Assembly: GCA_965223265.1 (NCBI GenBank)
Contig: OZ244999.1
Location: 2,464,001-2,528,000, forward strand
Direction of reading: 5' to 3'
Length of the DNA: 64,000 nt
Origin: Planctomycetota bacterium
Lineage (GTDB): Bacteria; Planctomycetota; UBA8108; SXIK01
Position 1 is the first letter of the stretch. Each line of letters begins with the position of its first letter. This document shows, in pieces, positions 1 through 64,000 of this stretch. A model generated the notes under the pieces. The model made no database searches. It worked only from the letters and a program-made list of their open reading frames with translations, and had not been told where the DNA came from. The translations under genes were made by a program, and so were the position numbers.

Positions 1-276
1 ATGTGTCGCCGTGCCGGCATCGCCGTGAAGGACCGGCAAGCGTACGTCGTGATGAAACTCCACGACCTGCTTCAAAAGCGTCGTTCAGCGGCAGTCGAGG
101 CACATCAGGCCACGAAGCTCTTCGACCTTTTGCCACAGGGGCCAAACGAACTTTGGCAGATGGACGTCACCTACGTCCACATCCCGGGTCACGGCTGGCA
201 TTACGTGGTGACGGTCATCGACTACTACTCGCGGTACTTGCTGGCGTGCTACTTGACGACAAGTTACTGCGCCAGC
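1..276 (+). pseudogene. IS3/IS481-like transposase integrase-core fragment, cut by the window edge and truncated by the element starting at 277
   Basis: PNELWQMDVTY...YVVTVIDYYSRYLL is the first part of an rve/DDE core. The frame stops shortly after the TGT end at 277. Confidence 0.8.
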
Positions 277-509
277 TGTTACGCAGCAGATTAAACCCGT
301 CACCCAGCCAACCTAGCAGTCTTCCCCCTCCAGGGAAAAGTCTTCCCACCTCGCGGGCATTCCCTGCGTGATCGCGCCGCTTTCATCCTGAGAGAGCGAG
401 CAGGTATGATGCCGGGCTCGTCGTGTAGAGCCCCCTTCAACCTCGGCATCAAAAAAAGCGGTGACGCGTCAGATTTTGGCGGATCTCGCTTCACCGCTGA
501 AAACAAGCG

Positions 510-1169
510 ATGATCATCGTACGCTCGCTCTTCGATCGCATCGAGGAGCTTTTCGACGTCGCGCGGCTTCCGTCCGTTGAACAGTTGCGACCGTCGAGTT
601 GCCCGCTGTGCGGCAATCTCGCATTTTCCCCAGGCGAACGACTTGGGATCGTGGGTCACGGCACCTACCGCCGGCAGGTGCTCGGCGTCGTCGAGGTCGA
701 AGGAGAGTCGGTGACGCTGGTTCGGCGTTACTTCTGCCGCGGCTGCAGACACACGATCAGCGTCCTCTCGGGCGATCTTCATCCTCGCCGCTGGTATGCA
801 GCCGGCGCGATCCTCGAGGCCCTCAGGCTCCACCTCCTCGAAGGAGAGAGCGAGCGCCAGATCCGCGAGCGTTTTAGCGTCGCGGTGGACTCCGAAAGCT
901 GGCGGAGCCTTCGCCGTTGGCGCTCGGAGCTTCTTGTGACTCTCTGGTACTGGCTCGGGCGTCGTCTCGGCGTTCAGAAGAAGGTCGCAGCTCGCGGTGA
1001 TGGTGGCCGACGTCTGCGGCGGCTGTTTTCCGAAGCAGAAGTGGAGTTCAGTGCCGACGGCTCCACGGCGGCGCGCTTACTCCTTGGCTCGACCGTTCAC
1101 CTCCGGGGACACAGCTGGGCGCTGGGGCGCGACCCTCCAGAAAAACTCAAGGCGGAACTTCCCCTCTGA
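510..1169 (+). CDS. Zn-ribbon accessory protein of the outer transposon (DUF6431-like)
   Basis: CPLC...HGTYRR...RYFCRGCRHTISVL...PRRWY motif, first gene upstream of the transposase. Confidence 0.7.
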   Translation: MIIVRSLFDRIEELFDVARLPSVEQLRPSSCPLCGNLAFSPGERLGIVGHGTYRRQVLGVVEVEGESVTLVRRYFCRGCRHTISVLSGDLHPRRWYAAGAILEALRLHLLEGESERQIRERFSVAVDSESWRSLRRWRSELLVTLWYWLGRRLGVQKKVAARGDGGRRLRRLFSEAEVEFSADGSTAARLLLGSTVHLRGHSWALGRDPPEKLKAELPL

Positions 1170-1270
1170 TCGAGCCTTCGGACATCCACAGAGGAGGTCC
1201 ATCTTCAGCGTTCACGACCCTCGCTACCCTCACCGCCGTTTCGATTCCCCAACAACGAACGGAGGTGCTT

Positions 1271-2443
1271 ATGAACGAAGAGCGCAGAAAAGAGGAAGCG
1301 CTCTTTCGCTACGCAGTCCTCGGCGATCTCCTGCACCGAGGTCTGCGCCGTGGTGAGCTCGGTCGCGTCCTCACCGAGCGCGCCCGCAAGCAGTGGAAAG
1401 GTCCCGACGGCCGCCCGCGCCGCATCGCCAAGAAGACTCTGGAGGAGTGGTTCTACAGATATCGCAATGGCGGCTTCGAGTCGCTGATGCCGTCGCCGCG
1501 CCGCGATCGCGGCAAGGTGCGGGCTCTGAAGGCAGAGATCGAAGAGCTCATCATCGCTATGAAGCGTGAAGATCCCGGTCGCTCGGCGCAGCTGATTCTT
1601 GAGGAGCTTGAGCTTGTCGGTCGTTTGCGCCGCAGGGAGGTGAGTGTCTCGACGATCCGAAGACTCCTGAGGCGTGAGGGACTCACCGGGGCGCGCATGG
1701 AGCTGGAGCGACCGACGCGTCTTCGCTGGCAAGCCTCTCGCTGTGGTGAGCTCTGGCTGTCAACGCCGGTTAATAAGCGCGTCTATTCGCCGGGTAACGT
1801 GAGCTCTCCGTACCCCGCGCCCCTGCCGAGCGGACGCCAGTCCGCACCCCGCGACCTCGCTCTCCCGGCGAGTCGCTCGTACCCCGCCTCCGAGTTCTGG
1901 GGTTGATCATCGCTCCACGGTGACGTAGCGTCGGCTGCGCGTGTGCTCGATCGTCTCGACTCAGAGAAAGTGACGACGCTCGATGATCTCAACCTGCGGC
2001 TCTCTTCTTGGGTGGAAGCACATTACAACACCCAGCCGCACTCCTCCCTCAGCGCCAAGACACCACTTGAGCTCTGGGAGGAAGACGCCGAGGAGATCCG
2101 CTGGGCTGATGATCGCGGCGCCATTGAGGAGGCATTTACCGACAAGCTCACGCGCAAGGTGCGCGAGGACTCCACATGCCAGTTGCGTGGTCGCACCTTC
2201 GAAGTGCCGCCGGAGCTCAGAGGGCGCTCGGTGGAGGTTCGTTACAGCCTTCTGCAGCCGGACCGTTTCTGGGTCGAAGACGGCCCCACGCGGATCCCAC
2301 TGAAAGAAGTCGATCCCGAAGCCAACGCGCGCCGCGCGCGGCAGAGGAACTCCCTAGAGAAGTCGAAAGAACTCCCTCAAACGGGACTCAATCCTGTTGA
2401 AGAAATACTGCGACGTGTAACCCAAAAGAGAAAGGATCTCTAG
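1271..2443 (+). pseudogene. Mu/IS481-like DDE transposase whose catalytic core is replaced by an IS21-end remnant
   Basis: N-terminal HTH part (GGAGG RBS, ATG 1271, ...RWQASRCGELW) breaks at 1757. C-terminal part resumes near 1940 (WVEAHYNTQPHSSL...RKVREDSTCQLRGRTFEVP, Mu-transposase C-terminal-like). The DDE segment is absent. Confidence 0.8.
1758..1935 (+). mobile_element. Orphan left end of an IS21-family element (right boundary approximate)
   Basis: TGTCAACGCCGGTTAA...CTATTCGCCGGGTAA has two repeats 24 bp apart and CTATTCG at offsets 26-32, the same geometry as the IS21 left end at 2752. Confidence 0.7.
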
Positions 2444-3041
2444 CGATGATGAATAAGGTCTTGAGTCGATTCGGTCTGGCGAAGAACCCCTTTACCAAAG
2501 ACGTCCCGGTGGACGAGCTCTTTGAGCACGACGGCACCGAGGGAGCTGTCAAACGCCTGAAGGCAGCGGTCGAAGGTCGCTCTTCGGCGGTGCTCACCGG
2601 TGAGCCCGGTACCGGCAAGACGTTCGTTCTGCGTGCCCTGGAGGAAAAACTGCCGAGCAATCGCTACCGCATCACCTACATCCACAACTCGCACGTTAAC
2701 ACGCGCGACTTCTACCGCCAGCTCTCGGTGGTGCTAGGGCTGGAGCCCAAGTGTCGACGGTGATCCGAAAGAGACACTATTCGGTGATTAAGCCGCTCCC
2801 CCGCTCCGGTTCTTCAGCGACCGATACCCCGCCGCACGCACTGCTCATACCCCGCCTTCCGATAACCGCGCACGGTCATCGCCGAGTTGATCACGGGCCA
2901 GCAACGCCGTAGTCTCGCCTCGCGCGTGATGAAAGCCGGGCTCCCCGTCAAAATGATTTGGCGATCATCGGGAAGCCCGTCCAAAAGACAGGCTGAGTGT
3001 CGCGCTCTGAGCTCTGCCTGTCCAGTCAAAGTTCGTGGCGG

Positions 3042-3578
3042 ATGGGCGCTCGATCAACTCGCAGGTTCAGCTGCGATCGCTGCGGGAAGCTGGTCGACAT
3101 TTGCTCTGACTGCGATCGAGGCAATCGCTACTGCGGCTCGGACTGCAGCGCGGCTCGTCGAGCCGAGAGCTGCCGCAGCGCAAGCGCACGGTATCAAGGC
3201 ACTGAGTTAGGACGTCGCAGCCACCGCGCTCGCCAGAAGAGATATCGCAGCCGCCTCGTGCTCGCCTGCGGAACGCTGACACAGAGTTCTGCAGCGGAGA
3301 ACTCGAGCAGCGCGCAAGCGCCCGACTCCGAAGCCTTCGTCGGAACGACCGTGACTCATCACGGTTCCGCTTCGTCTGAACGTAACGTATTTCTCCCGTC
3401 GGACCGATCCGACAACTCTGCCGTCGCGACGCTGCGACAACTGGCAGATCCCGGACTGACATGTTGCATGTGTGTCGCTCGGTCCCGGCGCACGTGCGGT
3501 ACACGCTTTTGTCGGGAGAAGATCCTGGATGACGACCCCAGAAATCGAAGCGCAGATTCTCCGTCTTCATCACGGTGA
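3042..3578 (+). CDS. Cys-rich Zn-binding hypothetical protein upstream of istA
   Basis: CDRC...ICSDCDRGNRYCGSDC followed by a basic helix; overlaps the istA start. Confidence 0.6.
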   Translation: MGARSTRRFSCDRCGKLVDICSDCDRGNRYCGSDCSAARRAESCRSASARYQGTELGRRSHRARQKRYRSRLVLACGTLTQSSAAENSSSAQAPDSEAFVGTTVTHHGSASSERNVFLPSDRSDNSAVATLRQLADPGLTCCMCVARSRRTCGTRFCREKILDDDPRNRSADSPSSSR

Positions 3579-4232
3579 GAAATGGCCACCTGGGACCATT
3601 GCTAACCAACTGAACGTCTCTCGTTCACTCGTTCGCAGAGTGCTCGAACGCAATGGCGCACCGCGAGCAACTCGAGCACGTTTGTCGAAAGCCGACGAGT
3701 ACGTCCCGTTTATCATCGCGACGCTCAGGAAGTATCCCCGCCTGACTGCCGTTCGTCTCTTCGAGATGGCTCGAGAGCGCGGCTACGAAGGTGGACCTGA
3801 TCACTTTCGCGCGATCGTTCGGCGTTATCGTCCGCCGAGATCGAGCGAGGCGTATCTACGCCTGCGAACACTTGCCGGCGATCAGGCTCAGGTTGATTGG
3901 GGACTCTTCGGCAAGATTCAGATCGGCGAGACGAGGCGTCCTCTCGTGGGCTTTGTCATGGTGCTCTCCTACTCGCGTGCAATTTTCCTGCGATTCTTCC
4001 CGACGCAGCAACTCGAACACTTCCTTGCCGGCCACCAAGAGGCATTTCAGCGATGGGGTGGAGCCCCACGCTCCATCTTGTACGACAACCTTCGGAGCGT
4101 CGTTGTAGAGCGAGTCGGCGATGCGATCCAGTTCAACGATCAGATCCATGCGTTCGCCGGACATTTTCGTTACGAGCCGCGTCCGGTTGCGCCGTACCGC
4201 GGCAACGAAAAGGAGTACGCTTCATACTGCAC

Positions 4233-6308
4233 CTATTCCCTTCTTTGCGTGGCAGGTTTTCTCGCCGCCGCTCGGTTCGGGCGGCATTTCCACTTGTACT
4301 TCTGCGGACGATCATCTCCGAGAGGTTCGTAGAGGTAGTCGTTTCGGTCGTTGTAGGCGTGAGCTTGCAGGAGTCCACGGCGACGCCAAGTCTTGACGGT
4401 GCAACGTGAGACATCGAGCTCTTGGGCGACCTCCTCCTGAGTGAGCATGCCGGCTTCTCGCAGGCGATCATAGCGGGGCTTGAGCTCGTAGTCCATCCGG
4501 AGCCGCCGTACCATGAGGCGGTCGAAGGAAAGCCCTTCGCCAGAACGATGTCCAGCGGCGTTCAGTTTGGCGGCGATCTGTACGTCGGTGTAGTTGTCGA
4601 GAAGCCGATCGATTTCCGCGATGACCTGCGGATGGGTCTGGCGTCGCTGCCAAGCCGGAATGGGGCGAGGCAGTGTGAAGGTGCGTAGCGCGCCGCCGCG
4701 GAACCGCACCTTCACTGCGATCGCCTCTTCCTTGCGGAGCGTCACGTCCTCGAGCAATAGACGCACCATGCGTTTTCGTTCCCTCGCCGGTGTTTTCGGA
4801 TCATTCCATAGCCGGGGGATATCGGTAGCGAGCTCGAGGATGCGAGCGTGTTCTTCCTTGTTGAGGATGACTCGATCTGCTTCTCTCTCGCGTTCGTACT
4901 CTGCCTCCGCCTCGCGCTGAGTCCGGAGCTTCCGATTCCAATCCGCTTCGAGTTCGTCAGCGACCAGACGGTTGTCGGGGTCTACCTGCAAGTAGCGACG
5001 ACGAGCGAGTTCCGTTTCGTAGCGAGCCCGCTCCACCTGCTGAGATCGCAGCCGATCGGCCTCGTCGAGGCGCGCCTGGATCTCTTCCTGGACAGCGAGC
5101 GTTACCTCGAGTGCCATGGGACTCACGGCCTCGATCAGAAGAGTGCCGATCGCCTCGTCGATGCTTGCTCCGGGAACGCATTGACACGACGGCGTAGCCT
5201 TCCGGATTCCCTCGCGTTGACACATATAGACGGGCTGGAGCTGACCGCGGTTTCTCTCATAGCGTACCGTCATACGTTTACCACAGACCCCGCAGACTAC
5301 GAGCCCTTGCAGGAGTGCCGGGCCTTCGCGCGGAGGGCTGCGTTTGCGGTCGTCGCCGTGAGCGCGCGCATTCTCCGTGAGGCGCCTCTGGTTCTCTTCG
5401 AATTCCTCTATTGGGATATATCCAGGATGCGCACCGGGTACGAAGGCCGTCCATTCTTCGCGCGGCAATAGACGATAGCGCTGACCGGTGACATCCGGAA
5501 GTTTCCGTTGACGCATGCGACCGTAGAAGAAGACTCCGGCGTAGCGAGGATTGTGCAAGACATGCAGTACCAGAGAGTGATCGAGTTCGGCCCAGAGGAT
5601 CTCTCCTTTGCTTGGTCCTGTCCGTGCCTTTCGTGGGAAGCGAAGTCCCTTCTCGCGGAACGCTTTCACCGTCGCTGTTGCTGAGCCGACTCGACGAAAG
5701 GTACGGAATAGCATCTGTATTGCGTCCCGCACCTGTCGGTCGGGGTGGAGCACGACTCGTCCTTCGGTATCGTAAATAAATCCTATGGGCAGCTTCGAAC
5801 GGAGCTCTCCCCGACGAGCCTTGTTGATGATCCCTCCCTGCAACCTGGCCTTCAGAACATGCAGCTCAGCCTCACTCATCGTCCCCTTCAGTCCCAAGAG
5901 AAGACGGTCGTTGAAGTGGGCCGGATCATAGATCCCGTCCTCATCGAGGATCAGAGTGTCCGTTAGGGCACAGATCTCAAGCAGTCGGTGCCAGTCGCTG
6001 GAGTTGCGAGCTAGACGCGAAACTTCCAGCCCCATGACGATCCCTGCGCGACCAAGACCGACCTCCGTCACCAACATCTGAAAGCCCTCTCGTTCGGTCG
6101 ACGAGGCACCTGACTGCCCAAGATCGCTGTCGATGACGACGACCCGCTCGGCAGGCCAGCCGAGGGCTAGCGCGCGCTGCTTCAAGTCGTACTGTCTTTT
6201 TGTGCTCTCGGTGTTCTCGAACACCTGCCGTAGCGTTGACTGACGAATGTAGAGGTATGCATTGCGAGCAAGATGCCGTGAGTCAACCTTCTGGTGGGCT
6301 TCGTTCAT
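4233..6308 (-). CDS. Large serine recombinase (resolvase, recombinase and Zn-ribbon domains, C-terminal HTH)
   Basis: YLYIRQST catalytic Ser motif, EVSRLARN, LQGLVVCGVCG Zn ribbon; 691 aa. Confidence 0.93.
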   Translation of the reverse strand: MNEAHQKVDSRHLARNAYLYIRQSTLRQVFENTESTKRQYDLKQRALALGWPAERVVVIDSDLGQSGASSTEREGFQMLVTEVGLGRAGIVMGLEVSRLARNSSDWHRLLEICALTDTLILDEDGIYDPAHFNDRLLLGLKGTMSEAELHVLKARLQGGIINKARRGELRSKLPIGFIYDTEGRVVLHPDRQVRDAIQMLFRTFRRVGSATATVKAFREKGLRFPRKARTGPSKGEILWAELDHSLVLHVLHNPRYAGVFFYGRMRQRKLPDVTGQRYRLLPREEWTAFVPGAHPGYIPIEEFEENQRRLTENARAHGDDRKRSPPREGPALLQGLVVCGVCGKRMTVRYERNRGQLQPVYMCQREGIRKATPSCQCVPGASIDEAIGTLLIEAVSPMALEVTLAVQEEIQARLDEADRLRSQQVERARYETELARRRYLQVDPDNRLVADELEADWNRKLRTQREAEAEYEREREADRVILNKEEHARILELATDIPRLWNDPKTPARERKRMVRLLLEDVTLRKEEAIAVKVRFRGGALRTFTLPRPIPAWQRRQTHPQVIAEIDRLLDNYTDVQIAAKLNAAGHRSGEGLSFDRLMVRRLRMDYELKPRYDRLREAGMLTQEEVAQELDVSRCTVKTWRRRGLLQAHAYNDRNDYLYEPLGDDRPQKYKWKCRPNRAAARKPATQRRE

Positions 6309-6616
6309 GTGATGTCTCCAGCTTTTTCCCGCTCCAGCGCCATCCCCGCCAACACCACAACCACGTCCGAGCCGAGCGCACGGGGGATCACCGCCGCGGA
6401 GGAACGACCTGGCTGGGGTTCAATCGAGGAGGCACCGAGAAACTCAGTCCAAGCCTGCATCCAGGCCGCCATCCCACGGTGGACGAAGAGTGCGTACGCG
6501 TGTCTTCGAGAAGAACTGCCGCCTGCTGCCAGTGCGCCGCGCCGTAGCTCTTCGTATCGTGCCATAGACTCCCCCGGCTCTGAGTTCGAAGTGGCCGAGG
6601 AAGTCGCAGTAGTCAC
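6305..6616 (-). CDS. Small hypothetical protein of the recombinase element
   Basis: GTG start overlaps the upstream stop (GTGA) and its stop overlaps the recombinase ATG (ATGA); YEELR...GMAAWM motif. Confidence 0.6.
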   Translation of the reverse strand: MTTATSSATSNSEPGESMARYEELRRGALAAGGSSSRRHAYALFVHRGMAAWMQAWTEFLGASSIEPQPGRSSAAVIPRALGSDVVVVLAGMALEREKAGDIT

Positions 6617-7080
6617 TGCCGTTTTTTTTTCCGGCGCCTGAGCGCCCGTTGAACGCTGCGAGGGTGAACTTTGATATCGAACCGCTCTTCGATACGTGTT
6701 GCTAGCTGGGACGGTGAAAGAGAGCTGTCCTCTGTGAGAGCACTCTCGGCGAAGTCGAGCACGTCGTCTTTGAGTTTGTGCCGGCTGCGTGGTCCTCGTT
6801 TTCGCGGCACGAGACCAGGTATCCCGTCGCGTGCAAGCGCGGCCTGAGCGGCATAGAACGCTGGCCGGGAGAACCCGAACGACTTGGCACAGTCGCTGAC
6901 TGACGCCCCCTCGATCTGAGCCCGTCGAAGCATCTCGTACTTGACCTGAACCAGGTCCCGAGGGTCGAAGAACTCGTCGTCGGTGAAGAGGGGGTCGGTG
7001 ACTTTCTCCGGCTGGCGATTGAGCGCCTGGTGCTCGAGGAGATGGGTCTCCTTTGGATCCTTCGGTTTTCGCGGGCTCAT
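6613..7080 (-). CDS. Helix-turn-helix protein of the recombinase element
   Basis: GGAGG RBS; FFDPRDLVQVKYEMLRR...FGFSRPAFY...GLVPRKRGP...VHPRSVQRAL. Confidence 0.8.
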   Translation of the reverse strand: MSPRKPKDPKETHLLEHQALNRQPEKVTDPLFTDDEFFDPRDLVQVKYEMLRRAQIEGASVSDCAKSFGFSRPAFYAAQAALARDGIPGLVPRKRGPRSRHKLKDDVLDFAESALTEDSSLSPSQLATRIEERFDIKVHPRSVQRALRRRKKKRQ

Positions 7081-7107
7081 GCAGACCTCCAGGTGACACC
7101 GAGAAGT

Positions 7108-7146
7108 ATGTAATATAAATTACATCCCTAATCGCCTCGGTGTCAA
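7108..7146 (-). promoter_or_regulatory. Sigma70-like promoter with overlapping palindromic operator
   Basis: TTGACA (7146-7141), 16 nt, TGTAAT (7124-7119). Palindrome ATGTAAT-ATAA-ATTACAT at 7108-7125 lies upstream of the HTH gene. Confidence 0.6.
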
Positions 7147-7197
7147 GGTTCATTCTCGGAACGCCAAGGCCTATAAATAATTGGGTATTAGGCAAGC

Positions 7198-7578
7198 TTA
7201 CCCCTGCTCACCCTGCCCATCTTTCGGGACGTATTTTACTTTACCTTCATGGACGTCTTTTCCTTTACACTCTCCATCCTTCTCGGAACGATCGCTTCCC
7301 TCCACGTTCGTCACCAGCTCTACAAGGCGCAGGAGGTCGGCGACCCTGAAGAAGGCGCGGCCGGCAGAGACGACCACGAATGGATCCTCGGCACAAATGC
7401 TCGTCCAGCTCGCCGGCAGGCGCCGAAGACTCCCGTGATCGTCGTGGAAGTAGACTCGCTCCTCGCCCCAAACCTTGCCCAGCTCGACCAGCACGAACTC
7501 CCGTCCACAAAGCGGGTGAAAGGGGTGAGTGACTCGGAAAAGCTGCTTCGCATCTTTTCCGTCGACGGCATTCGACAA
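7198..7578 (-). CDS. DUF5372 (Y4bD/Y4pK-like) small protein; start uncertain
   Basis: FRVTHPFHPLCGREF...WGEERVYF...LPASWTS...DPF...GRAFFRVADLLRL motif. Confidence 0.7.
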   Translation of the reverse strand: MSNAVDGKDAKQLFRVTHPFHPLCGREFVLVELGKVWGEERVYFHDDHGSLRRLPASWTSICAEDPFVVVSAGRAFFRVADLLRLVELVTNVEGSDRSEKDGECKGKDVHEGKVKYVPKDGQGEQG

Positions 7579-8404
7579 CTTCTTCCAAAGGGCGCGTCGA
7601 AAGAGCCATTCGCTACGTACGCGACAACTTCATCCCTGCCCGTTCGTTCACGAGCTTCGAGGACATCAACGTGCAGGCTGATCAATGGTGCATGGGAAGC
7701 ACACTGCGACGCCCTTGGCAAGAGGATCGCAAGCAGACCGTTGCCGACGCACTCGAGCGGGATCGAGCCGCTCTGCGACCTCTTCCCGACAATCCGTTTC
7801 CCTGTGAAGAGCGCGTCGTTGTCAGCGCCGGAAAGACGCCCTACGTTCGTTTCGATCTCAACGATTACTCGATCCCTCACACGCATGTCGGCAAGCGCCT
7901 CGTCGTACTGGCGGATCTCCACACTGTCCGCGTTCTCGAGGGCGTCGAGGAGATCGCTCGGCACAAGCGATCGTTCGAACGCGATCGACAGATCGAGGAC
8001 GCTAATCACATCGAGACTCTCGCCGCTAAGAAACGGCATGCCGGCAAGACGCGCCGGACCGACGTGCTGGCGAAGGTCGCACCTTCAAGTGTGGAGCTTC
8101 TTCAGAAGCTGGCTGAACGCCACCAGGCGCTTGGACGTCACGTGCGGGAGCTGCACGACCTCCTTCGGACCTACGGTGCACAGAAGCTTGAAGCGGCGAT
8201 CAAGGAAGCACTGGAAAGCGAAGCACCACATCCGCAGGCAGTTCGACACGTCCTCGAGCGAGATCGAGAAGCTCAAGGACAGGCCGCCGCGCTGCCGCTG
8301 CCGCTTCCTGACGACCCGAGGTTCGTGGGGCTCGAGTTCACACCGCACTCGCTCGAAGACTACGACGATTTTCTGAGCGACGGCCCTGAGAAGGAGGAAG
8401 ATCG

Positions 8405-9202
8405 ATGACCACGACAAGGAAAGAGGCGAGTGAATCGCCGGATGACTACCGGCGACGACTGGAGCTGCTGGGCTTCCGGGGAATCGCTGAGAACTGGGAA
8501 GAGTTCGCCGGGGCAGATTGGATGCCGCGGCTCCTCAAGGTCGAGGAGAGAGACCGTGCCAAGCGGGGTCTTGAGCGAAGGCTTCGAAACGCTAAGCTCG
8601 GACGCTTCAAACCGTTCGCGGACTTCGACGGCTCCTGGCCGACGAAATACGATAGCGAACAGGTCCAGGAGACGTTCTCGCTCAGCTTCGTCGAGGAGGC
8701 GGCAAACGTCGTCCTGGTCGGACCGAACGGCATCGGCAAGACGATGATCGCCAAGAACCTCGCCTACGAGGCCGTCCTACGCGGGCACACTGCGCGCTTC
8801 ATCACAGCCAGCGAGCTCCTCAACGACCTCGCGGCACAAGACACCGGCACCGCGCTGGCGCGAAAACTCAGGCAGTACTCGCACTGGAAAGTTCTCGTCA
8901 TCGACGAAGTGGGCTACCTCGCCACCACGAATCGTCACGCCGATCTGCTGTTCGAGCTCGTCAATCGTCGCTACGAAGAGAAGCCGATCATCATGACGAC
9001 CAACAAAGTGTTCTCCGAATGGGGCGAAGTCTTTCCCAGCTCCACATGCGTTGTCACCATGATCGACCGACTCGTGCACAAGTCCGAGATCATCAAGCTC
9101 GAAGGTGAGTCCTATCGCGTCAAGGAGGCGAAGGAGCGCGAGGCCGAGCGTCAAGCCAAACGGACGGCCAAGAAGAAGACCTCGAAGAAACAGAGGGCCT
9201 GA
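8405..9202 (+). CDS. istB: IS21 helper ATPase IstB
   Basis: GPNGIGKT Walker A, LVIDEVGY, TTNK.F.EW, IDRLVH, GESYR; ATGA overlap with istA. Confidence 0.95.
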   Translation: MTTTRKEASESPDDYRRRLELLGFRGIAENWEEFAGADWMPRLLKVEERDRAKRGLERRLRNAKLGRFKPFADFDGSWPTKYDSEQVQETFSLSFVEEAANVVLVGPNGIGKTMIAKNLAYEAVLRGHTARFITASELLNDLAAQDTGTALARKLRQYSHWKVLVIDEVGYLATTNRHADLLFELVNRRYEEKPIIMTTNKVFSEWGEVFPSSTCVVTMIDRLVHKSEIIKLEGESYRVKEAKEREAERQAKRTAKKKTSKKQRA

Positions 9203-9203
9203 G

Positions 9204-9479
9204 ATGATCTCCCGGCAGAGGCTCAGACAGCTTCGTAATCGCGTTCCGATCGACGACCTGTTCGCGGAGCTCGACATCCCAGCGAAGCGGAGCGAAGGCT
9301 ACACACGCTTCCTCTGTCCCCTCTGCCAGGAGTTCAACACCGCGACGAATCCAGCGACCAACCTTGCTCGCTGTTTTCGGTGTCAGAGGAACTTCAACCC
9401 CATCGACCTCGTCATGGTCGTCACCGGGTGCAAATTCCTCGAGGCGGTCTGTCGCGTCGAGACGCTACTGAACGAGTAG
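9204..9479 (+). CDS. Stand-alone CHC2/primase-type zinc-finger protein (IS21 passenger)
   Basis: FLCPLC...NLARCFRCQRNFNPIDLVM...FLEAV motif. Confidence 0.75.
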   Translation: MISRQRLRQLRNRVPIDDLFAELDIPAKRSEGYTRFLCPLCQEFNTATNPATNLARCFRCQRNFNPIDLVMVVTGCKFLEAVCRVETLLNE

Positions 9480-9802
9480 CTCGGAGGCTCGAACGTGTTA
9501 ATCACCGAATAGTGTCCTTTTTCGGCCACCGTCAACACCCAAGGCGACCTCCGAAGCGCTCTTCCGCATGATCAGCCGTCACCTGGAGGAGACGGCGCTC
9601 TCGAAGGTGCACCCGGTGATCGTCTTCGATGAGTGATGTGGAGCTCCACATCACCGCACACATGGGGAGTTCGGAGTTATGTGGAGTAGCGGAGTGAAGT
9701 CGTTGCTTTACAACACGTTCCAGTTCTCGCTCTCCCCATAAACCGGTAGCGTCGGTCTCCTCAGCACCCGCGGTGGGTGCCCCTCAAATCGGGAGATCGA
9801 CC

Positions 9803-11062
9803 ATGATCGAAAAAGCTGAATCGTTCCCAGGCAGATCGTCACTCAGCGGCCTCGTCGCCGCTGCTCTTCGCCACCTCGAAGGTCTCGGCTACAGCCGACG
9901 AACTGTCGGGTACTATCGGAATTCGTGGAACAAGCTTCTCGAGTTCGCTCGAGAGTCGAAGCGGCGCGCGTTCTCGTCCGAACTCGTCTGTCGGTTCTTG
10001 GCTCACCACGGGATCAGCTCCGACGCTGATCAGGGGAAGCTACGCTGGCGTGAGGTCGAGCTGCTCAAGGCGCTGCGGATCCTCACGGAGTTCGCCGAAG
10101 GCGGCAGCTTTCGGCCGTACCGCAAGCGGCTTCCCGAGCCGGTCTTCGCCAAGACGATCGCGGCCGAGCTACTGGCCTACGAGGCCTTCTGCCGTGAGCA
10201 CCTCGGACATCGCCCCTGCACCGTCGCGCAGCGCCGAAGAGTGGTCGTCCAGTTCTTTCAGTTCCTCAACCCTCGAGGCATCTCCGCCTTGCGAGGACTG
10301 AGGACGCGCGACTTCTGCGATTTTCTCGACTCTCTCACGCAGTTGAGTCCTCCGTCGCTCGCCGCCGTATCAGGAGCGCTCAAGTCCTTTGTCCGCTACC
10401 TGTGCATGCGTGGGATCGTCGAACCGAAGGTGGCGGATGAATGGGTTCCCATCCGCTTCGCGAAGGAGAGTCGGCTTCCGTCCGTCTGGCCGGCAAGCGC
10501 GGTAAAGGAACTCCTCGCCGCTGTGGATCGTAGCACCACACAGGGCAAACGAGATTACGCCATCCTTCTCCTCGCTTGCCGCTTCGGCCTTCGAGCCAGC
10601 GACATTCGGACGTTGCGTCTCGACGACATCCGTTGGTCGAACGGTCGCATTGACCTTCGTCAGTCGAAGACAGGTCAGCCGTTGACGCTCCCCCTCGAGG
10701 ACGACGTCGCCGACGCACTCATCGATTACCTCCAACACGGCCGGCCGGCGACGAGCTATCGCCAGGTGTTTCTGAAGACCCGTGCTCCGGTGGCACCTCT
10801 CGGGGAGCGAAACAATCTCGTCACCATCGTGTCTTCTCACCTCAGCGGCCTGAAGACGCCTCTGCCTGCGGAGACCCGACGCGGCCTCCATGCTCTTCGT
10901 CACACTCTAGCCACACGTCTCCTCCGGGCTGGCGAACCGCTCGAGACGATTGCGGCGATCCTCGGACACACCTCGGTCGAGTCGACCAGGCTCTATACGA
11001 GTCTCGACCTGGAAGCTCTGCATTGCGTCGCTCTCGACCCCGAGGAGGTGCTCCATGGGTAG
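9803..11062 (+). CDS. ritA: Tyrosine recombinase RitA
   Basis: FGLRASDI, HALRH, LGH and TRLY catalytic motifs. Confidence 0.9.
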   Translation: MIEKAESFPGRSSLSGLVAAALRHLEGLGYSRRTVGYYRNSWNKLLEFARESKRRAFSSELVCRFLAHHGISSDADQGKLRWREVELLKALRILTEFAEGGSFRPYRKRLPEPVFAKTIAAELLAYEAFCREHLGHRPCTVAQRRRVVVQFFQFLNPRGISALRGLRTRDFCDFLDSLTQLSPPSLAAVSGALKSFVRYLCMRGIVEPKVADEWVPIRFAKESRLPSVWPASAVKELLAAVDRSTTQGKRDYAILLLACRFGLRASDIRTLRLDDIRWSNGRIDLRQSKTGQPLTLPLEDDVADALIDYLQHGRPATSYRQVFLKTRAPVAPLGERNNLVTIVSSHLSGLKTPLPAETRRGLHALRHTLATRLLRAGEPLETIAAILGHTSVESTRLYTSLDLEALHCVALDPEEVLHG

Positions 11063-12035
11063 CGAACAGTCAGCGTTTCGCAGTCCCGTGCGAGATCTGA
11101 TGGTGAAGTTCCTCGAGGAGAAGCGCGGCTGTGGATACCGCTATGAGAGGGAGGAGTACCTTCTGCGAGCGTTGGACAGCTTCCTCGTTGCTCGAGGGCT
11201 TCAACGCCGGGAGCTGCCGAGAGTCCTCGTACAGGACTGGACCGCCGCGCGCGCCGATGAACGTCCCAGGACGCAGCGCATGCGGCTGACGATCGTTCGT
11301 CAACTGGCGATCTTCCTCTGTCGGCAAGGCTGCTCGGCCTACGTTACGCCCCTGAATCCAAGGCGCGGTACACGTCGTGAATTCACGGCGCGCATCTTCA
11401 GCCGGGAGGAAATCGCAAAGATCCTTCAGGCAGCTGACGACCTCGCCCCCTGTCGATGGTCGCCTCTCTATCATCTCGTGATCCCGGAACTCTTCCGCGT
11501 GCTCTACGGCTGCGGTCTTCGCCGAGGAGAGGCTCTTCGCTTGACAGTCGGAGACGTCGATCTCGTGGACGGAGTCCTTCGAATTCGCGAAGGCAAGTTT
11601 CGCAAGGACCGCCTTGTTCCCATCGCTCCCGGCTTGACTGAGCGGCTTCGTAGGTACGCCGAAGCACTCGACCCCCGCGAGCCTGGACAGCCGTTCTTCC
11701 CGTCCCCGCGCGGCGGCGCGTATTCCTCCGGGCGCGTGTACACGATTTTCCGCAAGCTCTTGGGAGCCGCTGGCATTCCACACCACGGTCGCGGACGCGG
11801 CCCTCGTCTCCACGAGATTCGCCATTCCTTTGCCGTACATCGGCTCGAGAACTGGTATGCGGAGGGTGTGGATTTGAACGCGAAGCTGCCGCTGCTCTCG
11901 TCGTACATGGGCCACCGCTGCATGCACGGTACCCAGGTCTACCTCCAGATGACCGAGAGCCTGTTCACCAACGTCACGGAACGGCTCGAAGCCGTCTGCG
12001 GTCATGCCATTCCGAGCGGGAGCAGAACCTCATGA
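11055..12035 (+). CDS. ritB: Tyrosine recombinase RitB
   Basis: CGLRRGE, GKFRKDR, HEIRHSFAV, YMGH and TQVY motifs; GAGGAGG RBS. Confidence 0.9.
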   Translation: MGSEQSAFRSPVRDLMVKFLEEKRGCGYRYEREEYLLRALDSFLVARGLQRRELPRVLVQDWTAARADERPRTQRMRLTIVRQLAIFLCRQGCSAYVTPLNPRRGTRREFTARIFSREEIAKILQAADDLAPCRWSPLYHLVIPELFRVLYGCGLRRGEALRLTVGDVDLVDGVLRIREGKFRKDRLVPIAPGLTERLRRYAEALDPREPGQPFFPSPRGGAYSSGRVYTIFRKLLGAAGIPHHGRGRGPRLHEIRHSFAVHRLENWYAEGVDLNAKLPLLSSYMGHRCMHGTQVYLQMTESLFTNVTERLEAVCGHAIPSGSRTS

Positions 12036-13051
12036 CGATCGCGAAACCCACCGACTTCGCCTGTCGACTCACTTCTTTCCTGACCGAGTACCTCCCATCC
12101 CAGCGAGGTCTCAGTCCGAACACGATCAAGAGCTACCGCGATGCGTTCGTGTTGCTGCTGCGCTACTGCCGTGAGGTCTGCGAGATGCGCATCGAGCGCC
12201 TGTCGCTGGAAGCGATCGACGCGTCTCTCATCGTGAAGTTTCTCGGGCATCTCGAGAAGGAGCGCGGCTCTTCAACCCGAACTCGAAACCATCGCCTCGC
12301 CGCATTCCACTCTTTCTTCAAGTACGTCCAAGTCGAGGAGCCGGATCGGATTCAACACTGCCAACGCATTCTCGCGATCCCGCTTCGGCGCATAGCGCAG
12401 ACTGAACCCACCTACCTGTCAGTCGAAGAACTGGCCGCGATCCTGAGACAACCAGACTCAACGACGCCTCAGGGACGCCGGGACGCTCTCATGTTGAGTC
12501 TGCTTTACGACACAGGAGCTCGCGTGCAGGAGTTGATCGATCTCTCGATCGCGGACCTTCGTCTCGCCTCCCCTCCGCAGGTGCGCTTGACTGGAAAGGG
12601 GCGAAAGATCCGCGTCGTCCCGCTCATGAAAGGAACGGCTGCCAACCTCGGCGAGTACGTCAAGGAGCACGCTCTCGATCGTCCCGAACAGGCGAACGAA
12701 CCGCTCTTCGTGAACCGGGCGGGTAACCGTCTCTCCCGATGGGGAATACGACATCTTCTGTCCAAGTACAGCGAGGCCGCTCGAGTCGAGTGCCCGACGC
12801 TACCGCAGAAGATCACTCCTCATACCTTACGCCACACGAAGGCGATGCACCTCTTGCAGAGCGGCAACCCCGCCGTCGTAATCCGCGACTTCCTCGGTCA
12901 TTCGGACATCCAGAGCACCCAGATCTACGCGAAGGCCGACCTGGACATGAAGCGGCGCGCCCTCGAGAAGGCCAATCAGCTTCCGGAGAGCAAGAAGGAC
13001 CGATCGTGGCAACGCGATCCGGACCTTCTCACGTGGCTCGGATCGCTGTAG
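12032..13051 (+). CDS. ritC: Tyrosine recombinase RitC
   Basis: TGARVQE, GKGRK, HTLRH, LGH and TQIY motifs; ATGA overlap. Confidence 0.92.
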   Translation: MTIAKPTDFACRLTSFLTEYLPSQRGLSPNTIKSYRDAFVLLLRYCREVCEMRIERLSLEAIDASLIVKFLGHLEKERGSSTRTRNHRLAAFHSFFKYVQVEEPDRIQHCQRILAIPLRRIAQTEPTYLSVEELAAILRQPDSTTPQGRRDALMLSLLYDTGARVQELIDLSIADLRLASPPQVRLTGKGRKIRVVPLMKGTAANLGEYVKEHALDRPEQANEPLFVNRAGNRLSRWGIRHLLSKYSEAARVECPTLPQKITPHTLRHTKAMHLLQSGNPAVVIRDFLGHSDIQSTQIYAKADLDMKRRALEKANQLPESKKDRSWQRDPDLLTWLGSL

Positions 13052-13549
13052 ACGCGCGGCCGATTTATGGAGAGTCCCAACGCGCCGAAGCGCCTCCGGT
13101 CGAGACAGGCGTCCGCTACTCCACATAACTCCGAACTCCCCATGTGATGAGGCGCAGCTCATTCCGGTTCGTGTTCTTGAACAGTTGCCGGTGCTGCTCA
13201 ACTTCCAGAAGGACTCCAAGCCCTTTCTCTCCCTCGTGCTCATCGGCCTGCCGGAGCTTCGTGATCGACTGAGAAGAAACGTGCTCTCTTCTTTAGCGGC
13301 ACGGCTTCCGGTGCGCATCCAGCTCGATCCACTCGGCGCACTGGAGGTCACCTCCTACCTCAAGCATCGCCTTCGCACCGCCGGCTGCACCAAGGAAGTC
13401 TTCGGCGAAGACGCGGTGCTGCTCATAGCCGAAGCCACTAGCGGCGCGCTGCGCAAGATCGATGTCGTCGCGGCGCACTCACTAGAAGAGGCCACCGAAG
13501 GCAAGAGCTCTATCGTCGACACAGCGGTGGTGGAAAGAGCGATCAAACG

Positions 13550-14527
13550 ATGCGCCGAAGCTCTGAGCTAACAGAACCGCTCTCGGTCGTGCAGGTGGCA
13601 GCGGTACAGGCCGGTGGTGAGGGGACGAGCTGGCTGGTGGAGAGCCTCTGGGAAGAAGAAGGCGTCGGCATTCTCGGAGGCGCACCGAAATCGTGCAAAA
13701 GCTGGCTCGCCCTCGACCTAGCCTTCAGCGTCGCCACCGGCACGCCGGCCCTTGGGAAGTACGAGGTGAAGAAGCCTGGACCGGTTCTCATCTTTGCCGC
13801 TGAAGATCAGCCCGCGCGTGTGCGTTCGCGCCTCGAAGGTTTTGCCGCTCACCGCCGGCAGAGCCTTGAGCGCGCCCCAGTGCATCTCATCGTGGAGAAC
13901 GCTCTGCGGCTGGACACCGAGCGCGACCAACATCGATTAGCACAAGCCGTGGGCCGGTACCGACCGCGGCTGTTGGTGCTCGATCCCTTCGTGCGCTTAC
14001 ACCGAATCGATGAGAACTCCGCTCAGGAAGTCTCGCGGGTGCTGGCGTATCTGCGCGAGCTTCAGCGCCAGCATCACGTGGCGATCTTCCTCGTTCATCA
14101 CTCCCGCAAGGCGGGCGCCGGTGGGGAGCAGGCGGGCCTGAGTCTTCGTGGCTCAGGGGACTTCCACGCCTGGGGGGAGAGCAATCTCTATCTGCGCCGT
14201 CGTCGCGGTGCGCTAGAGCTTGCCGTGGAGCAGCGTAACGCGGCGGCGAGCGAGCCGATCCAGCTTGCGCTGCGTGCGGAGAATGACTCGCCGCCGCATC
14301 TGGAAGTGGTGTGTACTGCGGCGCAATCTGGAGAACTCCAAGAGCTCAAGTCGCAGGTGCTTGAAGTGCTCGCGGCCAGTGATGCGCCTCGTACGCAAGA
14401 CGCGCTGCGTTTGGAGCTTCGGGTACGGGTGCAACGCCTTCAGGCCGCTCTCAGAGGGTTAGAGAAAGAAGGGGTCCTCGAGAGGACGTCGACGGGCTGG
14501 CGCTTCCGGCCGGCGCCCGACTCTTGA
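13550..14527 (+). CDS. AAA_25 / RepA-like RecA-fold ATPase (helicase-like) with probable C-terminal wHTH
   Basis: GAPKSCKS Walker A, LLVLDP Walker B, LVHHSRK and LRGSGDFHAW motifs. Confidence 0.85.
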   Translation: MRRSSELTEPLSVVQVAAVQAGGEGTSWLVESLWEEEGVGILGGAPKSCKSWLALDLAFSVATGTPALGKYEVKKPGPVLIFAAEDQPARVRSRLEGFAAHRRQSLERAPVHLIVENALRLDTERDQHRLAQAVGRYRPRLLVLDPFVRLHRIDENSAQEVSRVLAYLRELQRQHHVAIFLVHHSRKAGAGGEQAGLSLRGSGDFHAWGESNLYLRRRRGALELAVEQRNAAASEPIQLALRAENDSPPHLEVVCTAAQSGELQELKSQVLEVLAASDAPRTQDALRLELRVRVQRLQAALRGLEKEGVLERTSTGWRFRPAPDS

Positions 14528-14808
14528 GACGAGTCGCACCCGTTAAACTCCGACGGCTCCGAAATGACGTCGACATCACAATCGTCGTCGATCGCTTGGG
14601 CCTCTCGGTCTATCGCCCTGGCCGTCGGTGGCGCTTTCGCTGTCCGTCCTGCGGGAAAACCCAAACGCGGCGAACTCCCCGAAGCAATCTTGCGCATTGC
14701 TTTCTCTGCGCACAAAGCTTCAATCCCATCGACCTCGTTATCGCAGTGCGTCGCTGTAACTTCCTTCGAGCAGTCGAGTTCCTCGAAAAACTGTTGCTCG
14801 ACCGTTGA
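14524..14808 (+). CDS. Stand-alone CHC2/primase-type zinc-finger protein (outer transposon)
   Basis: FRCPSC...NLAHCFLCAQSFNPIDLVI...FLRAV; clearly similar to 9204-9479. Confidence 0.72.
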   Translation: MRRVAPVKLRRLRNDVDITIVVDRLGLSVYRPGRRWRFRCPSCGKTQTRRTPRSNLAHCFLCAQSFNPIDLVIAVRRCNFLRAVEFLEKLLLDR

Positions 14809-14840
14809 ATCGGAACGCTGGCAGTTGTGGGACCCCGCCC

Positions 14841-14885
14841 GTTTTATCTTTCCCAACACTACAGATGGGACGGGAAAGATAAAAC
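14841..14885. repeat. 14-bp perfect inverted repeat near the right end of the outer transposon
   Basis: GTTTTATCTTTCCC (14841-14854) and GGGAAAGATAAAAC (14872-14885). Confidence 0.8.
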
Positions 14886-14957
14886 CGTCACACCGCAGAC
14901 TCCAATCTCCCTGGGGTAATCTGATTGGGACGCCCTGGAATAACGTGCTCGGTAACA

Positions 14958-15860
14958 CCATGGAGCGGCGCACTTCGTCGACGGCGTCTGAGGCGAGCCG
15001 TTGGACATGGAAGCGATCAAAGATGATGTCCGCTTGGGGAAGCCAGTTCTCGACGGCCTTGATGTAGCCTCCCGCCATGTCGATCGTCACCTCTTTGATG
15101 TTGAAGCAACGCAGCACCCCGCCGAAGAACCCCTCGGGGACCTCGGCGCTTCGACCCTCACCTCACCAGCCCAGATCACTCGTCCACGATCGTGGTCAAC
15201 GACTATCGTCAAGTACCGATGCCTCTTTCGGTAGCTGAACTCATCGACCCCGATGCGACGGAGATCCTCGAGCCGCTCGGGATCGAGTCGCGAAGCGACG
15301 ATCGCCCCTACCGTAACCCACGAAATTCTCATCAGCTTGGCGACTTTCGTCTTGTCGGTGCCTTGCGCCAGGTAGGCGACCATTTCCTCGAAGTCATGGG
15401 TGAAGTGACTCTTGGGCGCCGCCCACGGCACTTCCTCGACTCGCACGCCACAGCGAGGGCAGTCAACGCGCCGTGGCGCGTAAGAGAGCCAGATCGAGCA
15501 GCGCCCCAGTGCGAGGTGCCGCCACCTGCGCGCTGGCTTCCTGTAATAGCCTGGCGCCTGCTTGCTGCAGCGGCTGCAGCGCGGCAAGCGCCAGCGGGGC
15601 TGAACATGGACCACAAGGCCATCGAATGCGAAGTCGACATTCTTGACGAGGAGTTTGGTGAAACCGAGAAGGTTTCGGAATACCGTGGTAACGTGCACGG
15701 GTTCTTGCCTCCTGTAGTCGTGGAAAACCACAGAAAAGCAGGAACTTCGTGCGCGTTTCCACCTCCAAGGGGTAGGAGTGGGCGACCAAGCGGCCGCGAA
15801 GCGTCAACTCCTGTCGCTCGATGGTTCCGTCAGGTCACCCACTCAGACTTTAGGAGAGCC
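14958..15860 (-). mobile_element. Truncated, frameshifted ISL3 copy 1
   Basis: Left IR GGCTCTCCTAAAGTCTGAGTGG ends at 15860. ISL3 motifs CSRC...RRVDCPRCG...GVDEFSYRKRH. Near-identical to copy 2; cut at 14958. Confidence 0.88.
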
Positions 15861-15954
15861 TGATTTCTCCGCTCCGGTGTATTCTGCGGAAGACAGCTGG
15901 CCGTTATGATCTGTTCGACAGGTTCCATTGATTGTCATCATTGAGGTGTTTACG

Positions 15955-16464
15955 ATGCAAAATCGATACAAAAGATTTTTTAAATTGTTGACATTTGTTT
16001 CTCTTTTCGTTGCGTTGACGGTTTTTGGTTGTTCTGGGTGCGCTCGAGATTTTGGCCCCCAGGGTGTGTTGACTTGCCGGTTTCGGGGAAACGAGGTCTT
16101 CGAAATCCGAACATTGGACCGAACTGAGGTCGTCATTGTTTTCGACGGTCCCATCGAGATCTCGTCTGCCGGACGAAGTGGTGGCGCTCGCCGAAACCGT
16201 AATAAGTACTGGTTCGAGGACCGCTTTACGACGACTGAAGGATTTCGTTTTGAAATGGCCTACACTAAACACAAGGGACAGATAACCATTAATAAACAAG
16301 AATATAGTATCCGCAATGGGAGGTTATTCTTAGTTCCATTTGGAGGGGGGAGGCCACAGCAACTCTTCGTGTCCGTGCCGAAGAGGTTGGAAGATATGCC
16401 GTCTTTTTTGGAGGCACTGGTGGCCGAGGATTCTGATGTGCGAAGATTTTTAAGCGAACCGTAA
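15955..16464 (+). CDS. Hypothetical lipoprotein in an AT-richer segment
   Basis: GAGG RBS; signal peptide with lipobox-like VFGC. Confidence 0.65.
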   Translation: MQNRYKRFFKLLTFVSLFVALTVFGCSGCARDFGPQGVLTCRFRGNEVFEIRTLDRTEVVIVFDGPIEISSAGRSGGARRNRNKYWFEDRFTTTEGFRFEMAYTKHKGQITINKQEYSIRNGRLFLVPFGGGRPQQLFVSVPKRLEDMPSFLEALVAEDSDVRRFLSEP

Positions 16465-16602
16465 GGGTATTCTGCGAGTCTCTTTGGAGAATAGAAACCT
16501 TGGAATCGTGGGATCGATTATGAGCGAGGACAATTGGTATAGGGATCACATTCTCTGGAAGGCTGGCCAACATGGCATTCCGAATGAGGGTTGCTTTCTT
16601 TT

Positions 16603-18011
16603 AGATCTCCTACAGTCCGAGTGGGTAGGTTCCTGGTAGTGGAGGGGCAAGCTGGACACCTCCGCTGTTGAGAAAGAACATCGCGATCAAGGCGGAGGCG
16701 CAGTGAAAACCGAAGGCGCGCCGGGCGACCATGCGAAGCTTGTTGTTGAGTCCCTCGACCGGCCCATTGGTCAGGCGCGTTCTGACGTATGCGACGACGC
16801 CGTCGAAGTGCTGGCGTATTGTCCGTGAGGCCTTGACGAAGGGTTTCAGCTTCGAACGTGAAGCCCACGCCAGCCACCGTCTCAAGGCACACTCTGCCCT
16901 CTTCGGTTGCAAGTAGTTGAGTGTGTCCGCGAGCGTCTCTTTGAGAAGATAGGCGCGGTAGAGGCGTTTGTTTTTGCTCTGCACCTCGCTCAATTTCATC
17001 TGCTGAGACGTCGTGAGGTCCCAAGGGTTCTTCAGAGAGCGAAGCGACTTCGCTTGATCGCTTGATCGCCTTCGCCTCCTCCGGGTCCTCGACTTCGCGG
17101 ACCATGGAGCGGCGCACTTCGTCGACGGCGTCTGAGGCGAGCCGTTGGACATGGAAGCGATCAAAGATGATGTCCGCTTGGGGAAGCCAGTTCTCGACGG
17201 CCTTGATGTAGCCTCCCGCCATGTCGATCGTCACCTCTTTGATGTTGAAGCAACGCAGCACCCCGCCGAAGAACCCCTCGAGGACCTCGGCGCTTCGACC
17301 CTCACCAGCCCAGATCACTCGTCCACGATCGTCGTCAACGACTATCGTCAAGTACCGATGCCTCTTTCGGTAGCTGAACTCATCGACCCCGATGCGACGG
17401 AGATCCTCGAGCCGCTCGGGATCGAGTCGCGCAGCGACAATACGCTCGACGATCGCTCCTACCGTAACCCACGAAATCCCCATCAGCTTGGCGACCTTCG
17501 TCTTGTCGGTGCCTTGCGCCAGGTAGGCGACCATCTCCTCGAAGTCGCGGGTGAAGCGGCTTTGGGGCGTCGCCCACGGCACTTCCTCGACGCGCACGCC
17601 ACAGCCAGGGCAGTCAACGCGCCGTGGCGCGTAGGAAAGCCAAATTGAGTAGCGCCCGAGTGCGAGGTGCCGCCACTTGCGCGCCGGCTTTCTGTCATAT
17701 CCGGGCGCCTGTTTGCTGCAGAGGCTGCAGCGCGGTAAGCGCCAGCGGGGCCGAACATGAACCACGAGGCCATCGAATGCAAAGTCGACGTTCTTGACGA
17801 GGAGCTTGGTGACACCGAGAAGATTTCGGAATACGGTGGCAACGCGCACGGGTTCTTGCCTCCTGTAGTCGTGGAAAACCACAGAAAAGCAGGAACTTCG
17901 TGCGCGTTTCCACCTCCAAGGGGCAGGAGTGGGCGACCAAGCGGCCGCGAAGCGTCAGCTCTTGACGCTCGATGGCTCCGTCAGGTCAGCCACTCAGACT
18001 TTAGGAGAGCC
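16603..18011 (-). mobile_element. Full-length ISL3 copy 2 with frameshifted transposase (about 17849-16610)
   Basis: IRs GGCTCTCCTAAAGTCTGAGTGG and AGATCTCCTACAGTCCGAGTGG with T-rich flanks (TCTTTT on both sides). GVDE, IDM and FDRFH motifs, then TNGPVEGLNNK in another frame. Confidence 0.9.
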
Positions 18012-18185
18012 TCTTTTTTTTGGTCTGGTGTCGTCGTGAAAATAGAATCCCACCCAAAGACCGACATCCTGCGATGAGGCACAAGCACTGCGCCGTCGTC
18101 GTGTGGGCGCTGAAGCAACGGCTTCGTTGGGCGAACTGATAGACTGTGTCGGAAACTCATGGTCGAAGGGGGCTGACGGGGAAAT

Positions 18186-18200
18186 CCCGTCCCAGGTTCG
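18186..18200 (-). repeat. Single dispersed copy of the CGAACCTGGGAC core
   Basis: CCCGTCCCAGGTTCG matches the 22.2-kb cluster units. Confidence 0.65.
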
Positions 18201-18285
18201 ATCCAGTTTCTAACTGGCCGGCGCCGTTGCCATCGGAAGATCGGACAACTGGCTTTGGATCACCGAACAACGGAGTCGTTCGATC

Positions 18286-18732
18286 TTGACTGCAGAAGAG
18301 CTCATTGTGTTTCGGGCGTTCGTGATCCGTCTCGTGCTATTGGGCGTTTTGACGGTCACGTTCGGCGCCGGGTCACAGATCCTTGTCGGCGTCACACTGA
18401 GCCGTAGTCCGTCGTTGTATGAGGCTCTTACCCTTGGCTGCGCTATCGGGGCTTTCAACTGCGTGATCCTGGGGCTTCTCTCGCGACCAATAGAGATCAC
18501 CGTACGGAATCGTCAGCGGGCTGAAATTCGCGTTCGCGTTGACGATCTCCTCGAGGCGTTCGGGTACGAGCTGAGTTTCCGCAGAAGCGACACGTTCGTG
18601 TATCGATGCCGTCTACGGACCAAGCCCGGTCACTACCCCCTTGCGCTGAGGTACTGGAGGGATCGAACTGCGACTCTGTACGGCCCGCCTCTCATTGTCC
18701 GACGCGTCCGCAAGACTCTCGAGTGCGTGTGA
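18286..18732 (+). CDS. Hypothetical membrane protein
   Basis: Two hydrophobic segments followed by a soluble domain. Confidence 0.5.
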   Translation: MTAEELIVFRAFVIRLVLLGVLTVTFGAGSQILVGVTLSRSPSLYEALTLGCAIGAFNCVILGLLSRPIEITVRNRQRAEIRVRVDDLLEAFGYELSFRRSDTFVYRCRLRTKPGHYPLALRYWRDRTATLYGPPLIVRRVRKTLECV

Positions 18733-19133
18733 GCCACACATCGCAGAGCCCGGTCTGGCGCGCGGGCGCGTTCACCGGTCGAGGCCATATGCGCTACAGA
18801 CATCGGCGCGCATTGAGCATTCGTTCGTTCGCCGAAAGACGAGCTTGCGGTGCTCGACCGGGCGGGATCTCGCATCCGGTGGCTGTGACGGCGCTGGCGT
18901 CTCAGGCAAATGAATGAAGGCCGCGCCCTCACGTCAGCGACGTTTCATGCGGGACATCATTCCCTTCTTGCCACGTCCTCCAGGAGTGAATCATTGCTTG
19001 ACGTTGCGCGCGTTCCCAGCTCGAAGTAAGATATCGACCATCGATGCTAACCTGATATGCCCGATCGGATTTCGGTACCGCACGCAGTGTCTTCGCGCCT
19101 CTAGAGCTCTCACAGCACGAGATTTACAAGGCA

Positions 19134-19316
19134 ATGCGCCCGTGCGAACGTATCGATGTAGCCTGCTCGCTCCATGACTTCGCCTATGAGCGGGTGCTTC
19201 TCGGTCTCCGCAGTCGGTACCCAGAAATGCCGCTCGAGAGGCTTCGGCTCGAAACAGCGATTCGCTTCCTGAATGAATCAGAAGGAATTCTTCGAGAGAG
19301 TTTTGGCGGTTCTTGA
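19134..19316 (+). CDS. Small helical partner protein upstream of the nucleotidyltransferase; start uncertain
   Basis: YKAMRPCERI...GLRSRYPE motif; overlaps the downstream gene. Confidence 0.45.
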   Translation: MRPCERIDVACSLHDFAYERVLLGLRSRYPEMPLERLRLETAIRFLNESEGILRESFGGS

Positions 19317-19847
19317 AGAATCGAGGATTCCGTACATGGTGACGGGGTCGGTTGGCGCGATTCTGTTCGGAGAGCCAAGACTGACCAACGACATGGACGT
19401 CGTCGTGGAGCTCTCGGCCGACGCCGCGGATCAACTGTGCCGCGCGTTTCCTCGCCAAGAGTTTTATCTCCCGCCTCGGGAAGCGATCTATGCGGAAATC
19501 GAAGCTCGCCAGCAATTCAACCTCATTCACGCCAAGAGCGGATCGAAGGTAGACTTCATCATCGAAAAGAACGGGCGTTTTCATTGGCTGAGTTCGCACG
19601 TCGCATCCGGGTGCCGTTTTCGGAGAAACTCGAAGCGAGCTCAGCGACACCGGAAGACATCATCCTTTCGAAACTGCAATCCTACGAGATCGGCAAGTCC
19701 GAAAAACACTTCGAGGACATTCGCGGCATTCTGCGTGTGTCGGGGGGCGAGCTGGACATGCGCTACCTGAGAGAGTGGTCCGAAGCGCTCGGGGTCTCGG
19801 AGGGTTTCCGACAACTCACGACTGACGAGTCGGAGGGGATTCGCTGA
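19273..19847 (+). pseudogene. Minimal nucleotidyltransferase-fold protein with a 1-nt frameshift near 19562
   Basis: YMVTGS...GEPRLTNDMDVVV...KVDFII in one frame; RKERAFS...TPEDIILSKL...DIRGIL in another. Confidence 0.75.
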
Positions 19848-20170
19848 CTTCTCCGGCCACTCAGATCTCACGTAGCAACAAGCGCCTCGCGGCGCGCCGC
19901 GAAGTGGAAACGCATGACGCTCGAATTTGACATCGCCGGTCTTTTTTTGATCTGTGACGATATTTTGCTGTCTAAGAGATCCTGAAATCTGGAGACGGCG
20001 GACGAAACCGAACCTCGGACGGAGTTGTGACAAGGCAGTGCGCCCGACCGTCTTCGCGAACAGACCACCTTCTGAGATGCACTTTGGACAGAATCGCGCG
20101 ACTGTCAGGTGCAGCTTTCGCTCCCACGGTCGATTCGAGAATCACAATACAACCGTGAAGGACTGTGGAC

Positions 20171-20590
20171 ATGCAAGAGAAGAGCGATGACCTCCGGAAG
20201 ATCCAGGAGGTGCTGGAATGGGTGCAGGAAAGTCTGAACGCGGTAGGGGCAGAGTACATAGATGTCAGCGGAGTGTGTTGTCAGGTGGGGTCGCCGACCT
20301 GGTGCGAGTCTGCTTCGGAGCGACAGCTTCGAGCTCAGCAAGAAATGCGGCTGTTCTGGGCCCTTGACGACGCCGGCGCAGTGCGTTCGTCACACCGCAG
20401 TCTGTCGGTCTTCCACGCCTGGGAAAGTCGCCTTGCTAAAGCGGGGTACGAGTGCACGAATGAACGCGTCGGCGATCGAGGCGTGCTGCATGTTTTCGTT
20501 CGCCAGACAACGGATGGCGAGGCCGGCAACCTGGACATCGTCCTTGACAAGGCAGCCGCGAGGATCGAGGCGCTCCTAACAGCGGGTTGA
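20171..20590 (+). CDS. Hypothetical protein
   Basis: ORF of about 140 aa with plausible composition; no motif recognised. Confidence 0.45.
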   Translation: MQEKSDDLRKIQEVLEWVQESLNAVGAEYIDVSGVCCQVGSPTWCESASERQLRAQQEMRLFWALDDAGAVRSSHRSLSVFHAWESRLAKAGYECTNERVGDRGVLHVFVRQTTDGEAGNLDIVLDKAAARIEALLTAG

Positions 20591-20936
20591 GAAAGCGCTT
20601 CGAGCCGAAAGCTGGTCTCTTCGCGTCCAGATCGGCCGCGGCGAACGTAGGTAATCTCTCCGAGCCCTTCTCTAGGATATACACGGCGAGCCTCGCCGCG
20701 GTCGAGCTGGGCGTGAAGAGGCCAGTTTCCTCGGCCGAATGACTTTTTCAGGCGGGCTGCTCACCGGACCGGATCGGTAGGTTCGGCAGCAGGGCATCCA
20801 ACACTTCCCCGGTGACCGCTACGCCGCGATGGACCAGGCAAGAAGGGCTGGCGACGGAGAGAGCGCGGGGCGAAGCGGAGAGCCGGAGGCCGACTTGACA
20901 AGACGAAATTGCGCACTGCCGTGCTAACATGCGCGC

Positions 20937-22178
20937 ATGATCCCACGAGCTCTGATCAAATCGACAACTGCTGTAGTCATTCTGGCAGCGGTTTCGGCTC
21001 TCCTCCTTTCCTGCCGCACGGATTTGAGCGAACAGGACCTTCCGAAATGGGAATCGGCTCTACTGATCGGTGATACCGACGAGCTGAGACGACTCGTCAA
21101 GAAGTCTCCTGCCCTTGCGCGCATTCCGCAAAGCATGAGCGGCAGTCGCGCGCTCCACGTCTTCGCGGCCCATGACGATGCGGACGGCATCAAGCTCTGC
21201 CTCGACGCGGGCGCAGACGTCAACAGTGCCGATGAGTGGGGGCGAACCCCGCTTTTCTTTGCGGTTGGGAACGGGATGCCAGAGACGATGGAGCTGTTGA
21301 TCTCGCGTGGCGCCGATTTGCGGATCCGTGACGTGGCTGGCGTGACGCCGCTGATGTGGGCTCCCGCGTGCGAGAAGGACGATGCCGTCGACGTCCTCCT
21401 CAAGCACATCTCGGCGCCCGACATCTTCGAAGAGATCGCGCTCGGGAGGAGGGAAAGAGTCGCCGCGCACCTGAAGAGCGACCCTCAGGCGGCCGAGTCT
21501 ACCCCTGGACCGAAGGACCCGAGGACCCCTCTTCATTTCGCGGTCCTCTTCAAGCGCTACGATGTCATCGAGCTCCTTCTAGCGCGCGGAGCCAGAGTCG
21601 CAGTCTGCGATCCAGCCGGAATGTCCCCTCTGCACACCGCAGTGTTCATCGATGCTCTGCCGGCGATCGAGATCCTTGTCCGAAGTGGAGCCGATCTGGA
21701 TCAGATATGCCTGGACGGCCGTGGTGGGTTGACCCCACTCGCAGTCGCCATTTCGAGCTCGCAGCAAGAGTGCGCCAAGTTGCTCTTGGAGCTCGGCGCC
21801 AATCCGGAAGTCGGCGGCCGATCGGGCATGTCGCCTCTACACTTCGCCGCGATGAAGGAAGATCCGGTGTGGGTGGAGTTGCTTCTCGCTCAAGGCGTGG
21901 ACCCGAACCTCCAGGACAGTGTCGGTAATACACCGCTTCATAGTGCGGTTGACGCGACAACACCGTCAGCAGCGACGATGAAAGCGCTGATCGCCTCCGG
22001 CGCTAACGTGACCGCTCGGAACAAGGCTGGAAAAACGCCGGCGGAGACCTTGCATGAGGTGCTGCAAGCTGACCTTGATCGCGCTGACGACGAAGACCTG
22101 GACGCGTACGACGAGAAGTGGAACAAGGCCCGGCAGGAGATCCTCAAGTTTCTTCAGGAGCACACGGACGAGCCATGA
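20937..22178 (+). CDS. Ankyrin-repeat lipoprotein
   Basis: Lipobox LLSC; many G.TPLH.A ankyrin repeats. Confidence 0.9.
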   Translation: MIPRALIKSTTAVVILAAVSALLLSCRTDLSEQDLPKWESALLIGDTDELRRLVKKSPALARIPQSMSGSRALHVFAAHDDADGIKLCLDAGADVNSADEWGRTPLFFAVGNGMPETMELLISRGADLRIRDVAGVTPLMWAPACEKDDAVDVLLKHISAPDIFEEIALGRRERVAAHLKSDPQAAESTPGPKDPRTPLHFAVLFKRYDVIELLLARGARVAVCDPAGMSPLHTAVFIDALPAIEILVRSGADLDQICLDGRGGLTPLAVAISSSQQECAKLLLELGANPEVGGRSGMSPLHFAAMKEDPVWVELLLAQGVDPNLQDSVGNTPLHSAVDATTPSAATMKALIASGANVTARNKAGKTPAETLHEVLQADLDRADDEDLDAYDEKWNKARQEILKFLQEHTDEP

Positions 22179-22233
22179 CGCTCACGTTTAGCCTGCGTGA
22201 AAAGTACACGATGGCAAGCTCCTCGTCGTCTTC

Positions 22234-22500
22234 GGAAACCCGTCCCAGGTTCGTTTTCAGTGTTGGGACGCCTGTCCCAGGGTAGTTTTTCGCGGGAAGA
22301 CCCGCCCCAGGTTCATTTGGGAAACCGGAAACCCGTCCCAGGTTCGTTTTCCGGGACGCCTGTCCCAGGGTCGTTTTTTCGCGGCGGAAAACCCGTCCCA
22401 GGTTCATTTTTCGGGGGCCGGTGTGTCGTCGGGAAGACCCGCCCCAGGTTCATTTCACGACGCGGAAAACCCGTCCCGGAAGACCCGTCCCAGGTCCATC
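22234..22500 (-). repeat. Cluster of about 8 (plus 1 partial) REP-like cores between convergent genes
   Basis: Units such as AAACCCGTCCCAGGTTCGTTTT, the reverse complement of the RAYT-array core, with variable spacers. Confidence 0.85.
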
Positions 22501-22701
22501 TTCCGGGGCGGGTGTGTCGTCGGCGAAGACGTCCGATTCTCATGGCGCTCGCGTTTGGCGCGCCGAGTCGACGCACTCAGGTCGTAGGGGTGGCGCCGGG
22601 CTTCGACGAGTTCCTTTTGGTAGGATTGACCTGGGGACCGGGCTCGGGCTCCGTGCGTTTTCAGACCGGGGGCCGGGCTCGGGTGTGGCCCGTTCGAAAA
22701 C

Positions 22702-23829
22702 TCAGAACGTCAGGACGCGCTTTGGGTTGTCGACGAGCATGTTGCGGACCTGTGCCCGCGAGACGCCGACTTTTCCGAGGGATTCGACGAGTTGAGTTGT
22801 GATCGTCGTGTAGTGGGAATCGGAGCTCTTCCAGTTCTCCGGCTTCTTCTCACCTTCGCTGAAGTCCGCGTAGAAGTACGGCACGTTGTCGTGGCTGACG
22901 AGGATCTGTTCAACGAAGCCGTGGTCGATGAGGTCCTTAATCTGACGCGCTTGGCTGTCACACGTGTACCTCCCGTGACCAACACGGTCATACTGCACGC
23001 TGACACCGAGATCGGCCAGCCGGCGGTGATACTCCAGCGCCTCGTCGTTCTCGCGGTCGTCCTTGTATCCCTGGTGCCCGATGATGATCTTCTCGGGCTG
23101 CGCGCCGTTCTTCAGCAGAAACTTCGCTTGCTCGAGACCGCCTCCGTCCGTCGTATGCGTGGTAATAGGGCAGCCCGTCTCTTTGCTGGCGATGGCAGCC
23201 GCCGCGTGGATCACACGCTCGCTGGGTCGCAGATAGGTGCTCGTTCCAATCTTGATGATGCCCGCTTTGATGCCGGTGAAGCGCTCTCCCCACTTGCCAG
23301 ATGGATCCTCCATGCCCGAGTCGATCTCGCGTAGGAACAGCTCCGCCATCTTTCGAGTCCCGCCCTTCTCAACGCTAAGGCGAACCGCCCAGGGGTGCTG
23401 CGGTGCCAGCGCCTCGCACCAGAAGCCGGTCGACGCGATGATGTGGACCTTGGTTCGCTTGGCGAGAGCGACCAGCAATCGTGGATAGCGGCCGACTCGG
23501 ATAGGAGTGGTCTCGACGATGGCGCCCGGGCCGTCGTCGTTCGCGAGGGTCTCATGGAACGCGTCCAGGAGCTTCGTCGTCCTCTCGAGCATTCTTTCTC
23601 GCACGGGCGCGATGGGCGCTGGCGGGGTCTCGTACAGCTCGGACCAATCCACGACTGGCGCGTGTTCGTGCATCAGGCAGGCGCCGAGCTGGGCGGGATC
23701 GATGGGGCCGAGCACAGTGTGGATCAAGCCCCGTCGGCCAGCAGCAGTCGAGTCTCCGAGCACGGCGGTTCCCAAGGCGGCCGAGAGAGTGCCCGAGGCG
23801 GAGTACTTCAGGAAGGTGCGACGGTTCAT
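22702..23829 (-). CDS. Tat-exported phosphotriesterase-family amidohydrolase
   Basis: NRRTFLK signal; LMHEH, GIIKIG, ITTHT, IIGH and LVSHD metal-binding motifs. Confidence 0.88.
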   Translation of the reverse strand: MNRRTFLKYSASGTLSAALGTAVLGDSTAAGRRGLIHTVLGPIDPAQLGACLMHEHAPVVDWSELYETPPAPIAPVRERMLERTTKLLDAFHETLANDDGPGAIVETTPIRVGRYPRLLVALAKRTKVHIIASTGFWCEALAPQHPWAVRLSVEKGGTRKMAELFLREIDSGMEDPSGKWGERFTGIKAGIIKIGTSTYLRPSERVIHAAAAIASKETGCPITTHTTDGGGLEQAKFLLKNGAQPEKIIIGHQGYKDDRENDEALEYHRRLADLGVSVQYDRVGHGRYTCDSQARQIKDLIDHGFVEQILVSHDNVPYFYADFSEGEKKPENWKSSDSHYTTITTQLVESLGKVGVSRAQVRNMLVDNPKRVLTF

Positions 23830-24164
23830 CAACGCGAATTGTCCTCGATCATCACCCTCGATGCAATTCTCCGTCGTCTCAGGAAGTCGAAGGACTTGTT
23901 TGAGTTCGCGAAGCGGATTCTCGACAAGGTATCCTGGTCCACCGCCCAGCCGAATTGAGAAGTGCTAGCTAATGGACAAAGACCTTATCTAGGCACTGGA
24001 AACAGCCTATGAGGAGTGTTTCCTAAACGACGCCTTTCCACGGATGAAAAACGTTCGCCTCGCGGCGAATTGCCGTCACAGGCAATTGCGTCTCGCGCGG
24101 AGGCGGAAGTTCACGCGCCTTCGGCTCGGCGATAGCAAGCTGCCTCACCCAGCTTCACTTCCCC

Positions 24165-26375
24165 TCACCGCATCGAATGCGTCCACTGCACCTCGACCTC
24201 CGGGCGATGGCGGCGGCGCCAGAGCTCGAGCAGCGACTTCATGAGCGTGTCCGCGCCGCTGATGCTCTCGTAGTGGCGGTACCTCGGCGTTGCTGCCGGC
24301 AGTGGGCCGTCGCGCAGGAACAGGTGGATCGACCTGCGGGCGAAGTGGTCGGCGCGGTCGAGGTAGCGCTCGTCTCCAGTCAAGTCCGCCGCGACCATGA
24401 GAAGCGCCATCACCTCGCCCATCGTGACTGGGTGGAGCCCCTCGGGTCGATCCGGCTCGCCGATGAGGTAGCGCGCCGCCGCGTCGAGCACCAACTTCCT
24501 GAGCCCCGCGTGCGGCACCTGGCGGTAGCGCGTGTAACACAACAGAGCGATCGGTGCGTCGCTCGGGCTTCCATAGCTCGTCGCCCACATGTCGCTCATG
24601 GTTGGCCTGTCTGTGGCGTGCTCGTCTAACGTCGAGGTGTCGCCGCGGCAGAGAAACCCGCGGCCCGACGGCGAGAGGTCATGCTTGGCGTCGAGGAAGA
24701 TCGCATCCGATGCCAACGCTCGCTCCCGCATCCGGTCGCGCAGCCGCGGCGGCAGATTCTCCGATCCGTCCCACAGATCGACTGCCAGCGACAGATTGCT
24801 GTTCGGCCATAGGATCGACCGACTCGTTGCGGACCAGCAGCACGGGATCGCGCCCGTCACCGGATGCGCCGTGCGCTCGAAGTGTCCCAGCACCGTCTCA
24901 ATCGCCCGTAGAAAGACCTCATCCCCGGTCCTTTCGTAGGCCTCCGCCCACGTCGCAATGTAAAACCCACCGTGGCGCGGAAAGCCGCTGCCGACGCCCG
25001 TCTCGTGCCAGCTGTACCCGGCGTGTCTCGAGAAGTCGCCCGTCTCATGATCGCCGACCTGATGCTCCCACAGTCCGCGCGCAAAGCGTGTACACGCCTC
25101 CGCCGCCAAGTCGAACGAGCGTTCCCACAGCACCCACGGCTCCGCGAACTCATGGATCGGATTCTTCTCGCTGCGACTCGACTTCGCGCCCTCGGTGAAG
25201 AAATCCCACCCGATGTGTTCACCCCATGCCAGGAGCCCGGTCTCGGGACTCTGACAGTTATTGAAGAACCACTCGAGCGTCCGGTCGGCCTCCGCAGCGT
25301 ATCGTTTCTCTCCGGTCAGCTTCGTCAGCGCGTAGAGCACCTGGAAGAGATCCTGGTCGTGCATGACGTTTGAGCCGCTGAAGCAGCGATCGCCGTTGCG
25401 AATGCCCCAGTTCTCCCAATCGGCCAACCGGACCTGAAAGAGCATACGCTGACCGGCTTCGTCGAACGGTTTGAGTGTTCTGCGATCCAGCGTCACCCCG
25501 AAAAGCGGCGAGTGTTCGGTCCCGTACGTGTCGCGGCAATGCTCGATGAGCGTGTCCGCATAGCGTTTGACCAATTCCAGGTAGTCGTAGCCGACGACGT
25601 CGTCACCGAGAAGCGCGGCGAGCGTCGGCTCGATCGATTCCGCCCAGATTTCATAGCCCTTCCCAGAGAGGTGCAAAAAGTCCGGCATGATCTCCTTCGC
25701 GAGTGAACCGTCGGCCGAGACGAAGTTGTGCCCGATCGGGAGGAAGTGCACGAACGCTCCATCGACGAGTCTCCTGAGCGCCTGATTCACTTGGAGGATT
25801 TGTCCGCGCACTTCGTTGAACTGCTCGCCGCGCGGGAAGATGTCGAGGAGGAGTATTTTCGTGCGTGGCAACTTCTCGCGCAGCTTTTTGACCACCGCAG
25901 TGATGCCATCCACGATCTCCGCCGCCGTGTTGCGTTTGCCCGAGTTGTTGGTGCCAATCATGATGACCGCCACCTTGGGTCGGATGCCGTCGACGTTGCC
26001 GTTGTCCAAACGCCACAAAACGTGCTGCGTGCGATCGCCACCGATACCGAGATTGACGGCACTCCGATGTCCGTAGTAGCGCGCCCAAACGTCCTTGCCT
26101 TCACCCTCCCAGCCGTGGGTGATCGAGTCGCCGATGAAAATCAGATCGACGTTCCCTTCCTTGACGCGCGCGTTGAATGTCTTGTGGCGCTCGAGCCAGC
26201 TGCCTTCCCGTGGTACGGGCGTGACAGCTGAGTGGGTGGGCGCGGCGTCGCCTCTGGCAGCGTCGGCGTGCAGCAGCGACTTCGGGAGCAGAATCCAGGC
26301 AGTCGCGCAGGTAGCGGCAACAGCGAAGCAGGCGAAAGGCGAGCGGGGCGAGCGGAGTGTCAGAGTCATCTTCAT
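24165..26375 (-). CDS. Exported SGNH/GDSL esterase fused to a predicted alpha/alpha-toroid domain
   Basis: FIGDSIT, GIGGD, IGTNN and DFLH SGNH blocks, then a helical domain of about 470 aa (RDTYG...WGEH...FPRHGG). Confidence 0.8.
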   Translation of the reverse strand: MKMTLTLRSPRSPFACFAVAATCATAWILLPKSLLHADAARGDAAPTHSAVTPVPREGSWLERHKTFNARVKEGNVDLIFIGDSITHGWEGEGKDVWARYYGHRSAVNLGIGGDRTQHVLWRLDNGNVDGIRPKVAVIMIGTNNSGKRNTAAEIVDGITAVVKKLREKLPRTKILLLDIFPRGEQFNEVRGQILQVNQALRRLVDGAFVHFLPIGHNFVSADGSLAKEIMPDFLHLSGKGYEIWAESIEPTLAALLGDDVVGYDYLELVKRYADTLIEHCRDTYGTEHSPLFGVTLDRRTLKPFDEAGQRMLFQVRLADWENWGIRNGDRCFSGSNVMHDQDLFQVLYALTKLTGEKRYAAEADRTLEWFFNNCQSPETGLLAWGEHIGWDFFTEGAKSSRSEKNPIHEFAEPWVLWERSFDLAAEACTRFARGLWEHQVGDHETGDFSRHAGYSWHETGVGSGFPRHGGFYIATWAEAYERTGDEVFLRAIETVLGHFERTAHPVTGAIPCCWSATSRSILWPNSNLSLAVDLWDGSENLPPRLRDRMRERALASDAIFLDAKHDLSPSGRGFLCRGDTSTLDEHATDRPTMSDMWATSYGSPSDAPIALLCYTRYRQVPHAGLRKLVLDAAARYLIGEPDRPEGLHPVTMGEVMALLMVAADLTGDERYLDRADHFARRSIHLFLRDGPLPAATPRYRHYESISGADTLMKSLLELWRRRHRPEVEVQWTHSMR

Positions 26376-26986
26376 CCTCGGGATGGATTGACGGGCTGGC
26401 GCTGCGCGGCCGCCGACACGGCAGCGCCGCGCAGCGAGAGAATTGAAGTTGTCCAAAATGAAGAAGCTGGAGCGTCCTCGTTCGGCGGCGAACTTGAGCG
26501 CGCGGAGGGGCTCTGGGCGGAAGAACGAAACTAACCGACGCGGCCTGCATTGACCACCTCTTCCGAACGGCGTCTTCGATCGCCAGCGTCGCACTCCGCC
26601 GCAGTGCGGTCACGCGCAGGCCGCTCAACCCGTCCACGCACCTTCCGAGCCGAACTTCGCGTTTGACCCTTGGTCCCAGAGTGCTTCTACGGTTATATGA
26701 GGCGTTTGGCAGCGCGCCGATCCCGTAGGCGCAACGGACTTTGCCACGAGAGGTGATCAGGTTGGTGGCGCAAGCGATCTCAAGGTGCGGCCCTCTCGCC
26801 GCACGTGACGCGGCGGCGAACGTCTACCGGGTACGGAATGTTTGAGGAGGCGATGGAGTCCGCTGCAAGCTTGACGCGCCGCGGGTCGTTGATTCGAGCG
26901 GCGCGCCGATGTCGCAGCGTAGCGCTGCCACGCGGCCGCGATCATATTTGTCGCGCCTCCCGAGGACCGTGCGGACAGGGGAAGCG

Positions 26987-28555
26987 ATGAACGATAGCCA
27001 TCCCACCAGCAAGCGCTGGCGCGGCCTTCGCGATCTCCGCGTCATCGTCGCACTGACGAGCGTCGCGTTTTCGCTCTGGTCGATCGTTCAGGATCCGGTC
27101 ATCAACGTCGACGGGACGCTGTACATTCAGGCAGCCGCTCGCTTCGCAGCTGGCGATTGGGGGGCGGGGTTCGCGCTCTATAACTGGCCGTTTTATTCGC
27201 TCGTGATCGCTGCCATCAGCACGATGACCGGCTTCGGCCTCGAGGCCAGCGCGCACGTGCTGAACACACTCTCCTTTGTCGCCATCTGCGTTACTTTTGT
27301 GACGATCATCCAGCGACTCGGCGGCGACAGAAAAGTCATGATCGCTGCGGCGCTGCTCATACTCTTCTATTCCCACCTCAACGAACAGCGCTCGTCCGTC
27401 ATTCGTGATCCGAGCTATCTCGCCTTCTATCTCCTGGCCGTGCTCCTGTTTCTTCAGTATCAACGCACACCCACCTGGCCTCGCGCTGTCGGTTGGGGTT
27501 TGGCAATGGGGGTCGCGACGCTCTTTCGTATGGAGGGGGTCGTCCTTCTCGTCCTCCTGCCGCTTGTCCTCTTCATCGACGGGTCTCGCACCTTCGGCGT
27601 GCGCTGCAGGGTTTTTCTCAAAGCGCACGTGGTGTTGGTCGCGCTCTGCTGCGGACTTCTTGTGCTTCGGTTGGTCGCCTCGGATTCCGACGCGTGGAAA
27701 TCAATCGCCGGAAGTCGGCTTGGGGAGCTCGACGTGCTCCTCGGCGCGTTTCGCCGCATTGTGACGCAGACGCTTCCGCATCGCGCGGACGTTTTGGCAA
27801 CCACGCTACTCGACGGCTTTTCAGCTCCCTACGCTCCTGCGGTGATCGTCATCACCATGGGGGTGATCGTTTTCTGGGAGAGCCTTTCCGTCCTCACCGA
27901 GCTGAATGCTCTGCTCGTGGTTTTGGCGATCGTGCTCTGCCGTGGGCTGTTCGGTGATCGACGGGCGCGATGGATGTGGATCACCTGCATCTTCCTGAAC
28001 GTTCTCATCCTGATCTTTATCGTTGTGATCAACTTTCACCTGACGGGGCGCAGTGGGTTCGCCCTGGCGCTGACACTTCTTGTGGCTGCGCCGTTCGGTC
28101 TTGCAAAGCTGTACGAGGATTGGATCGCTCACCGTCGCGACAGGAGGCTGCGCGCGCTGTGGTTTCCTGTCATCTGCATCTGGCTCGCCATCGCTGCGTG
28201 TGACGGTCTCGTGTCGTTCGGGCCCGGCAAGAATCACATCCGGCAGGCGGGACTCTGGGTGCGCCAGAACGTTCCCGAGGCGGCGCGATTCTTCACGAAC
28301 AACTCCTTGGTCGCGCACTACGCCGAGCGAGAATTCCACCGACTTCCTGTCAAGGATGCACGAGAGTCGGCGCTCTCGATCATCCGCAGCGGTGAGTGGA
28401 AACGCTACGAAACCTTTGCGATTCGCATCCGCAGGAGAGACGAGCGTCTCGAGTCGATCTATCGCGACGCACTGCGGCGCGAGCCAGTGCAGGTTTTCCG
28501 CAACGGAGCCGGCGATCGCGTCGCCATCTTTCAGGCGCGCGGTGCGTCTCGCTGA
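26987..28555 (+). CDS. Multi-pass membrane GT-C (ArnT/PMT-like) glycosyltransferase
   Basis: INVDGTLY loop, WPFYS, IRD and FRMEG motifs, many TM helices. Confidence 0.7.
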   Translation: MNDSHPTSKRWRGLRDLRVIVALTSVAFSLWSIVQDPVINVDGTLYIQAAARFAAGDWGAGFALYNWPFYSLVIAAISTMTGFGLEASAHVLNTLSFVAICVTFVTIIQRLGGDRKVMIAAALLILFYSHLNEQRSSVIRDPSYLAFYLLAVLLFLQYQRTPTWPRAVGWGLAMGVATLFRMEGVVLLVLLPLVLFIDGSRTFGVRCRVFLKAHVVLVALCCGLLVLRLVASDSDAWKSIAGSRLGELDVLLGAFRRIVTQTLPHRADVLATTLLDGFSAPYAPAVIVITMGVIVFWESLSVLTELNALLVVLAIVLCRGLFGDRRARWMWITCIFLNVLILIFIVVINFHLTGRSGFALALTLLVAAPFGLAKLYEDWIAHRRDRRLRALWFPVICIWLAIAACDGLVSFGPGKNHIRQAGLWVRQNVPEAARFFTNNSLVAHYAEREFHRLPVKDARESALSIIRSGEWKRYETFAIRIRRRDERLESIYRDALRREPVQVFRNGAGDRVAIFQARGASR

Positions 28556-28686
28556 TCACTGCGCTGCGGTCTGCGATTCTTGATTTCATCCTGCAGCTTG
28601 ATATAAAGAGAGCCTCTGTCTTGGTTTGACGTCTGCGGGAGCCTTGGCCGCGTGTTGCGGCCGAATTCTGCAGCCGCGTCACGGGT

Positions 28687-29565
28687 GTGAGAGCTCGGGA
28701 GGATCCACTGGAGTTCATAGATTTTCTGCGCGTCGTCTGGCGCCAGCGACTCCTCATCATCGTCGGCCTGTTGGTCTGCGGCGGACTGGGTGCCGTGGTG
28801 GGGCTGTGCCTACCGAAGGTCTATGCAACCAGCTTCAACCTTCTCAACGGCAAGGTCTGGGAGAAGCCGATCGGCAACGTCTACCGAGTTGCCGAAATCA
28901 TCAACGGCGAACCCTTCCTCGACGCTGTCCGGGCGCGAGCTTCGCTTCCTAAGAGCGCTCGCCGTCTGAAGGCTGACGGCGACATCGTCGCCAGAGCCAT
29001 CGAGGGGAGAAAGACACCCGGGGGCGATCCTGCCGTTCTTGTGCGTGTTGTCTCGCGTGGGAGTTCTCCGGAGGAGGCGCTGAAGGCTGCCAACGCCGTC
29101 GCCGACCTGATCATCGAAGATCACAAGGGGCGCTACGATCAGATTCTTGCCGAGTATTCTCGTTACCAAACGGAGATTGAGGCGCAGGTGGCGGCGATCG
29201 AGCGAGAGATCGAGCAGCTGTCGAGCGATGTCAAGCAGCAGCGCACGGGACCTGACGTCAAAGCGCCGGCGGTGATTCTTCTGCAGGCGCAGCTCGAGCA
29301 GAAGCATACGCAACTGCTCGCGTTTCTTCGTGAGCTTCGCAACGTCAAGCTCAACAACACGTGTCGAGAGTTCACCGAGAACACCTCCGTGCTCTATCCG
29401 CCAGTTCGTCCTGTGGAGCCAGTCAACCTCAAGGTGGCGCAGACGACGGTGATCGGCGTTGTCGCCGGGTTCGTTCCGGTGTTGCTGCTGGCCTTTCTCG
29501 TCAACTACATCAAGACTGCGCCGCGAGACGATCAGCCTGAACCGCGACACGCCGCAAGTTCTTGA
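28687..29565 (+). CDS. wzz: Wzz-like polysaccharide chain-length determinant
   Basis: N-terminal TM plus PKVY, coiled coil, Pro-rich motif before a C-terminal TM. Confidence 0.75.
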   Translation: MRAREDPLEFIDFLRVVWRQRLLIIVGLLVCGGLGAVVGLCLPKVYATSFNLLNGKVWEKPIGNVYRVAEIINGEPFLDAVRARASLPKSARRLKADGDIVARAIEGRKTPGGDPAVLVRVVSRGSSPEEALKAANAVADLIIEDHKGRYDQILAEYSRYQTEIEAQVAAIEREIEQLSSDVKQQRTGPDVKAPAVILLQAQLEQKHTQLLAFLRELRNVKLNNTCREFTENTSVLYPPVRPVEPVNLKVAQTTVIGVVAGFVPVLLLAFLVNYIKTAPRDDQPEPRHAASS

Positions 29566-29589
29566 CGAACCGCGCCGGAGCCGGGCCGC

Positions 29590-31740
29590 ATGAAGCAAAT
29601 CCTCCAGAACCTCCGCACCGGCGAACTGCTGCTCGAGGAGGTTCCCTGTCCGAAGGCGCGGCCCGGGACTCTATTAATCCGAACTAGCTGCTCGCTCATC
29701 TCGCCGGGGACCGAGCGCATGCTCGTTGACTTCGGCCGCTCGGGATATCTCGCCAAGGCGAAACAGCAGCCAGAGAAGGTTCGCCAGCTCATCGATAAGG
29801 CGCGTACAGACGGTCTCTTGGCGACGTACCACGCTGTCACCTCGCGACTGGATCAGCCCCTTCCCTTGGGTTACTGCAACGTCGGTGAAGTTTTGGAGGT
29901 CGGAGAGGGGGCTGAAGGATTCGATGTCGGCGATCGCGTGGCGTCGAACGGGCCGCACGCCGAAGTCGTCTGCGTGCCGGCGAATTTGTGCGCCTCGGTG
30001 CCGCCGGGCCTTGCCGATGAAGATGCCGTCTTTACTGCGATCGCCGCGATCGCGCTGCAGGGAGTTCGGCTCGTGAATCCGACGCTGTGCGAGACGATCG
30101 CCGTTTTCGGTTTGGGGCTGGTGGGGCTCGTCGCCGTGCAGCTGCTTGAAGCGAATGGTGCCCGTGTTCTCGGGTTTGACTACGACGAGGAGCGCGTGCA
30201 GCTGGCAAAGTCGCTCGGCGTCGAGGCGATCGACCTTTCGAGCGGTGTCGACCCTGTGGTCGCCGGCACCGAGTTCAGCGGCGGGCACGGCACGGACGGT
30301 GTGCTCGTGACGGCGTCGACGCAGAGTCACGATCTTATGCATCAGGCCGCGCAGGTGTCGCGGCGGCGTGGGCGTATCGTATTGACCGGGGTTGCGGGGC
30401 TGCACCTCAATCGCAGCGACTTTTACGAGAAGGAACTCACGTTTCAAGTCTCCTGTTCCTACGGTCCGGGGCGCTACGACCCGGCGTATGAGGAACGCGG
30501 TGAGGACTATCCCCTCGCGTTCGTTCGCTGGACGGAGAACCGTAACTTCCAATCGGTCCTTGAACTCATGGCTGCTGGCCGGATCAACGTCGCGCCTCTC
30601 GTCTCGAAGCGAGTGCAGTTCAGTGCTGCGAAGGAGGCGTACGACGCGCTAGTGACGGGGAAGGACATCGGCATCCTGCTCGAGTACGAGCGTGCCGACG
30701 CAGCCGCTGCCCAGACGCAGTTGCGTGAGTCCGTCGTGAGAACATCGGCGGCACGCAGCTTGCACGACCAGCTGGTTGTGGGGGTGATCGGTGCGGGGAA
30801 CTTCACGCGTCAGATGCTCCTTCCCGTTTTGGGGCGATCTGACGCGCGTCTGAAGTGGGTCGCCAGCTCCGGCGGCGTCAGCGGCGCGCACGCCGCCCGT
30901 AAGTTTTCCTTCGAGAACGCGACAACGGAGAGCCAGCGCATCGTCGACGACCCTGAGGTCAACGCGGTCTTCATCACCACGCGTCACGATACGCACGCGA
31001 CGCTGGTGATCGATTGCCTACGTGCAGGAAAGAACGTTTTCGTGGAGAAGCCACTTTGCATCACGCGCGAGGAGCTTGATGCCGTCGCCGCGGCCTACGA
31101 CGAAGCGTCCAGTGCCAGCAGCGACTCGCGCCCCGTACTCATGGTCGGGTTCAATCGCCGCTTCGCGCCGCTGACGGCTGTAGTCAAGGAACGGCTCGAG
31201 GGACGCCAAGCGCCGATCTCGCTCACGTTCACGTGCAATGCTGGTGCGATCCCGCCGGACCATTGGCTGCAGCGCGCCGACGTCGGCGGCGGGAGAATCA
31301 TCGGCGAGGCGTGCCATTTTTTTGATCTGTTGAGTTTCCTCTCTGACGCTCGTGTCACCCGAGTGGGTGCCATCGCTCACCCGCAGGCGGACGACAACGC
31401 TGCGATGACTCTGGCATTCGAGGACGGCTCTGTTGGTCACGTCAACTACTTCGCCAACGGCTCGAAGCGTTATCCAAAGGAACGTCTCGATGTCTTTTTC
31501 GATGGCAAAGTGCTGTCGTTGATCAACTTTCGACAGCTGACTGGGTATGGCGTGGCTGGGTTTTCCAACAAGAAGCTGTGGAAGCAGGACAAGGGCCACG
31601 AGGGCGGATTCCTCGCTTTTCTCAACGCCGTGAAAGAGGGCGGAGAGTCTCCGATCCCGTTCGACAGCTTGGTGGCGACGACGCGGGCGACGCTCTGCGC
31701 CGTCGAATCCATGCGCATGGGAGAGATCGTGGTGGTGTGA
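29590..31740 (+). CDS. Bi-domain oxidoreductase (Zn-dependent dehydrogenase-like plus Gfo/Idh/MocA)
   Basis: SLISPGTE, GLGLVG, SCSYGPGRYD, GAGNF, VEKP and GEACHF motifs. Confidence 0.9.
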   Translation: MKQILQNLRTGELLLEEVPCPKARPGTLLIRTSCSLISPGTERMLVDFGRSGYLAKAKQQPEKVRQLIDKARTDGLLATYHAVTSRLDQPLPLGYCNVGEVLEVGEGAEGFDVGDRVASNGPHAEVVCVPANLCASVPPGLADEDAVFTAIAAIALQGVRLVNPTLCETIAVFGLGLVGLVAVQLLEANGARVLGFDYDEERVQLAKSLGVEAIDLSSGVDPVVAGTEFSGGHGTDGVLVTASTQSHDLMHQAAQVSRRRGRIVLTGVAGLHLNRSDFYEKELTFQVSCSYGPGRYDPAYEERGEDYPLAFVRWTENRNFQSVLELMAAGRINVAPLVSKRVQFSAAKEAYDALVTGKDIGILLEYERADAAAAQTQLRESVVRTSAARSLHDQLVVGVIGAGNFTRQMLLPVLGRSDARLKWVASSGGVSGAHAARKFSFENATTESQRIVDDPEVNAVFITTRHDTHATLVIDCLRAGKNVFVEKPLCITREELDAVAAAYDEASSASSDSRPVLMVGFNRRFAPLTAVVKERLEGRQAPISLTFTCNAGAIPPDHWLQRADVGGGRIIGEACHFFDLLSFLSDARVTRVGAIAHPQADDNAAMTLAFEDGSVGHVNYFANGSKRYPKERLDVFFDGKVLSLINFRQLTGYGVAGFSNKKLWKQDKGHEGGFLAFLNAVKEGGESPIPFDSLVATTRATLCAVESMRMGEIVVV

Positions 31741-32612
31741 AGCAAGACAGCGTCGCTCCTATGCTTGCGTTCGTTCACATCGAAAAGTGCGGTGGCACGA
31801 CGCTCCTGCACCAGTTGAGACGCGGGTTTGGCATCGACCACTTTGACGTCATCCCGAAGGATAAGGAAGCGGTGCTTTTCGGCGCTGACGACATGCGCGC
31901 GCTCCTCAAACTGCGTCCCAGCGTCAAGAGCATCGCCGGTCATTCCGTGCGGATTCACTCCGGTCTGGAGTCCGTGGTCGAACGGGTCAGCTACTACACG
32001 ATTCTGCGTGACCCGGTGGCTCGGTACATCTCCGACTACCAGCATTTTGTCGACCTGCTGGACTTTCCCGACGACTTTGAGCGCTGGCTCGACTTCGAGG
32101 CGAGGCACAACTTTCAGACGCGCGCCATTGCTGGCAGTGATGACCTGGAGGCAGCAAAGACGATCTTGCGAAGTCGCTTCGACCTCGTCGGGCTCGTCGA
32201 AGAGTACGGAGAATTTTTGGAGCAGCTGAGCCTGCTGTCGCCGTCGTGCGGACTGAGCCTCGAGTGCGAAGTCCGCAACAGCGCCGAGCAGCGAAAGTCG
32301 CATCGGAAACCGCTGCCGCTGGATCAATTTCGCGAACAGATCATCGAGAACAACCGGATGGATCTGGCGCTCTACGAGGACGCGCGGGACGTTTTGCTGC
32401 CGGAGCAGCGAGAGCGGTTTAGCGCGCGATGCGAAGGCGCCATCAGCACCACCGCGGCGACAGGCCAGCCGCGGCGACATCCCCTACGCGAACGAACGCG
32501 AGCATCGATGAATCGTTTGTACAGAAACTTGATCTACAAGCCGTACCTCGGCTACGCCCCGTTTCGCTACCACGCCCTGCCACCCTATCGTAAACGCTCC
32601 AAGAGAGACTGA
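31737..32612 (+). CDS. Sulfotransferase-family protein
   Basis: FVHIEKCGGTT (5'-PSB) and LRDPVARYIS (3'-PB) PAPS-binding motifs. Confidence 0.85.
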   Translation: MKQDSVAPMLAFVHIEKCGGTTLLHQLRRGFGIDHFDVIPKDKEAVLFGADDMRALLKLRPSVKSIAGHSVRIHSGLESVVERVSYYTILRDPVARYISDYQHFVDLLDFPDDFERWLDFEARHNFQTRAIAGSDDLEAAKTILRSRFDLVGLVEEYGEFLEQLSLLSPSCGLSLECEVRNSAEQRKSHRKPLPLDQFREQIIENNRMDLALYEDARDVLLPEQRERFSARCEGAISTTAATGQPRRHPLRERTRASMNRLYRNLIYKPYLGYAPFRYHALPPYRKRSKRD

Positions 32613-33832
32613 TGATTCGTTCGTTTCTAACGAAACACGCTCTCGGCATCGCATGGAGCCAAGCCGGCAACCGCGTTGCACGGCTTGTTGCGGCGCTCCT
32701 CGTCTTCCGCGTTCTTGACGCCGACGGCGCCAACAGGTTCATGTGGCTTTTCTCCGCTGCCATGGTCGCCAGCGTTCTCAGTGATTTCGGGCTGCGGAAC
32801 ACTGTTTACGCCAGAGTCGGGCGATTGGATCGAGATCAGCTACGGACTTACCTCGGCGAGGTCTATGGCTGGAAGCTGACTGCCAGTCTTGGGATTCTGA
32901 TTCTGTTCCCGGCCTACATTCACTGGATTCACGACGAGCCCTGGCTCGTTGCGTTCCTCGCGGCGCTGCTGTCGGTGAACCTTTTCGTCTCCGACCCGGG
33001 CGTGCAGATACTTCGTGGCGTCGTTCTCGGGCACCTTGAATTCGTCGTTTTCGTGGTCGATAGCCTCCTGCCACTGGTGTTCATGTTGGCCCTCTGGTTC
33101 TTCGGATGGGATAGCCTAGCTTTGGTGGTTGCGGTGTGGGCGCTGACGAGCGTCATGCGGTCCGTGCTGACGTTCGCCTTGGTGAAACGGTACGTGTCTG
33201 AATTTTCGTTCTGCCGCTCCCCATCTCGGTTGCGCGCACTCGTTGCCGACAAAACTGCTGCGGGAGTCGTGCTCCTGATCTTTATGCTTCATCTGAGGTT
33301 TCCAGTCCTCGCGGCACCCTATTTGGGCATCGAAGAGCAGACTGGACTCATCGCCGCTCTCCTCATGATTCTGCAGTCGTTTCAGATCATCCCAGGGGTC
33401 GTGTCGAACGTGCTCATTCCGCTCCTCTACAAGGATGACCGAGGTGCCGATGTCTCGAAGCTTGTCGCGCCTTGCCTGGCGCTCAACGTCGTCGCGGGAG
33501 GTGTTGTCGCGGTTGTGCTTTTCTTCTTGGCGGCCCCCATCCTGATGCTACTCGACCCTAATCTTGCGGCGGGAGCTCATCTGCTACGGCTTTCGGTGCT
33601 GTCGCTGCCGTTTGTGTGCGCTAACCAGATGCTCCGACTCCTAGCGATCGCAGTCGAACTCAAAACCGTGCTCGTCGTCTCCATGGGATCGAGCGTGCTC
33701 GCTTCGATTGCGATGATCACCTCGCTCAGCTTGTCGCATGGGGCGAGAGGGGCCATCATAGGCTACATACTCTCTGAGGTGCTTCTTTTTGCCGTCCTTT
33801 GCGTCCTCGTCACGAGGAGGGGCGCGAAATGA
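32612..33832 (+). CDS. wzx: Wzx-like oligosaccharide flippase
   Basis: About 12 TM segments, SDFGL motif, cluster context. Confidence 0.75.
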   Translation: MIRSFLTKHALGIAWSQAGNRVARLVAALLVFRVLDADGANRFMWLFSAAMVASVLSDFGLRNTVYARVGRLDRDQLRTYLGEVYGWKLTASLGILILFPAYIHWIHDEPWLVAFLAALLSVNLFVSDPGVQILRGVVLGHLEFVVFVVDSLLPLVFMLALWFFGWDSLALVVAVWALTSVMRSVLTFALVKRYVSEFSFCRSPSRLRALVADKTAAGVVLLIFMLHLRFPVLAAPYLGIEEQTGLIAALLMILQSFQIIPGVVSNVLIPLLYKDDRGADVSKLVAPCLALNVVAGGVVAVVLFFLAAPILMLLDPNLAAGAHLLRLSVLSLPFVCANQMLRLLAIAVELKTVLVVSMGSSVLASIAMITSLSLSHGARGAIIGYILSEVLLFAVLCVLVTRRGAK

Positions 33833-35073
33833 TCACTGAGTCTCGCTCTGCGTCGCGCACGTGCTGTGACCTATGGGTGTTCAGCCTCTTCGCCCTCGTC
33901 TTCGTGTTCGCCTCGAAGAGCCTATGGTACGACCTCAGGTTGATTCACCGCGAGCTGCTCGATCCGAGTCGTTTTCGACTCCTCTTCATCGTCTACGCTC
34001 TCCTCCTCTTACCGTTTCTTATCGTCGTGTTGTCGAGAGACGTGATCGGCGTGCTGACGAAGCGATGGAGTTGGCTGTTCGCAGCGCTAGCCTGGTACGG
34101 ACTCGTCCCCGCTCTCATCCACCGAAACGATTTGATCTACATCGCTCAAGATCTTTTCAAACTGTCGTTCGTACCGGCTGGATATCTCGCGTACCGTCTC
34201 GCCAGAGAGCGACTCGACGTGAAGAGATTCGCACTGTTTCTTGCGACTTCGGTGCTACTGTTTGAGATCGTTCGGCTCGCCATTCATGTGCTGGCGAAGG
34301 GTACGGGGACGAGGCTCGTCTACGGGACGATCATCGATGTTCTCCCGGTCGCGGCCTTTTTCGCTTTCATGTTGCATTCAACAGGTGCGAGGCGCTTCCT
34401 GTTCTTCCTGTTGACAGTTGCCAGTTTGCTCATGTCGCTGATCGGTCAGAAGCGGACTGTGCTTGCGTGCATTTGTCTCCTGGCATGCTTTTTCGTTGTC
34501 TCCACGCTTCGCAAGAATACGACGTTCGTGGTCTTTGCCGCGATCGTCACGACGTGTGCGCTCGCCGCGCTGGCGCTGGCAGGAGCTCTCAGCGGCGAAT
34601 TCGAGGTCGACGTCTTTCGTCGGCTTGCCGCAACCGACGTTCGAGCTGACATTGGCGAGTCCTCCGTGCGTTTCAAGGAGGTCAAAATCGCCATGCGGAC
34701 GCTAAAAGAAGGCGGTGTTGGCGCGCTTCTGTTCGGTTATGGGCACGGCGCCACTTTCGAGCTGTGGCATCCAGTGCGCGGCGTGGAGACGGTCCACAGC
34801 ATGCACTTCACTCCGGCGGCGATGATCTTTCGCTATGGATTCTTTGGCGTGGTTTTCTTCGCGATCCTGTTCGTGGCGATTTGGCGTCTCGTGTTGAGGC
34901 GAACGTCGATCGCCGCCTCAGCCGATGAAGCGGCCGTGACGCTTATGGGAAAAGGCTATCTTCTCAGCGCATCGATTGGCTGCTTTTTGCTCTTTGGTCT
35001 GGTGGATGATCTACTCTGCGGCGTCTTTTTGGGCGTCGTCGAGGATGGAACGCGGCGAACGGTGAGAGAGTGA
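33829..35073 (+). CDS. Wzy polymerase / O-antigen ligase-like membrane protein
   Basis: Many TMs, GQKRT, large periplasmic loop ending LFGYGHG...H...YGFFG. Confidence 0.7.
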   Translation: MITESRSASRTCCDLWVFSLFALVFVFASKSLWYDLRLIHRELLDPSRFRLLFIVYALLLLPFLIVVLSRDVIGVLTKRWSWLFAALAWYGLVPALIHRNDLIYIAQDLFKLSFVPAGYLAYRLARERLDVKRFALFLATSVLLFEIVRLAIHVLAKGTGTRLVYGTIIDVLPVAAFFAFMLHSTGARRFLFFLLTVASLLMSLIGQKRTVLACICLLACFFVVSTLRKNTTFVVFAAIVTTCALAALALAGALSGEFEVDVFRRLAATDVRADIGESSVRFKEVKIAMRTLKEGGVGALLFGYGHGATFELWHPVRGVETVHSMHFTPAAMIFRYGFFGVVFFAILFVAIWRLVLRRTSIAASADEAAVTLMGKGYLLSASIGCFLLFGLVDDLLCGVFLGVVEDGTRRTVRE

Positions 35074-35080
35074 CTCAGTA

Positions 35081-37003
35081 ATGTGTGGTATCGCCGGGTT
35101 CTATGGTTCTTTCAATGGGCAGCTGCTCGAGGCGATGAATGCCAGGACGCGCCACCGCGGCCCTGACGACGAAGGTACTCTCCATCTTGCCGATGTCGGC
35201 GTTGGTCTTGCCCACACGCGCCTGTCGATTCTCGACCTTTCGGAGCGTGGGCGACAGCCGATGTGGGACGCGACGAACTCGGTGGCGATCACGTACAACG
35301 GCGAGATCTACAACTACCGCGAGCTGCGTGAAGAGCTATCGAGCAATGGGTTCGCTTTTCGGAGCGGAACGGACACTGAGGTTCTTCTGAACCTTTACTT
35401 GAAGCACGGCGAGGAGATGCTCAGCCGGCTCAATGGCATCTTCGCGTTCGCGCTCTGGGATCGTCGTCAGCGGCGGATGCTGGCGGCGCGGGATGGTTTC
35501 GGGGTCAAGCCACTCTATTTCGCCGAAACGACGGCCGGGTTCGTGTTTGCCAGCGAGATCAAAGCGCTGCTTGAGGCGGAGTCCGTCGCGCGTGACCTCA
35601 ATCCTGCGGCGGTGCGTCACTACTTGACGTATTTGTGGTGTCCGGCGCCAGAGACGATCCTCAAGTCCGTGCGCAAGCTAGAGCCTGGACACGTGCTCAC
35701 CTTGAGTGACGGCAAAATCGTCTCATCTCGGTGTTTCTACGAGCTTCCCTACGACCAAGCGATCGCCGAGCCGTCGGTGGAGGAGGCGGCGGCGGAGCTT
35801 CGAGAGCGTCTTGAGAAGGCGGTCGAGCGACAGTTGGTTTCCGACGTGCCGGTCGGAGCGTTCCTCTCCGGTGGGCTCGACTCTAGCGCCGTGGTGGCGA
35901 TGGCGAAGCAAGCCGGCAGCGAGCGCCTGCAGTGCTTCACGATCGAGCAGAACGATCCGCGCGTCGAGGCGAGCGAAGGTCCGTCGCTTGATCTGCCGTA
36001 TGCGCGTAAGGTGGCGAGCCATCTCGATGTGGACCTCCACGTCATTACTGTCGGTCCTGAAATGACGGATCTGCTCGAGACGATGATTTATCACCTCGAC
36101 GAGCCGCAGGCCGACCTCGCCCCGATCAACGTCTACTTCATCTGCAAGTTGGCGCGTGAGCATGGCATCAAGGTGCTGCTCTCTGGTGCTGGCGGTGACG
36201 ATATCTTTTCAGGCTACCGCCGCCACTATGCGTTGGGTTTGGAAAGGTTTTGGAGCTGGATGCCGCGCTGGGCGAGGCGGTTCGTTCGCGGTGGAACGCA
36301 GTTGGTGCCGGTCTCCCACCGCGTTGGCAGGAAGCTGCGCAAGGCGTTTGAGTTTGCCGACGTCGATGTTCTCGAGCGGACGGCTGGCTATTTCTACTGG
36401 AATCATCCGGCGTTCCTCGAGACCCTTCTTGCGGACAGCGCCGCCGACGGAGACGGCACGATTGCATGCCCGCTGACGCGAGCCCTTCGACGATTGCCTG
36501 CGGAGATGCCAGCGCTCAACAAAATGCTTTATCTCGACGCCAAGTATTTCCTCGCTGACCACAACCTCAACTACACCGACAAGCTCAGCATGGCGCACGG
36601 CGTTGAGGTCCGTGTGCCACTCCTCGACCCTGACGTGGTCGCCATGGCCGCGCGCCTGCCGGTCTGGATGAAGCAGAATGGGCGGACGGGCAAGTGGATC
36701 TTTAAGAAGGCGATGGAAGCGTCGTTGCCGGAGAGTGTGATCTACCGTCCGAAAGCCGGCTTCGGAGCCCCGCTTCGCACTTGGCTCCGGGGCGAGCTGC
36801 AGCCGCTCGTCGAGGACGTGCTGTCGGAAGCGTCGCTTTCGAGGCGAGGACTCTTCGATCCGCAGGGGGTGAGACGCATGATTGAGCTCGACCGCCGTGG
36901 TGCAATGGATGCGGCCTATCCGACGCTGGCGCTGATGTCGATTGAGTTGTGGTGCCGGATCTTCCTCGACCGCCGCACCACTCCTGAATCGGCCGCCCCC
37001 TGA
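35081..37003 (+). CDS. asnB: Asparagine synthase-like glutamine amidotransferase (polysaccharide amidation)
   Basis: MCGIAG, HRGPD, LSGGLDSS and EVRVPLLD motifs. Confidence 0.93.
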   Translation: MCGIAGFYGSFNGQLLEAMNARTRHRGPDDEGTLHLADVGVGLAHTRLSILDLSERGRQPMWDATNSVAITYNGEIYNYRELREELSSNGFAFRSGTDTEVLLNLYLKHGEEMLSRLNGIFAFALWDRRQRRMLAARDGFGVKPLYFAETTAGFVFASEIKALLEAESVARDLNPAAVRHYLTYLWCPAPETILKSVRKLEPGHVLTLSDGKIVSSRCFYELPYDQAIAEPSVEEAAAELRERLEKAVERQLVSDVPVGAFLSGGLDSSAVVAMAKQAGSERLQCFTIEQNDPRVEASEGPSLDLPYARKVASHLDVDLHVITVGPEMTDLLETMIYHLDEPQADLAPINVYFICKLAREHGIKVLLSGAGGDDIFSGYRRHYALGLERFWSWMPRWARRFVRGGTQLVPVSHRVGRKLRKAFEFADVDVLERTAGYFYWNHPAFLETLLADSAADGDGTIACPLTRALRRLPAEMPALNKMLYLDAKYFLADHNLNYTDKLSMAHGVEVRVPLLDPDVVAMAARLPVWMKQNGRTGKWIFKKAMEASLPESVIYRPKAGFGAPLRTWLRGELQPLVEDVLSEASLSRRGLFDPQGVRRMIELDRRGAMDAAYPTLALMSIELWCRIFLDRRTTPESAAP

Positions 37004-37074
37004 GAACCTCTCCGATCGAGCTGTGGTGCCGGATTTCCTCAATCGCCACACGACCCGTGGATCGATTCCGAGTG

Positions 37075-37135
37075 CCTCCTTCTCCTTCTTCTCCTCTCCT
37101 GAACCAATCCCAGGTTCCTTCTTCTTGTTCTTCTT
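37075..37135 (-). repeat. Inverted copy of the array core in a pyrimidine-rich tract downstream of the RAYT gene
   Basis: GAACCAATCCCAGGTTCC at 37101 within CTT/CCT tracts that mirror the purine-rich array modules. Confidence 0.6.
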
Positions 37136-37355
37136 GCAGGTTGGAGGAATCGGTCCGAATCCATGCCGAACAGCGCGCTTTCGACTGCGGAAGCGGCTTT
37201 CGTCACAACGACCTGCCGTCAAACGCTGTCGTTTCGACCTGCGGCGGAAGTTTTCATTCAATTGTGGCGTTTCCGCGACGTACATCGGCCACGGTTCCAA
37301 CGCGGAGTCAGAACGTTGTTCGCGGATCAAGATGCGTCGATGTCGATTCCATCCG

Positions 37356-38258
37356 CTACGGCGGCATCGGCGCGCAGCGCGCCGCGAAGTGAACACGCAT
37401 CCAGTAGGTACCGAACGGGAACAGCGCCTCGCGAAGGCCGGCGCAGAATTCCGTCAGGGCGCTACGGTACTCTCTGAGGAATCGCTTGTATTTCAGGAGT
37501 GCGTCGATGCGTCTCTCCTTGTCGCGGCATGCGAAGCGGGGATTGAGCTTTCGATACGGTTCAGCATTGCCGGGGCGAGCCAGCGGACTTTGGCGACGGA
37601 CGGCTCTGACGCCTGCGAACCGCCTGCCGCGCCGATCCATGTCGTTCCGTATGTCGGCTTCCTTCGATTCAAGATTCTTTTCCACGAGAGACGTGAGCTG
37701 TTCCTGCGAAAGTCCGGACTGAAGCGGCGGTGCTGAAATGTTTAGAGAGACGCGGTCGGGCATACTGCCATTATCTTGAAAAAAGAACGCTGGACGTATG
37801 ATCTCACGGCAAGTGCCGAAGTCCTGCGGCGATGAACGCAGGCCTGGCCACTCGTCTCCGTGAGAAACTAAACCTGCCGCCACGGGGTTGGCGAGGACGT
37901 AGACAGTCTTGTCGATCACGTCTTCTTCGCCGACGAGCGTCACTGCGCTGTACGAACCCGGTGTCCAGACGTTCTCGCGGCGCCCATAGTAGGCATTCAG
38001 CGCTCGCGCGACCAAACAGTTCAGGAGTTGAGTAAACGCAGGCAGGTTGCCAAGTCGGTCTGTGACAATCAAGTGGTAGTGGTTGCTGAGAACACAATAG
38101 CAATGGACGTCGATGAGGAAGCGTTCGGCAGCGTGCGCTAGCAGGTACAGAACAACCTGATTGACCACCTTCGACGGACGAAGGAGGAACTGCCGCTGCG
38201 CGCATCGACGCGTAACCATGTAAGTCGTCCCAGGGATAATTTGTCGTGGTGCTGTCAT
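37356..38258 (-). CDS. rayT: REP-associated tyrosine transposase (HUH/Y1 nuclease)
   Basis: YMVTRRC, SNHYH (HUH) and YVLANPVAAGLV...WPG motifs; about 300 aa with a C-terminal extension; no tnpB. Confidence 0.88.
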   Translation of the reverse strand: MTAPRQIIPGTTYMVTRRCAQRQFLLRPSKVVNQVVLYLLAHAAERFLIDVHCYCVLSNHYHLIVTDRLGNLPAFTQLLNCLVARALNAYYGRRENVWTPGSYSAVTLVGEEDVIDKTVYVLANPVAAGLVSHGDEWPGLRSSPQDFGTCREIIRPAFFFQDNGSMPDRVSLNISAPPLQSGLSQEQLTSLVEKNLESKEADIRNDMDRRGRRFAGVRAVRRQSPLARPGNAEPYRKLNPRFACRDKERRIDALLKYKRFLREYRSALTEFCAGLREALFPFGTYWMRVHFAARCAPMPP

Positions 38259-38511
38259 CGTCGCCACATATAGGCAAACTACGTTCCACACACGCCAGCG
38301 GACGCAAATAAGTCGTAAGTCGTGGCACTCGTTTAGCCTTGTGGATTCAGTCGAGGCGGTCTGTCCTGTCGAGTTGTCGCGTACCTGCGACAACTGTTCG
38401 ATTCCGAGCGGTCAATCGTCACCGGTGGTTCTTTCTGGCTTTGCGTGTGAGTCTGAGATGGGTCGTCAGGATCGCTGCAAGGAAGGGACAGGGAGGCGGC
38501 AGATGGGCCAG

Positions 38512-39590
38512 GAACAAACCTGGGACGGGGAGAAGGAAGAGAAGAAAAGAAGGAAGAAGGAGAAAAGAAGAACGAACCTGGGACAGGGCTCGGGAAACCA
38601 AAACGAACCTGGGACAGTTCGAGGTTCGAGGTTCGCGGGGGCTCGGGAAACCCGTGGGTGAAGAACGAACCTGGGAAGGGAAGGACGGAAGGACGGGCGG
38701 CCTGAGGAACCTGGGACAGGATTCGGCGAACCTAAAAAGAGAGGAAGAAGGAGAAAAGAAGAACGAACCTGGGACAGGGTTCGAAAAGAACGAACCTGAG
38801 ACAGGGTTCGGTCCGGGGCTCGGGGTTCCGGGAAACCAAAACGAACCTGGGACAGGGTTCGAACCTATGGGTGAAGAACGAACCTGGGACAGGGAAGGAC
38901 GGAAGGACGTGGGTGAAGAACGAACCTGGGACAGGGTTCGAACCTATGGGTGAAGAACGAACCTGGGACAGGATTCGGCGAACCTAAAAAGAGAGGAAGA
39001 AGGAGAAAAGAAGAACGAACCTGGGACAGGGTTCGGTCCGGGGCTCGGGGTTCGCGAGAAACCAAAACGAACCTGGGACAGGGTTCGAACCTAAAAGAAC
39101 GAACCTGGGACAGGGTTCGGTGGTTCGGTCCGGGGCTCGGGGTTCCGGGAAACCAAAACGAACCTGGGACAGTTCGGGGTTCGCGCGGGGTTCCGGGAAA
39201 CCAAAACGAACCTGGGACAGGGTTCGAACCTATGGGTGAAGAACGAACCTGGGACAGGGAAGGACGGAAGGACGTGGGTGAAGAACGAACCTGGGACAGG
39301 GTTCGAACCTATGGGTGAAGAACGAACCTGGGACAGGATTCGGCGAACCTAAAAAGAGAGGAAGAAGGAGAAAAGAAGAACGAACCTGGGACAGGGTTCG
39401 GTCCGGGGCTCGGGGTTCGCGAGAAACCAAAACGAACCTGGGACAGGGTTCGAACCTAAAAGAACGAACCTGGGACAGGGTTCGGTGGTTCGGTCCGGGG
39501 CTCGGGGTTCCGGGAAACCAAAACGAACCTGGGACAGTTCGGGGTTCGCGGGGTTCGCGAGAAACCAAAACGAACCTGGGACAGGGTTCG
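38512..39590 (+). repeat. Array of 24 AACGAACCTGGGACAGGGTTCG-type cores with modular spacers and a 365-bp higher-order period
   Basis: Cores counted from 38517 to 39573; units 8-15 recur 365 bp later as units 16-23. Confidence 0.95.
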
Positions 39591-39683
39591 GGCCGAGAGT
39601 GTCCTTCCGGCAAGCCTGCATGATCACGGGGGAGAATTTCGATATCGTCAGCGGTCCAACCCAATCCAAAAGGAGGACCGCCG

Positions 39684-40085
39684 ATGCCCCGCAGAGCCGA
39701 ACCGACACCTCGCCGACTTGAGACCGCACGCCTGCGCTTCGAGGAGTGGCGCGCCGAGCGCAAGCGTGGAGCGCGCATTCCGAAACGACTCTGGTCGCAG
39801 GCGGTCGAGCTTGCGAAAGAGTTTGGACTGCACCGCACCTCACGCGCTCTGGGGGTCGATTACGCGACATTGAAAAGACGAGCAGGCGCAGTCGGTGAAC
39901 CAGTCGTCGAGACACGGGAGCGCGGCGGCTTCGTCGAAGTCGCCGTGCCTCCCGCCGCTACACCTGGCTGCTGCACCATCGAGATCGAAGACGTCACAGG
40001 CCAGCGGATGCGCTTCAAGCTCCCGAGCATCGATCCGGCGACACTCACTTCCATCGCTCGTGCATTCCTTCGAAGCGAGTCATGA
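39684..40085 (+). CDS. tnpA: IS66 accessory protein TnpA
   Basis: FEEWR...RIPKRLW..AVELA...FVEV motif. Confidence 0.85.
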   Translation: MPRRAEPTPRRLETARLRFEEWRAERKRGARIPKRLWSQAVELAKEFGLHRTSRALGVDYATLKRRAGAVGEPVVETRERGGFVEVAVPPAATPGCCTIEIEDVTGQRMRFKLPSIDPATLTSIARAFLRSES

Positions 40086-40441
40086 TCCAAGTCACTCCAC
40101 AGATGCGGATCCTGGTGGCGGTCGAGCCGGCGGACTTCCGTAAGGGCATCGACGGTCTGGTGAGGATCTGCCGAGAGGAGCTTCCCGCCGATCCGTTCTC
40201 CGGCACTGTGTTCGTCTTCCGTAACCGGCGCCGGACGTCGATCAAAGTCGTCGTTTACGACGGCCAAGGATTTTGGCTCTGCCAGAAACGCCTGTCGACA
40301 GGACGTTTTCGCTTTTGGCCGAACTCTTCAGAGAAGAGTCGGCAGCTCGAAGCGCACGAGCTCCAGATGCTTCTCAGTGCTGGGAATCCAGAAGCCGGCG
40401 CGGCTCCAGAGCCGTGGAGAAGCGTCTGTGTGGCCGTCTGA
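40082..40441 (+). CDS. tnpB: IS66 accessory protein TnpB
   Basis: DFRKGIDGL...FVFRNRRR...YDGQGFWLCQKRL motif. Confidence 0.93.
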   Translation: MIQVTPQMRILVAVEPADFRKGIDGLVRICREELPADPFSGTVFVFRNRRRTSIKVVVYDGQGFWLCQKRLSTGRFRFWPNSSEKSRQLEAHELQMLLSAGNPEAGAAPEPWRSVCVAV

Positions 40442-40520
40442 TTTTTTTGAAAGAAACACTAGATTTTTGCGTTCCGCATCGCTACGCTCCAGCGTGCTAC
40501 CTCAGAGAGCATGACTGGAA

Positions 40521-42155
40521 GTGACGAAGAAACCTGAGCGAATCGATATCACCGAAGAGGAGCTCGAGGCGCTTGTTGAGCGCGTTGAGTCCGATCGCCT
40601 TGAGCCCGGCGACTACGAGGTGATCAAAGCGATGGCGGAGACGATTGCGTATCTCAGCCAAGCGATCGACCAAAAGGGCGTTCAGCTCAGGCGTCTTCTG
40701 CGCACGCTCTTTGGTTCTGGGAGCGAGAAGAGAGCGGAGGTTTTTGCTGAAGCGCTCGCCCGTGAGTCAGAGCAGTCAAGCTCGCCCGAGCCGGGAGAAG
40801 AAAGCGCAACTTCCGAAGCGGCGAGCGAGTCGGAAGCGACGGGCCATGGGCGTCGCGCCGCCAGCGAGTACACGGGCGCAGAGACGGTCGAGGTAAAGTT
40901 CGCGGGTCTCAGCTCGGGCGATCCCTGCCCAAAGTGCCCGAGCGGGAAAGTTTACGAACTGCCGGTTCTCGGCACGATCGTTCGAGTGAAAGGAACGACA
41001 CCGTTCGAAGCGACGGTGTACCGCCTTGAGAAGCTGCGCTGTAATCTCTGCGGCGAGATCTTCACCGCGGAGCCTCCCGCCGGAGTCGGCACAGAGAAGT
41101 ACGACGAGTCAGTGGTGAGTCTCCTTGCCGTACTGAAGTATGGCACCGGGATGCCCTTTTACCGACTTGAGAAGCTGCAGGAGTCACTCGGCGTGCCGCT
41201 ACCGTCCTCGACGCAGTGGGACATACTGAGTGGAGCGCTCAAGAGGATCGAGCCCGCTTATGACGAACTTTTCCGTCAGGCGGCACAGGGTGAAGTGATC
41301 CACAACGACGACACGACGGTGAAGATCCTGGAGCTCATGGGTAAACGGCGGGAGAATCTTCGCGATCCTCCGGAGCGTACGGGCATGTTCACAACGGGGC
41401 TAATATCGAAGAGGGAGTCACGAACGATTGCGCTTTTCTTCTCGGGATCGGACCACGCTGGTGAGAACCTGGAGAAGCTGCTGACGCTGCGGCAATCAAG
41501 CAGCGATCCGCCGATCCAGATGTGTGATGGTCTTGACCACAATCAACCAGCGGGGAAAGAGACCATCGTCGCCAATTGCCTCTCGCATGGTCGCCGCCGA
41601 TTCCTGGAAGTGATCGAGAACTTTCCCGCCGAAGTGCGCCATCTCATCGACGTGCTCGCCGAAGTGTACAAGGTCGACGGGCGAGCTCGCGCTGAAGCGC
41701 TCAGCGCGGAGGCGCGTCTTGAGCTTCACCAGAAGGAGAGTGCGCCGCTGATGGCGGACCTCCAGGAGTGGCTCGCGGCGCAGCTGAGCGAGAAGCGAGT
41801 CGAACCGAACTCGACTCTCGGTGAGGCGATCCAGTACATGCTGAAGCGCTGGGATGCGCTGACGCTGTTCCTCAGAAAACCCGGCGCCCCGCTCGATAAT
41901 AATATCTGTGAGCGCGGACTGAAGAAGGCGATCCTTAACCGGAAGAACTCGCTCTTCTTCAAGACGCGTCACGGCGCTCGCGTCGGTGATCTCTTCCTCA
42001 GCCTCATCCACACCGCCGAGCTCGCCGGCGCCAACCCGTTCGAGTACCTGAGCGCACTGCAAAGGAACTCAAAGATCGTCTCGAAGAAGCCACGCGACTG
42101 GATGCCGTGGAACTATCTTGAGACGCTCAAGAGCTCGGCGCCAACGACCCAGTAG
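40521..42155 (+). CDS. tnpC: IS66 DDE transposase TnpC
   Basis: Zn finger CPKC...CNLC, HNDDT, MCDG, CLSHGRRRF and DNNICER motifs. Confidence 0.93.
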   Translation: MTKKPERIDITEEELEALVERVESDRLEPGDYEVIKAMAETIAYLSQAIDQKGVQLRRLLRTLFGSGSEKRAEVFAEALARESEQSSSPEPGEESATSEAASESEATGHGRRAASEYTGAETVEVKFAGLSSGDPCPKCPSGKVYELPVLGTIVRVKGTTPFEATVYRLEKLRCNLCGEIFTAEPPAGVGTEKYDESVVSLLAVLKYGTGMPFYRLEKLQESLGVPLPSSTQWDILSGALKRIEPAYDELFRQAAQGEVIHNDDTTVKILELMGKRRENLRDPPERTGMFTTGLISKRESRTIALFFSGSDHAGENLEKLLTLRQSSSDPPIQMCDGLDHNQPAGKETIVANCLSHGRRRFLEVIENFPAEVRHLIDVLAEVYKVDGRARAEALSAEARLELHQKESAPLMADLQEWLAAQLSEKRVEPNSTLGEAIQYMLKRWDALTLFLRKPGAPLDNNICERGLKKAILNRKNSLFFKTRHGARVGDLFLSLIHTAELAGANPFEYLSALQRNSKIVSKKPRDWMPWNYLETLKSSAPTTQ

Positions 42156-42396
42156 CTTCGAGTGCGAACCGTCTCGTAACTGGGCCGGGAAGGCGCAACT
42201 CATCAGATTGGCGCTTTCCGGCCCCGCCGAACTTCCGGTGCGTCACGTGTCGGATAATTGCTCGGCGCGCGGCTGTCGGTGCGCCTCAACTCCGACCGCT
42301 CCGGGTGGGTGCTGCCAATTTTGCACGCCTGCCGGAAGGACACGGCCGAGACGGGGAGAGGGGAGGACGAAACGGGCGCGACTGGCGCAGGCGCGA

Positions 42397-42804
42397 CTAC
42401 TTCTCCTCAGCGGTCTGTTTGACCACCTTGCACGGGACGCCGTACGCGACGCAGTTGGCCGGGATGTCCTTGTTGACAAGGCTCATTGCGCCAACGACCG
42501 CGTTTTCGCCGACGGTGACGCCCGGGAGAATGACGCTGTGGCTGCCGATCTTGCAGTTTCTCTTGAGGTGGACAGGGCCTTCCTTCTCGTCGATCGTCGA
42601 CACGGTGTACACCGAGCAGTGCGAGCCGATCTGTACCTCGTCCTCGATAATGACACCGAACTTGGCGTTGATGTACGTGAACGCACCAATGTCGGTTCGG
42701 TGGCCGAGCTCGAGTCCGTCCTTGTTTTGCACCAACCAGTTGTACTTGGTGAGCTCACCTTCCTCGATCGCCGGCGGCTTCCAATCTGCGAACCTGTCGG
42801 TCAT
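42397..42804 (-). CDS. Hexapeptide-repeat acetyltransferase
   Basis: Left-handed beta-helix repeats (ILPGVTVGENAVVGAMSLV...GVP); ATGA overlap. Confidence 0.88.
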   Translation of the reverse strand: MTDRFADWKPPAIEEGELTKYNWLVQNKDGLELGHRTDIGAFTYINAKFGVIIEDEVQIGSHCSVYTVSTIDEKEGPVHLKRNCKIGSHSVILPGVTVGENAVVGAMSLVNKDIPANCVAYGVPCKVVKQTAEEK

Positions 42805-43457
42805 TCGCTCTGCGCCTCCTGCTGCGGGCGCTCCGTCCCTCTTCCGCTGTCGCTCGCGGTGCTCCCGGCCACGGTACCGGTGAACTTCGGCATGGTCGCG
42901 TGACCGGGCGCGTTGATCGCCCGCGGCCTGACGATCTGGCCGACCGTCCGGAAGAGGATTCTTACATCCAACCAAAACGATTGGTTTTGCACATACCACA
43001 CGTCGAGTTCGAACTTCTCCTCCCACGAACGAGAGTTTCGCCCATTGATCTGCGCCCACCCGGTGATCCCCGGTTTGACGTCATGGCGGCGTGCTTGCTC
43101 TGGAGAGTAGAGGGGGAGGTACTCCATGAGGAGCGGCCGCGGGCCGACCAGGCTGAGCTCACCTTTCACCACGTTCCACAGCGCCGGTAGCTCGTCCAAG
43201 CTTGTCTTACGCAAAAAGCTTCCGTAGCCCGTCAAGCGCTCGGCATCGGGGAGCGGATGGCCAGCGCCATCGCACGCGTTCGTCATGGTACGAAACTTGA
43301 TCATGAGGAACGGTTCTCCATGGAGGCCAGGGCGCTCCTGGCGAAAGAATACCGGCGAACCAAGGAGGATGCGATTCAACATCGCGATCACGAGCAGCAC
43401 GGGCGACAGCAGGATCAGCCCGAGACTCGCCGCGACGAAATCAACGCACCGTTTCAT
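42801..43457 (-). CDS. PglC-like initiating phosphoglycosyl transferase
   Basis: KFRTM, SLDELP, LVGPRP and KPGITGWAQ motifs. Confidence 0.93.
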   Translation of the reverse strand: MKRCVDFVAASLGLILLSPVLLVIAMLNRILLGSPVFFRQERPGLHGEPFLMIKFRTMTNACDGAGHPLPDAERLTGYGSFLRKTSLDELPALWNVVKGELSLVGPRPLLMEYLPLYSPEQARRHDVKPGITGWAQINGRNSRSWEEKFELDVWYVQNQSFWLDVRILFRTVGQIVRPRAINAPGHATMPKFTGTVAGSTASDSGRGTERPQQEAQSE

Positions 43458-44673
43458 GGAATTCTTCGAGGTAGTCGACGAGGCGGTTCGCCAGCTGCTG
43501 TCGACTGAACTCGCGCTCTGCCAGTTTTCTGCCGTTTCGGCCCATCTCATGGCGCTCGTCCGGATGGTCTGCTAAATAAATCAGTGCATCGGCGAAAGCT
43601 TCCGGGTCTTCGGGCGCTACAGCGATGCCGCACCTGTTCTCTCCAATCATATCGGCCAACCAGCCCGGATAGTTGTTGAGAACCGGCAGACTCGCGGCGA
43701 TGTAGTCGAAAAACTTGTTGGGCGACGTCCCGTAGCGAAACGCCGGACAGTTGGCGAGAACCATGAGGCCGACGTCTGCGCAGCGAATGAGCTCCGCGAG
43801 GCGCGTTTTCGGCACCGGGTCGAGAAACAAACAGTTGTCCAGCTCGTCCTGCTCGGCTCGCGCGACGAGCTGGGGCTTGAGCTTTCCATCGCCGATAAAG
43901 ACGAGCCGGATGTCCTTCCGACCGCGCCCCGCGAGAACTGCTGCAGCGTCGAGGATGCTGCCGAGCCCATTGGCGATCCCGTGGGTGCCGGTAAACACCG
44001 CGACGAACTCGCCCTCGCGGGCGCCGGGGAAAGCGCGATCGCTGCTTGCGGCGTCTCCGAAGAGCTCGAGGTCGCAGCCGTTCGGCACCATGATCGTGCG
44101 CGACCCAGGTCGACTGCGTCCTTCGATCCCACGAACGATGCCCGGAGACAGTCCGACACATCCGTTCGCGGCGCGATAACTCAACCACTCGAGAAGGTCC
44201 ATTGCCTTGAGGATCACCGGGTTGGTGATCACTCCCATTTCGCGCGGTAGCTCCGGCCATAGATCGCGCACCTCGAAGACGAAGGGTTTGCGCCGGCGCA
44301 GCAGCCTCATGCAGATGCCTGGGATCCCCGCCGTCAGTGGCGTCGAGGTCGCGAAAAGAAGATCGTACTTCGTCGATAGTGCAACGCGAAGACTACGCAT
44401 GGAAAAAGCGAGAAACGTCCACGTGCGCTTCAGAAAACCATCGCGATTCGAGTAGGGGAGGCAAAACTCTACGACCTTAATTCCGTCGACGACGCCGCGG
44501 CGGACACCGCGCACCGGTTCGCCTTTGAGTCCCGTGTCGGCGACTCCGTAGGCGCCGCACACCATGGTCACCTCATGACCTCGCGAGATGAGACACCGCG
44601 CCATTTCATAGGACCGCGTTCCGGTGGCGCCCTCGGGTGTCGAAAAGTGTTGATGGAAGTAGAGGACGTGCAT
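43441..44673 (-). CDS. GT4 glycosyltransferase (WbuB-like)
   Basis: FEVRDLWPE, PNG.D and SPNKFFDY motifs. Confidence 0.92.
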   Translation of the reverse strand: MHVLYFHQHFSTPEGATGTRSYEMARCLISRGHEVTMVCGAYGVADTGLKGEPVRGVRRGVVDGIKVVEFCLPYSNRDGFLKRTWTFLAFSMRSLRVALSTKYDLLFATSTPLTAGIPGICMRLLRRRKPFVFEVRDLWPELPREMGVITNPVILKAMDLLEWLSYRAANGCVGLSPGIVRGIEGRSRPGSRTIMVPNGCDLELFGDAASSDRAFPGAREGEFVAVFTGTHGIANGLGSILDAAAVLAGRGRKDIRLVFIGDGKLKPQLVARAEQDELDNCLFLDPVPKTRLAELIRCADVGLMVLANCPAFRYGTSPNKFFDYIAASLPVLNNYPGWLADMIGENRCGIAVAPEDPEAFADALIYLADHPDERHEMGRNGRKLAEREFSRQQLANRLVDYLEEFHETVR

Positions 44674-44722
44674 GATGCGTTTCCTGACCGCTAGGCCTCT
44701 TCGACCGGCCGGTGCATGACCT

Positions 44723-46633
44723 TCAGCTGAGATGAATCGAAGTGGTGATGCTGTACGTGCCCGGCTGCTCGATCTTTGCCTCGAGCACTGGAAGCTGTGT
44801 GCGTCTCAAATAGTAGAGGGACTCCCAACCAGCAGTCATCGAAAGAGCTATCGACGCATCTCCGGCGTCGATTTCCAGTCGACCGAGCGAACTCTCGCAG
44901 GCGTTACCGTCGAGGCTCCAGTTTTCCGGCGCCAAGCGCCAACGAAGCACCGCCGACCGACGGAAGCCGGAGACTGTATCGCGTACGAGCCAACGATCGT
45001 TCGATACCTCCACTCGGCGCTGGTGCGTGCAGCCTCTGTAATCTGTGTAGGCGCCTTGCCAGACGGCACCGCCCGACGTCGTCGTGAGATCCCTCTGCGT
45101 CTTGACAGCCGTCCAAGCGCCGAACAGGAAACGACCTATTCGCGGCATTTGGTCGCGACTGTCGAACTCCACCGTACTGTGACCCCTGGTGCCAGTGAAG
45201 TCATCGTACAGTTCGGGCTCGCAGTTGTAGCTGAACGAGCCACCATCGCGGATGACGTTGCAGCCTTTGTGCCAAAGATCCAAATGGAGCAGGTCGGAGT
45301 GAGGCGGGCGAAAGCGTGTGTTGGACGTGCGGACCAAAGCCCACGATTTGTGGCTGCGCATGACGACAAACCCGCCACCAGGGAAAGTTTGGCTGCTTCG
45401 GGTCAAACGCCGCGCCGTGCTATCGTGACAAACCTTCACGTCGAGCCAGCGTAGCGCCTCGTCCCAAGGGCCAGAGGGGAAGGCGGTCGCGTCGCAAAAC
45501 AGAGCGGCGCCAAGCTGAACCGACGGACGAAAGTCGCGGTAGTCGCAGGCGCTGAGTGGCAGCAACTGCGCGCCGTCGTTACCGCCCAAGTTGGGGGCGT
45601 CACCGGAGACGTCATCGACGAGTTGGTAAAGCCAATGCACGGCGGCGCGAGCGCGCTCTCGAAACGTCTCGGAAAAGCCGCGGAGGTCGAACGCCATCTG
45701 CCAAAACTTCGACACGCTCAGGGTGTCGAGCAGGAGGCGGTGGTACGTGACGGACGACTGCGAAAATGATCCGTCTGGAAAGATCAGTTTCTTTACTCGG
45801 TCTTCTAGCCAAATCCGACCCATCGACGACCAGTTCTCCGCCTTCGCCGTCATCGTACTCGCCGATTCATCCGACTCTTGCCGTTTGAGCCAACTGCCAG
45901 CGACGAACAATGCCGCCGCTTCGCTCGTGCCGTGATTGTTGTTCTGCGCGATTGCATAGCGAATGGTTGCAGCGATCCGCGTGCAGTGTTCGTCAACGAA
46001 GCGTGTCAGAGCCGGGGTTGGCTGGTCCAGTTGCTGGAGGAAGAATCCGCTCAGAAGCACATGCAGGAGGCGAATCGATGTTTCCTGACCGCACTTCCAG
46101 TTCGGGCCGCGGTTGAGCGGATTGGCGGCGGTCCAGCTGGAGATCCAGCGATTGAGAAGGTCACAGTGTCTGGCGTCACCCGTCACACGATGAGCCTGCG
46201 CTAGTTTCACAGCCCAGTCGAAGCGCGAGGGCTCCCAAACGGTTTTGATGTCGCCGACGCCTGCAGAAAAATCGCTGATCTCGACCCAATGGGTGTTGGG
46301 CTCGCTCAGTCGAGCTCCAGTGAACGGATTACAGAACCAGTGCGGCGGATCGCCGACGTCGAACTCGTGTGCTGAAAAGAAGCGCATCCGGCCAGCGTGA
46401 AGATTCTCCACTTCTTGAGCGAGAAGACGCCGCGACTCTCCATCGATTTTCACCTTCTGCGGATTCTGGAGCGGTGTGAAGAAATCGCCGTCCCAGGGTT
46501 TCCCCGACGGCAGCCATACTTTGCGAGCACCGCTCTTAAGCGTCGCGCGGTAGTACGCCGTGTAGAGCACGTTTCGCAGCCCCAGCCGCGGGATCGTTGC
46601 GAGCATCCAGCGCATGCGGTCGAGGGAGGCCAA
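44723..46633 (-). CDS. Heparinase II/III-like protein
   Basis: WEPSRF, QNNNH, HSDLLH and DGGSFSY motifs. Confidence 0.85.
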   Translation of the reverse strand: MASLDRMRWMLATIPRLGLRNVLYTAYYRATLKSGARKVWLPSGKPWDGDFFTPLQNPQKVKIDGESRRLLAQEVENLHAGRMRFFSAHEFDVGDPPHWFCNPFTGARLSEPNTHWVEISDFSAGVGDIKTVWEPSRFDWAVKLAQAHRVTGDARHCDLLNRWISSWTAANPLNRGPNWKCGQETSIRLLHVLLSGFFLQQLDQPTPALTRFVDEHCTRIAATIRYAIAQNNNHGTSEAAALFVAGSWLKRQESDESASTMTAKAENWSSMGRIWLEDRVKKLIFPDGSFSQSSVTYHRLLLDTLSVSKFWQMAFDLRGFSETFRERARAAVHWLYQLVDDVSGDAPNLGGNDGAQLLPLSACDYRDFRPSVQLGAALFCDATAFPSGPWDEALRWLDVKVCHDSTARRLTRSSQTFPGGGFVVMRSHKSWALVRTSNTRFRPPHSDLLHLDLWHKGCNVIRDGGSFSYNCEPELYDDFTGTRGHSTVEFDSRDQMPRIGRFLFGAWTAVKTQRDLTTTSGGAVWQGAYTDYRGCTHQRRVEVSNDRWLVRDTVSGFRRSAVLRWRLAPENWSLDGNACESSLGRLEIDAGDASIALSMTAGWESLYYLRRTQLPVLEAKIEQPGTYSITTSIHLS

Positions 46634-46708
46634 GCGTCTAACCGTCCGGGGAAGGGTTTGAGTTGCGTTCGACGATCCTTGTCTCGCGCCGTGGAGTCAC
46701 AATTATGA

Positions 46709-47941
46709 TCAACACGAAGCGACGTGCAGAACTTTAGCAGCCGCGCGGCAGAGATCGTCGATCTCGGAGGTGCCCAGCGTTGGGTGAACCTGAAACATGA
46801 GGCTGCTCTCACCCAACTCGCTGGCAACGGGAAGGCGCTTTCGCGGTCTCAGATCATCCGTGTCGAACGCCTTTTCCAGGTAAACCTCGGAGCAAGAGCC
46901 TACGAAGCAGGGGACGCCTTCAGCGTTGATCGCGGTCAAAACGCGGTCACGGTCCCAGCCGGATCGGAGTCGCTCGCTGCGTAGAAACATGTAGTATTTG
47001 TAGTACGAGTGTCGCACGTGCGACGGCGGCTCCGTAAGACGCAGCGCCGGAAGCTCTCGCAATCGACTCGTCAGATGAGCCGCATGGCCTAGCCTCGTGT
47101 CCACTTGGTCGGCGAGCTTGCGCAGCTGAGCGCGCCCGATCGCCGCTTGAAATTCGGTCAGACGCCAGTTGGTCCCGAACGACTCGTGGAGCCAACGAAA
47201 TCCAGGTCCATGCTTCTTGTGGTAGACCGTGTCGTAATTCTTGCCGTGGTCTTTGTAGGCCCACATGCGTTCCCAGAGTTTGGCATCGTTCGTCACCACC
47301 ATGCCACCCTCGCCGCCCGTTGACATGATCTTGTCGTTGCAAAAGGAGAACGCCGCGGCGTCGCCGAAAGAGCCGACAGGGTGTCCGTTGTAGGTGGCGC
47401 CGTGCGCTTGGGCGCAGTCTTCGATCACCTTCAGGCCGAGCTCTTCCGCCAGCTTCCGAATCGGTTCCATCTCACAGGGCCAGCCAGCGAGGTGTACGGC
47501 GATGATCGCTTTGGTCTTGGGCGAGCAGAGTGGCCGGATCGTGTCGACGGTGATGTTCTGGCTCACGGGATCGACGTCGGCGAATACTGGGCGCGCCCCA
47601 ACGAGTATGACTGACGACGCAGACGCGATGAACGTCCGTGCCGGCACGATCACTTCGTCGCCCCGACCGATGTCGAGCGCGGAGAGCACGAGTTCGAGTG
47701 CAACGCTTCCGTTTGCAACTGCGACGGCGTGATCGACTTCGCAGTGAGCCGCGAACTCTGCTTCGAACTGGCGACATTCCTCTCCGGTCCAGTAGTTCGC
47801 CTTGCCGGAGCGCAGGACGTTCGCAGCCGCCTCGACTTCGTCCGCGGCGAAGTGAGGCCATGGTGGAAATGGTTCTTTCCGGATCGGAGTGCCGCCGTCG
47901 GCGGCCAATCGGACATCGGTTGATTGTTGCAACTCGGTCAT
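46709..47941 (-). CDS. DegT/DnrJ/EryC1/StrS sugar aminotransferase
   Basis: VHLAG, EDCAQAHG and SFCNDKIMSTGGEGG (PLP lysine) motifs. Confidence 0.93.
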   Translation of the reverse strand: MTELQQSTDVRLAADGGTPIRKEPFPPWPHFAADEVEAAANVLRSGKANYWTGEECRQFEAEFAAHCEVDHAVAVANGSVALELVLSALDIGRGDEVIVPARTFIASASSVILVGARPVFADVDPVSQNITVDTIRPLCSPKTKAIIAVHLAGWPCEMEPIRKLAEELGLKVIEDCAQAHGATYNGHPVGSFGDAAAFSFCNDKIMSTGGEGGMVVTNDAKLWERMWAYKDHGKNYDTVYHKKHGPGFRWLHESFGTNWRLTEFQAAIGRAQLRKLADQVDTRLGHAAHLTSRLRELPALRLTEPPSHVRHSYYKYYMFLRSERLRSGWDRDRVLTAINAEGVPCFVGSCSEVYLEKAFDTDDLRPRKRLPVASELGESSLMFQVHPTLGTSEIDDLCRAAAKVLHVASC

Positions 47942-48148
47942 CCTGCGTGCGCGATCTGGGAGTGCGTCTCCTCGAAGCAGCCGGCACACTCTGTATTCCG
48001 TCGGTCTGGTCTCAAGCCACGGCACACGGAGTGTGTCCTGCTACTTTTTCGGACAGAAGTTTTCAACGGGCTGTTAAGCCGTTCACTCGAGAGCGATTCA
48101 AATACATCCCGCCATCGATGTCAAAGCACGCGCTTGGTTTGCCGCCGT

Positions 48149-50128
48149 TCACGAAAGCCCTGGCCAGCTCACGGGACCTTCCGGCTGAGAGCTCTCCGCA
48201 CTGACCGACGGTGACGACTGGTGGCGGGTCGCCGCCGGGAAGCGGCTGGAGACCGGCGCCGGCGTAGTCTTCCGGGCGACCTCGAGTGCCGCCAACGTCT
48301 CCTGGTGGACGGGTGAAAAATCGGCAACGAGTTCGGTCAAAATGCGAAGCGCCGTGGGACGGTCTCCCTCTCTCGCTGTGGTGAAGAGAGTGGTTAACCG
48401 CGCGGCCAGATCCGGCCACTCCATTGCAGGCGGTGGGGCGCCATCGATCCAAACTTCCGGGCACGACGTTCTGGAATCTTCGGAGTCGATGAGAAGTTCC
48501 TCATAGATCTTCTCGCCAGGCCGCACACCGGTGAATTCGATGCGGATCTCGTGGCCAGGTTCTTTTCCCATGAGCCGGATCAGGTCAGTCGCCATGTCGG
48601 CGATGCGAACCGGCTCTCCCATGTCGAGCACGAACACCTCGCCGCCCTCGCCGATCGACCCAGCCTGGATCACGAGCTCCACGGCCTCCGACGTCAACAT
48701 GAAGAAGCGCGTCATCTCCGGGTGGGTGACTGTAACGGGACCGCCGCGGCGGATTTGTTCGCGGAATTTGGGTACGACGCTGCCCGAGCTTCCAAGTACG
48801 TTGCCGAACCTCACCGAGCAGAAACGCGTCGAGCTCTGCTCGTTCAGGACCTGCATGATGATTTCACCGAGTCGTTTCGTCGCGCCCATGACGTTGACCG
48901 TACGCACCGCTTTGTCCGTCGAGATGAACACGAACTCATTCGTGCCGTGGGTGTGAGCCGCGAGCGCCACATGGTAGAGGCCCTGCACGTTTGCGACGAT
49001 TCCTTCGCACGGGTTGAGCTCGACCAGCGGCACGTGTTTGTACGCCGCGGCGTGGAAAACGATTTCGGGGCGCGCTTGGCGGAACATGCGTTCAACGCTC
49101 GCGGCGTCGCGAACGTCGACGAGGTAGGGGTGCTCGAGGCACCTGTTCCCGGTCGCCGCGACTTCGCCGTGGATGCGAAAGAGGTTGTACTCGCAAGTGT
49201 CGCAGAGCGATAGAGAGGCCGGCTCGAGCTGGCTGACTTGGCGCACGAGTTCGCTGCCGACGCTGCCACCCGCGCCAGTGATCAACACGCGGCGACCGCG
49301 CAGCCAGCTGCGCATGCGGTCTCGATCCAGTTTGCGAGACGGTCGCCTGAGAAGATCGGAGATATCCGGCTCGTGAAACGAGGCGAGATCCGATGCGAGC
49401 AGCGCAGACTCAAGCCGCGGGAGTACCTTGACGCGCACGCCTTTTGCTTGCGCGCAGTTGTACACAGCCCGCAGCCGCTCGCCGGCGAGCTTGTCGATGC
49501 AGACCCAGATTTCGTCGACGGGGATGCGGTCGAGAGTGTCACTCAGAGTTTCGACGCCGCCGAAGATCTTGACCCCGTGGATCTCCTGGCCATGTTTAGT
49601 GGGGTCGTCGTCGATCAGCGCCTTCGCCGCGTAGTCAAACTTGAGCGACATGCGGAGGCCACGCAGGACAAGCTCCGCCGTGTCGCCGGCGCCGTAGAGA
49701 ATCACCCGCGTCGCATCGCCCGCGACTCGCTGGCGGTACGGCAGGCGAAACGCGAATCGGACGCCGCCGATGAGGAGGAGCGCTTCCATGCCGTAGATGA
49801 CGAACACGCTGCGCGGCACACCGTCGAGACGAAAGAGCATGAAGAGTGCCAAGCAGGAGAGCAGCACGGACCAGAGGACGGCCTTGACGACCGCGAGCGC
49901 GGTGGCCGTACTGGTGTAGCGTAGGATGCCGCTATAGAGTCGGTGGCGAGCCTGGGTGACGATACCGACGCCGAGGATGACGGGCAGCGTCTGCAGGATC
50001 GTGCCGTGGTAGCGGGTTGACTCCGTCCAGCCCACACGCAGCACGAAGGCGCCGTAGTAGGCCGCTGCCAGCAGCACGCCGTCCAGCGCCATGAGGCCCA
50101 GTTTGCGCCACGGTCCTCGCAGGTTCAT
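48149..50128 (-). CDS. Membrane-bound UDP-GlcNAc 4,6-dehydratase (CapD/WbpM/PglF family)
   Basis: Four N-terminal TMs; GAGGSVG, HAAAYKHVP, STDKAV and RFGNVLGSSGS motifs. Confidence 0.93.
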   Translation of the reverse strand: MNLRGPWRKLGLMALDGVLLAAAYYGAFVLRVGWTESTRYHGTILQTLPVILGVGIVTQARHRLYSGILRYTSTATALAVVKAVLWSVLLSCLALFMLFRLDGVPRSVFVIYGMEALLLIGGVRFAFRLPYRQRVAGDATRVILYGAGDTAELVLRGLRMSLKFDYAAKALIDDDPTKHGQEIHGVKIFGGVETLSDTLDRIPVDEIWVCIDKLAGERLRAVYNCAQAKGVRVKVLPRLESALLASDLASFHEPDISDLLRRPSRKLDRDRMRSWLRGRRVLITGAGGSVGSELVRQVSQLEPASLSLCDTCEYNLFRIHGEVAATGNRCLEHPYLVDVRDAASVERMFRQARPEIVFHAAAYKHVPLVELNPCEGIVANVQGLYHVALAAHTHGTNEFVFISTDKAVRTVNVMGATKRLGEIIMQVLNEQSSTRFCSVRFGNVLGSSGSVVPKFREQIRRGGPVTVTHPEMTRFFMLTSEAVELVIQAGSIGEGGEVFVLDMGEPVRIADMATDLIRLMGKEPGHEIRIEFTGVRPGEKIYEELLIDSEDSRTSCPEVWIDGAPPPAMEWPDLAARLTTLFTTAREGDRPTALRILTELVADFSPVHQETLAALEVARKTTPAPVSSRFPAATRHQSSPSVSAESSQPEGPVSWPGLS

Positions 50129-50669
50129 CCGCTTGAGAAGCCTTCCTGGGCGAGCTCTTTCGGCCCCGCCGGAGTCACCAAAGGCGCGCCTGTTCGGCAG
50201 ACGCTCCGCATGGAAAGAAACAGATGCCGTCGCACGCGACGCATCCCAAGCACGAAACTATATACGGAAAACTTCTTGGATGGGACAATCAATTCTCGTC
50301 AGCTCGAGCCTGCGATCCCGACCTGTCAGGCCAAGTTTTTCTGCTCTCGCCAGCAGGAAGTTGCAGACAAACCCCATGTTCTGAACTCCTTACTGGATCG
50401 GTTGTCCAAGGTGGGCAACTGAGCACGCGGCGTCCCAAGCCGATCGGCTGACCGTCGGAATTCTCGGCTCACTCTCAGAGATTGCTCATGAACGCCTCTC
50501 GACGCACGGGATACTGGGACGACGTGCACGTGATTCGAAGCGAGTGTGGATGGTGTCGCGGCGTCGGGTACCGCAGCCCGTGGGACGAATTTGTAGATTG
50601 ATGGGGTCGGGCGGGTTCTCGCTCCACGAGCAGTCGGTCACGGTCACTGGCGCGAATGTGGATGCCGAG

Positions 50670-50755
50670 ACGCCCACGCCCACGCCCCACGCAAACGCCC
50701 ACGCCCACGCAAACGCGAACGCCCACGCAAACGCAAACGCAAACGCAAACGCGAA
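50670..50755. repeat. Degenerate hexamer microsatellite (ACGCCC/ACGCAA)n
   Basis: About 14 units in the divergent intergenic region. Confidence 0.85.
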
Positions 50756-50806
50756 TAAGACCGGACGGCACACGGCGTGTGCCTGCTACTTTTTGAGAGG
50801 CTTTCT

Positions 50807-51604
50807 GTGAAACTCGCTACACTTTTTGTTGCTCTCGCTCTGCTCCCGATCGCGGCGCCGCGACAGCAGCAGGCACGACTCGTTGAAACGCAGCCGCTGA
50901 AAGAGGGCGCCGCTTCGCAGGGGGTGGCGCTCGCCAAGGATTTCTACTACGGATCAACGAGTCGGACGATTTGCCGCTTTGACACGGACTGGAAGTTCAT
51001 CGAGCAGAAAACGATCCAGGTTGCAGGCGTGAATCACATCGGTGCGATTCACTATGACGCAGGGTTCCTCTGGGTCGGGCTGCTGCATGGTCCCGTGAAA
51101 GGAAAACACGACCCGAAGCTCGACCGCGCGATCGTCGCTAAGGTCCGCGCGCGCGATCTCGAAGTCGTCGACGCGTGGGATCTGTCCAAGGACGTCACCT
51201 GGATCGATCCGGTCTGTTTTGCCGCGAAACGTCTCTGGGTGGGGGATCTCAGCGACCTGGGCATTCACCGCTACAAGCTCGTCGATGGCGAGCTCGTTCG
51301 CGACGGTATCTTTCGTTACCCGAAAGCCATGCACTTCTCGCAAGGCATTCGCATTGTCGGGGACAAGCTTTACAGCACTCACACGTTCGGTACGATGGAC
51401 GGTCTCTTCGAGTTTCAGCTTCCCGCCAAGCTCGACGGCAGCATCCAACAGCCGCGCCGCGTCTGGCCGATCCAGGAGAGGCGTTCGCACCTCGAGGGCT
51501 TCGCCTTCGTACCCGGCCGACCGAACGAGATTTGGCACGCACAGGGGAGCGAAGTCGACCGCTACGTGCTCGAGGGGCTCAAAGCTGACGACCGTCAGCG
51601 GTGA
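50807..51604 (+). CDS. Exported hypothetical protein, probable beta-propeller
   Basis: Signal peptide; repeated SQG/EG beta-rich blades. Confidence 0.65.
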   Translation: MKLATLFVALALLPIAAPRQQQARLVETQPLKEGAASQGVALAKDFYYGSTSRTICRFDTDWKFIEQKTIQVAGVNHIGAIHYDAGFLWVGLLHGPVKGKHDPKLDRAIVAKVRARDLEVVDAWDLSKDVTWIDPVCFAAKRLWVGDLSDLGIHRYKLVDGELVRDGIFRYPKAMHFSQGIRIVGDKLYSTHTFGTMDGLFEFQLPAKLDGSIQQPRRVWPIQERRSHLEGFAFVPGRPNEIWHAQGSEVDRYVLEGLKADDRQR

Positions 51605-51714
51605 TGCGTCGCAGCTAGTGAGCGCTCGGCGACTGCGATTCAAGGCTCGGCCTCGTCCGCGGCGATGCATTCATATGGTGGCGATCCCTGACGCCGCCGC
51701 GACGACCCGTGGGT

Positions 51715-53283
51715 TCAACGACTCGCGCGAACGGCATGGTCCAGCCGTGGGTGGCCGCCGTCATCTCGACCGTTCCAGCCAAAGCTGTAAAGGATGTAGC
51801 CCGCGCCGACTCTTCGGTAGACGAGATCGCCTCCAGTGCGTTCCTTTGGCACGGCTTTCATGTGGTCCGGGACCAGATCACTCAGACTTTCAGGGTACTC
51901 GCCAGTCTCGACACGGTGGAGCGTCAGCAGAATCGCGGTGCGGACGATTCTTAGCTGTGTCTCCGAATCCAGAGCACATTTGATTAGGTTTTGTGCTGAT
52001 GGGCTCGAGCAAAAGTCCAGATAGTCGTCCAAGCACTGGGCTGGCGGCGACAGAAAAACACGCTTCAGCTCCGACGACGCCTGCCGTAGCCAAGCCCAGG
52101 TCTCGCTCGATCTTTCGAACTCCACGGCTCGGAGCCACTGAGCAGAAAGGTCTGACCCCTCAAGCATCGAGGCTACATCGTCGTAGGCTCGGTTCACTCG
52201 AGCGAGACAGCGGTTTGCATCGATGTCGTCGATCGTCAACTGCGCGAAGACTGAGTCCGCGGGATCTGACGCATCCACATTAAACGCGGAGTGGACGTCT
52301 CCCGTGCGCAGGAAGTTCTGGATCGAGTCGAGGTTTGTGTAGCGATCAACTTCTAGCGCCCAAGCCGAATCGGTTTGTGGAAGAGCGTCGAGGTCAGCAA
52401 GCAGTTGATGGAGCCGGCGCGGCTCTCTCGGCAGAGCGTTTGCCGCAGCGAGCTTGAGCCTGAGTCCGTGGTTCTCGTGCGCGATCCCAAGAATGAACCC
52501 CAACCATGTTCCCTGTGTCCCGACAAATCGTCCCAGGCGCACGACGCCGAGCGCGCGCCGCCATGCGCCGCGGAAGTCGCCGCAGCCGAGTTCGAGAAAG
52601 CCTTGGCGAACTAAAAGCCTCGCGCTGTGGTACAGCGAAAGAGAGTTCATCGACAGGTACACGCTCGTCAAGCCTTCGGCGTGGTTCGGCGGGATGCGCG
52701 GTATGAAGAACGCGGGTCGTTCGCTGGCCATCTGCAGGAGCGGAATAGCGAATTCATTTTCCTGCAGCCAGGCGTAGACGAGAGGAAATTCGTCTGGAGT
52801 CCATGGCCGCTCGGATGCGACGTCGCATTGGAGATCGAACAGCTCCTTGGCTTCCGGGCCGCGCTGTTTGTCCAGACGAGACGAGTAGCGGAATTCACCG
52901 ACCACGTACCGCCCGTCCTCGCGCAGCTCGCCGAGCCCAAGCGCCTCGAGGACGCGGCGGTTTCCGCTGACGAACTCCGGCCCGAACGCAGTGATCATCG
53001 GAATGGCGCCGTTCGTCTCATGCGTCACGCCGCGACCGATCTTCTCGTTGATCGCCGTGACGTAGTCGATTGTGCCGTCCGGATAGCGGGGTTCGAGGAG
53101 GTACGTCGTCTGGCGCGAGTAGATGAGCTCCATCGATCGAGGAGCCGCAGCGATCGTCCAGAGCGCGATCGCGCCAGAGACGGCCAAGGCGCATGCGGTG
53201 CCGTAGAGCAATCTACGGGTGATCCGATGGCGTCCGAGAGGCTGCGTCCGGGTCGTTTGCATTGCGGCGAACTCCTCTGCCAT
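51715..53283 (-). CDS. Membrane-anchored hypothetical protein with pilin/GspG-like C-terminus
   Basis: N-terminal TM, DGTIDY motif, C-terminal YPESL.DL...LYSFG.NG.DDGG. Confidence 0.65.
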   Translation of the reverse strand: MAEEFAAMQTTRTQPLGRHRITRRLLYGTACALAVSGAIALWTIAAAPRSMELIYSRQTTYLLEPRYPDGTIDYVTAINEKIGRGVTHETNGAIPMITAFGPEFVSGNRRVLEALGLGELREDGRYVVGEFRYSSRLDKQRGPEAKELFDLQCDVASERPWTPDEFPLVYAWLQENEFAIPLLQMASERPAFFIPRIPPNHAEGLTSVYLSMNSLSLYHSARLLVRQGFLELGCGDFRGAWRRALGVVRLGRFVGTQGTWLGFILGIAHENHGLRLKLAAANALPREPRRLHQLLADLDALPQTDSAWALEVDRYTNLDSIQNFLRTGDVHSAFNVDASDPADSVFAQLTIDDIDANRCLARVNRAYDDVASMLEGSDLSAQWLRAVEFERSSETWAWLRQASSELKRVFLSPPAQCLDDYLDFCSSPSAQNLIKCALDSETQLRIVRTAILLTLHRVETGEYPESLSDLVPDHMKAVPKERTGGDLVYRRVGAGYILYSFGWNGRDDGGHPRLDHAVRASR

Positions 53284-53585
53284 CGCTTGCAGGCGGCGCT
53301 GCGGGATGACCTTCGCTTGGGAGTCTTTCTACCACGGAAGGGGCGGAAATCAGCGCTGGAAAGGAGCCGTTTCTTCCTCAGCAGTACGATCACTCACGTC
53401 TCCGGTTGAGTCGAGGGACCGTGACGTTGGTGATGGCGCAAAGGTTCGGTCACGCGGTTTTCATCCGCATGCTTGCCCCACCCGCCAAGCCCCGGGGAAG
53501 TACCGCTGGGCCGCTCGCGGCCGCGGCAGTACAATGCGATCGCTGCTATGGTTTTCCGAGATCTCCGCCAAGCGCGAGGTGCGAC

Positions 53586-54884
53586 ATGAGCAAGACTTCT
53601 GGGAAGCAAATCGAACGCCGGACGTTTCTGCACACGAGCTGCGCGCTCGGCGCCGGTCTGACTGCGGGAGCGCTCTCAACCGCCGCCGGTGGGGCGGCCG
53701 GGGCGAACGAGCGTTTTACGGTCGCCGTGATGGGGCTCAGCCGTGGGCTTGGGATCATCCGGACTCTCTTCGATGTGCCGAACGTCGACATCGCCTACGT
53801 TTGCGATGTCGACCTGGAGCGCATCGACCGCGCTGTGCAAACAGTTGACAAGCGCATTGGCAAGCGTCCGGCCGGCGTCCAAGATTTTCGCCGTCTGCTC
53901 GACGATCCGGCGATCGACGCTGTGTTCATCGCCACGTGCAACCACTGGCACGCACCGGCGACCATTCTCGCCTGCAAGGCGGGGAAGCACGTTTATGTCG
54001 AAAAGCCGGGCAGTCAGAACCCGCACGAAGGTGAGCTCATGGTCGCCGCCGCGAAGAAGTACGGGCGCACGGTGCAGATGGGAAACCAGCGCCGCAGCTG
54101 GCCGTCGATCATCGAGGCGATCGCGAGGCTGCACGGCGGGGCGATCGGAGTGCCGCGCTTCGCACGCTGCTCGCACAACGGCGCCCGCAAGTCGATCGGC
54201 CGCGGTCATTCCGTGCCGATTCCAAAGCACCTCGACTACTCGATCTGGCAGGGGCCAGCTCCGGAGCGGCCGTACAAGAGCAACCTCGTCCACTACAACT
54301 GGCACTGGCATTGGCACTGGGGGAACGGCGAGCTCGGCAACAACGGCGTGCACTCTCTCGACATCGCGCGCTGGGGCCTGCGCGTCCACTACCCACTAAG
54401 GGCGTCGTACGTCGGTGGCCGCTACCACTTCGACGACGACCAGGAGACCCCCGACAGCGGCGTCGCCAGCTTTGACTTCGGCGACGTCGGCATCACCTGG
54501 GACGGCAGCAGCTGCCAAGCGCGGCGCGGCGACCGCCCCGCCTTCGTTGAATTCAGCGGCGACGATGGGACGCTTGCGATTCGCGACCCGGGTTACGTCA
54601 TCTACGATAACGACGGCAAGGAGGTCGTGTCGAACGCTGGCAAGCGAGACGACCCGCCGCACATGATCGACTTCTTCGACTGCATCAAGAGCGGCCGGAA
54701 GCCGCACTCACACATCGAGGACGCGCAGCGAAGCACGCTCCTGTGCCACCTCGGCAACATCGCCTACCGAACCGGAGAGACGATCCATTTCGATCCCGCG
54801 GCGCGTCAGATCGTCGGCAGCGACAAAGGGGCTGCGCTTTGGAAGCGCGAATACCGCCCCGGATGGGAGCCGACGCTCACTTGA
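53586..54884 (+). CDS. Tat-exported Gfo/Idh/MocA oxidoreductase
   Basis: ERRTFL signal; NHWH, YVEKP and QMGNQRRS motifs. Confidence 0.92.
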   Translation: MSKTSGKQIERRTFLHTSCALGAGLTAGALSTAAGGAAGANERFTVAVMGLSRGLGIIRTLFDVPNVDIAYVCDVDLERIDRAVQTVDKRIGKRPAGVQDFRRLLDDPAIDAVFIATCNHWHAPATILACKAGKHVYVEKPGSQNPHEGELMVAAAKKYGRTVQMGNQRRSWPSIIEAIARLHGGAIGVPRFARCSHNGARKSIGRGHSVPIPKHLDYSIWQGPAPERPYKSNLVHYNWHWHWHWGNGELGNNGVHSLDIARWGLRVHYPLRASYVGGRYHFDDDQETPDSGVASFDFGDVGITWDGSSCQARRGDRPAFVEFSGDDGTLAIRDPGYVIYDNDGKEVVSNAGKRDDPPHMIDFFDCIKSGRKPHSHIEDAQRSTLLCHLGNIAYRTGETIHFDPAARQIVGSDKGAALWKREYRPGWEPTLT

Positions 54885-54893
54885 TCCGCGCGA

Positions 54894-56183
54894 TCACTCG
54901 TCCTCGTCCCCGCCCTCGCCCTTCGCCTTCGTCGCCTTCAAGGCGACCATGACCGCCTGATCAGGGTGCTCAAACGTGCCGTTGGTGCCGACATAGAGAA
55001 TGCCGTCGTCTCCGAGGGTCATTGCCTCGGCGAACAGACCTCCCTTCGGCACGACTTGCTTGCGCCAGATCGTCGCGCCGTCTTTGAGCGAGAGGCAGTA
55101 CACCCCGCCGTCGTCGCAGAGCGAGATGTAAACGGCGTCTTTGTTGACAATGGGACTGCTCATCTCGCCCTTGATGCCGTAGAAGGCGCGGCGCCACTTC
55201 TCTTTGCCCTTCAGGTTGACGGCGATCAGGCGTGGATCGGCGCCGACCGTGGAGAGGTAGATGGTATCCTTGTCCATGGCGGGGAAACGTGGGGCGTCGC
55301 CGGGAAGGAGCGGATCGAACAGCCACTTCTGCTTTGGGGAGCCTCCCTGATCCGTCAGCGCGAACAGGAATCCGTGACGGCTCTCCTGTATGTAGATCGT
55401 GCCGTCCCTACCGACAATCGGTGAGCACCAACTAAAGTCTGCGTTAGGAAACGCGAACGTCCACTTGAACGTGCCGTTAGACGTGCTCAGGGCATGCACG
55501 TACCCTTCGCCGCGGCTGCGAAAACCGCCGCCAAAGTAGACAGTTTTCTCATCTCGAGAGAGAGCAGGAGATGACGTGACCTGCGATCGCTCGAACGATG
55601 ACGTCCACACGACGTCGCCGTTGTTCGGATCTATCTTGAAGAAATCTCCCTCGACGCTGCCGCCGATGTAGACGGATCCCTTGCGATCGGTCACCGGAGA
55701 AGCCAGCACGCCGTAGGAACTCATGGATGTTGAAGTTTCCCATTGAAGCTCGCCGCTCGTACGACTGAGCGCACCAACGTAGCTGTCTCGAAAACCCGAG
55801 ATGAGTCTACCTTTCCTAACGAGCACGGGAATCGACAGACCATCGCGACGTGCAGCACGCGAGTAGCGCCAGCGTTCCTTCCCCTTCGGAGTGAGCGAAA
55901 GGATATGATCGCCGCCGCCAAATGCACAGTTGACGTAAAGATTCCCTTTTTCGTCTATGATCGCCTGAACGGTCACTCCGCCGCCGGAGAGACCGGGCGC
56001 GGCTTCCCACAGAATCTCGGGTTCCGTCAGCGGCCCTGCACGCTCCGAGAAACCTGTGCGCTGAGGGTTACCCGCGGCCATCGGTTGCGCCGATTCGACA
56101 GCCTGCGCGTAGGAGTCCCTTGCAGCTAAGAACGGGAACGCGACGCCGACAACGAGTAGAGTTAAGGTCGCCCGAGTTTTCAT
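54894..56183 (-). CDS. Exported PQQ-like beta-propeller repeat protein
   Basis: Signal peptide; repeated G..KW and SSP blades. Confidence 0.82.
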   Translation of the reverse strand: MKTRATLTLLVVGVAFPFLAARDSYAQAVESAQPMAAGNPQRTGFSERAGPLTEPEILWEAAPGLSGGGVTVQAIIDEKGNLYVNCAFGGGDHILSLTPKGKERWRYSRAARRDGLSIPVLVRKGRLISGFRDSYVGALSRTSGELQWETSTSMSSYGVLASPVTDRKGSVYIGGSVEGDFFKIDPNNGDVVWTSSFERSQVTSSPALSRDEKTVYFGGGFRSRGEGYVHALSTSNGTFKWTFAFPNADFSWCSPIVGRDGTIYIQESRHGFLFALTDQGGSPKQKWLFDPLLPGDAPRFPAMDKDTIYLSTVGADPRLIAVNLKGKEKWRRAFYGIKGEMSSPIVNKDAVYISLCDDGGVYCLSLKDGATIWRKQVVPKGGLFAEAMTLGDDGILYVGTNGTFEHPDQAVMVALKATKAKGEGGDEDE

Positions 56184-56384
56184 CGCTGCACCCAATACTT
56201 TCTTCGCCGAGCTCCCCGGCTCAGCAGTTACCTTGTCACATCGAGACGAGCTGGACGTGGGGGTTCCGCGGCTTTGCCACAAAGAGAGACTACCGTCTCC
56301 ACCGCGCCCCACCAACCTGTTTGCTCTACTTTCCGTTTCGCCGCTCGCATACCCTTGTCGACGTCTGACTTGCGAGGAGAGTTT

Positions 56385-57977
56385 ATGCTACTGCACGTTT
56401 GCGCCACCTCACGCGTCGCCCTCACCTTCTTCGCCGTGACCACGACGTTCATGAAGCTGCCGACCATCGGGGCGCTCGAGATCGGTCGTTCGCCAGGCGC
56501 TGTGGAGCTGACGACGCTGGCAGGGCATCGCTTCAAAATGGACAACTACGGAGACCGTCGCGGCACGGCGGTCGTGTTCCTTTCTGGTCGCTGCGCGCGC
56601 ACGGCCGAGAGTATCGAGTCGATCAATCGTATCCATACTACCTACCGACTTCGTGAGATCCTGTTCGTCGGCATCGTGTCGAACAGTGTGGAGTCGGGAG
56701 CCGAGATCCGCACTTTCGCGCAAAACACGGGCTGCATCTTCCCGATCTATCGCGATCCCGAGCGCCAGGCACAGCGCCGGTTCGCTGCTGAAGTCACTCC
56801 GGAGGTGTTTCTTCTCGACGGCGCGGGGCGTCTCGTCTATCACGGCGCCGTCGACGCCGTCGAGGGAGGCGGCGGCGTCGAGCCTGCGATCGTCTCGCTC
56901 CTCGCGAAGCAGCCGATCGTGACCTCTCGCCTGCCAGCGACGGGCACGGCGATCGACGTCGTCGGCCAGGAGCTTCCCCGCGGCAACCCTTTCGGCCGAC
57001 CTGCCTTTTCGTCCGAGCTCATCTTCGAGCACATTCCAGGCGCTCCTGTCCATCACTGCTCGACGATCACTGAGGCGCCCAGCGGCGACCTCCTTTGCCT
57101 CTGGTACGGCGGCAGCTACGAATCGGCCGAGGACCAAGTACTCTTTCTGAGTCGACGCACTCGCGGCAGTCGCGTCTGGAGCGAGCCGCAGGTCGTGATT
57201 CAGAATCACGGTCAGCCGCCCGGGAACGCGGTCATCTTCACCGACGGTCTCAAACGCGTGTGGATCGTCTGGGGGCGCATGGAAAGCCGTCGCCCGATCC
57301 GCCGCGGCTCAGGTTGGGGGGAGTGCAGGCTGCTTTATCGCACCTCCGGCGACGATGGTCGCACCTGGAGCGAGGATCGCGTGCTCCCGGGCGAGCTGGG
57401 TTGGCTGCCGCGGAACGTTCCTCTTCGGGTCAAGTCTGGTGATCTCCTCCTGCCGCTTAGTGGCCGAGTTGACGGCGCCTACGGCTCGTTCTTTTTGCGC
57501 ACGTCTGACCATGGAGCAACCTGGAAACGCTCCGGTGTCATTTCGCGAGGCAGTCAGCCCACGCTCGTCGAGCGCGAGGATGGGGCGCTGTTCGTCATGA
57601 TGCGCCACAGCCCCCGCAGTCTTGAGAGCGTCTCGATGGACGGTGGAGCGACATGGGAGCCAGTGGCGCGCTCGGAACTCAAGAATCCCGGTGCCGGCAT
57701 CGCTATGACGAAGCTGCGCAGCGGCATGGTCGTTCTTGTGTTCAACGACACCGAGCAGGAGCCGCGTTCACCCCTAAGCGCTGCGCTGTCGCTGACCGAG
57801 GGGCGAACCTGGGAGAAGCCCGTCCAACTGGAATCAAACCCGGGCGAGTACTCCTATCCGTGCGTCGTTCAGACTGCCGATGATCGAATTCACATCACCT
57901 ACACGTTTCGGCGCTTCGCGATCAAGCACGTCGAAATCAACGAGGATTGGTTGACGCGGTTCGAGCGGCCGGATTGA
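56385..57977 (+). CDS. Redoxin-domain plus BNR/Asp-box sialidase-like fusion
   Basis: Thioredoxin-like domain (TPEVFLLD..G.LVY.G); Asp boxes SGDDGRTW, SDHGATW, SMDGGATW; YSYP motif. Confidence 0.85.
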   Translation: MLLHVCATSRVALTFFAVTTTFMKLPTIGALEIGRSPGAVELTTLAGHRFKMDNYGDRRGTAVVFLSGRCARTAESIESINRIHTTYRLREILFVGIVSNSVESGAEIRTFAQNTGCIFPIYRDPERQAQRRFAAEVTPEVFLLDGAGRLVYHGAVDAVEGGGGVEPAIVSLLAKQPIVTSRLPATGTAIDVVGQELPRGNPFGRPAFSSELIFEHIPGAPVHHCSTITEAPSGDLLCLWYGGSYESAEDQVLFLSRRTRGSRVWSEPQVVIQNHGQPPGNAVIFTDGLKRVWIVWGRMESRRPIRRGSGWGECRLLYRTSGDDGRTWSEDRVLPGELGWLPRNVPLRVKSGDLLLPLSGRVDGAYGSFFLRTSDHGATWKRSGVISRGSQPTLVEREDGALFVMMRHSPRSLESVSMDGGATWEPVARSELKNPGAGIAMTKLRSGMVVLVFNDTEQEPRSPLSAALSLTEGRTWEKPVQLESNPGEYSYPCVVQTADDRIHITYTFRRFAIKHVEINEDWLTRFERPD

Positions 57978-58227
57978 CACCCCGCTTCAGTGCCGCAGCT
58001 CGGCTACGAAGCCGCCGAGGGGGCGTCGGCTGAACCGCGACCCTCGGGCCGCTCAGCGGCGCCCAGGTCGCTCCTGCCGTCCAGCCCTGCGTTCAGCAGG
58101 CGCGGGGCCAGAAGTTTTAGAAAATCCGCGACGCCGTACGTCATCACTTCGGCCGGTCGAGCGTCTGCGCCCGTGATCTACGTCTACGGGGCAGTTCAGA
58201 GCCTCATTCGCCACGGTGGAGGCCCGA

Positions 58228-58722
58228 ATGGATGTCGTCATGAATCTGAGGTCGAAGTTGGAGGCGCTCTACCTCGAAAACCGCCAACAGCTCTACACCT
58301 GCGCCCTCGCGATCGTACGCTGCCCAGAGGGCGCAGAGGACGCCGTGCAGGAGGCGTTTTCACGGCTATTTGTGATGGGCACCGCTCCGGGCAGCATCAG
58401 AGCGTACGTATTCCGTGCCGTACGCAATGCCGCGCTCGATCAGCGCCGGCGCAAGGGGCGAATCGTCGCCGAACTGAGCCACTACATCTTCGACCCTCGC
58501 GACGGACCCCACGAAACGGCGCTGGCGAATGAGTTCAAACAACGCGTGGTGGGGGCGCTCCTCGACCTCGACGACGAAGATCGTGAGATCGTCATCCACC
58601 GTCTTTACGTTGATTTGACGTTTCGCGAGATCTCCGAAGTCATGGATCTTCCGCTGTCGAGCGTTGCCTACCGCTACAGGCAAGCCCTCCAACGAATGCG
58701 AAGTTCACTCAAGGAGTCATGA
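58228..58722 (+). CDS. ECF RNA polymerase sigma factor
   Basis: AEDAVQEAF (region 2), RNAALD, and TFREISEVM (region 4). Confidence 0.9.
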   Translation: MDVVMNLRSKLEALYLENRQQLYTCALAIVRCPEGAEDAVQEAFSRLFVMGTAPGSIRAYVFRAVRNAALDQRRRKGRIVAELSHYIFDPRDGPHETALANEFKQRVVGALLDLDDEDREIVIHRLYVDLTFREISEVMDLPLSSVAYRYRQALQRMRSSLKES

Positions 58723-60512
58723 TGGATGACTTTGAAATTCAACTGAAGAGTCTACCGTTGCTCCAGGTGCCGGACTCGCTGGATGTCCGCGTACTGGCAG
58801 ACGTACTGGACGACACGAGCGAGAGCCCGAGACCTTCGGCACGCGGCACGCGAGGCGCGTGGATTTGGAAGTGTGTCGCGGCCGCTTTGGTGGTTGGCGC
58901 GATAGGCGTCGCGATCACCCTTGCGCTGCGATCGCGTCCGCATGACGTGGCCGTCCATCGACCGGCGCGGTCGCTCGTCTTCCCGCAGGAAACTTCGATC
59001 GGCAAGATCCAGACAAGGATTGCGAGCGGGCGCACGTTTTTAGAGGTGGAAGCCCCGTGGACGGAGTTAGGTGTGGCTCAGGGCGAGTTGGCGGTGCCGG
59101 CCGGGACTGAGGTTCGCCTTGACGTCAGTCCGCGAGTGAAAGACCTCTCACCTCTCGCTCGCCTCGCACCTGATGCGCTCGATAGCCTCATGCTTTGGGG
59201 AAACGGACCTAGCGAGAGCGGGTTGAAGCCGCTCGCGCATCTCAGCGGCCTCCGTCAGCTCAACGTCAGCTATCGACGCTTCTCTGGATCGCTTGAGCCA
59301 CTCGCGGGACTGCGCGCGCTTGAGCATCTCAGTCTCTCGACGGGCGGGGAGCTCGAGGACGATGATCTGCGCTTTGTCAACGGGCTGCGCAAGCTGCAGA
59401 CTCTATGGATCCCGCGCAGTCGGATCAGCGACGACGGTCTACGGCACTTCCGGGGTTCGCAGAGCTTGAATTCTCTCTTGCTGGGGGACGCGAGGGTCAC
59501 GGGGTCCGGGCTATCCCACCTCGCCGGTCTGCCTTTGACTCGCCTAGGGCTTGTCGGGAGTCCCCTGATGGGTGATGGCTTGCGTCACCTTGGGAACCTA
59601 CCCCGACTCAAGTCGCTGTTGCTCGGAGACAGCGAACGACGCGCCGTAAGTGACCTCGGCGACGGATGGATCGTCCACGTCGCACAATTGCCGGAGATTG
59701 AAGAGCTCAACATTTTCCGAGTGGCGTTGAGCGAGAGGTCGGTCGAGCAGCTCACTCGGCTGAAGTCGCTACGTCGTTTGTGGCTTGTTGGTTGCCCGAT
59801 CGCCGATACGGAGTTGGAGCGCATCGCCGCGCTTTCGTGGTTGGAAAGTCTCAATCTAGGTGAGACCCGTGTGACGAACCGTGGCCTGGCCGCCCTCCAA
59901 TCGATGAACTCACTCGAGACCCTCAATCTGACGGGCACGGCAGTTACCGACGAAGGATTGAGCTCGCTCCAGAAATTGCCGAATTTGGCGTACCTCCGAG
60001 TGAGGAGAACGAAGGTTACGGCGGCCGGGTTAGCCCAACTGCAGCAGCTGCACGCTTATCAAGTCGTGCACCAGCGTTTGGGGAACAGGGCTGAAATCGG
60101 CGCGGCGGCGCCCCTCTTTACGGTCACAACACTTCAGGGGGATCGGCTCGATCTGGCGAGCTATCGAGGCAAGCTTGTTCTCCTCGTGTTTTCGAGTTCG
60201 TGGGACTCGGGCGTCGACCCAGGTGCGCTTAAGGAACTCCACGAGACTTTTCGTCGACAGTCTCGATTCGTCATGATTGGGCTAGGCATGGACCACGAAC
60301 GAGAGAGCACAACGCGTCGAACAGAGAACCACGGGCTGACCTGGCCTTGGGCTTTCATCTCGTGGCGGGACTGGCCCGACGGCGTTGCCGGTGCCTACGG
60401 CGTCGATGCGACGCCAGCATTCATTCTCGTCGATGAAGACGGTCAGCTGATTTGGCGCGGGGTCGGCGATATCTCCGCTGCGCGTGAAGCGATCGCGGCG
60501 GCGCTCGAGTAA
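58719..60512 (+). CDS. Putative anti-sigma factor: TM, leucine-rich repeats and TlpA-like redoxin domain
   Basis: ATGA coupling to the sigma gene; LxxLxL..T.VTD.GL repeats; IGAAAPLF...YRGKLVLL...YGVDATP. Confidence 0.8.
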   Translation: MMDDFEIQLKSLPLLQVPDSLDVRVLADVLDDTSESPRPSARGTRGAWIWKCVAAALVVGAIGVAITLALRSRPHDVAVHRPARSLVFPQETSIGKIQTRIASGRTFLEVEAPWTELGVAQGELAVPAGTEVRLDVSPRVKDLSPLARLAPDALDSLMLWGNGPSESGLKPLAHLSGLRQLNVSYRRFSGSLEPLAGLRALEHLSLSTGGELEDDDLRFVNGLRKLQTLWIPRSRISDDGLRHFRGSQSLNSLLLGDARVTGSGLSHLAGLPLTRLGLVGSPLMGDGLRHLGNLPRLKSLLLGDSERRAVSDLGDGWIVHVAQLPEIEELNIFRVALSERSVEQLTRLKSLRRLWLVGCPIADTELERIAALSWLESLNLGETRVTNRGLAALQSMNSLETLNLTGTAVTDEGLSSLQKLPNLAYLRVRRTKVTAAGLAQLQQLHAYQVVHQRLGNRAEIGAAAPLFTVTTLQGDRLDLASYRGKLVLLVFSSSWDSGVDPGALKELHETFRRQSRFVMIGLGMDHERESTTRRTENHGLTWPWAFISWRDWPDGVAGAYGVDATPAFILVDEDGQLIWRGVGDISAAREAIAAALE

Positions 60513-60589
60513 CGGGCGCGACTGGAGCTCGAGGTCGCACAGCTGTAGCGGCCGGAGTCTTCTTCGGTGCGCTCTGTAAAGGTGTCAGC

Positions 60590-63076
60590 TCACTCCGCAC
60601 CCGTGCCCGCGACCGCCGCCGGCAGCTCGCTCGACCACACGATGTCGATCGTCGCGTCGCCGTAGATCGGGTCGCCGTTCTCATCGCGCGCTGTCGCGCG
60701 AATCGTCAGCGGCATGTTGAACGGCCCCGCCAGCTCAGCTGCGCGAAGAACGAGGCGGGCACTGCTTTCGGACGCGGCCACGTCGACCGGCGCCGCGCTC
60801 AGGCCGCTCATATGCGATGGGACGATCAACTCCACCGTGACCGGAGAGTCCAGGTCTGGGGCGCGACCGACCTTAGCGTTCAGCGTCACTTGAGAGTTCG
60901 GTGAGAGAACGACGGAGGGGCGGTCAAGTGAAACGTTGAGGCGTCCCGAGGTCACGCTCAAGACGAGCTGCGGGGATTCGGTGTTGGAAAACGCCACTCG
61001 ATGCTTCGTGCCGTCCGGCTCCTCGATCTCGCCGATGGCGACAATGAGGACGCGACCCGTCCGCGCGATTTCCATGAGCGGGCGCAACTGCACCGTGTAT
61101 TCGAACTCATCGACGCCAGCTGGAACAACGAGCGGCTTGGCGGTGACGCCTTGAAGGTGGCGACGCTGCTTTTCGGCGAGCCTGATCGTGAGTGGACCCT
61201 CGTACCCATTTCGCTTGATGCGAAACGGCTCGGTGACGGCGCAGCCGCGAGGAGCGCGCGAGTAGTACGGGCCCGTGCGGTGAATCTCAAACGGTGTGCT
61301 CAACGTGACAGCCACGAGTACATCCTCGATGGGAAGCTCGCCGCGCCGTCCAGGTTTCATCGCTGTGCGCTCGACTCGAATGCCGCCCAAGTCGACTCGC
61401 CCGCGGACGCGGAGAGCGCTGCCGCGGATGGCGGCAGTGTCGTCGGCTACGAGCGGGATCGACGCGGAGTTTTTGTCCGCAGGAATCACAACTGACTCGG
61501 CAGTGACTCCCGGCGGCAAGTTGTCCACGATGAGCTCAATCGGATCCTTCGTTCGGCCCATGCGTCGCGCCGTCACCGCCACCGACCCTTTGCCGCCGCG
61601 CTTGAGGCTGAGCGCGTCCTGCGGAAGAGTGAGTTCAAAATCTGGACGCTCTAGCGACCGTAGATGGAGCCGGTAGGCGAACGCCGGGCCACCACGCGAG
61701 CGAAAGCGCTCGGCGACGCGCACCTGGTAGACGCCGTCAGCAGGTGGATCAAACTCGAGCTGCGAATCGGTGTTGCCGCCCGTGTCGTCCGCGCGTGCGA
61801 GCTCGCTCCCGTCCGCAGCGACAACTGTGATCACGGAGTCGAGCGGGCTGCCCAGCTCGGCGGCGTCGAGGTCGATGATCACAGGTGCACCCTTCCGTGC
61901 TTCAAAAGCCCACGCGTCCATGTCGCCAGGAGCGCCGACGCGGCCGTTGAGTGTCACCGGAGGAGCGGCGGCGTTTTCCACACATTGAACCTCCGCGGTC
62001 TCGACTTCGAGGCGCTCGGGAGCGTCGCCGAGCTGCAAGAAAACCGTATTGGAATAGGCGCCGTCGCGCTCGAGTCGATAGCCATAATCGCTCGAGCCCG
62101 TCGGCGGCAGACGCACTGTCCGGGCCTCCGTGCGGCGTGCACCTGCAGTCTCCGTACCAAGCTCGAGCGCGAGCTCGCCGCCGCGCTGGCCACCGAGCGG
62201 ATAGTTCCAGGCGACGTGCACACCGCGCGACACGGTGAGGCGGTAGACGTAGCTCTGCGCGCCGTTGTACTTGACGTCGCTCAGGTGAATCTGATAGACG
62301 CCGTCGACAGTGGCGATCAAGTTCAGGAATGGATCACGATTCGTGCCGCTCGTCTCTTCAGCGATCTTGCTGCCTTCGGGATCGAGAACGACCAGACGCG
62401 CATCGAGGGGCGACTCCAGACGTGCCGCGCTCACTTCGATGTTATAGCTCTCGCCAGCCCGAGCGTCGAACGTCCACACATCGACGTCTTCGCGTGGGAA
62501 GATGCGCCCGTTCACGGTCACAGGCAACTCGATCTTTTCCGGGAGCGGCGCGCCGTCTGCCTCCGCTTCCACGATCTCCGGCAGGTCGCCGACGACGAAG
62601 CGCCGCGCCGGCGTAGCTCCCTGAGCCGTCCACACGCGCCAATAGCGGTCGCCCAACGGCGCCGTGGCATGAATCGTCACTTCGCCGGCGTGATCCGACG
62701 GGTAGTCGTCTCCTTTGAGCGACAGCGGCCGACGCACGAGAGGGCCTTCAAACCACACCGTGTCGATCTCATGAATCCTGTCCCGCGCCTCGACGCCGGG
62801 ACCGCTCATGCCGAAGCTCGCTTCGCCGAGGAGGAATTGACCGCCAACGCGCACGTTCACCGTGGTTCCCCGCTGGCCGCCGGCCGGAAAGATGTACATG
62901 GCGGCCGGGTGATAGTACTGCGCCACCGATACGCTCGCCCAGCAGACCGCGAACAGGATCGCCAGCGTCACCAGCCGCGTCAGGCCATGGCGTGTGGCTC
63001 GCGACGAAGTTTGGTGGGACGCGCGGGCCATCCAGCCGCGCTCGATAGGCAGACGTAGGGGGAAACGTGACGGCAT
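60590..63076 (-). CDS. PPC (pre-peptidase C-terminal) domain exported protein of a DUF1501 cluster; start could be 63031
   Basis: IFPAGGQRGT, VTVNGRI...DVD.W.F, SPLD and YRL motifs, repeated. Confidence 0.8.
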   Translation of the reverse strand: MPSRFPLRLPIERGWMARASHQTSSRATRHGLTRLVTLAILFAVCWASVSVAQYYHPAAMYIFPAGGQRGTTVNVRVGGQFLLGEASFGMSGPGVEARDRIHEIDTVWFEGPLVRRPLSLKGDDYPSDHAGEVTIHATAPLGDRYWRVWTAQGATPARRFVVGDLPEIVEAEADGAPLPEKIELPVTVNGRIFPREDVDVWTFDARAGESYNIEVSAARLESPLDARLVVLDPEGSKIAEETSGTNRDPFLNLIATVDGVYQIHLSDVKYNGAQSYVYRLTVSRGVHVAWNYPLGGQRGGELALELGTETAGARRTEARTVRLPPTGSSDYGYRLERDGAYSNTVFLQLGDAPERLEVETAEVQCVENAAAPPVTLNGRVGAPGDMDAWAFEARKGAPVIIDLDAAELGSPLDSVITVVAADGSELARADDTGGNTDSQLEFDPPADGVYQVRVAERFRSRGGPAFAYRLHLRSLERPDFELTLPQDALSLKRGGKGSVAVTARRMGRTKDPIELIVDNLPPGVTAESVVIPADKNSASIPLVADDTAAIRGSALRVRGRVDLGGIRVERTAMKPGRRGELPIEDVLVAVTLSTPFEIHRTGPYYSRAPRGCAVTEPFRIKRNGYEGPLTIRLAEKQRRHLQGVTAKPLVVPAGVDEFEYTVQLRPLMEIARTGRVLIVAIGEIEEPDGTKHRVAFSNTESPQLVLSVTSGRLNVSLDRPSVVLSPNSQVTLNAKVGRAPDLDSPVTVELIVPSHMSGLSAAPVDVAASESSARLVLRAAELAGPFNMPLTIRATARDENGDPIYGDATIDIVWSSELPAAVAGTGAE

Positions 63077-63137
63077 AGCTTGTCTTTCACTCAGTGTTAT
63101 TCGCCCTGCGAGTAGACCGGCCGGCAAGAAGTTTCTA

Positions 63138-64000
63138 TCAGAGCAGCGAACGGATGACTTGGCCGTCATTGACGATCTTGAAAGGCCTTCCATCCGGCGC
63201 GTGGAACTCTCCGCCCGGGTCGACGCCCATGAGGTGGAGAATGGTCGCTGCCAAGTCTTCGGGCCCGTGCGGGTCGGCCGCCGGCTTCGCTGCGATCGCG
63301 TCGCTGCGGCCGACGACGCGGCCGCCGTGGACGCCACCGCCGCCCACGGCCACGGTGAACGCACTACTCCAGTGGCCGCGGCCGCCGTTATCGACGCGCG
63401 GCGTACGTCCGAACTCGCCGGTGACGACCACGAGGGTCTTCTCGAGCATGCCGCGATCGGCGAGATCGCGAAAGAGCGTCGACATGGCGGGATCAAGACT
63501 TGGCAGGAGATGTCCTTTGAGAAGCTTGAAGTTGTCGCCGTGCGTATCCCAGTTGACGTGCTCGATCGTGACGCAGCGCACGCCAGCCTCGACGAGACGA
63601 CGTGCCATGAGGCAGCTCTGACCGAGCGTCGTACGGCCGTACTCGTCGCGCAGCTTCTCCGCCTCCAAGTTGATGTCGAACGCACGCTTGGCGGCGGGAG
63701 ACGTCATCAGCGAAAAGGCTTTCTGACGAAAGACGTTCAGCGTCTTCGCAGACTGGTTCGCCTGCGTTTCGACTCCCTTCTCGAAGCGTCCCAGACGACT
63801 GAGCAGATGCTGTCTGGAGTCCAGGCGCGCCGGGTCAACGCTGAAAGGCGGGGCGAGATCGGGGACGGCGAAATCCGGTGCGTTCGGATCGGCACCGATG
63901 ACGAACGGCTCCGAGCTCGGCCCGAGAAACGCGGCGCCGGCGCTCTTGTGCATCGTCGGCAGGCAGACGTAGGGGGGAACTGAGCCTTTGGGGCCGAGCT
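63138..64000 (-). CDS. DUF1501 family protein (5' part outside the window)
   Basis: YGRTTLGQSCLMARRLVEAGV, WDTH, GEFGRTP and GRGHW motifs. Confidence 0.92.
   Translation of the reverse strand, partial: LGPKGSVPPYVCLPTMHKSAGAAFLGPSSEPFVIGADPNAPDFAVPDLAPPFSVDPARLDSRQHLLSRLGRFEKGVETQANQSAKTLNVFRQKAFSLMTSPAAKRAFDINLEAEKLRDEYGRTTLGQSCLMARRLVEAGVRCVTIEHVNWDTHGDNFKLLKGHLLPSLDPAMSTLFRDLADRGMLEKTLVVVTGEFGRTPRVDNGGRGHWSSAFTVAVGGGGVHGGRVVGRSDAIAAKPAADPHGPEDLAATILHLMGVDPGGEFHAPDGRPFKIVNDGQVIRSLL

Follow-up and report, generated by a model that had tools for sequence, protein, structure and literature searches.

A TIRtron-like Y1/HUH transposase locus with a probable outward reiteration of its terminal repeat

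RAYT-type nucleases are the leading candidates for the accumulation of short dispersed repeats in bacteria. To our knowledge, biochemical study has so far been confined to the E. coli enzyme and GTAG-type REPs, and the Y1 enzymes studied to date recognize hairpins in single-stranded DNA. According to the available text of Di Nocera et al. 2013 (PMC3733652), the TIRtron is a RAYT-like gene that encodes a TIR-associated tyrosine transposase (TIRYT) and is flanked by non-REP inverted repeats carrying a GGGGWSAS motif. These TIRs are said there to occur 'in dimers or clusters' and to form moderately abundant families in some genomes. In the available portions of Quentin et al. 2018 (PMC6006769), TIRYT is equated with TnpAY1 subclass 2.1, a subclass connected in Table 1 with Bertels' Group 1, and REP-like sequences are reported to be absent from the vicinity of subclass 2.1 genes. 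For TnpAY1 class 3, found in Planctomycetes, Acidobacteria and Proteobacteria, the same portions describe atypical flanking structures as intermediate between insertion sequences and REPtrons; these structures can be numerous per genome.

The locus described here lies in a 64,000-nucleotide stretch of a Planctomycetota contig (hereafter, the window), in which a preliminary description had pointed to a RAYT gene beside an array of hairpin repeats built from shuffled spacer modules. The features of the locus are these:

37060..37140, minus strand, gene-downstream terminal unit, with a degenerate core GAACCTGGGATTG at 37105-37117 between purine tracts
37356..38258, minus strand, intact Y1/HUH gene (RAYT-like, TIRYT-like) of 300 aa, from the ORF list
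38259..38515, minus strand, leader from the gene to the first array unit, with one partial core GGGACAGGG at 38486-38494
38516..39620, plus strand, direct-unit array (24 units, each 27-62 bp long) on the upstream side of the gene and running outward
38843..39571, plus strand, 365-bp block of eight units in two tandem copies (units 8-15 and 16-23)

The locus is a little-described relative of the known repeat-associated transposases, the closest published kind being the TIRtron/TIRYT. Our favored reading, to which we give a probability of roughly 0.6, is that of a TIRtron-like element in which the array arose by outward reiteration of the upstream terminal repeat and is not a classical REP or REPIN cluster.

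The start of the gene at 38258 agrees with the family consensus MTAPRQ. The N-terminal ~140 residues form the nuclease domain, with the motifs SNHYHL and YVLANPVAAGLV, and the C-terminal ~160 residues are conserved and match no known family. The HUH histidines and the tyrosine are invariant in 32 aligned sequences, the tyrosine in the context YVLANP. A predicted structure (pLDDT 83.8) gave TnpAREP (4er8) as its best Foldseek match in the PDB (probability 1.00, TMt 0.59, rmsd 2.9 over 131 columns), with IS200/IS605 transposases ranking next. The family profile also reached 4er8 among PDB sequences (E = 0.0019); phmmer with the single protein gave nothing meaningful against the same sequences, so that only the profile and the fold search led to this match. 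The protein has the TnpAREP/IS200 fold together with the HUH and Tyr motifs. The scores against curated families were lower. The NCBIfam equivalog REP_Tyr_transpos (NF047646) matched with 59.5 bits (E = 3.3e-16), below its cut-off of 80, an alternative 287-aa form gave 49 bits against the same cut-off, and Pfam Y1_Tnp matched with 14 bits (E = 0.056), below its cut-off of 23. All 32 aligned members match REP_Tyr_transpos at E <= 0.01, 22 match Y1_Tnp and only 3 match the NCBIfam IS200 model at E <= 0.01; the low Y1_Tnp score and the rarity of IS200 matches set the protein and its family apart from IS200/IS605. Hence the RAYT identity proposed earlier holds in that fold and profile are nearest to TnpAREP, but not in the stricter sense of passing the curated RAYT and Y1_Tnp cut-offs.

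The family numbers 1,491 cluster representatives at E <= 1e-30, with a length of ~297 aa. As it is large and falls mostly under the profile cut-offs, profile-based surveys may under-count it. Three paralogs (65-77% amino acid identity) lie on the same 9.18-Mb contig and the gene is therefore not single-copy, whereas within the window tblastn with the protein found the gene itself and no second coding copy. Among 72,556 plasmid records none had a match over 80% or more of the protein, and seven had distant N-terminal matches. ESM Atlas clusters bear the automatic names 'transposase family protein' or 'hypothetical protein' and are commonest in Myxococcota; of the three listed, two carry Y1_Tnp on 10-48% of their members and the first has no common Pfam family, and none of the Atlas data pointed to a role of the C-terminal half.

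Splitting positions 38480-39620 at the core gave units composed of a head, AACGAACCTGGGACAG, and a variable filler, arranged head to tail. The count of 24 units, their length range and their position near the gene (258 bp from the ATG at 38258 to the first unit) bear out the preliminary description. The 16-nt head is exact in 20 of the 24 units and has at most two mismatches in all of them. The full 22-mer core is exact in 12 units, within one mismatch in 16 and within three in 19, and consequently the foldable 3' arm GGTTCG is absent from about one-third of the units. Units 1-4 are the most degenerate. The 13-mer GAACCTGGGACAG, allowing two mismatches, gave 36 matches in the window versus 1.78 expected (100 shuffles, maximum 5). 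The recurrent fillers are a purine tract, GGGGCTCGGGG, TATGGGTGAAG and GGAAGGAC; many fillers are truncated re-copies of the element end, and some have a stutter-like form (for example GGTTCG/GGTGGTTCG). Reuse of a small spacer set, as noted earlier, is thus real, but shuffling of modules is not needed, since the filler order is mostly explained by the 365-bp higher-order repeat that duplicates eight units. TRF reported a period of 365 with 2.1 copies at 99%. Units 8-15 and 16-23 are identical in 362 of 366 aligned columns, and the differences, an indel plus substitutions, are confined to the last unit of the block.

Across the gene from the array, the single inverted core reported earlier was found again, in degenerate form. 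This unit is opposite in orientation to the array, lies ~240 bp beyond the stop codon and aligns locally with an array unit of the purine-tract type (score 22); we presume it to be the other end of the element. The leader lacks the GTCCG-N3-7-CGGAC palindrome seen in some homologous loci, and its inner 60 nt gave no folding signal (z = 0.57).

The core can form a hairpin with a 6-bp stem and an 8-nt loop (-5.4 kcal/mol as DNA, z = -2.3), and 6 of 200 shuffled sequences fold as well. This hairpin is weak and is not conserved across the family: folding of the motif windows there is no stronger than that of controls (mean z 0.06 versus -0.10), and for the 60 nt inward of the ends the mean z values were -0.62 and -0.22. 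The stem has no GT[AG]G foot, the four nucleotides 5' of CGAACC being AGAA in 14 and AAAA in 8 of the 22 units (22/22) that bear CGAACCTG, and there are no inverted REPIN/BIME pairs at the array; in both respects the preliminary description was correct.

The relation of repeats to gene was assessed in 80 loci of Myxococcota that encode proteins 46-54% identical to the window protein. A related motif of the CTGGGTC/CTCGGTC type flanks the gene in inverted orientation, often repeated as whole and truncated copies. It was counted as CT[CT]T[CGA]GG[TG]C, a pattern derived from the same 80 loci on which it was counted. Within 250 bp upstream all 65 occurrences were on the minus strand; within 500 bp downstream, 115 occurrences were on the plus strand versus 3 on the minus. 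A mirrored control motif gave 0-2 per bin, and there was no motif excess past 1 kb. At least one unit was present in 67 of the 80 loci, at least two on one side in 39 and at least three in 22; 13 loci had the motif on neither side, and it was on both sides in 31 of 72. The search for arrays beside homologs that had been proposed as a check was positive in distant homologs. Judged from this strand- and position-specific flanking motif, the repeats and the gene belong together. Exact 9-mers common to both flanks gave no discrimination in these GC-rich sequences (inverted in 72 and direct in 69 of 73 loci).

In L069, GAACCTGGGTCGG/GAACCTGGGTCTG, identical to the window core at 11 of 13 positions, occurs four times upstream of the gene. 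Repeated whole and truncated units are also found in L009 (8), L013 (10), L038 (7), L078 (5 upstream) and L075. The filler GGGGCTCGGGG also stands next after the motif in L068 and L016, and L009 has stutter-type fillers (GGGCCTCC/AGGCCTCC). The end motif takes the form GAACCTGGGACAGGG in the window and CTCTGGGTCGGG or CTCTCGGTCGGG in Myxococcota, the core common to both being short. In 25 of 76 homologous loci there is a subterminal palindrome, GTCCG-N3-7-CGGAC, inside the left end.

In several genomes the gene and its ends recur as a unit of ~1.25 kb with 97-99.7% identity, and homology stops at the motif; this is the reason for reading the array as reiteration of a terminal inverted repeat. 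Some Anaeromyxobacteraceae genomes hold at least 4-5 copies with 95-99.7% nucleotide identity in one genome. All five copies in JAULAX have one boundary at TCCCGACCGAGAGTAC; the other is at CTCGGTCGGGA in L051, L054, L063 and L067, and homology is lost 12 bp past the gene in L059. The units of the window array part ways directly after GGGACAG(G), equivalent to the terminus mapped in JAULAX. The repeat is therefore better read as the terminal inverted repeat of an element than as a REP hairpin. Relative copies that are 95-99% identical have from 2 to 10 downstream units, and as unit number differs between near-identical copies, the arrays change faster than the element body. Obvious target duplications were absent at most of the relative copies examined. 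The window element itself looks old and is possibly domesticated rather than recently mobile, recent mobility being unsupported because its own ends are degenerate and it has no near-identical second copy.

The resemblance to TIRtrons lies in a Y1 gene set between non-GTAG inverted repeats at a fairly fixed distance, with medians in the homologs of 145 bp upstream and 233 bp downstream, past the end of the match. In the window the upstream distance is larger: measured from the equivalent alignment position it comes to 296 bp, roughly double the family median. GGGGWSAS agrees at 7 of 8 positions with TGGGACAG of the window and with TGGGTCAG of relatives; other relatives, with CTCGGTCGGG, fit less well. 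Signatures of subclass 2.1 given in Table 1 of PMC6006769, as available, are present here (NH[YF]H, WE, Y...NP, a Ser after the core and a C-terminal extension), but the proteins are ~297 aa long versus a median of 238, and their C-terminal half lacks the HTH and DnaA_C profiles reported for that subclass. Signature residues are the basis on which this kinship is judged. The available text of the TIRtron papers (PMC3733652 and PMC6006769) yielded no description of near-identical 1.25-kb copies or of long direct arrays that lie on one side and include truncated units, and their main text contains neither Anaeromyxobacter nor Myxococc. Nor did the accessible parts of the RAYT, TIRYT and HUH literature, Myxococcota and Anaeromyxobacter included, provide a published description of the family or its arrays.

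With IS200/IS605 elements (TnpA Y1; IS608, ISDra2) the family shares the Y1/HUH fold, multicopy and nearly identical elements in some relatives, the general lack of obvious target duplication and, in the 25 loci noted above, a subterminal palindrome. However, the Tyr motif is Y...NP and not Y...Q (motifs from the available Table 1 of PMC6006769), a single motif, in inverted copies, forms both ends in place of two differing same-strand hairpins, and the protein is twice as long and is not accompanied by tnpB. Class 3 resembles the locus in having atypical flanking structures without GTAG, but its Y....Q motif, length of ~178 aa and CnGA foot, as given in the available text of PMC6006769, do not fit.

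Under the favored TIRtron-like reading, the gene would encode a RAYT-related Y1/HUH single-strand nuclease/transposase, inverted copies of a short terminal motif would delimit the element, and each array unit would comprise a single end copy and a short filler. The protein would recognize and nick the end motif, host polymerase would extend the 3'-OH at the nick, and cleavage of the new strand, with its rejoining to the Tyr-linked 5' end, would then add a unit, as in the TnpAREP/BIME amplification model. Such nick-extend-rejoin amplification has already been published for REP/BIME (PMC3333891, available text). Larger blocks, such as the 365-bp doubling, could be added later by ordinary unequal recombination or slippage among units. 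Points against it are that the motif lacks conserved folding and the inverted ends fall on opposite strands, and that slippage or unequal crossing-over would be enough for the 365-bp doubling and the stutter-like fillers, with no need of the enzyme.

A wider reading, which we put forward only tentatively, is that the ~297-aa proteins define an unnamed family of Y1/HUH elements having, unlike IS200/IS605, true terminal inverted repeats and ~1.25-kb mobile units, the ends of which grow outward by repeated self-nicking and copying. The conserved C-terminal half might then allow a single-strand nuclease to act on inverted, non-hairpin ends. If so, the arrays would be a readable natural record of one-ended nick-and-copy events, and the proteins would represent an insertion-sequence family not described before, with a new variation on the mechanism of HUH transposition. 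The family joins three states that are usually treated as separate: the mobile, IS-like unit of Anaeromyxobacteraceae, ends reiterated next to the gene, and orphan arrays at a distance from it, as in the window. Should the nuclease make the arrays, they would offer a simple assay and a sequence record of repeat-unit addition.

Among the alternatives, a passive minisatellite survives best, and we consider it possible, if doubtful. Copies of the element end would have multiplied by slippage and unequal recombination with the nuclease uninvolved, and the locus would be a minisatellite seeded by a transposon end. The latest expansion, a clean tandem doubling with both boundaries within repeated sequence, is what such a process would leave, and the fillers of both the window and L009 resemble microsatellite-type stutter. 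Yet 39 of 80 distant loci show independent reiteration of the end motif, invariably at element ends and in end-specific orientation, and unit number varies between copies that are 95-99% identical. These two observations favor a process tied to the ends, though any single step may have been slippage.

It is unlikely that the locus is a classical REPtron, that is, a domesticated, host-serving RAYT with REPs at high copy throughout the genome, the array being an ordinary head-to-tail REP cluster. REPtrons (E. coli, Pseudomonas; PMC3333891, PMC5581495; 4er8) provide the best structural and profile match to the nuclease domain, and they too have the gene between inverted repeats and further repeats away from it. 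The core can form a hairpin, the paralogs are diverged rather than identical, and head-to-tail REP clusters with variable flanking segments are published (PMC3733652, available text). The window also contains copies of the core 15-20 kb from the gene locus:

22240..22510, minus strand, orphan array of 8 degenerate units of core type GAACCTGGGACGG, with no transposase gene alongside
18187..18199, minus strand, single dispersed core with 1 mismatch
20010..20022, plus strand, single dispersed core with 2 mismatches

Counting the orphan array, 10 core matches with at most two mismatches are grouped at 18-22 kb, and another with two mismatches is at 57805. The units of the orphan array are all in direct orientation and sit between convergent genes, an ankyrin-repeat ORF and a phosphotriesterase-family ORF, which is a typical REP position. 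Against a REPtron are the lack of a GT[AG]G foot and of inverted REPIN/BIME pairs, and a weak hairpin that is missing from about one-third of the units and conserved neither in the orphan array nor in the family. The protein falls below the curated RAYT equivalog cut-off and has the extra ~160-aa conserved C-terminal region. Moreover, REPtrons typically have one copy per genome, whereas here there are three paralogs and the relatives are near-identical multicopy mobile units of ~1.25 kb that show no motif excess beyond 1 kb.

Still less probable is that the units are transcription terminators or insulators against read-through into the transposase gene and that reiteration was selected for that role. 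Read on the strand of the gene, a full unit presents a 6-bp stem and, after it, a T-rich tail, and the downstream unit, being oppositely oriented, faces transcription arriving from an asparagine synthase gene. Positions 36900-39700 contain 19 terminator-like sites, compared with 4.0 +/- 2.1 in shuffled sequences, but the scan is one of consensus matches only and the stems are weak. The Myxococcota motifs have no folding signal, and the orphan array accounts for just 1 of the 3 sites in 17900-22800, where 5.2 were expected. A terminator reading of the orphan array itself was dropped, the site count being below expectation.

Transcription of the array into repeat RNAs, as suggested earlier, with processing in the manner of a CRISPR-like or guide-RNA array, is highly improbable: the layout of repeat and variable filler is superficially similar, but CRISPR-like arrays have regular repeats and unique spacers, whereas here units of 27-62 bp carry short, reused and mostly repeat-derived fillers, no Cas-like Pfam family was found among 24 ORFs of at least 250 aa (a subset of 46) across the window, no promoter-like site was found at the locus, and Rfam gave no gathering-level match and, at E <= 1, two chance-level matches with E > 0.5. 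We give equally little credence to an assembly artefact in which collapsed or expanded repeats inflated the array, for although two 99%-identical 365-bp blocks are a structure that assemblers mishandle, their last units are told apart by an indel and substitutions, an IS66 copy with an 8-bp target duplication is cleanly placed at the array end, and many independent assemblies contain arrays of this style. That IS66 copy, which adjoins the far end of the array and has its own target duplication, and the dispersed core copies in the window had both been missed by the preliminary description.

Our best reading is that the locus would be a TIRtron-like element, a variant with a conspicuous reiterated end, as judged against relatives only 46-54% identical and with a motif pattern obtained post hoc. 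TIRtrons are published elements in which the gene for a tyrosine transposase (TIRYT) lies between terminal inverted repeats (TIRs) that are not REPs. The observations of the preliminary description were confirmed and its interpretation was partly supported. The features concerned are as follows.

Features of the window
18187 and 20010: single copies of the core (the repeated 13-mer)
22240-22510, minus strand: orphan array, eight degenerate core units between convergent ankyrin and phosphotriesterase ORFs
37105-37117, opposite to the array: single degenerate core, ~240 bp beyond the gene's stop codon
37356-38258, minus strand: the gene, a Y1/HUH ORF of 300 residues that starts MTAPRQ as in the family consensus
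38516-39620, plus strand: direct array of 24 head-to-tail units, unit length 27-62 bp
39599-42343: apparently complete IS66 element (orf1, TnpB_IS66, DDE_Tnp_IS66), right of unit 24 and directly after it

Both the 24-unit array and the single inverted core downstream of the gene were thus present as described, the latter in degenerate form. That core sits between purine tracts resembling type-A array units. With the array upstream and the inverted core downstream, the gene has motif copies in inverted orientation at either side, those on one side being amplified.

Every unit starts with the 16-nt head (AAC)GAACCTGGGACAG, which is exact in 20 of the 24 units and has at most two mismatches in all of them. 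The core, at up to two mismatches, had 36 matches in the window versus 1.78 expected. The full 22-mer originally proposed was exact in 12 of the 24 units, had at most one mismatch in 16 and at most three in 19; hence the 3' arm of the hairpin is absent from about one-third of the units. The full 22-mer does fold as claimed (6-bp stem, 8-nt loop), but as a DNA hairpin it is weak (-5.4 kcal/mol, z = -2.3). In the array units the hairpin is preceded by no GT[AG]G foot, in agreement with the reported lack of a GTAG foot. The fillers, the variable remainders of the units, fall into about seven types used repeatedly, so the small reused set was borne out. Their order is A G F D, then A E B, then two copies of the block C D C A B E B' F, then the array end. 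TRF reports this eight-unit block as a higher-order repeat of 365 bp (2.1 copies, 99%), the copies being identical in 362/366 columns with differences confined to the last unit. As the block is duplicated, much of the apparent shuffling of units is recent segmental doubling.

The gene product matched only Y1_Tnp in Pfam (E = 0.056). The NCBIfam REP_Tyr_transpos model matched its first ~140 residues only (E = 3.3e-16), scoring 59.5 bits where the cut-off is 80. A structure model built from 32 aligned relatives (pLDDT 83.8) had as its best PDB match 4er8 (probability 1.00, TMt 0.59), which is E. coli TnpAREP with bound REP hairpin; IS200/IS605 transposases came next, and the family sequence profile also finds 4er8 (E = 0.0019). 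The suggested RAYT affinity is upheld by the fold but not by the RAYT score cut-off. Among the 32 aligned relatives neither the HUH histidines (SNHYHL) nor the tyrosine (YVLANPVAAGLV) varies, and the C-terminal ~160 residues are conserved to the protein end (RxLNPR..RDKWKR...FP.GTYW.R) and had no match in Pfam, PDB or Atlas. The family is large: a word-indexed search gave 2,735 matches, and an exhaustive one, at E <= 1e-30, gave 1,491 50%-identity representatives. The gene's own 9,179,496-bp contig carries three paralogs (77, 77 and 65% identity).

A genome scan gave 80 homologous loci, nearly all from Anaeromyxobacter or other Myxococcota and 46-54% identical, the source genome being outside the collection. 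The window core itself was not enriched around these loci. A related motif, CT[CT]T[CGA]GG[TG]C, derived post hoc from the same 80 loci in which it was counted, had 0 plus-strand and 65 minus-strand matches 0-250 bp upstream of the gene, and 115 plus-strand and 3 minus-strand matches 0-500 bp downstream. The mirrored control motif gave 0-2 matches per bin, and there was no motif excess more than 1 kb from the gene in the 80 loci. At least one unit was present in 67/80 loci, at least two on one side in 39/80 and at least three in 22/80 (maximum 10); arrays beside homologs, which had been put forward as a check, are thus found with a related motif. Spacing is tight, the median distance being 145 bp on the upstream side and 233 bp on the downstream side; the equivalent distances in the window are 296 bp and ~240 bp, and hence its downstream spacing fits the relatives and its leader on the upstream side exceeds theirs.

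The relatives' arrays and the window array are of one style: those of L009, L013, L038, L078 and L001 contain full units, units shortened from their 5' end and stutter-like fillers that copy the motif's outer part. A Polyangia locus, L069, carries GAACCTGGGTCGG/GAACCTGGGTCTG four times upstream of the gene with 11/13 identity to the window core, locus L075 has 6-7 units either side of the gene, and the GGGGCTCGGGG-type filler is common to the window, L068 and L016. In 37-nt windows around 190 family motifs the mean folding z was 0.06 versus -0.10 for controls, and so the conserved feature is a sequence motif rather than a hairpin; the units of the window gave a mean z of -1.63. In 25/76 relatives (e.g. 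L009, L053, L077, L080) a palindrome, GTCCG-N3-7-CGGAC, stands at a constant position just interior to the left terminal repeat, 122-171 bp before the match start; the background in distant flanks is 0.004 per 200 bp. The palindrome, which is not in the window, may represent a subterminal hairpin such as those of IS200/IS605.

Copies of relatives within one assembly are 97-99.7% identical across ~1.25 kb and lie in different contexts. The sequence common to the five JAULAX copies begins at TCCCGACCGAGAGTAC. In L051, L054, L063 and L067 it ends directly after CTCGGTCGGGA, which gives these four a 14-bp terminal inverted repeat; in the fifth, L059, homology is lost 12 bp past the gene. From these copies we infer a probable element terminus near GGGACAGG, and the window array units diverge directly past GGGACAG(G), the equivalent position. 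No target duplication was evident at most relatives' copies. At L010 an unexplained ~34-bp stretch (CCTGCCCTCGCG...GAGGAGG) recurs in each flank of the element, some 165 bp upstream of the match and some 290-330 bp downstream; it far exceeds the usual target duplication length and the other copies have none. Among copies 95-99% identical the number of downstream units ranges from 2 to 10, indicating that arrays change faster than the element body.

Di Nocera et al. 2013 (PMC3733652) name RAYT-like genes with flanking non-REP inverted repeats TIRtrons/TIRYTs, and give the TIR motif as GGGGWSAS, with TIRs in dimers or clusters. Most TIRYTs are equated with subclass 2.1 by Quentin et al. 2018 (PMC6006769), where this subclass is marked by NH[YF]H, WE and Y...NP and by an extended C-terminus, its median length being 238 residues, and where REP-like sequences beside its genes are not reported. 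Bertels et al. 2017 (PMC5581495) place their Group 1 among the most IS-like RAYT groups. The signatures of our family fit TIRYTs and subclass 2.1, but its proteins are longer and without the reported HTH or DnaA_C domains; its members fall mostly below the Pfam threshold. Neither Anaeromyxobacter nor Myxococc appears in the main text of PMC3733652 or PMC6006769, although a member could be listed in the figures or supplements of PMC3733652. No published account of such arrays or of 1.25-kb mobile units came up in our literature searches.

In the TIRtron-like reading, inverted terminal motifs would delimit a RAYT-related Y1/HUH gene, and outward reiteration of one of them would have given the array. 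We favor growth by the nick-extend-rejoin scheme set out for TnpAREP and BIMEs in PMC3333891, with bigger jumps, the 365-bp doubling among them, presumably made by ordinary unequal recombination. It is also possible that slippage by itself makes the array. Full units on the gene strand look like weak terminators, as on the minus strand of 38573-39590 each consists of a short stem and then a T-rich tail, and 36900-39700 holds 19 terminator-like sites versus 4.0 +/- 2.1 in shuffles; this signal was not seen for the orphan array. A classical RAYT/REP system and the array of repeat RNAs earlier suggested were both judged unlikely for the locus.

The IS66 element has 22-nt inverted repeats (39599-39620 and 42322-42343) and is flanked by an 8-bp direct target duplication, GGCCGAGA (39591-39598 and 42344-42351). 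By a core search of the window, the array does not continue past it; the IS66 element is a later insertion unrelated to the array. The orphan array and the single cores at 18187 and 20010 lie 15-20 kb from the gene, and tblastn detected no second gene copy or transposase remnant in the window, the orphan array included. Fillers of the GGGCTCGGG type occur near the orphan array at 22630-22690.

The genes around the element and IS66 (35081-37003 and 43441-50128) encode asparagine synthase, glycosyltransferase, heparinase II/III-like, DegT aminotransferase and Polysacc_synt_2 proteins, and both appear to lie within a polysaccharide-synthesis cluster. A hexanucleotide tandem repeat, ACGCCC/ACGCAA, is present in ~10 copies at 50670-50752 (TRF). 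The region 4233-17882 is rich in mobile elements, with a large serine recombinase (4233-6308), tyrosine integrases (9773-11062 and 12032-13051), an AAA_25 protein (13550-14527) and an ISL3 transposase (16518-17882).
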